A DNA stretch of 32,000 nucleotides from Candidatus Saccharimonadota bacterium. GTDB lineage: Bacteria; Patescibacteriota; Saccharimonadia; Saccharimonadales; UBA4665. Below are positions 1 to 32,000 of this stretch, one piece after another. Each line of letters begins with the position of its first letter. The first letter of the stretch is position 1. The stretch is taken from positions 600,001-632,000 of the forward strand of contig CP065016.1 in assembly GCA_016700375.1 (NCBI GenBank). Reading direction: 5' to 3'. The notes under the pieces were generated by a model that saw nothing but the letters and a program-made list of their open reading frames with translations, was not told the DNA's origin and searched no databases. The translations under genes were made by a program, and so were the position numbers.

Positions 1-2
1 TT

Positions 3-1070
3 CGAGAATACGCCATAGCCGTCACGGGGTACAGCCGTGCCCAGGTGACTCGGCTTATTGGACAGTACCTGCGGACTGGCTGTATTGCGCTGGAGCCAGT
101 GAACACGAGAAACCAGTTTGCACTGCGCTACACGCGTGAAGACATTGGGCTGCTAGCAGAGCTGGATGATGCCCATGATCGGCTCAGTGGCAAAGCGGCA
201 AAAGTTCTAGCCCAACGAGCCTTTGTGACATTTGGCGATGCACGCTACGAACGACTTAGCGCAATCTCCGTCAGCCACATATACAATCTACGTGGCACCG
301 TAACATACCGTAACCAAAGCCATACGTTCACCAAAACGCAAGCAACAACAATAGCTATTGGCGAGCGCCGCAAACCACGCCCGAACGGTCAACCTGGCTT
401 CATCCGTATAGATACTGTCCACCAGGGAGATAAGGACAAAGAAAAGGGTGTGTACCACATCAATCTGGTTGATGAAGTTACCCAGTGGGAGGTGGTGGTC
501 GCGGTCGAGAGAATCACTGAGCGTTACATGCTGCCAGCCCTCGAAGCAGCTTTGGTGCTGTTCCCATTTGTCATTGTAGAATTCCACGCCGACAATGGCT
601 CGGAGTACATCAACAAACAAGTTGCTGCCCTCCTGAAAGCAATGCTCATCAAGCTCAGTAAGTCTCGAGCCTACCAAAGCGGAGACAATGGATTGGTTGA
701 AACCAAGAATGGTAGCATTATCCGAAAAGCCCTAGGCTATGCGCATATACCCAGGGAATATGCTCCGGATATTAACAGCTGGTACTGTACGTGGTTTGTG
801 CCCTACCTGAACTTCCACCGACCCTGCGGTTACCGCATAACGAGCGTTGACTCAAAGACGGGCAAGAGGACACATCGCTACCCAGTCAATGGGTACATGG
901 TACCGTACGAGAAGCTGAAGTCATTGCCAGACGCCAAACAATACCTGAAGACAGGCAGCAGTTTTGAGAAACTAGACGAAGTGGCGTATGCTGAAAGTGA
1001 TACAGCTTGGGCGATAGCCATGAACAAAGCAAAAGACCAGTTGTTGAAGACACTATATACAAAACGCTAG
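3..1070 (+). CDS. DDE (rve / integrase-core type) transposase, 5' end cut by the window edge
   Basis: The frame stays open to the window edge, reading REYAIAVTGYSRAQVTRLI (HTH-like) before the tracked start at 45. The catalytic-core pattern is IRIDTV ... EFHADNGSEYIN ... LVETKNGS (D, D, E). Confidence 0.8.
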   Translation, partial: REYAIAVTGYSRAQVTRLIGQYLRTGCIALEPVNTRNQFALRYTREDIGLLAELDDAHDRLSGKAAKVLAQRAFVTFGDARYERLSAISVSHIYNLRGTVTYRNQSHTFTKTQATTIAIGERRKPRPNGQPGFIRIDTVHQGDKDKEKGVYHINLVDEVTQWEVVVAVERITERYMLPALEAALVLFPFVIVEFHADNGSEYINKQVAALLKAMLIKLSKSRAYQSGDNGLVETKNGSIIRKALGYAHIPREYAPDINSWYCTWFVPYLNFHRPCGYRITSVDSKTGKRTHRYPVNGYMVPYEKLKSLPDAKQYLKTGSSFEKLDEVAYAESDTAWAIAMNKAKDQLLKTLYTKR

Positions 1071-1152
1071 CTGTTTGTTTCTGGTAGCTTCAGGCTCATT
1101 CTTGGATTGGAATATACTGCTCCCTTGTATGACTCAGGTCCACCTTGCCTCT

Positions 1153-1190
1153 AGTATCAAATGTGTCCCAGCTGGGACATATTTGATACT
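1153..1190. repeat. 38-bp near-perfect palindrome between convergent genes (possible bidirectional terminator or IS-end structure)
   Basis: AGTATCAAATGTGTCCCAGC / GCTGGGACATATTTGATACT. The arms are reverse complements with one mismatch. It lies between the transposase stop (1070) and the stop of the minus-strand gene at 1243. Confidence 0.5.
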
Positions 1191-1242
1191 ATCGATATCA
1201 TTTCTAGCACAGAGTTTTCAGATATGTGTTTCTTGTTTTAGT

Positions 1243-1515
1243 TTACATCTGCGAGTATGCAGCGACATCACGCATGAGCGGCAGTTCTTCTCCGGCCCAG
1301 CTGTTTACATAGCCACCATCGTTGTCGGTAACTATAATAGCTGGCGTTGACATAACATCATATATTTTTGCAAGCTCAATCCCCTCGCGGCTATCGACAT
1401 CTAGGATTTTTAGCGACGACTGATCTACGTCATGCTGCTTCTGTAAGTCATGCAGAAAAATCTCGACCTTCCGGGCGTGTTCAGAGTTTGGTTTATACAG
1501 CACAAGCACTTTCAT
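1243..1515 (-). CDS. small thioredoxin-fold-like protein without a CxxC motif (function unknown)
   Basis: I take the internal ATG at 1515 (MKVLVLYKPNSEHARKVE...) as the start, because TGTATACT lies 6 nt upstream of it. The alternating beta-alpha pattern (VLVLY ... ILDVD ... PAIIV) looks thioredoxin/glutaredoxin-like. The 45-aa upstream extension in the ORF track looks non-coding. Confidence 0.55.
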   Translation of the reverse strand: MKVLVLYKPNSEHARKVEIFLHDLQKQHDVDQSSLKILDVDSREGIELAKIYDVMSTPAIIVTDNDGGYVNSWAGEELPLMRDVAAYSQM

Positions 1516-1569
1516 AGCTAAAGTATACAACCGCCTGGCCTCAACACCAACCCATTGCAACCTCTCTTC

Positions 1570-1727
1570 ACCCGAATCACGAATCTCAACACCACCGCAA
1601 AGGCGTGATTTTGAGCGATGCAAAGCGGAGTCGAAAGATATTCTTCTCACCTGTTTGTCCCATGATACAACAAGAAGATTCCTCGACTTCGCTCGGAATG
1701 ACAGGGATAGAACTTCGTGATTCAGGT
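1570..1727. mobile_element. MITE-like / internally deleted remnant bounded by IS982-type inverted repeats
   Basis: ACCCGAATCACGAATCT (1570-1586) matches 15/17 positions of the left IR of the intact IS at 23230. AACTTCGTGATTCAGGT (1711-1727) matches 15/17 positions of its right IR. The two are in inverted orientation and about 160 bp apart, with no ORF between them. Confidence 0.45.
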
Positions 1728-1840
1728 AACCTTCTTTTTGACGTGATAGTTTACTTATTTACCCGATAGTAACGATGGGTAAACTTTTGGTTGATGCCAG
1801 AAAAAACAAACGTCGCTATAGTGGCTGGCATCATACCTAA

Positions 1841-1874
1841 TCAGAAGAAAGCCCCTGATGTTGCGAGGCTTTTT
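1841..1874 (-). terminator. rho-independent terminator candidate downstream of nrdJ
   Basis: On the minus strand the sequence reads AAAAGCCTC-GCAACATCA-GGGGCTTTC followed by TTCTGATT. It begins about 25 nt after the nrdJ stop codon (1901-1903). Confidence 0.5.
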
Positions 1875-1900
1875 CTGGCTTGGGGACACGGGCACTTTCC

Positions 1901-4705
1901 CTATGAGCAGCCCGTTGTCGAGCCACAACTCGTGCAGACGTAGCAGCTGCCAGAGCGCTGAGTTTGGTTGCCACAGTTGTAGCAAAGCGGTGCGGTAGCA
2001 TCCTTAATGGTCTGTTTCTTTTGCGTTGGCGCGTCAACCGGAACCGGTGCCATTGGCTGCGACTCTGCCGCCTCGCCACTTACCGTTACCTGCTTTGAGC
2101 TGGTGGGGGTTACTGGCACTTCTACTTGACTATCTGCTTCGTCGACACCGAGGAGGCTCGTTTGTTCCTCTGGCATGTCGTCGAGGCTGGCGAGACCGAG
2201 CTCAAGGCGGTCATCAAAGCTCAAGTAGTCCAGCGCCAGACGGCGCACAATATAGTCGGTGACAGAACTAGCGGTACGAATCTCTGGGTCATCGGTAATG
2301 CCAAATGGCGCAAAGCTTGTGCCACGCAGGGTTTTTACATAGCTCTTAAGGGGCACACCGTACTGCAGGCCATGGCTCACGCTTATAGCAAACGAGTCCA
2401 TAAGTCCAGCGAGAGTTGAACCCTGGCGGCTCACGCTAATGAATAGCTCCCCGGGAGCACCATCTGGGTATTCACCAACCGTAAAGAAACCCTCGAGGTC
2501 GGCCACCACAAAACGGTAGGTCCGGCTGCTGCGAATCCGTGGTAATTTACGGCGAATGGCACCCTTTATGACAATCTTGCCATCTTCTGAGCCGCCTGCA
2601 GCTTCGTCTTTCTTGTCATCTCCGTCTTTCTTTGCCATGGAGAGAGGCTGAGCCACTTTACAGTTGTCACGGTAGATGGCAACAGCTTTGAGCCCCATTT
2701 TCCATGAATCAATATGAAGCTGTTCAATATCTTCGACAGTGGCAGACTCGGGCATATTGACCGTTTTACTAATAGCGCCAGACAGGAATGGCTGTACAGC
2801 CGCCATCATCTTCACGTGGCCGAGGTAGTGGATAGAGTTGTCGCCCATGGAGCAAGCAAATACCGGCTCGTGTTCTTTTCGCAGGTGCGGCGCACCGAGA
2901 ATTGTCTTTTCGGTGTCTATGTAGGCCACAATATCGTTAACCTGTTCGTCGCTATAGCCAAGCGCCCTGAGCGCACGTGGTACAGTTTGGTTGACGATGC
3001 TCATCGTACCGCCACCGACCAGTTTTTTGACCTTCACGAGGCCAAGGTCTGGTTCAATTCCGGTGGTGTCACAGTCCATCATGAGGCCAATGGTACCTGT
3101 CGGTGCGAGTACGCTCGCCTGGCTGTTGCGCACACCGTAGAGTTCACCCAGCTCTACTGCCTCGTCCCATGCCGTTGCAGCAGCATTGAGTAAGTCCTCT
3201 GCCACTAAACTAGCGTCGATGTGGTTCACTGCCTCTCGGTGCATGCGGAGCACCTTGAGCATGTTGTCACGGTCTTTGTGGAAGCCAGAAAACGGACCAA
3301 CCTTACGTGCCATACGCGCACTTGTCGCATAGCTGTGACCGGTCAATATGGCAGTAATGGCCGCGGCCTGCGCTCGACCCTCCGCACTGTCGTAGGGCAA
3401 TCCCTGAGCCATGAGGAGCGCGCCGAGGTTAGCGTAGCCAATGCCAAGCTCGCGGTATGCACGAGCGTTCTTGGTAATCCGCTCGGTTGGGTAGCTGCTG
3501 TAGCCCACCAATATCTCTTGGGCGGTAAAAATGAGCTCAACCGTGTGTTTGAAGCTTTCGATGTCAAAGCTGAAATCGTCGTTCAAATAGTGGAGCAAGT
3601 TGATACTAGCAAGGTTACAAGCCGAGTTGTCGAGGTGCATATACTCGCTGCATGGGTTTGAGCCATTTATCCGGCCTGCGTTTGGTGTCGTGTGCCATTT
3701 GTTAATGACTGTATCGAATTGCATACCAGGGTCTGCACAACGCCACGCAGCCTCAGCAAACTGCCGGAAAATGTGCCGCGCCTTCACGGTGCGAACTGTT
3801 TTACCGGTACTGACCGCCTTCAGCTCCCAGTCTCCGTCGGCTTCGACCGCTTTCATGAATTCATCAGTAACACGGACGGAGTTATTGGCGTTCTGGTACT
3901 GCACGGAGTGGATGTCTTTGCCGTCGAGGCTCATATCGAACCCAGCGGCCTGCAGCGCACGCGCTTTGTCCTCTTCTATGGACTTACACCATATGAATTC
4001 CTCTATATCTGGGTGGTCGACGTTGAGTATAACCATCTTGGCCGCACGGCGAGTCTTGCCGCCGCTTTTAATTGCCCCGGCACTCGCGTCGGCGCCGCGC
4101 ATGAAGCTTAAGGGGCCAGAGGCCGTACCGGCGCTTTTGCCGAGCGGTTCGACGCTACTACGAATAGGGCTGACATTGACACCGCTCCCAGAGCCGCCCT
4201 TGAAAATCATACCTTCGTCAGTGTACCACTGGAGAATTGCTGGCATGGTATCTTCGACACCAAGGATGAAGCACGCGCTTGCCTGCTGTGCGCGCTCCGG
4301 CGCACCAATGTTAAACCATACCGGGCTATTGAACGCTGCGCGCTGAGTCGCCAGAACGTATTTGAGCTCTTCTCGGTATGTTTCTGCCTCTGCTACTGTA
4401 TCAAAATAGCCCTCTTGTTGACCCTGCCGAACCACCGTGTCTACGACACGGTCTATGAGCTGCTTGAGTGAAACCTCCCGTTCTTTTGTGCCTGGTGTAC
4501 CAGTAAAGTACTTTTGCGCAACAATATTGAGCGCGTTTAAAGACCAGCTCTCAGGAATTTCAACATCTTTCTGCTGAAAAACTATTTCACCTGTAAACGG
4601 ATTTTTAAGCTCCGAATCACGCTTTGCCCATGTAATTGCGTCGTATGCTTTCGATTTTGGCGCTGTAAAAAGCCGCCTCACGCTGCTATCTGTTGCCTGA
4701 CCCAT
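1901..4705 (-). CDS. nrdJ: class II (adenosylcobalamin-dependent) ribonucleotide reductase
   Basis: The N-terminus ...AITWAKRDSELKNPFTGEIVFQQKDVEIPESWS...NIVAQKYF is typical of NrdJ. There is an active-site region NPCSEY, and the C-terminal Cys cluster CYNCG...CYVCTSCG resembles a zinc ribbon. I chose the start ATG at 4705 because it is preceded by GTGAGGG. The tracked TTG at 4747 is less likely. Confidence 0.93.
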   Translation of the reverse strand: MGQATDSSVRRLFTAPKSKAYDAITWAKRDSELKNPFTGEIVFQQKDVEIPESWSLNALNIVAQKYFTGTPGTKEREVSLKQLIDRVVDTVVRQGQQEGYFDTVAEAETYREELKYVLATQRAAFNSPVWFNIGAPERAQQASACFILGVEDTMPAILQWYTDEGMIFKGGSGSGVNVSPIRSSVEPLGKSAGTASGPLSFMRGADASAGAIKSGGKTRRAAKMVILNVDHPDIEEFIWCKSIEEDKARALQAAGFDMSLDGKDIHSVQYQNANNSVRVTDEFMKAVEADGDWELKAVSTGKTVRTVKARHIFRQFAEAAWRCADPGMQFDTVINKWHTTPNAGRINGSNPCSEYMHLDNSACNLASINLLHYLNDDFSFDIESFKHTVELIFTAQEILVGYSSYPTERITKNARAYRELGIGYANLGALLMAQGLPYDSAEGRAQAAAITAILTGHSYATSARMARKVGPFSGFHKDRDNMLKVLRMHREAVNHIDASLVAEDLLNAAATAWDEAVELGELYGVRNSQASVLAPTGTIGLMMDCDTTGIEPDLGLVKVKKLVGGGTMSIVNQTVPRALRALGYSDEQVNDIVAYIDTEKTILGAPHLRKEHEPVFACSMGDNSIHYLGHVKMMAAVQPFLSGAISKTVNMPESATVEDIEQLHIDSWKMGLKAVAIYRDNCKVAQPLSMAKKDGDDKKDEAAGGSEDGKIVIKGAIRRKLPRIRSSRTYRFVVADLEGFFTVGEYPDGAPGELFISVSRQGSTLAGLMDSFAISVSHGLQYGVPLKSYVKTLRGTSFAPFGITDDPEIRTASSVTDYIVRRLALDYLSFDDRLELGLASLDDMPEEQTSLLGVDEADSQVEVPVTPTSSKQVTVSGEAAESQPMAPVPVDAPTQKKQTIKDATAPLCYNCGNQTQRSGSCYVCTSCGSTTGCS

Positions 4706-4814
4706 AGAACCCTCACTTTCTTTGCCTGTGCGCCACCTCGCGCACAAAACCTTATTGTTTTATATTTCACACTTTGTGTTGGTAGTTTTATTCATACGGA
4801 GAACCAATCTGTCG

Positions 4815-5285
4815 CTAATCGGTCACTGCTTGCTTGCGCTGTCGTATGTGCGATAGTTCGCGCTCAAAGCTCGCAATATCACTAAACCGCCTGTATACGC
4901 TCGCAAACCGGACATACGCCACTTCGTCAAGTTCGCTCAGTCGGCTCATGACCATTTCGCCGATTTTCCCGGAACTCACTTCGTTGTCTGCTCTGGCGTA
5001 TAGCTCATGCTCTATGCTCTGCACGAGTTTCTCGAGCTGCAGACCCGTAACCGACGTTTTTTCACAGGCCCTGTATAGCCCCGCCAAGAGCTTTTGGCGA
5101 TTAAAAAGCTGCCGCGTACTGTCGTTTTTTACGACAATAAGCTGTGGCTGTTCAATACGTTCGTATGTGGTAAAGCGGTAGCCACACGTGGCACACGCGC
5201 GGCGCCGACGGACTGATTCACCTTCTGCGACATCACGACTTTCGATAACTTTCGTATCGTCGCACGTGCATTGGCTACATTTCAT
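4815..5285 (-). CDS. nrdR: transcriptional repressor NrdR (zinc ribbon + ATP-cone)
   Basis: MKCSQCTCDDTKVIESRD...RRRRACATCGYRFTTYERIE is the NrdR zinc-ribbon signature. The ATG at 5285 is preceded by AAGGGGAGG. The gene sits immediately upstream of nrdJ. Confidence 0.93.
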   Translation of the reverse strand: MKCSQCTCDDTKVIESRDVAEGESVRRRRACATCGYRFTTYERIEQPQLIVVKNDSTRQLFNRQKLLAGLYRACEKTSVTGLQLEKLVQSIEHELYARADNEVSSGKIGEMVMSRLSELDEVAYVRFASVYRRFSDIASFERELSHIRQRKQAVTD

Positions 5286-5455
5286 TCCTTGCCTCCCCTT
5301 ATTATTTGAAATGTGCGCGCACCAGAACAAGGAAGCTTCTTACCCTCCGCTTGCTACATATAGCGTTTTGTATACACATCATACCCCTATGGGTGGGGTA
5401 AGGTAAAGCATATTTATGCTGTATTATTTAATACACAAACCGCTTGTTGTATCTG

Positions 5456-6793
5456 TTATTTATCGATGTCTTCAGAATCGACACTGTCTTTCGAGCGGCG
5501 GCGAGTTAGCCTGCGAAGGAACGAGGGCTTTTCAAGTTCGTCTTCATCGTGTTCGGAGACAACAGGCGCATGCATGTCGGTTTTTTCTTGCGGGGAGCTT
5601 GCTTTATCATCATCGTGCTGTATTGCCCATATGTTGGGCATGGGTGTTTCACTAGTAAAGTCAGCAGCATCATCTGCTTGTTTTGCGCTGTTGTCCTTAA
5701 TAGACATGTCCAGCTCTTCCATGTCTTTCTCCGTAGTTTTCGCCACGGATTCGAGCGGCTGAGTTATGGTACTTTCCTCGGGCACGGCTGGCTGCGCAGG
5801 AAGCGATGTTACGGCCGCCTGTCGGTTCGCAAAATAGGAAGCGTCAAATCCGGTTGCAACAACCGTGATGATAATCTCACCGTCGAGCTCAGGACTAATG
5901 GTAGCACCGAAGATAATGTTTGCGTCTGGGTCGGCCGCAGCCGTAATTGCCTCGGCGGCGGTATTGATTTCGTGCATGGAGAGGTCTTGGCCACCAATGA
6001 CATTGAAGAGAATTCCCCTAGCGCCATCTATAGACACTTCCAGTAGTGGCGACTCAATAGCCTGTTGCGCAGCTTGGATTGCCCGGTTTTCTCCACTGGC
6101 ACGTCCAATGCCCATAAGCGCAGAGCCAGCGTTCCTCATAACTGCCTTTACATCGGCAAAGTCAAGGTTGATGAGTCCGTGTACGGTAATAAGGTCAGAA
6201 ATGCCCTGAACGCCTTGACGCAAGACATCGTCGGCAACCTTAAACGCTTCTAGGAGCGGTGTGGCACGGTCAATTGTTTGAAGAAGTCGGTCATTGGGAA
6301 TAATAATAAGTGTGTCAACGGCATTCCGGAGTTTTTCTATTGCAGAGTCAGCGTTACGGCGACGTTTATCGCCCTCAAATGCAAATGGCTTTGTCGCAAA
6401 GCCAACGACAAGAACGCCCATCTCTTTTGCAATCTGAGCCACAATATGCCCCGCACCGCTGCCCGTACCGCCTCCAGCGCCAATGGTCACAAATATCATA
6501 TCGGCACCCTGCAGGGCGTCTTTGATTTCGTCACGCGACTCGTTGGCTGCCTGTTCGCCAACAGCCGGGTCTGCGCCAGCACCAAGCCCCCGTGTCGTAT
6601 CGCGGCCAATGTGAATTTTGGTTCCTGCTTGTGAGTTATGAAGCGCCTGTGCGTCGGTGTTTATGGCGACAAATTCAACGCCTTCTACGCCAGCCTCAAC
6701 CATACGGTTTATGGCCGCGCCACCAGCACCACCAACACCAACCACTTTTATTCGTGCGAATGTTTCAATTGCTGGATCAACTGCCTGTGCCAT
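5456..6793 (-). CDS. ftsZ: cell division GTPase FtsZ
   Basis: [17 protein letters not shown] and the tubulin signature GGGTGSGAG are present. A long disordered linker leads to the C-terminal peptide EKPSFLRRL and then a charged tail. Confidence 0.95.
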
Positions 6794-6956
6794 TACAACG
6801 TCCCTCGCTTAGGTTCAAGACTAGTATAACTGAGCACGTTAAGGAGTTCAACCACACTTGGGTACAAAATTAGTCTGGGCTGTATTTTGCCGAATACTTT
6901 TCCCGCTCAACCGCACATAGCCTGAGTATCTCGCGTGTTCGCGTGGCAGTAAGTTC

Positions 6957-8195
6957 TTACCTACGGACGCGCTTTAGTAGCTTGCCGACCGTAGACTGCA
7001 GGCCACCGCCGAATAAATCCGTTGAAGTGATTTGGTCGTTTACGTACGGTGCAAGTAGTATATCGAGGAGCATTAACCCTGTTGCGGTTGCAAATGAAGG
7101 GTCATCTACCGTGTCGACCAGTCCCGCAAGCCCGCGTATCTTACCAATCCGCGCAGGAAGTTGCAGCCGCTCTTTGGCAAATTCCGCCAGACCAGGCAAC
7201 GCTGCACTACCCCCAACGATGACGACACCACCAGGTAGTTTCCGAGAGCGGTGAATTTTTTGCAGCTCTTTGTCGACATATTCAAATAGCTCCTCTACCC
7301 GCGCCTCAACAATCATATTTGTCTCGGCCTGTTCAAACGTGTGTCCGGTGCCATCAACAATAATTCTATATGTCTTGTCGGTTGTATCACCAATGGTAAC
7401 GTGCTTCAATTTGACCTGCTCCGCTACGTCTAGGTCGGTCTTTAGGCCAATGGCAAGGTCGTTTGTTATGTGCGTGCCGCCCATGGGTATAACTGCTATA
7501 TGCTGGATTTCGCCGTCTTCTATAACCACAACGTTCGTCGTACCAGCGCCAATATCCACCACAGCCGTACCCGCCTCTTTCTGTTTGCGGTCAAGCACAG
7601 CCTCTGCGGCCGCCAAGGACGATACCGTGCGGTGCTGTGGTCGAACCTGCGCCTTCTCGAGCACAAGGTCTAGGTTACGGACGTTTGGGGTTGCCGCCGT
7701 CAGAATATGACAGTCTACTTCCAGTCGCACGCCGTGCATACCAACCGGGTCTTTCAAGTTGTCTTGACCGTCAAGCCGGTAGTTTTTGGCAAATACCTGC
7801 AATATTTCGCGGTTTGCTGGCAGCTTTACAATTGCCGCTGCCTCTTCCACCCTGTCTCTGTCTTCTGCCGTAATCTCACGGTTAGGGCCACTGATAGCAA
7901 TGGTCCCGCGTGAATTCATGCCACTCACATGCGCCCCGTTTACATTAACCGTGGCGTGTTCTATCCGTACGCCAGATATACGCTCTGCCTCAGTGATTGC
8001 CTGCACAATTGCTTCAACCGTTTCGTCCACATGCATAACAACACCCTTACGCATACCCTGATTTGGACTGCTGCCATGTCCAATGACAGATATAGCCGCC
8101 GGGTCGTTCGTGTCTCGCGCACCAATGACACAGCGAACGGTAGACGTGCCGATATCAAGACCGACGTAGTGTTCAGGTGGATGGCCATCGCGCAT
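6957..8195 (-). CDS. ftsA: cell division protein FtsA (actin-like ATPase)
   Basis: The phosphate-1 motif VGLDIGTSTVRCVIG, DIGAGTTNVVV, and VIVGGSAALPGLAEFA are present. The gene lies directly upstream of ftsZ. Confidence 0.93.
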   Translation of the reverse strand: MRDGHPPEHYVGLDIGTSTVRCVIGARDTNDPAAISVIGHGSSPNQGMRKGVVMHVDETVEAIVQAITEAERISGVRIEHATVNVNGAHVSGMNSRGTIAISGPNREITAEDRDRVEEAAAIVKLPANREILQVFAKNYRLDGQDNLKDPVGMHGVRLEVDCHILTAATPNVRNLDLVLEKAQVRPQHRTVSSLAAAEAVLDRKQKEAGTAVVDIGAGTTNVVVIEDGEIQHIAVIPMGGTHITNDLAIGLKTDLDVAEQVKLKHVTIGDTTDKTYRIIVDGTGHTFEQAETNMIVEARVEELFEYVDKELQKIHRSRKLPGGVVIVGGSAALPGLAEFAKERLQLPARIGKIRGLAGLVDTVDDPSFATATGLMLLDILLAPYVNDQITSTDLFGGGLQSTVGKLLKRVRR

Positions 8196-8266
8196 ATTGA
8201 CCCCAGTATACCGCTAGAGCTTGCTTACGCGCAACTATTGTTATGATCTTGTTCTTACGGGAGCCG

Positions 8267-8397
8267 CAAATTGTATACAATTTGGGTTGTGTCACATGTA
8301 ACCTGTAACGTGTCACATTGGATGACCATGTAACCTGTAACGATTGGAACTCAATTGTTACATGGTAATTGTTAATTCATGCGTGACAGGTAACAGG
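8267..8397. promoter_or_regulatory. palindrome and direct-repeat cluster upstream of ftsA (candidate operator array)
   Basis: There is an 18-bp perfect palindrome CAAATTGTATACAATTTG (8267-8284). A 16-bp direct repeat CATGTAACCTGTAACG occurs at 8295-8310 and 8327-8342. Partial inverted copies are GTTACATGG (8357-8365) and GTGACAGGTAACAGG (8383-8397). AATTGTTA occurs twice (8353-8360, 8367-8374). Confidence 0.4.
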
Positions 8398-8410
8398 ATA
8401 ATTGGTACAC

Positions 8411-8442
8411 AAGCCGAAGAAATTGCATGCAATTTCCGGCTT
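8411..8442 (-). terminator. strong hairpin just downstream of map (terminator or second copy of the AAATTG palindrome)
   Basis: AAGCCG-AA-GAAATTGCATGCAATTTC-CGGCTT. The 18-bp core (8419-8436) is a perfect palindrome and the outer 6 bp extend the stem. It starts about 25 nt after the map stop codon. No clear U-tract follows it. Confidence 0.4.
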
Positions 8443-8467
8443 CCGGACCGTGTCTGGTGCCGACCCA

Positions 8468-9214
8468 CTAGACTTGCGTCAATATTTCGCAGCCTTCTTG
8501 GGTAACAAGGACAGTGTGTTCAAACTGGGCGCTGCGACTGCCGTCGACCGTTAGGAGCGTCCAACCGTCGTGTGCACCGAAGATTTTGTGGTCACCGAGT
8601 GTGGTAATTGGCTCAATTGCTATAGTCATACCAGCTTTCAGCGTTGGGCCAGTACCGGCATGGCCGTGGTTTGGTATTTCGGGTGCTTCATGAAGCTCAT
8701 GCCCCACACCGTGACCAACTAGCTCGCGCACGATACCAAGGTTGTACGAACGCAGTACTTTCTCTATGGTGGCAGATATATCCCCTACACGTGCGCCGTC
8801 TCGCACGACATCGAGCCCTGCATATAACGCCTCTTCCGTGCCCTTCAGAAGCCGCACTGCATCTGCATCTGGTTTGCCCCCTATGCACACCGTAATCCCT
8901 GCGTCAGTTATCATACCTTTTACTATCACGCCGTAGTCAAAATTCACAACATCACCGTTCTTAAACGGCACCTCGTTCGGTATGCTGTGCTGCACCTCGT
9001 TGTTGTTAGATATGCAAATAATGTCTGGGTAGCCTTCAAAGCCCTTAAAAGCCGGCACACCGCCGAGCCGTTCTGTTTCCTTCGCCGCCAGCTCAGAAAC
9101 CTGCTTGGGTGTCATGCCGACGCGAACTTCGCGTCGGATTTTTTCTAGAACAGTCGCCAAAATACACCCGCTTTCACGCATAGCCTTTATTTCGGCATCT
9201 GTTTTTGGCTGCAT
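8468..9214 (-). CDS. map: type I methionine aminopeptidase
   Basis: Metal-ligand motifs are DVVNFDYGV, ITDAGITV, VGHGVGHELHEAP, IAIEP and FEHTVLVT. The length of 248 aa fits the family. Confidence 0.95.
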   Translation of the reverse strand: MQPKTDAEIKAMRESGCILATVLEKIRREVRVGMTPKQVSELAAKETERLGGVPAFKGFEGYPDIICISNNNEVQHSIPNEVPFKNGDVVNFDYGVIVKGMITDAGITVCIGGKPDADAVRLLKGTEEALYAGLDVVRDGARVGDISATIEKVLRSYNLGIVRELVGHGVGHELHEAPEIPNHGHAGTGPTLKAGMTIAIEPITTLGDHKIFGAHDGWTLLTVDGSRSAQFEHTVLVTQEGCEILTQV

Positions 9215-9242
9215 CTGTCTCTAGCCTTTCTTGGAAATACTA

Positions 9243-9788
9243 TTAGAATTTTTCAGGTATGCCCAGCGCATCAACAATGTTTTTATATACCTTAGTAGGA
9301 GTGCCGTCGGCATTGACATCGTGTACAACCACGCCACCCTCACGAAACTGCTGCAAAATAGGCTGGGTCTTGCTTGCGTACAACTTGTAGCGTTCGGTGA
9401 TGGCCTCGGGTGTGTCATCTGGGCGACCGCGGAGACCAAGGCGGCGGCGTGTCTCTTTTTCGCTCACGTCCATGTGGACTACCACTGGCTTCCCGAACCG
9501 ACCTTTTTTGACCTGTTTCATAAGCCACTCCACCTGAGTCGCCGTGCGGGGAAACCCATCGAGGATAAACTCGCCCGTTGTGTCGATGATGTCAAAAACC
9601 TTGTCTATCATATCTATGGTTTCATCATCGGTCATAAGCTTGCCTTCTAGCATTGCCGCCCGGCGGTGCCCAGTCAGGAACAATCGAAATATCTCACCAG
9701 TCGATATATAGGCATAGCCGTGTTCGTCGGCTAGTTTGTGCCCTTGCAAGCTTTTTCCAGCACCGGCTGGCCCCATCAGTAGTATCAT
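9243..9788 (-). CDS. adk: adenylate kinase (short-LID form)
   Basis: The P-loop ILLMGPAGAGKS, ISTGEIFR and ILDGFPRT are present. The start overlaps the yqeY-like stop codon in an ATGA arrangement. Confidence 0.93.
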   Translation of the reverse strand: MILLMGPAGAGKSLQGHKLADEHGYAYISTGEIFRLFLTGHRRAAMLEGKLMTDDETIDMIDKVFDIIDTTGEFILDGFPRTATQVEWLMKQVKKGRFGKPVVVHMDVSEKETRRRLGLRGRPDDTPEAITERYKLYASKTQPILQQFREGGVVVHDVNADGTPTKVYKNIVDALGIPEKF

Positions 9789-10234
9789 GATAGTTTCTCC
9801 TTAACTAGTTTCGCTATTAGACTGCCGTCGGCTGTATTGCCAACCTTTGATTTCACTTGGCCTATGACCTGCCCCATCTGTTGCAAGCCTGCTGGTTTCA
9901 CTTCATTTAGCACTTCGTCTATTATGGCCGCCAGTTCCGCCTCACTCAATTGCGCCGGAAGGTAGGCTTCTATGATGGCCTTTTCGGCAAGCTCTTTGTC
10001 GGCTTTTTCCTGAGCACCACCCTGTATATAAAGCTCCGCGCTTTCCTGGCGTTTTTTGGCTTCTTTGGAAAAAAGCGCAAGGATTTCATCGTCAGTCAGG
10101 CCTTCTTCACGCTTGCCAGCTGCCACTTCCGCATACAAAATGACGCTCTTGAGACCCCGCAGGGTTTCAAGGCGCAGCGAATCACCAGCCAACATGGCCG
10201 CCTTCACATCATCTTGTAATTTCTGCTTTATCAT
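9785..10234 (-). CDS. yqeY: GatB/YqeY-domain protein
   Basis: MIKQKLQDDVKAAMLAGDSLRLETLRGLKS...YLPAQLSEAEL is the typical YqeY pattern. AAGGGGAG lies upstream of the ATG at 10234. Confidence 0.85.
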   Translation of the reverse strand: MIKQKLQDDVKAAMLAGDSLRLETLRGLKSVILYAEVAAGKREEGLTDDEILALFSKEAKKRQESAELYIQGGAQEKADKELAEKAIIEAYLPAQLSEAELAAIIDEVLNEVKPAGLQQMGQVIGQVKSKVGNTADGSLIAKLVKEKLS

Positions 10235-10374
10235 ACCGACTCCCCTTCCCGCGTCGTAAACGTGAGTAGGCCAGTGCAGTTTGAGATGAAGCGGGAAGCC
10301 CGTAAGCGAGCCGTACTAAGGTACGGTGAGCGCGGACTGGAGCGGTTCGCTCAAAATGCGCGGCCTAGTCGCGT

Positions 10375-10590
10375 TTACTTTTGGCCAAGTTTAATCTTCT
10401 TTAGCTTCAGAGCCTTCCGCTCATTGCGGATGATTGCCTTCTTACGGCGATCGCGCTTGCTCAGTGGCTTCTCGAAGTATTGGCCTGATTTAACGGCGAT
10501 AACGAGCCCGGATTGCTGTACGCGGCGATTAAACCGTCGCACCAGGTTTTCGGCACTCTCTTTCCCGTCTTTTCGTGTCACTTCTATCAT
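10375..10590 (-). CDS. rpsU: 30S ribosomal protein S21
   Basis: MIEVTRKDGKESAENLVRRFNRRVQQSG...YFEKPLSKRDRRKKA; 71 aa and basic. Confidence 0.9.
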   Translation of the reverse strand: MIEVTRKDGKESAENLVRRFNRRVQQSGLVIAVKSGQYFEKPLSKRDRRKKAIIRNERKALKLKKIKLGQK

Positions 10591-10686
10591 AACCGTAGGA
10601 GTATAACAGGGATAGACACAAGAGACAAGAGATAAGAGATAAGAAAATCACGCGTCAACCGAAGTTCATTTAAAGTTAACCGCAAC

Positions 10687-10716
10687 TTGCAACTTCCGGT
10701 GAACTTATGCTACACT
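10687..10716 (+). promoter_or_regulatory. candidate promoter of the toxin-antitoxin pair
   Basis: TTGCAA (10687-10692), an 18-nt spacer, then TACACT (10711-10716), which ends 10 nt before the ATG at 10727. A direct repeat GCAACTT x2 overlaps the -35 and could be an autoregulation site. Confidence 0.35.
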
Positions 10717-10726
10717 ATTCTACAGT

Positions 10727-10981
10727 ATGGCAAGTATTATTATTTCTACTAAACAGTTGCGAACCGATATGCCACGAATACGAGCTGGGCTGGCACGCGG
10801 CAATTCATACACAGTAGTGTACCGCTCGCAGCCTATAGGGGAAATTACCCCGACAAAATCTGTTGACACCCACAAACCAACGCTTCCCGCTGGCGGGCGT
10901 TTTAACTTCACCAAACAGCTTGGGCGTGAACTTACGCCGGAATTATTCAATGAAATAGCCCTCACGAAATATGACAGCTGA
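10727..10981 (+). CDS. Phd/YefM-like type II antitoxin
   Basis: The N-terminus IISTKQLRTDMPRIRAGLARGNSYTVVYRSQPIGEITP fits the Phd/YefM pattern. The gene overlaps the downstream PIN gene by 11 bp. Confidence 0.7.
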   Translation: MASIIISTKQLRTDMPRIRAGLARGNSYTVVYRSQPIGEITPTKSVDTHKPTLPAGGRFNFTKQLGRELTPELFNEIALTKYDS

Positions 10982-11420
10982 GAAGAGCGTAGTTTTTCTC
11001 GATGCCAATGTCCTACTATATTATCTCGATGGCAGCAGTCCGCATCACGCGCACACAGAAAATACGCTGAGCCACTTCATAGAAATCGGGGCGGCGTTAT
11101 GCACGTCACACCATGCGCTTGAGGAGGTCTTACACGTCACGTTGCAGGTGTTTGGCGCAGAGGCAGTACCCGATGCGCTGGGTGACATTTCGAAAATACC
11201 AGGTCTATATCTCCTCGAACCAATTGCAGATTTTGCATTCGCACAGCGCTACACAAAACTTCTTGGGTCAGTAAATGTCGGGCTGAACGACTGCCTCATC
11301 CTTCAACTCATGCTTGACAATGGCATCCCCCACCTCTATACCTACGACGAGAAACTTGTCCGCGCCGCTACTGCACTCAACATCAGCAGCATTACAAATA
11401 ACATAAAATCACCCCCGTAA
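10971..11420 (+). CDS. vapC: PIN-domain ribonuclease toxin (VapC-like)
   Basis: The four conserved acidic positions are present: VVFLDANVL, HALEEV, LNDCLIL and YTYDEKL. The protein is 149 aa. Confidence 0.85.
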   Translation: MTAEKSVVFLDANVLLYYLDGSSPHHAHTENTLSHFIEIGAALCTSHHALEEVLHVTLQVFGAEAVPDALGDISKIPGLYLLEPIADFAFAQRYTKLLGSVNVGLNDCLILQLMLDNGIPHLYTYDEKLVRAATALNISSITNNIKSPP

Positions 11421-11515
11421 AAGGGTAGGGCTTTGCGCTTCTTATGCAACTGACCCTTGTAGGGGTGAGCGGGTGTCGTTTTTTGGTATACAAACAGCCC
11501 TGGTATACTTCGATT

Positions 11516-11869
11516 ATGTCGCTAAGCGCTGCACAACAAGCACTATTTTTCAAAGAAGCTCGTATTCAAGAATCAGTTTGGACTATAAAAGATGCCCGAG
11601 GCTTCCCTGCTCCGCTCGTAGGCGGAAAAACCCAACGTGTCATGCCTTTTTGGTCAACGCAATCCCGCGCTCAAAAAGTTATAGATACGGTAGAGGCGTA
11701 TCATGGCTTTACCCCGTTTGAAATTCCAATAGATAAATGGATCGAGGATTGGCTAGCAGGACTAGAGCTTGATAACACACTCGTCGGCCTAAACTGGTAT
11801 GGGCAACATGCGACAGGCTATGGCTTAACGCCCAATACGGTGAGAAATCGGTTAAAAGCAGCTAGCTGA
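11516..11869 (+). CDS. DUF2750-like protein
   Basis: The pattern ESVWTIKDARGF...VMPFWSTQSRAQKV...FEIPIDKWIEDWLAGLELDNTLVGLNW matches my recollection of the DUF2750 family. I chose the ATG at 11516 as the start because TGGTATACT lies 6 nt upstream of it. Confidence 0.6.
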   Translation: MSLSAAQQALFFKEARIQESVWTIKDARGFPAPLVGGKTQRVMPFWSTQSRAQKVIDTVEAYHGFTPFEIPIDKWIEDWLAGLELDNTLVGLNWYGQHATGYGLTPNTVRNRLKAAS

Positions 11870-12149
11870 CGTGGCGTTTTTGTTGGGTGCGCTGGCTTTT
11901 GAGGACAATGCTTTGGAGCTCTTTGAAGATGATGAACTGCTTGTTCGTGTGGTAGATTTTCGTGTTTCCCTGTTTTTCAGATATAAGAAAGCCAGCTTTC
12001 TCGAGGCGCTTCAGTTCGCGCTGGATGTTGCCAGCGTCTTCCTTGATAAGCTTGGCGAGGCCGCGAACATGTGTTTTAAAGTCTGGGTACTTGGCATAGA
12101 TAACAATAATCTTGCGGCGAACTCGGCTGGTGATGAAGACGTCTAGCAT
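11862..12149 (-). CDS. small winged-helix transcriptional regulator
   Basis: VRGLAKLIKEDAGNIQRELKRLEKAGFLISEKQGNTKIY reads as helix-turn-helix plus wing. The gene is lower in GC than its neighbours by eye and is convergent with, and overlaps, the DUF2750-like gene. Confidence 0.65.
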   Translation of the reverse strand: MLDVFITSRVRRKIIVIYAKYPDFKTHVRGLAKLIKEDAGNIQRELKRLEKAGFLISEKQGNTKIYHTNKQFIIFKELQSIVLKSQRTQQKRHVS

Positions 12150-12338
12150 ATTGTGTTGCCCTTACCTTTACATAAGCCTTTTATTGTCGTTACGACAACG
12201 TAGTACATCTATACTAACAACGTTTGAGTTGCATTTCAACATCATTTTTTGGTTTTTGTTGACGAACAAGTCATTTCCTGAGGGAAGCTCAGGAGAGTTC
12301 ATTCGTGTATAGGTGTGCAGTCATCTATAATCAGTAGT

Positions 12339-14300
12339 ATGTACTACTACGAGGTGCTCGTTGGCGACCTGCAATATCACGGTAAAAGTGCCCTGACATA
12401 TTCATCAGAGGCCTCACTACTGCCTGGTTCCGTTGTGAGAATTGCGCTGCGCAGTCGATGCGTGCTCGGTATTGTACTGCGCGAGGTGGCAGAACCTAGT
12501 TTTTCAGCAAAAAGCGTGTCGGCCGCGGCTCAAGCGCCGCCGCTACCCAGTGCCCTTCTGGGTCTGATTGATTGGCTCTACGAGTACTATCCAGCTCCTT
12601 TTGGCGGCGTGGTGCGACAGTTTCTGCCACCCTCGACCGCTTTTCCACGGAAAATCAGTAATAACCAATCATCAAATACCAATGACCAAACAAATTCAAA
12701 ATTCAAAATTCAAAATTCAAAAACCTTACCCGTGCTAACAGTCGAACAATCACGCGCCCTCGCTGACATACAACCACAGGGCTATCACCTCCTCCACGGC
12801 ATCACCGGCAGCGGCAAGACACGTCTGTATATTGAACTGACGCGGCAAACTCTGAAGGGCGGAAAATCGGCTATTATTCTCACGCCCGAAATAGGCCTCA
12901 CCGCGCAACTGACAGATAGTTTTACGGGTGTTTTTCCAGAACAGGTTTTTGTGCTGCATTCCCGGCTAACTGCGGCAGCGCGGCGAGACATATGGTACCA
13001 AATCATCTCAAGCAAACACCCGCTCATTGTCATCGGGCCGCGCTCTGCCCTGTTCGCGCCCGTGCAGCAGCTCGGGCTGATTGTCATAGACGAGTCTCAT
13101 GACCAAGCATACAAGAGCGATTCATCGCCTCGCTATCGCAGTGAACGAGTTGCCGCCAAGCTCGCCCAGCTACACGGAGCCCGTCTTGTCAGTGGCACTG
13201 CCACCCCAAGTGTTGAAGAACATCACCTGCTTGAGGCTCGAGACCGGCCCATCATACAGCTCGCGTCACGAGCGGTAGCCAGCGATACAGAGGCCAGCCT
13301 GCACATCATCGACCTGCGCGATAGAAGCCAGCTGAGTCGGAGTAGTGTCTTCACAACGCTGCTAGTAGAGGCCGTGCAGCTCGCCATGAGCAAGCACGAA
13401 CAAAGTTTACTGTTCCTCAACCGCCGAGGCACTGCAAGCGCCATACTCTGTAGTCAGTGCGGTTGGCAAGCCCTGTGTCCACACTGTGACCTCGCTATGA
13501 CCTACCACGGCGATACACATCTTATGCGTTGTCATGTGTGCGGCCGCACCCAGCCCCTACCCGGCAGCTGTCCAGACTGCTCGGAAACAGATATCATCCT
13601 CAAAACCATCGGCACAAAAGCCGTAGTAGAGGAAGTGAAGCGACTCTTCCCGCACGCCCGCGTCATGCGCTTCGACACCGACGCAACCAAAGCAGAACAG
13701 CTAGAAAACCACCTCGCCGCCCTCAAAGAAGGCAATGTCGATATCATCGTCGGTACCCAAATGATAACCAAGGGGCTCGACCTGCCAAACCTTTCTGTAG
13801 TTGGGATACTAAGTGCTGACAGCAGCCTGCTTATACCGGACTACACCGCCTCCGAACGTACCTTCCAGTTGCTTACGCAGGTAATCGGTCGCGTTGGACG
13901 CGGCCACCGTGCCGGCACGGTGTACATACAAACATACAACCCGTCGCATCCAACCATTCTTGCCGCTTTGCAGCGCGATTGGGCCGGTTTTTATGCCCGC
14001 GAGCTGTCAGAACGACACACTTTTCATTTCCCGCCCTTCACGTATCTTCTTAAACTCACCTGCCTGCGCGCTACCAGTTCCTCGGCAGAAAAAACAGCAA
14101 TGAAGTTAAAGGAACAGATTGATAATAGCCATCCCGGGTTAAACGTTGAAGGTCCGTCGCCTGCGTTTCATCCCCGTGAAAGCGGCAAATACAAATGGCA
14201 GCTCATAGTCAAAAGTGCCCAGCGCCAAGCGCTGGTCGACATTGCACAGGCTCTCCCAAGCGGCTGGACCCACGACCTCGACCCTATAAACCTTTTGTAG
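12339..14300 (+). CDS. priA: primosomal replication restart helicase PriA
   Basis: Walker A GITGSGKT, DExH-like VIDESHD, and the Cys4-Cys4 zinc module CSQCGWQALCPHCD...CHVCG...CPDC are present. I prefer the start ATG at 12339 (MYYYEVLV), which has TATAAT 7 nt upstream. The tracked GTG at 12315 remains possible. Confidence 0.9.
   Translation: MYYYEVLVGDLQYHGKSALTYSSEASLLPGSVVRIALRSRCVLGIVLREVAEPSFSAKSVSAAAQAPPLPSALLGLIDWLYEYYPAPFGGVVRQFLPPSTAFPRKISNNQSSNTNDQTNSKFKIQNSKTLPVLTVEQSRALADIQPQGYHLLHGITGSGKTRLYIELTRQTLKGGKSAIILTPEIGLTAQLTDSFTGVFPEQVFVLHSRLTAAARRDIWYQIISSKHPLIVIGPRSALFAPVQQLGLIVIDESHDQAYKSDSSPRYRSERVAAKLAQLHGARLVSGTATPSVEEHHLLEARDRPIIQLASRAVASDTEASLHIIDLRDRSQLSRSSVFTTLLVEAVQLAMSKHEQSLLFLNRRGTASAILCSQCGWQALCPHCDLAMTYHGDTHLMRCHVCGRTQPLPGSCPDCSETDIILKTIGTKAVVEEVKRLFPHARVMRFDTDATKAEQLENHLAALKEGNVDIIVGTQMITKGLDLPNLSVVGILSADSSLLIPDYTASERTFQLLTQVIGRVGRGHRAGTVYIQTYNPSHPTILAALQRDWAGFYARELSERHTFHFPPFTYLLKLTCLRATSSSAEKTAMKLKEQIDNSHPGLNVEGPSPAFHPRESGKYKWQLIVKSAQRQALVDIAQALPSGWTHDLDPINLL
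12692..12723 (+). repeat. heptanucleotide tandem repeat (AAAATTC)n inside priA
   Basis: AAATTC AAAATTC AAAATTC AAAATTC AAAAA. It encodes part of a low-complexity insert, NSKFKIQNSK. Confidence 0.85.
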
Positions 14301-14548
14301 CGGCGGACGGACAAGTAGACACGAGCTTCGCACTTTGAGCTCATGCGCATTTTCTCCTCGCAGCACGGAACGAACCGTACTAGGGTACGGTGAAGTGAGT
14401 ACTACAGAGAAAAAATGTGCAGGAGCCAAACCAGGGCCCCCAACGAATCGGAACGATTCTTTGGGGTGAAGAGAAGCCAGCGGAGTCAGATGCTCCGCAT
14501 CTGAGCAGGCTGGCTGGTGCGAAGCTCGTGTCTGTTATACTAGCCACA

Positions 14549-15121
14549 ATGAGTAAACAGCTAATCACCCTACCAAACCCACATCTGCGGCAGCGCAGTA
14601 AAAAAGTCGGCTTCATTGGCGACGAAGTCAAACAACTCATTGTCGACATGCAGGACGCCACGCTCAAGTGGGAAGACGGCCGTGACCATGAGGTTGGTGT
14701 GGCACTCGCCGCTGTTCAAATAGATGAACTCTGGCGCGTTGTTGTCATACGTAACAATTTCGAAGACAAAAGTGACCGAACATTTCGCGTTTTCATCAAC
14801 CCAGAGATTACAAAGTATGAGGGCGAGGTTGTTGCGGACTACGAAGGCTGCCTTAGTATAAAAAATGTATACGGTCTGGTCCCCCGGCACAGCAAGGTGC
14901 GCGTAAAAGCACTGAACGAGCATGGCAAGGAAATCCGCCTTACAGCCGAGGGCTTTCTGGCGCGCATTTTTCAGCACGAAATCGACCACACGAACGGCAT
15001 TGTCTTTATAGACCATATAAAAGATGATTCAGCTGCCTTCTTTACCCTAACGGAGTCTGGCAAACTGGAGCCAAAAGACTATGAACAAGACATCGAACAC
15101 AACGCCGAACTCTGGGATTAG
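14549..15121 (+). CDS. def: peptide deformylase
   Basis: The three deformylase motifs are GVALAAVQI, EGCLS and QHEIDH. The start ATG at 14549 (MSKQLITLPNP) has TGTTATACT 7 nt upstream. Confidence 0.93.
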   Translation: MSKQLITLPNPHLRQRSKKVGFIGDEVKQLIVDMQDATLKWEDGRDHEVGVALAAVQIDELWRVVVIRNNFEDKSDRTFRVFINPEITKYEGEVVADYEGCLSIKNVYGLVPRHSKVRVKALNEHGKEIRLTAEGFLARIFQHEIDHTNGIVFIDHIKDDSAAFFTLTESGKLEPKDYEQDIEHNAELWD

Positions 15122-16106
15122 CCCCAAGCAAAAGCGTGAAAGGTCGGAGCTTTCACGCAGCACAGATGGTGATATTAGCGTGGTGTTCTTTGGTACGGGG
15201 CCAGTTGCAGCAGAGTCACTGCGGCTGCTTGCGACGGATTTCAGTATTGAGGCAGTAATCACGAAACCAAAGCCGCAGCACCATAAAGGCGACTTCCCCG
15301 TCTTGGATGTAGCAAAGCAGCTTGCGCTACCAGTCATCCCTGTAACCAACGCAGCCGAAGTATCTGAAAAAGTTTTAGGGCAATCATTTCATAGTCGACT
15401 TGCGGTACTGATAGACTTTGGCATAATCGTACGGCAAGACGTAATACACAGCTTCCCGCTTGGCATACTCAACAGTCATTTTAGTTTGCTGCCGCAGTGG
15501 CGGGGCGCAGACCCCATTACGTTTTCTATAGTAAGCGGCCAGAAGCAAACTGGGGTGAGCCTAATGAAGGTTGTCGAAAAACTAGACGAAGGCGATATAG
15601 TAGCGTTTGGACTGTACGACATGGACGGCACCGAAACAAACCATTCACTTACACACGATTTGGTCAACCTGAGCGCCGGGCTGCTCCGAGATACGCTGCC
15701 GCGCTACATGGAAAATCCGCGGGCAATTTCACAGGATAACGTGGCAGATATAGTCCCAGAAGTCGACTATCCGCGCGAGGTTTCGTACTCGCGCAAACTT
15801 ACCAAGAAAGACGGCATAATTGACCTCACAAAGTCGGCCGCACAGCTCGAGCGAGAGGTGCGCGCCTACTCGGGCTGGCCAGGCAGCCGTACCGTCATTG
15901 CAAACAAAGATGTCGTCATAACTGCCGCACATGTTGCCGATAACACTTTACATAATGTAGATAAAAAAACAATATTCATTGCCAACAAACAACTCTGTCT
16001 CCAGACTGCCGACGGCATCCTCGTCATAGACAGCCTCAAACCCGCCGGCAAACCCGCCATGCCCGCAAGCGCATTTTTAGCCGGATACAAACAATTCCTT
16101 GACTAA
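15081..16106 (+). CDS. fmt: methionyl-tRNA formyltransferase
   Basis: VVFFGTGPVA, HFSLLPQWRGADPI and a C-terminal formyltransferase domain are present. The start is uncertain. ATG 15081 overlaps def by 41 bp and adds about 30 non-conserved residues. GTG 15180 would give a canonical N-terminus. Confidence 0.88.
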   Translation: MNKTSNTTPNSGISPKQKRERSELSRSTDGDISVVFFGTGPVAAESLRLLATDFSIEAVITKPKPQHHKGDFPVLDVAKQLALPVIPVTNAAEVSEKVLGQSFHSRLAVLIDFGIIVRQDVIHSFPLGILNSHFSLLPQWRGADPITFSIVSGQKQTGVSLMKVVEKLDEGDIVAFGLYDMDGTETNHSLTHDLVNLSAGLLRDTLPRYMENPRAISQDNVADIVPEVDYPREVSYSRKLTKKDGIIDLTKSAAQLEREVRAYSGWPGSRTVIANKDVVITAAHVADNTLHNVDKKTIFIANKQLCLQTADGILVIDSLKPAGKPAMPASAFLAGYKQFLD

Positions 16107-16483
16107 AATTTTGGAATAAGCGTTATATAATCCGGGTTTTCAATTCGGTTTATGTAAATGTCAAACCCTTTACAGCCTAAAGGTACATTCGCATATTTTC
16201 CTTCTGAAGCAGTTACTTCACCTATCTCAATTTTCGGCACATATTTTTCAAGGTAAAAAGTGGCTAAGAAGATTGCGTCCCTGGGAGCTTTCATAAATGT
16301 AGAGTGGATTTCAATAGTAACATCGCCCAAATGATCTGGGGTAGTAGCGACAACTATACATCCTTTATTTATTACATACTTTTCACCGCCTTCAAACTGG
16401 GGATAGTCTTTCCGACCTGGAATTTGGATGAATATCTGAGAGTAGTACGGAGTCAATATTATCTTCTTAAGAATGTCTTGCAC
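16103..16483 (-). CDS. hypothetical protein (AT-rich orphan, beta-rich)
   Basis: This is a 126-aa ORF with a GTG start and markedly lower GC than the flanking genes by eye. Its stop codon overlaps the fmt stop codon (CTAA). I do not confidently recognise a family, though it faintly resembles small ComJ-like or immunity-type proteins. Confidence 0.55.
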   Translation of the reverse strand: MQDILKKIILTPYYSQIFIQIPGRKDYPQFEGGEKYVINKGCIVVATTPDHLGDVTIEIHSTFMKAPRDAIFLATFYLEKYVPKIEIGEVTASEGKYANVPLGCKGFDIYINRIENPDYITLIPKF

Positions 16484-16515
16484 AACTTGCTCACTTTACA
16501 AATTATAGGTGAAAA

Positions 16516-16592
16516 TGGTGGAGAAGAAGGGAGTCGAACCCTCGACCTCAGCAATGCGAATGCTGCGCTCTAGCCAACTGAGCTACTTCCCC
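16516..16592 (-). tRNA. tRNA-Ala (anticodon CGC), CCA encoded
   Basis: The minus strand reads GGGGAAGTAGCTCAGTTGGCTAGAGCGCAGCATTCGCATTGCTGAGGTCGAGGGTTCGACTCCCTTCTTCTCCACCA. It folds as a cloverleaf with a G3:U70 pair in the acceptor stem, an anticodon loop TTCGCAT, and a T-loop GGTTCGA. Confidence 0.95.
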
Positions 16593-16599
16593 ATTTATG

Positions 16600-17039
16600 T
16601 TCAGCTTAGCTCTTTACGGAGATATGCGTCAAGAGAAATGAAAAAGACTAGGGTTTAAAACGCGGCCGAAGGACGCCTAGAAATCATCGCATCAGCGATA
16701 CACCTGAGACGGCCATGCGTAAGCTCCTGGCTCAGATGTTGTCAGTCTCTACAACTCCCGATAGGCGATGCGAGTTGTTTGAAAGGAGGTAGTAGTTGCC
16801 TGCGGCAAGTACTACCGGAATGAGTTCTCGCATCGGTTGTAGAGCTGACAAGAGCTGACCAAGATGCTAGAGCTCTGGCCTGGTTTCTTTAGCCTTCTTT
16901 CTTTGGCAGCAAAGAAAGAAGGTCGTGGTGTGCGGACGAGACCGCACATGAGTGAGAAGATTCCTCTCTGCCGACTGGCGAATCAGAATGACGGAGGCAC
17001 ATGCACGAAAGCCCGCATTTACAGATAGCTAGAGCTAAT
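16600..17039. ncRNA. candidate structured non-coding RNA of unrecognised class
   Basis: No ORF of 60 aa or more on any frame across 440 bp. There is a perfect 13-bp stem at 16893-16905/16910-16922 with a GCAG loop and a 13-bp stem with one mismatch at 16788-16800/16804-16816. A stacked long-range helix (16739-16755 with 16836-16851, and 16766-16774 with 16827-16835) encloses that second stem. A 7-bp hairpin lies at 16929-16948. Confidence 0.4.
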
Positions 17040-17612
17040 TTAGAGGCTTTTATACGTTGGGTCGGTGTCTAGTGGGGCCCGGGAGCGTAAGAGGCGCTGA
17101 CCGTTAGAGTCAACAACCATGGCAACATCTTTGTAGCCGTTGTCTAGGTATAACTGAACTGTTTTTTGCTCTTCGGGCGTCGGTTCGACTGAGGTGTACT
17201 GTGCGGGCTGAGGGGTTTGCGCGACTTGCGGCTGCTGATACGGCTGCGCCGTAACCTGTGCAGTATCCTGTGGTTGCGAGACGGCTGGTTGCTGCTGCGC
17301 GGTGGCCACAATCTGGGGTGCCATGCCTTTTATTTCTACTTTTAGTGCCTCAAAGACATCGTTTACCACTTGCTTGTAGTTTGGCAGGTTGCTTTCGAGC
17401 CACTGGAGCGCCTGAGCCTGATTTTGGTCACCACCGGCGTCTATGAACCGCTCAAATTCTTCGAGCTGCTTGTCAGTCATTTGGTTGGCTAGTTGTGTTC
17501 CAACGCGTAACTCAAGTGTTTCATAAATGTGCTGGAGCATTGCCTTTTTCTGGTCTTCGGGCAGACTGCCCAGGCCAAGTTCTGCGAGAAGATTGTTATC
17601 TAGTTTTAACAT
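17040..17612 (-). CDS. hypothetical protein with a helical N-domain and a Q/P-rich linker (DUF5663-like, by recollection)
   Basis: MLKLDNNLLAELGLGSLPEDQKKAMLQHIYETLELRVG... is followed by QQQPAVSQPQDTAQVTAQPYQQPQVAQTPQPAQ. I chose the start ATG at 17612, which has TGGTATAAT 6 nt upstream. Confidence 0.7.
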   Translation of the reverse strand: MLKLDNNLLAELGLGSLPEDQKKAMLQHIYETLELRVGTQLANQMTDKQLEEFERFIDAGGDQNQAQALQWLESNLPNYKQVVNDVFEALKVEIKGMAPQIVATAQQQPAVSQPQDTAQVTAQPYQQPQVAQTPQPAQYTSVEPTPEEQKTVQLYLDNGYKDVAMVVDSNGQRLLRSRAPLDTDPTYKSL

Positions 17613-17702
17613 ACGGGAATTATACCACAAAATATATGGTTAACCACTGTTATATGAGCGTAGCGAACCAGTGCGTACGCGCTGGCTTTAGAGAGAGGAG
17701 AG

Positions 17703-17748
17703 TCTTTTTAGATTCATTCTAAAAAGATGAGGAGAGGCGAGCCTCTCC
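17703..17748 (-). terminator. tandem hairpins downstream of infB
   Basis: GGAGAGG-CGAG-CCTCTCC (17731-17748) lies directly after the infB stop codon (17753-17755). On the minus strand it is followed by TCATCTTTTT and a second 9-bp stem, TCTTTTTAG/CTAAAAAGA (17703-17727). Confidence 0.55.
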
Positions 17749-17752
17749 TATT

Positions 17753-19519
17753 TTATAGCGTCCTTTCCTTTGTCTCGACAACGTAAAATTCGAGCTTGTC
17801 GCCAATTTGCAACTCAATTCGTGTGTTCGTTTCGAGCTCAAGCCCACCGAGTTCACCCTCAACAAGGTCATTCGCTGCGTTTGGGCCACGTTTGAGGCCC
17901 TTTAGCTTCGCGTCACCAATCTGTTCTTTGCCACGCTTTACGCGAACCATAGCTGGCGCTGTTAGTTTGCCACTGAGGACTTCCCCGCCGCATATCACCT
18001 CTGTTTTCGTGGTTTTAAACACACCCTTTACCTCAAGTGCGCCAATCTCTTTTTCGGTTACTTCGGGTGCAAGAAGTTTGCTCAGCTCATTTTTGGCATC
18101 ATCTATGAGCTCGTAGATGACATTGTAAAGCCGTATCGAGACCTTATCGCGGTTCGCCAGACGCTTAATGTTGTTTGCCACACTCGTATTGAAACCGTAT
18201 AGTATGGCGCCGGTGCTCTTGGCGAGATGAATGTCGTTGTCATTTATGACGCCCACGCTCGAACCCGCAACCCGTACTGCCACTTCGTCGGTCTCTATGC
18301 TTTTGAGACTGTCTGCTACGGAGGTAAGCGAACCTTGCACATCCGCTTTGATAATAATAGGCAGTTCTTGAAGCTTGTCGGTACGACTAATAATACGGAG
18401 TAGTTCGCTGCTGCTCATATCGCTCCGGCTACTGCCATGAGCGCGCTCGGTGGCGACTACTGCCGCGCGCTCGCGGGCGTCGCGTTCACTAGCAACCGTC
18501 TCAAACTGGTCGCCAAACTCGGGTAGTGTCTTGAAGCCACTAATAATAACTGGGGTAGACGGGCCAGCACTCTTGATTGGTTTACCGGTCGTAGCGTCGA
18601 GGTTACGGACTTTTGCATAGGTACCGCCAGCCAGGATGAAATGCCCGACTTTGAGCGTTCCTTCTTCTATAAGTGCGTGGGCAATTGGCCCGCGGCCATG
18701 CTCGACATGCGCCTCTATAATAAGCCCGCGGGCAGATACCGTGGCATCGGCCTTCAGTTCGTCTATGTCGGCCACAAGCAGCACCGTGTCAAGCAAGTTT
18801 GTCAGGCCATCGCCCGCCTTAGCGCTAACCTCAACCATTGGCACGTCGCCACCCCATGCCTTGTCATCAGCAACCACACCATGCTCGGCAAGCTGTCCCA
18901 TGACAAGCCCGGGGTTAGCACCCTCTTTATCCATTTTGTTTATAGCAACAACTATTTTGGTACCAGCGTTTTTTGCATAGCGAATAGCCTCTATAGTCTG
19001 CGGCTTCACACCGTCATCGGCGGCAACCACAATGATAACAATATCGGTCAGGTCCGCGCCGTGCTGACGAATTGCTGCAAAGGCTTCATGACCCGGTGTG
19101 TCCAAAAAAGTAATTAATCGGTCTTTGTGCTCTACCTGGTAGGCCGAAATATGCTGGGTAATACCCCCGGCTTCTCCCTTGGCTACCTGTGCGCTCCGAA
19201 TGGCATCGAGCAAGCTAGTTTTACCGTGGTCAACGTGACCCATTACTGCTACCACTGGTGGTCGGTCGGTAGCATTTGCCGTTTGGGCGGCCTTTTGGCG
19301 CTTGACTGGTTCTATTTCGACCACTTTACGTGAAAGTTCCACGTCTAGACCAAGCTCACCGACAATAATCTGAGCGGTATCGAAGTCGAGCCGCTCATTT
19401 ATGGTGGCAACAACACCGTTTTTAAAAAGTTCACCAATAAGCCGCGTAGCAGGCAGCTGGAGCACTTCGGCAAGTTCGCCGACGGTGATACTATCTGGCA
19501 CTTCGATTGAGGCTGCCAT
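17753..19519 (-). CDS. infB: translation initiation factor IF-2 (short N-terminus)
   Basis: G-domain motifs are [17 protein letters not shown] and NKMD. The start ATG at 19519 is preceded by AAAGGAG with a 9-nt spacer. Confidence 0.93.
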
Positions 19520-19563
19520 AGTAACCTGCTCCTTTCTGCCCGCCAAACGGGCCAACTATGAAT

Positions 19564-20634
19564 TTACTTAACACTCTTGAGACTGAGAGAGATTTTGCGT
19601 GCTTCGGTGTCTATATCGAGCACCTTGAACGTTTTCTTCTCATTCAGCTGGAAGATTTTCTCTGGATCCACACTGTCGTCATCGCCCATTTCACTGACGT
19701 GCACAAGCGCTTCGACGCTCGAGCTCAACTGGACAAATGCCCCAAATGGCGTAATACGCGTAATTTTACCCTCGACTTTTTCGCCCTTCTTAAAGGCTTT
19801 GACTTCTTTCAGCCAAGGGTCCTCGCTCATTTGTTTCAGGCTGAGACTCAGGCGGTCTTTGTCTATAGCGATAATCTTCGCCTTCACGGTTTCGCCGACC
19901 TTCACATAGTCGCGCGGGTTTTCTACGCGCTCCCAGCTAATTTCACTAATGTGAATAAGTCCTTCTATGCCATCAACGTTCATGAATGCACCAAAGTCAA
20001 TCACACCTGTTACAACACCTTCAACTTCGTCGCCGACTTTCAGCTCAGAGAACCGAGCCTGCATATCATCTTTGACGGCTTCCTTTTCAGAGAAGATGAG
20101 CTTGTTGTCTTTGCGGCTCACATCCAAAATACGAACACGCAGTGGTATAGCTGTTAGTGCGTTCAACTTTTGCAGTATTTCGTCTTTGTCTGCGCCACTG
20201 ACGCGTGGATAGTGCCCCGCCGCCAACTGTGACACGGGCAAGAAACCGCGTATGCCCTCTAGCTCGACAAGAAGTCCGCCACGATTTGCATCGTAGGCCT
20301 GGATATCGATGATTTCGCCAGCTTCAAACACGCGCTGGAGTTCATCCCAACCCCGGTCTTTCGCGGCCCGACGCATGCTGAGCAGTGCATAGCCCTCATC
20401 CATTTCGGGGTCTATGACGCTTACTGTCACTGGTGAACCTTCCTCGAGAGATTGGCCGTGGCCAACTTCGCGGCGCATGACAATACCAACTCCGCGCGGA
20501 CCCAAGTCTATCCAGACCTGGTGTTTCCGTACCGAGCTGATAGTTCCTTCGACGACGTCTCCTGTTTCGAGCTGTTTCAGCTCTGACTGCGCGAGCAAGT
20601 CATCCATTGTTAGATTAGTAGTAGTTTTTGGCAT
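19564..20634 (-). CDS. rpsA: 30S ribosomal protein S1 (four S1 domains)
   Basis: Four repeats of the S1 OB-fold pattern are visible (G.VVEGT..., GFLPVSQL, GAFMNVDGIEGLIHISE, GAFVQLSSSVEALVHVSE). AAAGGAGG lies upstream of the ATG at 20634. Confidence 0.88.
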   Translation of the reverse strand: MPKTTTNLTMDDLLAQSELKQLETGDVVEGTISSVRKHQVWIDLGPRGVGIVMRREVGHGQSLEEGSPVTVSVIDPEMDEGYALLSMRRAAKDRGWDELQRVFEAGEIIDIQAYDANRGGLLVELEGIRGFLPVSQLAAGHYPRVSGADKDEILQKLNALTAIPLRVRILDVSRKDNKLIFSEKEAVKDDMQARFSELKVGDEVEGVVTGVIDFGAFMNVDGIEGLIHISEISWERVENPRDYVKVGETVKAKIIAIDKDRLSLSLKQMSEDPWLKEVKAFKKGEKVEGKITRITPFGAFVQLSSSVEALVHVSEMGDDDSVDPEKIFQLNEKKTFKVLDIDTEARKISLSLKSVK

Positions 20635-20725
20635 GTTTCAAATGCCTCCTTTGTAGTGTATTTCTTCAGGGCTCGGTAACGGCAAGCAAGGCCTACGGCC
20701 ACCTCAACCTGTAAGATTGTGTGTA

Positions 20726-20938
20726 TTATATCTGTTTTTCGTCTGGAGGTAAAGGGGTTACGGTGTCCGTTGGTACGAGCGTGGCGTTAGCGGGTGGACT
20801 GACCGTCAGTTCTCTATAGACCGCTCCGACAGCAACCGTTCCCAGAATGACCAGTATAAATGGCTTGAGAAGCGGCGGAAGGTCCGACCAGCGCTGCCAA
20901 CAAACTCGCACATCGTGTTTTATGCGCTGAATATTCAT
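20726..20938 (-). CDS. small single-pass membrane protein (hypothetical)
   Basis: 70 aa with one hydrophobic helix, LLKPFILVILGTVAVGAVY. TATACT lies 8 nt upstream of the ATG. Confidence 0.5.
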   Translation of the reverse strand: MNIQRIKHDVRVCWQRWSDLPPLLKPFILVILGTVAVGAVYRELTVSPPANATLVPTDTVTPLPPDEKQI

Positions 20939-20991
20939 GCCACATCAGTATAAGTCATGCTACACTGAAAGCAACGAAATGGAGGGAACCG

Positions 20992-21804
20992 ATGTACATC
21001 TGCATCGATATTGGCGGCACAAAAACACTAGTGGCGAGCGTCACAAGCGAAGGGATTGTTACTGAGTCAGTAAAGTTCCCCACACCGGAAAAATACGAAC
21101 AGTTTCTCCCAGAACTGCAGAAGGCTGTTGAAAGTTTGTCAACAGATGATTTTCGTGCCGGCACAGTTGCGGTACCGGGCACGATTGACCGGAAGAGAGG
21201 GCGTATTAAGCAGCTCGGTAACCGCGAAAGCTGGCAAAATATCCCTGTTGCGCGTGACATAGAGAACATCACTCGGTGCCCCATGCTTATTGAAAATGAC
21301 GCAAAGCTCGCCGGCCTCAGCGAAGCTATGTTGTTAAAAGATACATACGAGCGAGTCCTGTATATAACCATCAGTACCGGTATAGGCATTGGCCTTACAG
21401 TGAACGGACGCATAGATAGTTCTCTTGGCGACGGTGGCGGCCGGACCATGCTGCTTGCGCACCGGGGAAAGCTCACTCCATGGGAAGATTTTGCGTCTGG
21501 AAAAGCAATTGTAAAAAAATACGGGAAAATGGCCTCCGAGCTTGAAGACCCTATTGCCTGGGGCAACATTGCCAGGACACTCACACCCGGGCTCATTGAA
21601 CTCATAGCCGTCTTAAACCCAGAGGTAATTGTTATTGGCGGCGGCGCTGGTCGGTATTTGCATAAGTTCAAAAAACCCCTCGTTGCAGACTTAAGACAAT
21701 ACGAAACTCCCGCCCTTCAAATTCCTCCTATTGTCGTCGCAAAGCGACCCGATGAAGCAGTAATATATGGGTGCTACGACTATGCCCGTCAACACCACGC
21801 CTAA
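20992..21804 (+). CDS. ROK-family sugar kinase (glucokinase-like)
   Basis: MYICIDIGGTKT (phosphate-1), ENDAKLAG and GIGIG are present. GGAGGGA lies upstream of the ATG. Confidence 0.88.
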   Translation: MYICIDIGGTKTLVASVTSEGIVTESVKFPTPEKYEQFLPELQKAVESLSTDDFRAGTVAVPGTIDRKRGRIKQLGNRESWQNIPVARDIENITRCPMLIENDAKLAGLSEAMLLKDTYERVLYITISTGIGIGLTVNGRIDSSLGDGGGRTMLLAHRGKLTPWEDFASGKAIVKKYGKMASELEDPIAWGNIARTLTPGLIELIAVLNPEVIVIGGGAGRYLHKFKKPLVADLRQYETPALQIPPIVVAKRPDEAVIYGCYDYARQHHA

Positions 21805-22261
21805 ATATTCCGACATTTTACCGCGTCTTCAGCGCGATTTTCCAGAACTGTCATTCGTGGAGTCAACGCAATTTTCATGGCACGCCGGCAGGCAGAATAT
21901 TGCATATAATAAAGCACGCTTAGGCGACGAACGAGGGGTATGGGCTATGCTACACGAGTTAGGCCACGCCCTGCTTCGTCACACGGACTACGAGAGTGAT
22001 GTAGAGCTACTGCAAATGGAGATATCTGCCTGGGAAAAAGCTCATGAACTAGCGAAAAAATATGGAGTTTCTCTCGACCAAGATTATATAGAAGACTGCC
22101 TAGACAGCTACCGCGACTGGCTGCATGTACGAGCTACCTGTCCGGCCTGCTTCGAGCGGTCGCTACAAACGACGCGTCACACCTATAGCTGCCACAATTG
22201 CGGAACGGTCTGGCGAGTCACCCGCAGCCGACTCTGCCGACCATATAGAAGGAGGGGCTAG
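21767..22261 (+). CDS. putative HExxH zinc metallopeptidase with a C-terminal zinc ribbon
   Basis: LHELGHALLRH is an ImmA/IrrE-like HExxH motif, and CPACF...CHNCG forms a zinc ribbon. The start is ambiguous (ATG 21767 or 21782) and both overlap the end of the ROK gene. Confidence 0.6.
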   Translation: MGATTMPVNTTPKYSDILPRLQRDFPELSFVESTQFSWHAGRQNIAYNKARLGDERGVWAMLHELGHALLRHTDYESDVELLQMEISAWEKAHELAKKYGVSLDQDYIEDCLDSYRDWLHVRATCPACFERSLQTTRHTYSCHNCGTVWRVTRSRLCRPYRRRG

Positions 22262-22452
22262 CCCCTCCTCGCGAATTCGAACTAAATTCGAATTCCCTCT
22301 CCTCCCCCTAAAGCTCGGCTGCCGCCTCGTTCGCTACACTCATGACATTTTTTACTTTTCACCCGATAAACGCATTTAACTTCTTATCATTTCACCTCAT
22401 AAATATAAGAATAGTCTCGAGTTCACTCCGAGACAGTCATGGAAACTTGCTT

Positions 22453-22488
22453 GAAAAAGAAGTCCGGCCTTCTGGCAGAAGACCGGAC
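22453..22488 (-). terminator. rho-independent terminator of the KGG gene
   Basis: On the minus strand the sequence reads GTCCGGTCTTCTGCCAGAAGGCCGGAC followed by TTCTTTTTC. Confidence 0.6.
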
Positions 22489-22545
22489 AATGAGAAAACA
22501 AGCCGAAGGGTCACCGCGTAGCGGGGCCGCTCATGTTTGTCTCTA

Positions 22546-22749
22546 TTAGGCCTTCTTCGTGCGACGGCTAATGCGTCCACCAATGGCACCGTACACACGA
22601 GCGCGCTCGCGGCCAGCTTCACCAGCGGCAAAGCCACCGGTTTTGCCATTTTTGCCACCTTTAGCGCCAATTTTGGCGTAGAAGTCGCTGCCGTACTTTT
22701 TCTTGTTGGTTGCTGCTGCGGCCATGCCGCCTGCTTTTGTTCCAGCCAT
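22546..22749 (-). CDS. KGG-repeat general stress protein (YciG/GsiB-like)
   Basis: MAGTKAGGMAAAATNKKKYGSDFYAKIGAKGGKNGKTGGFAAG...GAIGGRIS. The start ATG at 22749 is preceded by GGGAGGTG. Confidence 0.8.
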   Translation of the reverse strand: MAGTKAGGMAAAATNKKKYGSDFYAKIGAKGGKNGKTGGFAAGEAGRERARVYGAIGGRISRRTKKA

Positions 22750-22932
22750 GATAACACCTCCCAGTGTCTCTGCGTCAGGGTCGGACCCTGACGCAATCAT
22801 ATATGATATATTTGCTTCAAAAGAAAAGGGCCTCACCTGCTTTCACAAACAGATGAAACCCTCTTATCCTTTCGAATTACGCTTATACTATCACACCAAT
22901 TTGCTTATGTCAACACTTCCTGTTTATATAAG

Positions 22933-23229
22933 TTAGAACGGCTCATGGTGATGTACGAGCCACCAATATTTGGGTGGGAGTTTCCGACGGGCAAGCAGCC
23001 AATAATCAATATAGATGCACATAAAAAGGGTGGTTGCCACTAAACCAATCACAGTTGCTGCAAAGACATCACCTTGTCCTTTCGCGGTCTCAGCAAGCTG
23101 CTTCTGCTCAGGAAAACGCACACGCAACAACACACTTCCGTCAGCGTTCAGCTGCATGAGTGTCATTATGACGTCAGGAGTCGCATCATACGCTACCTGC
23201 ACTTTTACCGTTTCATTCAAATGAATAAC
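22933..23229 (-). pseudogene. C-terminal fragment of a bitopic membrane protein split by the IS insertion
   Basis: The tracked ORF begins at a TTG with no ribosome-binding site. Reading upstream in the same frame gives V-I-H-L-N-E-T, and the V-I codons are the left copy of the target duplication AATAAC. The fragment ends with a TM helix followed by a basic stretch. Confidence 0.65.
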
Positions 23230-24135
23230 ACCTGAATCACGAAACTACCCTCATCTGGTAGCCAAGTAAGACTCGTAGATAATGGACAAAGTACCCCTGC
23301 ACACTTCTCGGGAATGAGGTGACGAGGTGCTTGTGCTCTTTGAGGTAGTCAAAGACAGCTTCAATCTTTGGCCTGAGCGTCAATAACAGATGTTGCCAGC
23401 TGGCCATGACTTGTTTTCGTTGCTTGTAATGGGGCGGTGCAACAACAATAGTTTTGTACTGTTCCCAGAGCCGCCTACGCTGTACGCTACCACCGTAGTG
23501 GCTGTCGCCAACGAGTATCCTGGTGTGTTCATTTGCAAGTTGTTCCTCGGCCTGATTGTCGTGCTGGTCTGCTGGCGTAAACACCACCGCACAGAGCCGG
23601 TTGAGATGATCAACACTCGCGTGTAACTTAAAACCATAATGGTAGCCCTGCCAGTTCTTACCGAAAGCAGCAACAGCTTTGGCTACCTTGTGTCGCTCGG
23701 CCCGAATGAGCTTACAGACGGGCAGCATAGTAGAATCCGCGAAACGCACCTCCGACGAGATCTGTAATGTCAGTTGTAGCAGGTAGACGAGTTGTTCTAG
23801 GTTGCGGTGCGCTTGCGCAACAAAGTTCTGGTACTTTGGAAGCTTCGGAAAGTAGTCTGGGTAGTCTCGTTCAATCCATTTGTATAGGTCTTTGAGTGGT
23901 CGGTGGCTTTCAGTCAAACCATCCCAGATGAGGATGGTAATGAGTTCACTGTCGCGCAGTACCGGTGGCCTGCCAGTTTTCCCGACTGCGGTTTGTTGGA
24001 GTGTGTCATCTACCCAAACGTACACGTCTACGATATGCTGTTTTTGTAATTCGCGCATTTGTTTTCTCCTGTTTGTTTTACCACTACAAGAGTAACAGAG
24101 GCGCGATTTACTTTAGGGAGTTTCGTGATTCAGGT
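23230..24135 (-). mobile_element. intact IS982-family insertion sequence (906 bp)
   Basis: There are perfect 17-bp terminal inverted repeats: ACCTGAATCACGAAACT at 23230-23246, and its reverse complement at 24119-24135. A 6-bp direct repeat AATAAC flanks the element (23224-23229 and 24136-24141). It carries a single transposase ORF. Confidence 0.85.
23237..24058 (-). CDS. IS982-family DDE transposase
   Basis: The protein is 273 aa with ADSTMLPVCK, GYHYGFKLH, VGDSHYGG and RPKIEAVFDYLK, which is the IS982/IS4-superfamily pattern. CAGGAG lies upstream of the ATG at 24058, and the stop codon lies inside the left IR. Confidence 0.88.
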   Translation of the reverse strand: MRELQKQHIVDVYVWVDDTLQQTAVGKTGRPPVLRDSELITILIWDGLTESHRPLKDLYKWIERDYPDYFPKLPKYQNFVAQAHRNLEQLVYLLQLTLQISSEVRFADSTMLPVCKLIRAERHKVAKAVAAFGKNWQGYHYGFKLHASVDHLNRLCAVVFTPADQHDNQAEEQLANEHTRILVGDSHYGGSVQRRRLWEQYKTIVVAPPHYKQRKQVMASWQHLLLTLRPKIEAVFDYLKEHKHLVTSFPRSVQGYFVHYLRVLLGYQMRVVS

Positions 24136-24708
24136 AATAACTACTTGCTTGCCCTCGGGCCAAAAACGTACTGTTATTGAGTCAGTGTCGACAGAGATAA
24201 CTTCCAGCGTGCGGTCGTGCAGCATGCTTGACTCACCCGTCAGTCGAAAAGCGTAGCGCGTATTTGGTGGGGCCAGCAGTACATACCCCCCTGGCGGCTG
24301 AGAAGCAGGGTCAGACGAAAGAAATATAGTCTGCTGTCGTAAAAAGAGCTTAGCGGCTTCACCTTCAGTTGGCAACGCAAATGGAGATGCATACTTATTC
24401 TTCGGGAGAGATTGCTGCTTTAGGGGTGAAACCAAATACCCGCATCCAGGCGACAGCACATAGCTCGTCGAACCATCGTTGTGAATAACTGTTGTAAGTA
24501 CGCAGCTTATCTGCCGTATCACCTGCTTGACTTTTACTACGCTAAGAGCATTGACGCCCGCCGGGATACTAAGGACTATGAGCATCAATAAAACCATGGC
24601 CACCATGGTGCCAGGCGTATATTTATATCGCAAACGCGTATAGTCTGTCCATTTTGCTGTGTAGTTTCTGGTGGTGAATAAGCGACAAGTTGTTGGCCGT
24701 TTTTTCAT
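24136..24708 (-). pseudogene. N-terminal fragment of the IS-split membrane protein
   Basis: The start ATG at 24708 overlaps the stop codon of the upstream giant gene in an ATGA arrangement. The N-terminal TM helix is MVAMVLLMLIVLSIPAGV. The present ORF terminates at a TGA supplied by the IS right IR (24130-24132). Confidence 0.65.
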
Positions 24709-27206
24709 TGTGCAAGGATTGTTAATGTTAACCCAAGACTGTACGAGGACGGCATCTGTTCGGCGGGGATTGTTTGGCGCACAGGCACCCCAGTAACATC
24801 CCAGTAACATTCGGTGTTCGAGCCGACCGCAGCGGTTAAAAGATTAACAGAGTCCACACTGCCCTCAACGTAGTTTTCATCAATTCCTTTGGTGACGTTC
24901 GTTATTGAGCAACCAACTTGGGGAGTAATACTGCCGGCAGATGGTTCAACCCGTAGCTTCCCGGCGTACGTATCGGTGTCTGCTCCATCTGCGCACCCCG
25001 GCTGAGTACCTGCCGTGTCATTGAAGTCGTAATGAGCTGTTGCGCCGGGATTATCCCATAACCCTATCGGTCCGGCCGTTGGTGCTACTGAAAGCACCCA
25101 GCTGGCATTTGCCGTCATATTACTTACTCGAATTTTTTGCGCCGGGGCCCCCAATGCTGCGGTACTTTCCGTGCAGTTAAAAATCAGTCCCTGAGTAGCA
25201 AAACTTACCAACGGAGACGCAACGGTAATGCCGCCAGCATCCACAATATCGACCGTAAGCGCACCAGTCGGCGGCACGCGCCACACAGCATAGCGATACG
25301 TACCGCCATTTGTATTGGTTGAGGTACTTGTGCCCACCGTGAAACCACCGGCATTTATACTTGTTATGAGGTTTGCGGCATTGGCTGTGTTCGTAAGATA
25401 CTGTGCGTTACCACCCGTAAGTGTAGATGGCCGCTGCGCCCCAGCAACTGCTGTCGAACGTTTCACCCATACGAGGTCAAACCAAAAAGGCGCCGTCACT
25501 TGTCGCCCCGCAACCCCTGTTCCGGTGTATGTACCGACACTGAAGTTCGTACCCGATTTAAACGCAAACCAGCGGTACAATGATGCACTCGTGTTTGACG
25601 CTGCATTTGTTCCCACGGTAAAACCGTTAGCATTCAGGGACTGTACAACACCTGCCGTTTCCGCCGTGGCGGCGAAGAAACTAGTAAGATCGCCAGCCTG
25701 CGCACTGGTGCGAAATGCCCCAGCAGTTGTGCTATTGCGCTTCAGGGCAACGAAATCAGGCTGAAATGGTATGTCCGCGACCGGACGCGCGGTGAGCCCG
25801 CTGCCATAGTAAACCCCTGTCGCAAAGTCAGCTGCGCCACTGTTCGTATCTGATTCATACGCATTACCAAACGCCTGCCAGTGGTATGTGTTGCCATTCG
25901 TATTCACAACCGTGCTCGTACCCAGGCGAAAACCCGTGGCATCTAGCGAAGTAATACCCCCCGTAAAATCTGCCGTCGCAGAACCCAAGTAAGCTGTCGC
26001 ATCGCCGGGCATCTGACGTATACGAAAAACTGCATGGTTCGCCGCATTGTCTTTTATGAGCACAAGGTCTGGGGCAAAACCGATTCCTGTCACCGACCGC
26101 GCTGCACCGTTGCCAGTGTACGTCCCCTGCGCCATGGTAAAAGACCCGCTCGCGCTCCCAAAACTCGGTGCCCCACCAAATGCAAACCAGTACATCGTGG
26201 TGCCGCTCTCGTTTGTGTTGCTGCCAGCCCCAAGAGTAAAGCCATCAGTTACCATTCCTTGCACCATATTTGTCGCATCTGCCACCGAATCGCTGAGGTA
26301 GCTCGCTAAATTACCGAAGTGTTTATCGGTGTAGATGATTGAACGGCGATTGTTCGCAGTAGCGCTAGTACTGTTTTTTATGACTACCGTATCGGGCTGA
26401 AACCCAAGCCCCGTAATATTCGTACCCGCCGTGACATTGCCGGTGTATGACCCCTGCGCAAACGTACCGCCACCACTACGAAAGGCTATGTAGTTGTACG
26501 TTCCTCCCGTAGCATTATCTGTTGCCCCCACAGTAAAGCCCGTGGCAGTACTGTTTGCTATGTACGCACCGGTTGTGTTTGCAGCAGTTGTCGTGAAAAA
26601 CTCGGTTCTGTTTGCGGCCATAGCAGTTGTGCGAAAATGTGCGCCCACAGCAGTTGAGCGCTTGACTGTAATCATATCGGGCTGAAACCCTGTGGTTATT
26701 GTGCGGCTTGCAGCACCAGTTCCCGTATACGTACCGACACAAAAATAGCCTGTCGCGGAGCAGTCTGAACCACTAAAGGCTTCCCATCGGTACAAAACAT
26801 TGGCATTATTTACGTTCGCTAGCGCCCCCACCGTAAAACCATCGGGCGTATAGGAGATGGCCGTCGCAGTATTGTCTGCAGTGGCACTAAAAAATGCAGT
26901 ATTTGCTGCAGCCATAGCACTCGTTTTAAAAACCCCAACGCCAGCAGTCGTAGACGCCCTAATAATCACAAGCTCCGGCTGAAAGCCCAGACCACTGATG
27001 GTTTTTGAACTACCCGTACCCAGGTAGTACCCCGTGCGCATACTAAAGTTTGCCGCATATGCCTTAGGCGTAATGAACAGTGCAGAAAGAAGTGATAGTA
27101 CTAGTATTTGCACGACCGCAAAAACACCCAGCCTTTGTGAAAGTTTGATACTACCCGAATACCGCTTGTGTGTGTTTCTCTGCATTCTCAACAATCCCAT
27201 AAGCAT
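24705..27206 (-). CDS. secreted surface protein with six tandem ~95-109-aa repeats and a C-terminal WxL-like domain
   Basis: There is a signal-peptide-like N-terminus ...RLGVFAVVQILVLSLLSALFITPKAYA|ANF. The six repeats share G-x-Y-x-G-x-G...GF(Q/A)PD...(I/V)K...GF(T/R)(V/L)G...N...Y-x-(W/Y)-x-(A/V)-(F/W). The C-terminal 184 aa are paralogous to the 203-aa protein. The start is uncertain among ATG 27206, 27200 and 27185. The tracked start at 27356 overlaps the upstream gene by 107 bp and is unlikely. Confidence 0.75.
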   Translation of the reverse strand: MLMGLLRMQRNTHKRYSGSIKLSQRLGVFAVVQILVLSLLSALFITPKAYAANFSMRTGYYLGTGSSKTISGLGFQPELVIIRASTTAGVGVFKTSAMAAANTAFFSATADNTATAISYTPDGFTVGALANVNNANVLYRWEAFSGSDCSATGYFCVGTYTGTGAASRTITTGFQPDMITVKRSTAVGAHFRTTAMAANRTEFFTTTAANTTGAYIANSTATGFTVGATDNATGGTYNYIAFRSGGGTFAQGSYTGNVTAGTNITGLGFQPDTVVIKNSTSATANNRRSIIYTDKHFGNLASYLSDSVADATNMVQGMVTDGFTLGAGSNTNESGTTMYWFAFGGAPSFGSASGSFTMAQGTYTGNGAARSVTGIGFAPDLVLIKDNAANHAVFRIRQMPGDATAYLGSATADFTGGITSLDATGFRLGTSTVVNTNGNTYHWQAFGNAYESDTNSGAADFATGVYYGSGLTARPVADIPFQPDFVALKRNSTTAGAFRTSAQAGDLTSFFAATAETAGVVQSLNANGFTVGTNAASNTSASLYRWFAFKSGTNFSVGTYTGTGVAGRQVTAPFWFDLVWVKRSTAVAGAQRPSTLTGGNAQYLTNTANAANLITSINAGGFTVGTSTSTNTNGGTYRYAVWRVPPTGALTVDIVDAGGITVASPLVSFATQGLIFNCTESTAALGAPAQKIRVSNMTANASWVLSVAPTAGPIGLWDNPGATAHYDFNDTAGTQPGCADGADTDTYAGKLRVEPSAGSITPQVGCSITNVTKGIDENYVEGSVDSVNLLTAAVGSNTECYWDVTGVPVRQTIPAEQMPSSYSLGLTLTILAQ
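25260..27053 (-). repeat. array of six in-frame coding repeats (protein-level tandem duplication)
   Basis: Using tracked-ORF numbering, the repeat boundaries read from the translation are residues 102-207, 208-301, 302-410, 411-513, 514-607 and 608-699. Confidence 0.8.
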
Positions 27207-27249
27207 TAGCGCAAACACAGTATAGCACCCCTGATAATGTTTGCGGCAA

Positions 27250-28842
27250 TTACTTCTTCGCAGAGCGTTTTGCTGGAGTTTTCCGTGGCGCACGTTTAGC
27301 CACCTTTTTTCGGGTGCTTTTTTTTGGTTTTGGCGATTCAGGTTCATCTGCCTCAAGATTCCAAGAACTGCTTAAGGCCGGTACTGCACCGCTATCGGTT
27401 AGAACACCGAGGTTACGCAGTTCTTCGTCGCTTGCGCCTTCGCGCCAGTCCGGGAATTCAGCATCCTCCGGCTCGGGAAATGCCGGATTTGGAACATGCG
27501 GCGGTACAGGATAGCGCTCAGGCACCGGCGCAGAAGGCTGCGTTTGTGCAATTGGCGCCTGCCAGGCGGTTTCAGGCTGTACCGATGAGGGCACAGGGGG
27601 TGGAGGCGCAACTGGCGACGGTTGAGACTGTTCAGCAGCCAGCTGAGGCGGCGCAGCGGCATCAACTACCCAAGAGCCTTTGTGAGCCGTACGTTTGCGC
27701 CGTAAGCGTTTTTTTGGCTGAGGCAGTAACAGCACCTGGCCGTAGTCGATAAGAAATGGCGGCTTGATGGAATTAATTTTGGCAAGCTGCTTCCAATCAA
27801 TCCCATGCGCTTCCGCAATCGACATAACGGTATCTCCCGGTACGACGGTATACTTATGGAGCCGTTTTTGTGCAATGCGGCGCAATTTTCGTCGATATAG
27901 GAACGTAATAAGTGCAAAAATAAGCACAAACGGTACCGCAATTTCCACCGCAAGCGCCTGCCAGGTTGGCATCATAATGAAATAGCCAGTGGCTGCTCTG
28001 ACTTTTCGTTCTTGACCGGTCGCATCACCAATACCAGTATTTGTATCTGAATCGTACGCAATGGAAGTCTGCGCTTTGTATATACCACCCCAAAAAGGTC
28101 GCTTAAACTCAAACGCCCACCCTGTCGTTGCGCCCGCAATAACCGGATAGGTTGCCTTCTGAACTGGCGTCTCCTGGCCAAAAACGCTCCTTAGCTGTAC
28201 GCGCGTCGTCACATCGAGCGATACATTTCCAGTGTTTTTACTGACTGGCGAGACGGTGTAGTTGCCTTTTTCGTTCCGATCTACTACAACCTTTTGTATT
28301 GTCAGTTGTTTTACAATTTTACCTGGAACCGTTATTGCGACTCGTATAGCGTTACGAAAACCAAGCGCAATGCCACCCTCCTTCTTTGAGCCAGTATTTT
28401 TTGTATCTTGTGCAGTAATACAGGCTCCGTGCTCACCCGGACCAGCGTCTTTTGGAGCAGTGATAGTAAAAGGTACGGTCTCGTTTTCTCCTGGCTGTAC
28501 AACAACCTCATTCCGAGAGAGCCGTATCCATTGGCCTACATCTGTCTTCTTCTCGCTATTCTGCTTGCAAGAAAACGAACCATCGACTGCAGCGACAGAG
28601 TCAACCGCATCAATCTTCACCGTTCGAGGTTCTTTTGTGTAGTTGAAGACCCGAACACCATCCTCCACCGTCTCACCACCCTTTAAGGTGTGTATAAAAA
28701 TGCTTCGAGAACGAAGGTTACCAACCTTCGGATTGGCGGGAGCTATGCCGATTGAACCGGCCTGAGCTAAAACTGAAGCATGGGTAAAGAGCAGGATGCC
28801 TACAGCGAGCAGTGGTCCCAACGTTTGCAAGCGTTTTTTCAT
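27250..28842 (-). CDS. DUF916/DUF3324-like (CscA-like) surface protein with a TM anchor, a LysM domain and a Pro-rich/Lys-rich tail
   Basis: The signal peptide is MKKRLQTLGPLLAVGILLFTHASVLAQA. The ectodomain layout (PANP...SIFIHTLKGGE...VRVFNYT...WIRLS...VPFTITAPKDAGPGEHGA...) resembles Firmicute CscA. The TM helix ALAVEIAVPFVLIFALITFLY is followed by RRKLRR, and then comes the LysM motif YTVVPGDTVMSIAEAHGIDWKQLAKINSI...GQVLLLP. Confidence 0.7.
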   Translation of the reverse strand: MKKRLQTLGPLLAVGILLFTHASVLAQAGSIGIAPANPKVGNLRSRSIFIHTLKGGETVEDGVRVFNYTKEPRTVKIDAVDSVAAVDGSFSCKQNSEKKTDVGQWIRLSRNEVVVQPGENETVPFTITAPKDAGPGEHGACITAQDTKNTGSKKEGGIALGFRNAIRVAITVPGKIVKQLTIQKVVVDRNEKGNYTVSPVSKNTGNVSLDVTTRVQLRSVFGQETPVQKATYPVIAGATTGWAFEFKRPFWGGIYKAQTSIAYDSDTNTGIGDATGQERKVRAATGYFIMMPTWQALAVEIAVPFVLIFALITFLYRRKLRRIAQKRLHKYTVVPGDTVMSIAEAHGIDWKQLAKINSIKPPFLIDYGQVLLLPQPKKRLRRKRTAHKGSWVVDAAAPPQLAAEQSQPSPVAPPPPVPSSVQPETAWQAPIAQTQPSAPVPERYPVPPHVPNPAFPEPEDAEFPDWREGASDEELRNLGVLTDSGAVPALSSSWNLEADEPESPKPKKSTRKKVAKRAPRKTPAKRSAKK

Positions 28843-28895
28843 CTTGCTCTTTACTGTACATGCTTTCAATCATTTTTTCTAGAACCGCTTTTGGT

Positions 28896-29507
28896 TTATT
28901 GAGCAATAGCTGAAACAACCATCGTAAGGCTGTAGCTACCATCGGCCTGTTCGGCAGGGATTTTCTGGCTCAACGTGTAACCAGTCAGTTCACCTTCCCA
29001 GGCAGTTGTGCTCGTGTTGTTCATGAGCGTTACAGGAGAAGTGCTACTAAACGCACCGCCAGGCAGTGTGTGTGTAGGAGCATTTGCACCAGCAGTCTGA
29101 GTAAACGTACCGCCACTAATGCTCATCTGACCGTTTGTACAGCCAGAGCCTGCAGCGTCTTTATAGCTATATGTCTCAGAACCATTTGTCCAGTTGTCTG
29201 AAGCTGGGGTCTGAGCGTTGATGTCAACCTTTACACCAGAAAGTACCGGGTTACTAACTTTAACCTTCTGCGAAGCAGTACCAAACGTTGCGGTCTGGGT
29301 CTGACACGAGAAACTAAATGTTGTTGTTGGGAAAGCCACCGCTGGGCTCACAACAGATACACCAGAACCATCGACGATATCAATCGTGAGAGTGCCTGGG
29401 TTGATGACTTGTGAAAGGCTCGTATTTGTCGCGGCAAATGCTGCCGTTGGTAGCAAAACACCAGCTGCGACAAAGAGAGCTACAAGTGCACTAAGCTTTT
29501 TACGCAT
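28896..29507 (-). CDS. secreted WxL-like domain protein (203 aa)
   Basis: The start ATG at 29507 is preceded by AAAGGAG. The signal peptide is MRKKLSALVALFVAAGVLLPTAAFA|A. The mature domain GTLTIDIVDGSG...KIPAEQADGSYSLTMVVSAIAQ is paralogous to the C-terminus of the giant protein. Confidence 0.7.
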   Translation of the reverse strand: MRKKLSALVALFVAAGVLLPTAAFAATNTSLSQVINPGTLTIDIVDGSGVSVVSPAVAFPTTTFSFSCQTQTATFGTASQKVKVSNPVLSGVKVDINAQTPASDNWTNGSETYSYKDAAGSGCTNGQMSISGGTFTQTAGANAPTHTLPGGAFSSTSPVTLMNNTSTTAWEGELTGYTLSQKIPAEQADGSYSLTMVVSAIAQ

Positions 29508-29578
29508 ATGCGTAACTCCTTTTATTTTTATTTGTTTTTTATTTGTAATGCTTTGTGGGACCAAAGCGATACCACTTC

Positions 29579-29608
29579 ATCATACGGGGGTCAGTCAGGG
29601 GCAGTCAA
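29579..29608 (-). promoter_or_regulatory. candidate promoter for the WxL-like / CscA-like gene block
   Basis: The minus strand reads TTGACT, an 18-nt spacer, then TATGAT. This would give a 5' UTR of about 70 nt ending in AAAGGAG. Confidence 0.35.
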
Positions 29609-29735
29609 CGTCTATGACCAGTGTTTTGCTGTATAATATACGCTATTTTACCCCTGTTAAAATGCTATTGTTGTAAGATTATCTCGCACAATTTACATCA
29701 TGCAATTATTTTTCACAACAATAAGACTTTTTGCT

Positions 29736-31343
29736 CTACGGCTTCGTGATAACTTCTCGCCAATTCAAAATATCGTAACCACCTGTAATGGGATAACTGG
29801 GGGGTGGCGCATAGTATAGGTTGTAATCATAGTCCGTTGATGTTTGTCGTACGCCGGATATATATCGATTTAATGACGGGCTATAGGCTGCATCACCACA
29901 TGCTCCTCCGCGTGTAAAATTCCATGTCCAATACTGCCTGGTAGCAACGGAGCCGTAATATACAAATTTCTGGTCTGGGTTTACCCAACCGCGCGTGCAC
30001 CGGCTAGAATTAACCTTATACACATCTGGGTATGTCACTGAACCACTTTGAGCGAGTGCTGCAGCGTCGATTTCAAATGTAAATGCCCCAGTTCTTGGAA
30101 TTGCATAGGGAGCAATCAATACGTCATTTTCAGCAACAAAACCGATAGCGTCTGTTCCGTTCTTGGCGCCGTAACGAACTTCACCGGCAATGTTAATGTC
30201 GGCAGCATTGGTGTCATTTCCAAGCCGTCCGGCAGCTATAGTCACACGGCCCGTGAAGGTTGATGCAGTTCGAACCCAGACGTTATCCTCAACAAATATC
30301 ACTCCTGAAGTCGGTAATGCAATTCCCGTTTCTACAACAGTGCGTGTCAGTGCGGTTGTGTAATCGGTCTGCGTATCGTCTTCATTGCTGACACGATATA
30401 GGTCATAGGTATTATTAGCATTCAACTGTATGTAGTAACCCCGACGAGTACTGAATGAACTTGAGCTATAGCGTGGTATGTATGCAGAAGTTCGGGCCGC
30501 TGGCGCAAGATTGCAAGGGTTATTTTGGTTTGCATATCCAGCAGTTGAGGTATCGTTCGCAAAAGCAACTTTTTTCATAGTACATAATGCCCCTGTGACC
30601 TGGTTAAAGTCTATTGTTGGTCGAGGGTAGAGCCAGTTTGATTTGTCGCGAGTTACACAATTTGGGTTAATGACACTCGCACTACACCATACACCGTTTT
30701 TCGTAGAGCCATCACCCCCATAACTTACCTTGGGAACATAGTCATCATTGGCGCTACCAACAGTGTCTGTATTTGGTCCGTCCATATGAACTCCCTGATT
30801 CGAGAATACCGGACCGTTCGCTGTCTCTGAGTCACCAAACCAAAACTCTACATCAGCCAATAGCCCGTAACTCGCAAATGACGCTGCTCCTATCCGAGCT
30901 TCAAGCGTTCTCGTTACCCCATCGTTCGTTTTACCCATTGAGCGTATGGTAGCAACGGTAGAGCCAAAACTGCTTGGTTTAATCCATATCGTAAACGTGC
31001 CTTTTTTCTGAGTATTTGCATCGACGTAATCATGTACGTATGGCCCATAGCCTAGGTTTGCGTCCGGAGTCGCTGGGGTCGTGTTACCGTCCCTATAATC
31101 ACTAGAGTTATGTGCCATATGCCATAGATAATAATTAACTCCGGCTTCGGCGATGTGGAGCGCTTGTTGACGGCCAATGATAATCCCGCTCGAAGTAAGA
31201 TTGTTCATCACCACCATCATGGCCGTAGACGTAATGATTGACATTGCGATAATGAATGACAATACGGTTGGTAGGGTAAAGCCAGCTTCATTATGTGGTA
31301 AAAATTTCGTGCAGTAACCTTGTTTTCTCACCAGCGTCTTCAT
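29736..31343 (-). CDS. large PilX-N-like minor pilin / putative pilus-tip protein
   Basis: The N-terminus NEAG|FTLPTVLSFIIAMSIITSTAMMVV is prepilin-like but lacks Glu5. It is followed by GRQQALHIAEAGVNYYLWHM, which resembles PilX_N. The C-terminal ~380 aa are beta-rich with several Cys residues. The start is ATGA-coupled to the upstream pilin gene. Confidence 0.7.
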   Translation of the reverse strand: MKTLVRKQGYCTKFLPHNEAGFTLPTVLSFIIAMSIITSTAMMVVMNNLTSSGIIIGRQQALHIAEAGVNYYLWHMAHNSSDYRDGNTTPATPDANLGYGPYVHDYVDANTQKKGTFTIWIKPSSFGSTVATIRSMGKTNDGVTRTLEARIGAASFASYGLLADVEFWFGDSETANGPVFSNQGVHMDGPNTDTVGSANDDYVPKVSYGGDGSTKNGVWCSASVINPNCVTRDKSNWLYPRPTIDFNQVTGALCTMKKVAFANDTSTAGYANQNNPCNLAPAARTSAYIPRYSSSSFSTRRGYYIQLNANNTYDLYRVSNEDDTQTDYTTALTRTVVETGIALPTSGVIFVEDNVWVRTASTFTGRVTIAAGRLGNDTNAADINIAGEVRYGAKNGTDAIGFVAENDVLIAPYAIPRTGAFTFEIDAAALAQSGSVTYPDVYKVNSSRCTRGWVNPDQKFVYYGSVATRQYWTWNFTRGGACGDAAYSPSLNRYISGVRQTSTDYDYNLYYAPPPSYPITGGYDILNWREVITKP

Positions 31344-31939
31344 AGGTTATTCTTCTTGTTCCGCAGGAGCACCTGCACATTTATATCTTGTGAACGCGCG
31401 TTTTCAAGCTGCGTAGCAAGATTTATTTGTATGGTTTTGACCACGCTTAAATCAGTAACTGGAGTGGCAAGAGCTGCGCCAACTGCATTCGTATAGCGAA
31501 ACAGCTTGCCGCCACTCGCTTGATAGAAGTTGTCAATAATAACGAAGCTTTTCTTCTTATCTGTTTGCAGCGTGCCAAGTGGGGGGTTTGCACTCATCGG
31601 GGTTAAGTCGGCGTACAAACGCTTGGTCGCACCGTTAACAACATAGTATCTCACTTGCGAAACATAGACGTCAGACGGGTAGAAGTATGTGTAGACCGTG
31701 AGGTCATTATCGCCAGCGCTACTAATACTCGTGGTCCCTCGTAGAACATTTGCGATTCTATCGGCCTGGCTACTCAGCTGACCAAAGCTTGTTGCTTGTT
31801 TTTGCAAGTCAAGATAGCTAACAAGAGTGGTTTTAAAAACGACAAAGAATATGACTGAAAGCGCACCAATGAGTGCTATGACGACCACCATTTCAAGAAT
31901 GGTGAAACCCTGCTCTTCCCGCTGCTTAGGGCTTAACAC
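31340..31939 (-). CDS. type IV pilin-like protein (prepilin-type N-terminal cleavage/methylation domain; minor pilin)
   Basis: G|FTILEMVVVIALIGALSVIF is the canonical class III signal. I chose the start GTG at 31939 because it has GGAGG 5 nt upstream and gives a short leader, MLSPKQREEQG. The tracked ATG at 31987 would give an atypically long leader. Confidence 0.8.
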   Translation of the reverse strand: MLSPKQREEQGFTILEMVVVIALIGALSVIFFVVFKTTLVSYLDLQKQATSFGQLSSQADRIANVLRGTTSISSAGDNDLTVYTYFYPSDVYVSQVRYYVVNGATKRLYADLTPMSANPPLGTLQTDKKKSFVIIDNFYQASGGKLFRYTNAVGAALATPVTDLSVVKTIQINLATQLENARSQDINVQVLLRNKKNNL

Positions 31940-32000
31940 GAAAACCTCCAAGCGGTATGGTTGGCAAGACGAGCGTACCATTTGCATTCTGTATCGTAAC
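31926..32000 (-). CDS. 3' end of a further ORF entering from beyond the window (possible additional pilin-operon gene)
   Basis: The frame is open from the window edge, reads ...VTIQNANGTLVLPTIPLGGFRVKP, and stops at TAA (31926-31928). It overlaps the GTG start of the next gene by 14 bp. Only 24 codons are visible. Confidence 0.3.
   Translation of the reverse strand, partial: VTIQNANGTLVLPTIPLGGFRVKP

Follow-up and report, generated by a model that had tools for sequence, protein, structure and literature searches.

The minus-strand genes in the last part of a Candidatus Saccharimonadota bacterium sequence (GCA_016700375.1, CP065016.1:600001-632000; 32,000 nucleotides, called the window here) fall into two separate units, the end of a pilin cassette (29736-32000) and a surface module (22933-29507). 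We read the two units as independent and the module, C-D-E-F, as a Patescibacterial counterpart of the Firmicute WxL/Csc cell-surface clusters, by analogy with which protein D would anchor C-domain proteins non-covalently; we put the probability of this reading at about 0.55. The first-pass annotation had described a single composite locus. Its six-gene layout on the minus strand was found in place, with small corrections needed, whereas its joining of all genes into one pilus-associated system was not borne out by synteny. The features of the region are as follows.

Unit 1, 29736-32000, minus strand: 3′ end of a three-gene type IV minor-pilin cassette
First cassette gene, 3′ end, 31926..32000, minus strand: cut at the window edge; frame-0 ORF ending ...GGFRVKP and a stop
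A, 31340..31987, minus strand: prepilin-type minor pilin; QG/FTILE motif; N_methyl match
B, 29736..31343, minus strand: pilin-like, 535 aa; AG/FTLPTVL and a hydrophobic helix, without Glu5
B-to-C intergenic gap, 29508..29735, minus strand: 228 nt; two sigma-70-like hexamer pairs and an AAAGGAG ribosome-binding site
Unit 2, 22933-29507, minus strand: four-gene surface module, C, D, E and F
C, 28896..29507, minus strand: 203-aa secreted protein; the mature form is a ~185-aa anchor beta-sandwich domain only
D, 27250..28842, minus strand: 530 aa; signal peptide, DUF916, second beta domain, membrane helix, LysM, tail
DUF916 (PGBD) domain of D, nt 28429-28710, minus strand: PF06030
Membrane helix of D, nt 27898-27954 (aa 306-324), minus strand: from helix prediction
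LysM domain of D, nt 27721-27852 (aa 340-383), minus strand: PF01476
E, 24705..27218 (start about 27206/27218), minus strand: ~830-aa secreted protein
Six repeats of E, nt 25266-27050 (aa 103-697 of the ORF), minus strand: ~95-109 aa each
C-terminal anchor domain of E, nt 24708-25265, minus strand: homologous to C
F, N-terminal part, 24136..24708, minus strand: aligns with residues 1-164 of intact homologs (tblastn); N-terminal signal/anchor helix
IS982-family element, 23230..24135, minus strand: 906 bp; transposase ORF 23237-24058
F, C-terminal part, 22933..23229, minus strand: aligns with homolog residues 163-260; membrane helix and basic tail ARRKLPPKYWW

A WxL/Csc cluster is defined as at least one WxLIP and at least two WxL proteins within 4 genes (PMC10599100). 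In the clusters of Lactobacillales and Bacillales, CscA is the WxLIP (DUF916, DUF3324 and a membrane helix), CscB a small WxL protein, CscC a large WxL protein and CscD a short LPxTG protein, the last being usual but not obligatory (PMC1534035, PMC9772566, PMC10599100). We compared D with these proteins. It matched DUF916 above the Pfam cut-off (33.2 bits, cut-off 27.3), and hhalign of the D family against 10 genuine Firmicute WxLIPs gave 96.7% (E 3.5e-10, 234 columns), or 95.3% when domain 1 of D was used alone. In addition, the D profile found the solved EfmWxLIP1 structures 9i25_C and 9i1y_A (E 1.4e-9), and the WxLIP hallmark NQIDKxxxYFDLK aligned to the conserved N-RT-SIFI-TLK of D. Pfam, hhalign and the solved structures thus agree on the CscA/WxLIP relationship proposed in the first-pass annotation and, judged by its sequence, the DUF916 domain of D is truly homologous to that of Firmicute WxLIP/CscA.

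Of the CscA-like DUF916/DUF3324 layout proposed for D, only the DUF916 half was recovered by sequence; DUF3324 (PF11797, HBD) had no Pfam match in D at E<=1, and domain 2 of D alone gave 1.4% against WxLIP in hhalign. The full-length alignment of D with WxLIP was, however, collinear as far as the membrane helix and took in a second beta domain of matching size. D shares a single membrane helix with Firmicute WxLIPs (338-368 aa) but, unlike them, continues beyond it into LysM and then a basic, Pro-rich tail of ~150 aa. The suspected LysM domain matched its profile over positions 1-43 of 43 (44.7 bits), hit many solved LysM structures and is found in nearly all D homologs. By the positive-inside rule, the LysM domain and the tail are predicted to lie on the cytoplasmic side of the helix, an arrangement that the WxL model leaves unexplained.

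C starts at the ATG at 29507, 8 nt after AAAGGAG, which agrees with the 203-aa secreted protein described before. It has 116 homologs, had no match in Pfam or PHROG, and its AF2 model (pLDDT 87) is all-beta. BLASTP aligned C with aa 698-883 of E (3e-17) and the C-HMM scored 152 bits on E; C thus has its beta-sandwich domain in common with the terminal ~185 residues of E. In the family of this C-domain (752 cluster representatives) the end of the domain is always the last residue of the protein, and the domain either makes up the mature protein entirely or sits at the extreme C-terminus of a large one whose N-terminal domains vary. C, as the anchor domain alone, thus takes the place of CscB, and E, with the same domain at its C-terminus, that of CscC. 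The variable N-terminal passengers of large C-domain proteins are likewise paralleled in large WxL proteins (PMC9772566). All components of the module carry signal peptides, and F, a fourth, short anchored protein, occupies the position of CscD. The minimal layout of a WxL cluster (a small anchor-only protein, a WxLIP and a large protein with a C-terminal anchor) is therefore present, in keeping with the Csc-like module postulated earlier. The module differs in its gene order (small-WxLIP-large), in F, which is helix-anchored and has no LPxTG motif, and in its occurrence in Patescibacteria, as opposed to the >91% of known WxL proteins that are found in Firmicutes.

The module is not peculiar to this genome but spread across Patescibacteria. 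A small C gene lies directly upstream of D in 58/59 Patescibacteria loci found through D, most of which also have a large C-domain protein downstream of D, and D adjoins C in all four loci found through C. Many Patescibacteria phyla keep the order small-C, D, large-C, and the module reaches code-25 lineages. Some loci (L041, L044, L046) have 1-3 small C paralogs, another likeness to WxL/Csc clusters. The large proteins are hypervariable in length (349-1914 aa) and domains, their passengers including DUF7483, fn3, H_lectin and a combination of DUF2341, Laminin_G_3 and SdiA-regulated. A ROK gene is conserved downstream of the module, whose position among housekeeping genes is also conserved. In the literature searched we found no paper that deals with WxL and Saccharibacteria together or with DUF916 and Patescibacteria together, and nothing relevant on Saccharibacteria together with LysM and the cell surface, which is consistent with the earlier statement that no description of WxL-type clusters in genomes of this kind was known.

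The C-domain had been called a degenerate WxL-like domain, a label that its sequence does not uphold. None of 64 family members matched Pfam WxL (PF13731) at E<=1, whereas genuine WxL proteins scored 140-244 bits. For profile comparison we used 29 genuine Firmicute WxL clusters, taken from metagenomes scanned for the back-translated WxLIP hallmark and verified with Pfam. The first hhalign runs of the C-domain against WxL gave 17-45%, largely from aligned signal peptides; with signal peptides trimmed, the score (22.3) was at the maximum of shuffled sequences (22.0), that is, background, and the first figures were consequently rejected as evidence of homology. In the positive control, a comparison of small with large WxL proteins, hhalign gave 97.8%. 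Both WxL tryptophans are replaced in the C-domain family, whose invariant Trp is W106 of C. The motifs quoted earlier for E, W-V-L and YSLxLxxxILAQ, are both present, but the W-V-L position is not conserved. The C-domain was thus rejected as a WxL domain by sequence, given 0/64 Pfam matches, a background hhalign score and no W-x-L pair, and in these respects the anchor domain of the module departs from WxL/Csc clusters. As a lead only, we noted a collinear resemblance to WxL motifs: V-x-V-[ST]-[ND]...G-[WV]-x-[LV] and [IV]P...Y-[ST]-x-x-[LM].

Searches of solved structures by sequence returned nothing useful for WxL or for E and the C family. In Foldseek, the C model and a genuine small-WxL model had their best solved neighbours in common, namely the Csu pilin 7zl4_B (E 0.022 and 0.015, respectively) and then 7zl4_A, 9fw9_B, 9iug_A, 2co7_A and 2bm3; the matches of the C model were weak (E 0.01-0.03, TM 0.4-0.55). 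These models hint, if only indirectly, at a WxL-like fold for the C-domain.

Upstream of its anchor domain, E is, as described before, a secreted protein of about 830 aa with six repeats, and six stretches were also delimited by its PHROG matches. The ~100-aa repeats strongly match DUF7483 (PF24299; 141.8 bits) and the phage tail-fibre and virion structural families phrog_24898 (tail fiber; 152.7 bits, 6 stretches) and phrog_19943 (111.7 bits). Unlike a virion protein, E is a chromosomal, secreted cellular protein that ends in an anchor domain. Only 4 phages with E-like repeats were found, marine or unassigned, and they gave no link to Actinobacteria as a host clue; phage carriers of such repeats infect unrelated hosts (Synechococcus, Pelagibacter and Roseobacter). 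DUF7483 was not mentioned in the literature searched. A prophage origin of the module, suggested by these repeats, was rejected because the locus lies between an rRNA operon and ROK-S1-IF2 in distant relatives, so that its chromosomal position is conserved.

The last gene, F, overlaps E by ATGA (junction CAATGAAA) and is interrupted by an insertion sequence. Its two parts align to intact homologs, confirming the split, ATGA-coupled membrane protein that had been described. The inserted element is an unremarkable member of the IS982 family in its length, its transposase (NF033520, 139.7 bits, cut-off 130) and its 20-nt terminal inverted repeats (23230-23249 and 24116-24135, 95% complementary), and is flanked in F by a 6-bp target duplication, AATAAC. 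The insertion disrupting F in this strain is recent. A 158-bp MITE-like relative of the element lies at 1570-1727.

In our preferred reading of C-D-E-F as a WxL/Csc counterpart, D sits in the membrane by its one helix. By analogy with WxL proteins, whose sandwich is completed by a strand from a WxLIP hairpin according to AlphaFold2 predictions (PMC10599100), the ectodomain of D would use beta-strand complementation to capture the C-domain of both C and E. E would thereby be displayed on the cell surface through a non-covalent link, its six tail-fibre-like repeats facing outward as the part that binds, and F may serve as a second membrane-anchored component. To go by domain types, the likeliest use of such a complex in an epibiotic cell would be binding to a host bacterium or to a substrate surface.

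The other unit begins, within the window, with an ORF that enters from the edge, ends at 31926 and overlaps A, as had been noted; relatives have at its position a 515-539-aa prepilin (N_methyl and CarboxypepD_reg). A exceeded the cut-offs of both N_methyl profiles (PF07963, 22.4 bits, cut-off 21.2; TIGR02532, 21.9 bits, cut-off 16.3), in line with the prepilin-type gene with G/FTILE reported before, and had weak ComGD and GspH matches. Homologs of A are 202-223 aa long with the motif 10-33 residues from the start, and the true start of A is likely ~31951 rather than 31987. The junction CTATGAAG shows the ATGA overlap by which A had been said to be coupled to B. B is indeed a 535-aa protein with a prepilin-like N-terminus lacking Glu5, but the label 'PilX-N-like' was not supported by any PilX_N or other profile match: apart from a sub-threshold Phage_TAC_13 in Pfam (E<=1), B matched nothing in Pfam, NCBIfam, PHROG or PDB. 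B thus passes no pilin profile and is pilin-like by motif and context only. Its homologs score up to 976 bits and are always preceded by an A homolog; B is probably a large accessory or tip minor pilin. TM7x (N. lyticus) has two type IV pilin loci, T4P-1 and T4P-2, whose minor pilins include the large PilX1 and PilX2 (PMC11623550). In its features the cassette resembles these loci: A is a canonical prepilin-type minor pilin, the large B has a non-canonical, Glu5-less N-terminus as in PilX2 (PMC11623550), and the pilin genes overlap within an operon that has no assembly genes. It differs in that B has no recognizable accessory-domain profile and that the cassette, of three genes, adjoins a surface module in one subclade only.

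We considered whether the pilins and the Csc-like genes could make up one pilus-associated adhesion system, with C/E-type proteins displayed on or with type IV pili, which are known to mediate host binding in Saccharibacteria (PMC11623550). The genes are adjacent on the same strand, a terminator scan found no minus-strand terminator in the 228-nt gap between B and C, and the adjacency is kept in ~5 related genomes (L001/L006, L002/L009, L005, L007, L011, L013). C, however, has its own ribosome-binding site after this long gap, which had been given as 170 bp and becomes 228 nt because the real start of C is the ATG at 29507. Of the signals reported in the gap, AAAGGAG is there, but the -35/-10 pair is not above chance: two promoter-like sites were found (29660-29633 and 29608-29579), with 1.1 +/- 0.8 expected. 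Furthermore, among the 35 loci with upstream sequence of >3 kb, pilin homologs flank the module in only 7, from 5 closely related genomes, so the co-occurrence expected across relatives fails, and the module occurs in many Patescibacteria phyla without pilins nearby. The order is rRNA-pilins-C-D-E-F in L006 and L009 and rRNA-C-D-E-F in L003, L004, L022 and L023, the rRNA operon lying directly upstream of C in other Saccharibacteria. Judged from gene order, the cassette is an insertion or deletion separating rRNA operon and module; among Saccharimonadales, one subclade has it there, after the rRNA operon and before the locus that follows. A pilus link is unsupported because the cassette is either present or absent beside the module and present in only ~5 genomes; we regard a joint system as highly improbable.

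The models also prompt the question of whether the module builds a fibre, a single-membrane analogue of chaperone-usher pili in which the C-domain would be an incomplete Ig-like pilin fold, D, carrying two Ig-like domains, a membrane-bound, chaperone-like assembly factor and E a two-part tip adhesin, while C would polymerise by donor-strand exchange. The best solved neighbours of the C model are donor-strand-complemented chaperone-usher pilins (the archaic Csu pilin CsuA/B 6fqa_B, E 0.012, TMt 0.55; further, CFA/I, type 1, Caf1 and SafA), the genuine WxL model has the same neighbours, and both chaperone-usher and WxL systems involve an incomplete Ig-like sandwich completed by a partner strand, as in the predicted WxLIP-WxL pairing. 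E, with a binding part followed by a C-terminal pilin-like domain, would resemble two-domain adhesins of the FimH/CsuE type, and the N-terminal segment of C, irregular in the monomer model, shows strong conservation (Q33, N36, G38). The Foldseek matches are, however, weak (E>0.01), the module has neither an usher nor a match of D to a PapD-type chaperone profile, and it belongs to a single-membrane envelope. Moreover D, being tethered and probably stoichiometric, suits an anchor better than a recycling chaperone. We regard this fibre as quite unlikely. We also regard as unlikely a broader conjecture of a Patescibacteria-wide, previously unrecognised strand-complementation display, a single-membrane counterpart of chaperone-usher assembly and ancestral or sister to the Firmicute WxL clusters, in which a tethered WxLIP-type protein would capture or even polymerise subunits with a pilin-like incomplete Ig fold, the variable N-termini of the large subunits, here the phage-tail-fibre-like repeats, would set host range, and D would couple to an intracellular partner through its cytoplasmic LysM and tail.

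Two further functions were weighed against surface attachment. Since carbohydrate acquisition was the first role proposed for CscA-D, by Siezen et al. 2006 (PMC1534035), and domains of lectin type or of the glucanase superfamily (Laminin_G_3, H_lectin) occur in some large C-domain proteins, the complex might serve to bind extracellular glycans, or to process them, so that they can be taken up, and not to attach to a host. We consider this unlikely, as profile searches found no hydrolase domain in C, D, E or F here, the repeats of E resemble phage receptor-binding fibres and not enzymes, and, except for the conserved downstream ROK gene, no genes for transporters or sugar metabolism are linked to the locus. 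It also seems very improbable that D and its partners organise the cell's own wall, for example as an S-layer-like coat or a wall tether. The LysM domain of nearly all D homologs, the conserved position among housekeeping genes and the very broad distribution in Patescibacteria are what such a role would suggest, but the LysM domain is placed on the cytoplasmic side by the positive-inside rule, hypervariability of the large proteins is typical of interaction proteins, and F tolerates an IS insertion here.

To date, type IV pili are the chief host-attachment factor of ultrasmall epibionts with experimental support (PMC11623550). Read as a WxL/Csc counterpart, the module would be a second candidate surface system for host recognition beside them, and its link to Firmicute WxL clusters supplies a concrete, testable mechanism. 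With D, the WxLIP family reaches well beyond Firmicutes. Should the docking domain prove to have the WxL fold while lacking W-x-L motifs, the WxL family would have to be redefined, and the role proposed for its tryptophans as a platform revised. The combination of a constant anchor, D, and a constant docking domain with variable outward parts is the pattern expected of host-range determinants.

Three independent sequence comparisons place the first ectodomain of D, the 530-aa protein of the following minus-strand gene array, in the WxLIP/CscA family.

31340-31987, minus strand: A, prepilin-type protein
29736-31343, minus strand: B, large pilin-type protein
28896-29507, minus strand: C, small surface protein
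27250-28842, minus strand: D, WxLIP homologue
24705-27218, minus strand: E, large repeat protein
22933-24708, minus strand: F, split by an insertion sequence (IS)

D matches Pfam PF06030 (DUF916) at 33.2 bits, above the cut-off of 27.3, as the first-pass annotation had proposed from its layout. Against ten genuine Firmicute WxLIPs, collected by a metagenome scan for a back-translated hallmark motif and then Pfam-verified, profile-profile comparison reached 96.7% across 234 columns, with domain 1 by itself at 95.3%, and the D profile matched the solved EfmWxLIP1 chains with an E-value of 1.4e-9. The second domain is right in size and position for the DUF3324 that had also been claimed, but is not detectably DUF3324. 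The ectodomain is followed by one membrane helix (aa 306-324), then by basic residues, a complete LysM domain and finally an extended tail rich in Pro and Lys. This helix-plus-LysM arrangement is the rule among Patescibacterial D homologues (nearly all); Firmicute WxLIPs lack it. Some D homologues already carry the NCBI pipeline labels 'DUF916 domain-containing' or 'LysM'. Since the LysM domain and the tail of about 150 aa follow the single membrane helix and Arg/Lys run (aa 306-383; 27721-27954), the positive-inside rule predicts a cytoplasmic location for both, an odd one for a module that binds peptidoglycan.

Mature C is one all-beta domain (AF2 model, pLDDT 87), and E has a homologous domain in its C-terminal 186 residues (BLASTP 3e-17; 152 bits with the C-HMM). 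This domain has 752 cluster representatives in an exhaustive profile search, either stand-alone (200-240 aa) or in proteins of 330-1744 aa in which it closes at the final residue; all members with names are Patescibacterial. The variable N-terminal parts of the large proteins carry DUF7483 repeats, DUF2341 with Laminin_G_3 and SdiA-regulated domains, fn3, H-type lectin, or nothing known. In E (about 830 aa) we found the six expected repeats of ~100 aa each. Their matches are to phage families of tail fibres and of virion structural proteins, with six stretches each (152.7 and 111.7 bits), and to a few phage virion proteins.

The domain of C and E had been read as a degenerate WxL domain. None of 64 members tested matched PF13731 at E≤1, a model that genuine small WxL proteins match at 140-244 bits, and neither family-defining WxL tryptophan is present. 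Initial hhalign runs reached 17-45%, mostly through the alignment of signal peptides; once these were trimmed, the local score (22.3) equalled the maximum among 30 block-shuffled controls and the global one was nil, while small versus large WxL, the positive control, scored 97.8%. We also compared the C model and a model of a genuine small WxL protein of the E. faecalis type (pLDDT 87.5) with the PDB. The archaic chaperone-usher Csu pilin 7zl4_B was a top neighbour of both (E 0.022 for C, 0.015 for small WxL), and 7zl4_A, 9fw9_B, 9iug_A, 2co7_A and 2bm3 were common to both top-50 lists. According to a published prediction (PMC10599100), WxL is an incomplete sandwich to which WxLIP contributes the completing strand; the common neighbours of the two models, although weak in score, fit that prediction.

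Scanning genomes with the D alignment yielded 55 loci, in Saccharibacteria and in genomes labelled Falkow-, Doudna-, Colwell-, Uhr-, Peri- and Parcubacteria. With four more from protein look-ups, a small C gene lies immediately upstream of D in 58 of 59 loci, and a large C-domain protein lies downstream in most. Conversely, loci found via small C had D adjacent (4/4) and a large C-domain protein nearby (4/4). The D regions of L026, L046 and L047 look fragmented under table 11, but read with genetic code 25 each becomes one ORF (378-431 aa), so the module exists in UGA-recoded lineages too; some 'Peribacteria' labels among these loci may be misassigned. Co-inheritance of the C, D and E genes extends across a superphylum.

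The minimal Firmicute WxL/Csc cluster consists of small WxL, WxLIP, large WxL and a short anchored fourth protein (PMC1534035, PMC9772566, PMC10599100). The C-D-E-F module follows the same minimal layout and is likewise a WxLIP-centred, three-component surface system. In contrast, its docking domain is different, or diverged beyond recognition, its anchor protein carries an added LysM and tail, and its phylogenetic home is new. The large C-domain protein of non-Saccharibacterial clusters precedes proteins whose C-terminal end, DGK(V/I)DL(V/L)DFSIMAFYWTG, resembles a dockerin-like calcium loop:

L027, 15064-16155
L037, 8715-10151
L040, 15611-16687
L043, 14065-14448
L045, 15373-16488

The next gene in L043 and L045 encodes 293-298 aa with a signal peptide and C-terminal membrane helix; together these proteins may add to the complex a further layer, of cohesin-dockerin type.

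F homologues follow E in Saccharibacteria. Here F is indeed split: an IS982-family element of 906 bp, which has 20-nt inverted repeats and the target duplication AATAAC, interrupts it; the halves of F match residues 1-164 and 163-260 of intact homologues, and a recent insertion has probably inactivated the gene. The window belongs to a member of Candidatus Saccharibacteria (Saccharimonadales). D shares 98% identity with metagenomic proteins and 81% with a protein from a complete Saccharibacteria genome of 1.23 Mb; at the DNA level, MAG_MBR_AS.65 has a 5.8-kb contig with 92% identity to the window. That bin carries two locus versions (L005 and L012), one with this 92% identity; the other has a D merely 48% identical, a large protein of 420 aa and a downstream flank 77% identical to 22550-22915. 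Either the bin is mixed or the module is hypervariable, allele-like, at a single chromosomal site. The closest complete genome (CP064992.1; L001/L006) has its B and E homologues each in 3-4 ORFs (7495-9105; 11723-14134), which suggests assembly frameshifts or true pseudogenisation of the same loci. The remaining window genes are housekeeping (ribonucleotide reductase, FtsZ, FtsA, PriA, Fmt, IF-2, S1, ROK), besides the following:

45-1070, plus strand: rve integrase core ORF (36 bits), another mobile element, at the window start
1570-1727: two inverted IS982-type terminal repeat copies, 125 nt apart, 2 mismatches each; a 158-bp MITE-like derivative of the F-splitting IS
10971-11869, plus strand: adjacent PIN-domain and DUF2750 genes amid housekeeping genes; may be a toxin-antitoxin-like pair
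21767-22261, plus strand: Peptidase_M78/IrrE-like ORF (164 aa, HELGH) overlapping the ROK gene 3′ end; distant relatives likewise have a gene of its size beside ROK

The first-pass annotation had joined the pilin genes and the module into one composite locus. Its gene map was accurate: the edge ORF stops at 31926, overlapping A, ATGA coupling is real at both A/B and E/F, and A is prepilin-type (QG/FTILE, both prepilin models passed). B (535 aa) has AG/FTLPTVL with a hydrophobic helix and lacks Glu5, as described, while its 'PilX_N' label is backed by no profile; it resembles the large, non-canonical minor pilins described in TM7x (PMC11623550). AAAGGAG does precede C, and as C starts behind it at ATG 29507 the B-C gap is 228 nt, not 170 bp. 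The promoter-like hexamers taken for its own -35/-10 occur there at chance frequency, and a terminator search of these 228 nt found none. In close relatives L006 and L009 an rRNA operon is followed by three pilin genes (one for a pilin of 488-518 aa, which is in fragments in L006, and homologues of A and B) and then C-D-E-F; in L003, L004, L022 and L023 C-D-E-F directly follows the rRNA operon. Of the 35 loci whose upstream DNA exceeds 3 kb, just 7 have A/B homologues; these come from 5 genomes with D identity of 47% or more. The cassette has therefore been inserted or deleted in a lineage-specific way beside an older module, with no sign of a functional tie, and a true pilus-linked composite is very improbable.

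D is a membrane-anchored WxLIP homologue, and C and E have a common terminal docking-type domain. We propose that the D ectodomain binds this domain via strand complementation, which would keep E and small C non-covalently at the cell surface; the tail-fibre-like repeats of E would offer an outward binding surface, most plausibly for a host bacterium, and F would be a further membrane-bound component. Capture of glycans is an unlikely alternative function for this set of proteins, though the least unlikely one; a donor-strand fibre in which D serves as a chaperone-like factor is slightly less probable, and a role in envelope housekeeping a little less again. Our literature search found neither a paper connecting Saccharibacteria or Patescibacteria to WxL or DUF916 nor one mentioning DUF7483. 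The evidence is all computational and the key interaction inferred, but this broad and hitherto untouched module bears on the question of epibiont attachment.

Follow-up and report, generated by a model that had tools for sequence, protein, structure and literature searches.

In this study we show that positions 25260-27053 of a 32,000-nt window (the whole stretch of Saccharibacterium DNA that was analysed) encode six diverged tandem repeat units, which are best read as two three-unit domains of the Pfam family DUF7483, a module that is also carried by tail-fibre-like proteins of phages. The stretch encodes the N-terminal part (600 residues) of a secreted and presumably surface-displayed protein of the Saccharibacterium (Patescibacteria/CPR). 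Taken as a whole, we consider it somewhat more probable than not that the gene product is a secreted surface protein with two DUF7483 triplets acting as a wall-associated ligand-binding protein or adhesin, which would be its likeliest function.

The repeats are carried by the minus strand in an ORF at 24705-27356, of which 25260-27053 represents residues 102-699 exactly; a plus-strand reading of the same stretch was rejected because its translation is riddled with stops. In the ORF list the start is the TTG at 27356, which would make the gene overlap its upstream neighbour. Most likely, judging by sequence comparison, the true start is the ATG at 27206, because the closest orthologue (P0001, 94% identity) begins with MLMGLLRMQ..., matching this position. 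Based on the ORF list and the orthologue starts, the repeat-protein gene hence occupies 24705-27206 on the minus strand and encodes an 833-aa precursor followed by a stop codon, leaving 782 aa once the predicted signal peptide is removed. This signal peptide (27054-27206, minus strand) was read from the sequence and has a long charged N-region and a hydrophobic core (VFAVVQILVLSLLSALF), with the likely cleavage site between AYA and ANF. In all orthologues a hydrophobic leader precedes the motif A-x-A/ANF(S/Q)M(R/Q)TGYY. The protein is therefore not the giant surface protein of the original prediction: the other minus-strand ORFs beside the repeat gene are separate genes, each with its own signal sequence. 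Searches of NCBIfam returned no family for the repeat protein, its small paralogue, a pilin-like protein or the downstream protein.

Each of the six units is anchored on a G-x-Y-x-G motif, and they extend over ORF residues 106-204, 205-298, 299-407, 408-510, 511-604 and 605-699, with lengths of 94-109 aa and pairwise identities of 26-44%. When every unit was scored against a profile HMM of the other five, it reached 69-91 bits, compared to no more than 10.3 bits for the best of 200 shuffles per unit, so that the internal periodicity is far above chance and the six diverged tandem units with their motifs were recovered as predicted. At the DNA level the units are only 37-53% identical, and Tandem Repeats Finder detected no array in the repeat region, as is expected at this level of nucleotide identity. 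Judging from this sequence divergence the repeats are an old duplication and not an assembly artefact, in agreement with the earlier view. The number of units was compared among relatives as well: all 110 full-length orthologues (coverage 100%) have six, while 1360-aa paralogues have 12. Units at the same position are orthologous to each other, and in the 12-unit proteins the hexad has been duplicated. The residues that stay the same from unit to unit (Gly, aromatic, Pro and Asn) look structural, and no ligand-binding site could be identified.

The original prediction described the module as unrecognised, but it is already catalogued. The repeat region matches Pfam DUF7483 (PF24299) in four stretches with 141.8 bits (cut-off 27; E 3.6e-41) and by this sequence criterion is a direct member of the family. 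The best stretch runs from ORF residue 106 to 397 and covers profile positions 6-330 of 330, i.e. units 1-3. DUF7361 (PF24060), a 95-position model of a single unit, scores 27.1 bits on unit 4, just under its cut-off of 29.5 bits, and precomputed PF24299 hits are present on every orthologue listed. The module family comprises 18,790 clusters at 50% identity, and those relatives that the genome collection yielded come from across Patescibacteria. A literature search on DUF7483 found no paper.

Although all six units are real, the building block is the triplet, so that the 'six repeats' of the original prediction are really two DUF7483 domains. The first (26136-27053, minus strand; best PF24299 stretch, pLDDT mostly >90) consists of U1 (26745-27053, including the ANFS lead-in), U2 (26463-26744) and U3 (26136-26462), with an invariant pair of cysteines, C98 and C105 in mature numbering, at the U1-U2 junction. 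The second (25260-26135, minus strand) is marked by further PF24299 stretches and by PF24060 on unit 4, and consists of U4 (25827-26135), U5 (25545-25826) and U6 (25260-25544). The triplet is best read as the natural building block because the 330-position Pfam model spans units 1-3 and because arrays elsewhere almost always contain 3, 6, 9 or 12 units. Among 149 new representatives, 170 of 188 contiguous arrays have one of these sizes (49, 106, 3 and 12 arrays, respectively; 18 have other sizes). In addition, phage proteins carry single triplets, mostly C-terminal ones, and viral models can be superposed on stretches of three units at about 4 Å. Conservation declines from U1 over U2 to U3, and then again from U4 over U5 to U6. 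A duplication pattern pairing U1 with U4, U2 with U5 and U3 with U6 was sought in the pairwise identities and is not evident there, so that the triplet reading rests on the other evidence.

AlphaFold2 predicted the mature protein with high confidence (pLDDT 94.1, pTM 0.85 over 782 residues), and unit 4 modelled alone showed eight strands (pLDDT 91.7, pTM 0.83). According to these models each unit would be a sub-repeat of about 100 residues folded as an eight-stranded beta-sandwich. Compared with viral models by Foldseek, stretches of 305-320 residues superpose at an rmsd of 3.7-4.1 Å, whereas six-unit alignments give 9-16 Å; these superposition statistics suggest that three units are held in a fixed arrangement. 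The single-unit model found no match in the PDB at E ≤0.001 (best E 0.21, TM 0.36), so that we rejected Ig-like, Cna-B and fibronectin identities; in Pfam, too, no Ig-like or Cna-B family was hit. The unit thus lacks a confident match to a solved fold, including the Ig-like and Cna-B repeats that the original prediction had named as the competing explanation. Sequence searches of the PDB, run with the full-length protein and with profiles of the unit and of the C-terminal domain, gave only chance-level matches. With the whole model, Foldseek returned one PDB match below E 0.001, chain 9k09_U of the cyanophage A4 portal-tail complex, which, judging by its length, may be the nozzle protein. We rejected it as a relative, as the superposition is poor (TM-score 0.10, rmsd 30 Å). 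The A4 paper describes no such module. The weak top matches of both the unit and the whole model were jelly-roll, galectin and cupin-type beta-sandwiches and small phage tail proteins (e.g. 8ck1_B, phage Carin-1). These are also all-beta with about eight strands, a likeness in fold class only. DUF7483 and DUF7361 are themselves domains of unknown function for which sequence and fold searches found no solved structure. Unlike DUF7483 alone, the protein described here has two copies fused to a C-terminal domain without Pfam match, whose named homologues come from Patescibacteria.

The original prediction had linked the module to tail-fibre-like proteins of small podoviruses, and this link was borne out. 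The repeat region matches PHROG 24898 ('tail fiber protein') in six stretches with E 1.4e-44 and 153.8 bits, and phrog_19943 ('virion structural protein') as well. Foldseek searches against BFVD gave viral matches down to E 2.7e-36. By tblastn and the unit HMM the module was found in four phages, namely Roseobacter phage CRP-406 (29 kb), Phage C72C1 (35 kb), Synechococcus phage S-B68 and Pelagibacter phage HTVC103P, the last being a podovirus by morphology (bioRxiv 10.1101/2019.12.14.876532). Exactly three units make up the 345-aa gp62 of HTVC103P, and the arrays are 3+3 in CRP-406 and 6+3 in C72C1. Among 36 IMG/VR loci (related loci were retrieved with the orthologue alignment as query) three-unit arrays dominate (26), many of them ending about 10 residues or less from the C-terminus of the ORF. 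Phage copies adjoin tail and tail-fibre genes and lie upstream of lysis genes.

The phage proteins (PHROG 24898 and 19943; HTVC103P gp62; the 'virion structural proteins' of CRP-406 and C72C1; BFVD models, e.g. A0A6J5QL19) and the bacterial protein thus have the unit of about 100 aa and the triplet grouping in common, and their predicted three-unit bodies are alike (rmsd about 4 Å over 305-320 columns). However, phages usually have one triplet, placed at the C-terminus of a long protein that is encoded beside tail genes, whereas in the bacterial protein two N-terminal triplets follow a signal peptide and the gene belongs to a chromosomal operon. The sequence identity between phage and bacterial proteins is only about 25-40%. 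The further proposal that a receptor-binding-type fold had been multimerised on a bacterial protein holds in part. A phage-type module is indeed shared, but 'tail fiber protein' and 'virion structural protein' are annotation-level names and receptor binding stays putative; nor is multimerisation special to the bacterial protein, given the arrays of 3, 3+3 and 6+3 units in phages.

Behind the hexad follows a beta-rich C-terminal domain of about 185 aa (24708-25259, minus strand) with four invariant cysteines (C627, C687, C715 and C749), which is a paralogue of a small neighbour. In BLASTP its ORF residues 697-883 match the 222-aa neighbour over that protein's whole mature length (E 2e-19, 32% identity). 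This small secreted protein (ORF at 28896-29564, minus strand, likely start MRKKLSALV...) consists of a signal peptide and the C-terminal-type domain only. There are 319 homologues of the C-terminal domain. Among the matches listed most stand alone at 210-245 aa, no Pfam domain occurs on the 120 listed of the 319, and the few with a source name are from Saccharibacteria or Peregrinibacteria. Between the two genes lies a third, at 27250-28869 on the minus strand, whose 539-aa product has a signal peptide, a WxLIP_PGBD domain (PF06030, 33.2 bits; cut-off 27.3), a transmembrane segment, a LysM domain (E 1.3e-11) and a Pro/Lys-rich tail. Of 77 related loci, 31 retain this partner, and the same architecture is found beside the orthologue in CP064993.1. 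Of the related loci sharing the C-terminal domain, most with enough flanking DNA keep the small-protein gene beside the WxLIP-like and repeat-protein genes, and the cassette of all three is conserved in loci of Saccharibacteria, Paceibacteria and Dojkabacteria. A downstream gene (24130-24708, minus strand; about 192 aa from MKKRPTT..., one hydrophobic segment) overlaps the TGA of the repeat gene with its ATG as ATGA (caATGAaaaaa at 24705-24708). This 4-nt overlap, which is also present in one related locus (L004), suggests that the two genes may be translationally coupled. The downstream gene is poorly conserved, with tblastn matches at only 4 of the 77 loci.

The gene logic of the cassette resembles WxL clusters of Firmicutes, reportedly described by Siezen in 2006, Brinster in 2007 and Galloway-Peña in 2015 (Csc of Lactiplantibacillus; WxL loci of Enterococcus): in both, a large and a small secreted protein have one C-terminal domain in common and are encoded next to a protein of the WxLIP/DUF916 type. 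In contrast to those clusters, the common domain here gives no match to the WxL model, an LPXTG partner was not seen, an additional LysM domain and a basic tail are present on the WxLIP-like protein, and the organism is a Patescibacterium. The WxL model (PF13731) gave no match in the C-terminal domain among 22 sequences even at E up to 10. As neither these Pfam scans nor the Pfam annotations of the homologues listed detected a WxL identity of the domain, we keep an analogy of gene context only. A literature search combining Saccharibacteria and WxL found no paper.

We presume that the C-terminal domain is an anchoring or complex-forming domain and that, by analogy to WxL clusters, it would dock the protein into a wall-associated complex with the WxLIP_PGBD/LysM neighbour. 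The two triplets would then be displayed on the cell surface at the N-terminal, outward-facing end; in marine podoviruses and many uncultured phages the same triplet makes up the C-terminus of tail-fibre-like virion proteins. On the bacterial protein the triplets may bind a cell-surface ligand, probably a glycan or wall polymer, and the protein might serve as adhesin or targeting module of an epibiotic lineage. An extracellular, binding context is suggested by the signal peptide, the invariant Cys pairs, the cassette, the tail-gene neighbours in phages and the fusion partners of the hexad elsewhere, which are all extracellular domain types (Big_5, fn3, Laminin_G_3, CBM96, CARDB and a T9SS sorting tail). 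Besides the structural look of the residues conserved between units and the missing WxL match, two observations count against this reading. The repeat protein is evenly and fairly highly conserved (50-94% identity among orthologues) with hypervariable stretches almost absent, unlike many adhesins and phage receptor-binding tips. In the WxLIP-like partner, LysM comes after the transmembrane segment, so that a simple N-out topology would put it in the cytoplasm.

Other explanations have to be weighed against a wall-associated binding protein. The strong PHROG matches and the matching viral structure models could mean that the gene belongs to a prophage or phage-derived element and that its product is a genuine tail fibre. 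However, the flanking genes are housekeeping genes (RNR, FtsZ, FtsA, Map, Adk, PriA, Def, Fmt, IF-2 and S1), and none of the ORFs scanned in the window is a capsid, portal, terminase or tail gene. In the complete genome CP064993.1, too, the orthologue has S1, IF-2 and Fmt genes on its downstream side, the cassette recurs at loci of several Patescibacteria groups, and the protein has a Sec-type signal peptide. Because of this gene context the prophage idea is largely refuted and a genuine tail fibre is extremely improbable.

The even conservation without hypervariable tips fits a structural envelope protein as well, such as an S-layer subunit or that of another lattice or sheath, in which a rigid hexad would tile the surface and its partners anchor it to the peptidoglycan. 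Such a role would agree with the very confident, rigid multi-domain model, with the fixed number of position-specific units in 110 of 110 orthologues and with the wall-associated WxLIP_PGBD and LysM partner. Cryo-EM of ultra-small groundwater CPR cells by Luef et al. in 2015 reportedly revealed S-layer-like envelopes, which also counts in its favour. We nevertheless regard it as unlikely. The Pfam scan found no known anchoring domain (SLH, CWB2), and elsewhere the hexad is fused to partners as varied as Peptidase_M23, a T9SS tail and Ig-like domains and sits terminally in phage fibre-like proteins, which a portable binding module fits better than a lattice subunit. More improbable still is that the units are passive spacers that bind nothing themselves, comparable to the Ig-like or fibronectin stalks of other adhesins, and hold another functional part away from the wall. 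Tandem beta-sandwich repeats are a classic stalk design and the structural look of the cross-unit conserved residues would suit it. But besides the hexad the mature protein offers no further candidate for a functional domain, only the C-terminal domain, which also occurs alone as a small protein, and the units are not interchangeable, each position being separately conserved and their number never varying. In addition, the single unit does not match the Ig-like, Cna-B or fibronectin folds, and in phage proteins the triplet is terminal and not internal.

The DUF7483-type module represents a very large, structurally confident family common to Patescibacteria and the distal ends of phage fibre-like proteins. 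Little is known about host recognition and attachment of Patescibacteria beyond type IV pili and a few Tn-seq adhesins (PMC10633639, PMC11623550), and the searched passages of the Southlakia Tn-seq paper do not mention the family. A literature search on Saccharibacteria, tail fiber and surface protein yielded only an unrelated meeting report. If the triplets are binding modules, the protein would be a concrete candidate for host recognition and a handle for host-range prediction, and viruses and parasitic bacteria would use the same recognition hardware. The triplet reading together with the WxL-like cassette suggests constructs for tests: one triplet, the hexad, and the C-terminal domain with its partners. 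A more speculative possibility, which we hold to be doubtful, is that a single chain forms the DUF7483 triplet as a pseudo-trimeric knob for receptor binding. Phages and Patescibacteria would have exchanged this knob, and these epibiotic bacteria would display it on a wall-anchored complex for recognizing and holding the host. If so, the DUF7483-type family might be a main host-recognition system of the candidate phyla radiation, with modules in two, four or six copies that are sometimes fused to wall hydrolases. In our sample of 35 fusion proteins, all of which match DUF7483 and 11 DUF7361, the wall hydrolase Peptidase_M23 is fused to the hexad in three.

The plus-strand translation of positions 25260-27053 contains stops throughout; the repeats are encoded on the minus strand, in an open reading frame at 24705-27356 of which this interval is exactly residues 102-699. 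The TTG start at 27356 in the ORF listing runs into the upstream gene, and we place the start at the ATG at 27206, by the N-terminus MLMGLLRMQ of the closest orthologue (P0001, 94% identity). Counted from there the precursor has 833 aa, with a predicted hydrophobic leader that ends AYA, followed by ANF, and keeps the same layout across all orthologues. The mature protein has ~782 aa after putative cleavage, so it is not the giant surface protein of the original prediction; the adjoining minus-strand ORFs are separate genes. The six tandem units proposed there do exist. Anchored on G-x-Y-x-G, they occupy ORF residues 106-204, 205-298, 299-407, 408-510, 511-604 and 605-699 (minus strand; U1-U6), carry the motifs listed for them and share 26-44% pairwise identity. 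The internal repeat signal is strong: scored with an HMM of the remaining five, each unit reached 69-91 bits, whereas none of 200 shuffles of a unit exceeded 10.3 bits. Aligned by codon, the units are just 37-53% identical in nucleotides, and Tandem Repeats Finder detected no array at this region of the DNA, which confirms that the units are the product of an ancient duplication.

The module had been called unrecognised, a description now outdated. Pfam assigns residues 106-397 (units 1-3) to DUF7483 (PF24299; E 3.6e-41, spanning model positions 6-330 of 330), and PHROGs matches six stretches to phrog_24898 'tail fiber protein' (E 1.4e-44), with phrog_19943 'virion structural protein' as a further match. 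The 95-position Pfam model DUF7361 gave 27.1 bits on unit 4, just under its cut-off of 29.5 bits; no NCBIfam family matches the protein. Searched exhaustively with a profile, 1.84 billion representative proteins yielded a family of 18,790 proteins at E<=0.001, 9,684 at 1e-10 and 1,721 at 1e-30, and a literature search for DUF7483 found no paper mentioning it. The repeat protein is thus a new member of a known, uncharacterised family. The original interpretation is borne out in part: the proposed link to tail-fibre-like proteins of podoviruses held, as did the ancient origin of the repeats, and the 'receptor-binding' character is a putative one. Tblastn against GenBank phages returned four records, namely C72C1 (35 kb), Synechococcus phage S-B68, Pelagibacter phage HTVC103P and Roseobacter phage CRP-406 (29 kb). 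The matching genes in C72C1 and CRP-406 are annotated as large 'virion structural proteins', that of CRP-406 lying after tail and tail-fibre genes and before a lysin gene, and electron microscopy identifies HTVC103P as a podovirus (bioRxiv 10.1101/2019.12.14.876532). Foldseek against BFVD gave 34 viral matches at E<=0.001 (best 2.7e-36), one of which carries the annotation 'DUF7483 domain-containing protein [uncultured Caudovirales phage]'. Some viral proteins are stand-alone, 110-117 aa long, and match a single unit at a TM-score of ~0.7.

AlphaFold2 modelled the whole mature protein, with 111 orthologous sequences, at pLDDT 94.1 and pTM 0.85, and each predicted unit has about eight strands, usually plus one short helix. 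Because pTM is so high over 782 residues, the model implies that the units sit in a defined arrangement and are not loose beads. Unit 4 alone was predicted at pLDDT 91.7 and pTM 0.83. Against the PDB this single-unit model had no Foldseek match at E<=0.001 (best E 0.21, TM 0.36), the list holding only weak jelly-roll, galectin, cupin and phage-tail matches. Only one whole-model PDB match falls below E 0.001, to 9k09_U of the cyanophage A4 portal-tail complex, and it is uninformative (TM-score 0.10, rmsd 30 Å). PDB sequence and profile searches found no relatives. By fold, sequence and profile searches of the PDB, then, DUF7483 is a family without a solved structure, and the unit does not map to Ig-like or Cna-B domains or to another adhesin repeat already well described, a mapping that would have spoken against the original prediction.

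Several observations point to three units as the building block. HTVC103P gp62 (345 aa) consists of precisely three units; the units are arranged 3+3 in CRP-406 and 6+3 in C72C1. Contiguous arrays in the 149 new representatives listed have 3 (49), 6 (106), 9 (3) or 12 units (12), with 18 of other sizes; three-unit arrays also prevail in IMG/VR (26 of 36 loci), many finishing within about 10 residues of the ORF C-terminus. Receptor-binding tips of tail fibres sit at the C-terminus. Viral models superpose on the repeat protein at 3.7-4.1 Å rmsd over 305-320 residues, against 9-16 Å for six-unit alignments, so that in these models geometry is conserved inside a triplet and less so between triplets. 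Conservation among orthologues (alignment A1) drops within each triplet, U1>U2>U3 and U4>U5>U6, with median identities to the window protein of 0.67, 0.62 and 0.49 for U1-U3 and 0.64, 0.56 and 0.53 for U4-U6; an invariant Cys-x6-Cys pair is confined to the U1-U2 junction. Together, the three-unit Pfam model, the array sizes, the phage triplets, the superpositions and this gradient make the 'six repeats' two DUF7483 domains. Unit number is six in all 110 full-length orthologues and twelve in six paralogues of ~1360 aa, every unit being closest to the same-position unit of the window protein and the 12-unit proteins being a doubled hexad. In the comparison of strains that had been proposed, repeat number is thus constant among the related genomes sampled. 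Relatives among the representative proteins (P0121-P0143), which reach ~4000 aa, have 9, 12 or 18 units; in P0141, P0142, P0143 and P0145 triplets are set apart by spacers of ~240-370 aa, and P0234 (7419 aa) contains a hexad.

The top genomic matches are Saccharimonadales/Saccharibacteria MAGs (96% identity in L005; 86% in the complete genome CP064992.1). Of 132 loci found in the GTDB species set, the great majority of the best 80 belong to Patescibacteria, among them Saccharibacteria, Paceibacteria/Parcubacteria, Dojkabacteria, Falkowbacteria, Magasanikbacteria, Zambryskibacteria and Curtissbacteria. Ten contigs (L029, L033, L040, L046, L055, L060, L064, L067, L072 and L079) that encode clear orthologues of the family, which in this set otherwise occurs in Patescibacteria, bear the labels Gammaproteobacteria, Pseudomonadales, Margulisiibacteriota or Omnitrophota; they are probably mislabelled or mis-binned MAGs. 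Many relatives align over residues 1 to ~594 only, and hence the hexad is joined to varied C-termini. In 35 sampled hexad fusion proteins the partner domains are exclusively of extracellular types: Big_5 (6), Peptidase_M23 (3) and MG2 (3), besides DUF11, fn3, Laminin_G_3, CARDB, a T9SS sorting tail, Calx-beta and CBM96. The Peptidase_M23 wall-hydrolase domain in 3 of the 35 (alignment A4) suggests a hexad able to direct a lytic enzyme to a cell wall.

The gene two places upstream encodes a 222-aa protein, and the C-terminal ~185 residues of the repeat protein are homologous to its full mature part (BLASTP E 2e-19). Between this small paralogue and the repeat gene lies a 539-aa partner (27250-28869, minus strand) with a signal peptide, WxLIP_PGBD (33.2 bits, cut-off 27.3), a transmembrane segment, LysM and a Pro/Lys-rich tail; a simple N-out topology would, oddly, place the peptidoglycan-binding LysM in the cytoplasm. 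CP064993.1 has the three genes in this order, small paralogue first, then the WxLIP/LysM protein and the hexad protein, and so do most related loci with a shared C-terminal domain and enough flanking DNA (Saccharibacteria, Paceibacteria, Dojkabacteria). The layout of this cassette mirrors the WxL/Csc clusters of Firmicutes, an analogy that extends to gene organisation only. Pfam matches neither the C-terminal domain nor any of the 120 listed among its 319 homologues, which mostly stand alone at 210-245 aa, and WxL family membership is therefore not established.

With moderate confidence we infer a wall-associated surface protein that serves this epibiotic lineage as an adhesin or targeting module. 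Its two N-terminal triplets would bind a ligand on a cell surface, and its anchor-like C-terminal domain would act with the wall-binding partner protein. This reading draws on four points: the protein has a predicted signal peptide and cysteine pairs that do not vary; its C-terminal domain is anchor-like and has a wall-binding partner; the triplet is terminal in fibre-like proteins of phages; and the fusion partners are exclusively extracellular, wall hydrolases included. The main alternative, a structural envelope or S-layer-type subunit, is favoured by the rigid, invariant and evenly conserved architecture but is less probable; a passive stalk is unlikely. The remaining genes of the window are housekeeping genes (class II RNR, FtsZ, FtsA, Map, Adk, PriA, Def, Fmt, IF-2, S1), its sole RNA gene is a tRNA-Ala (CGC; 16516-16592, minus strand; ARAGORN and Rfam), and a prophage tail fibre seems very improbable. 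What the analysis adds to the original prediction is the grouping into triplets, the distribution across Patescibacteria and a cassette of WxL-like layout.

Two minus-strand pilin-like genes lie immediately upstream of the cassette, at 29736-31343 (535 aa, GFTLPTVL-type N-terminus) and 31340-31987 (215 aa, N_methyl motif). Tblastn finds the former only in the closest relatives L005, L007 and L057, and the latter in two of these, L007 and L057, with L031 giving a weak match (30%). Downstream, a gene for a ~190-aa protein (24130-24708, minus strand) overlaps the repeat gene by an ATGA stop/start, as in the orthologous locus of CP064993.1 (L004). Its product has one hydrophobic segment and no family match, and is very poorly conserved (detected by tblastn in 4 of 77 loci). 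A DDE transposase (DDE_Tnp_1_3, E 1.6e-26; 23237-24058, minus strand) lies just downstream of the cassette, and IS elements (rve_3, DDE_Tnp_IS66) border the cassette in L004 too. Lastly, a 164-aa plus-strand ORF at 21767-22261, with an HExxH-like motif (HELGHALLRH) and two CxxC pairs, may encode a small zinc metalloprotease or regulator.
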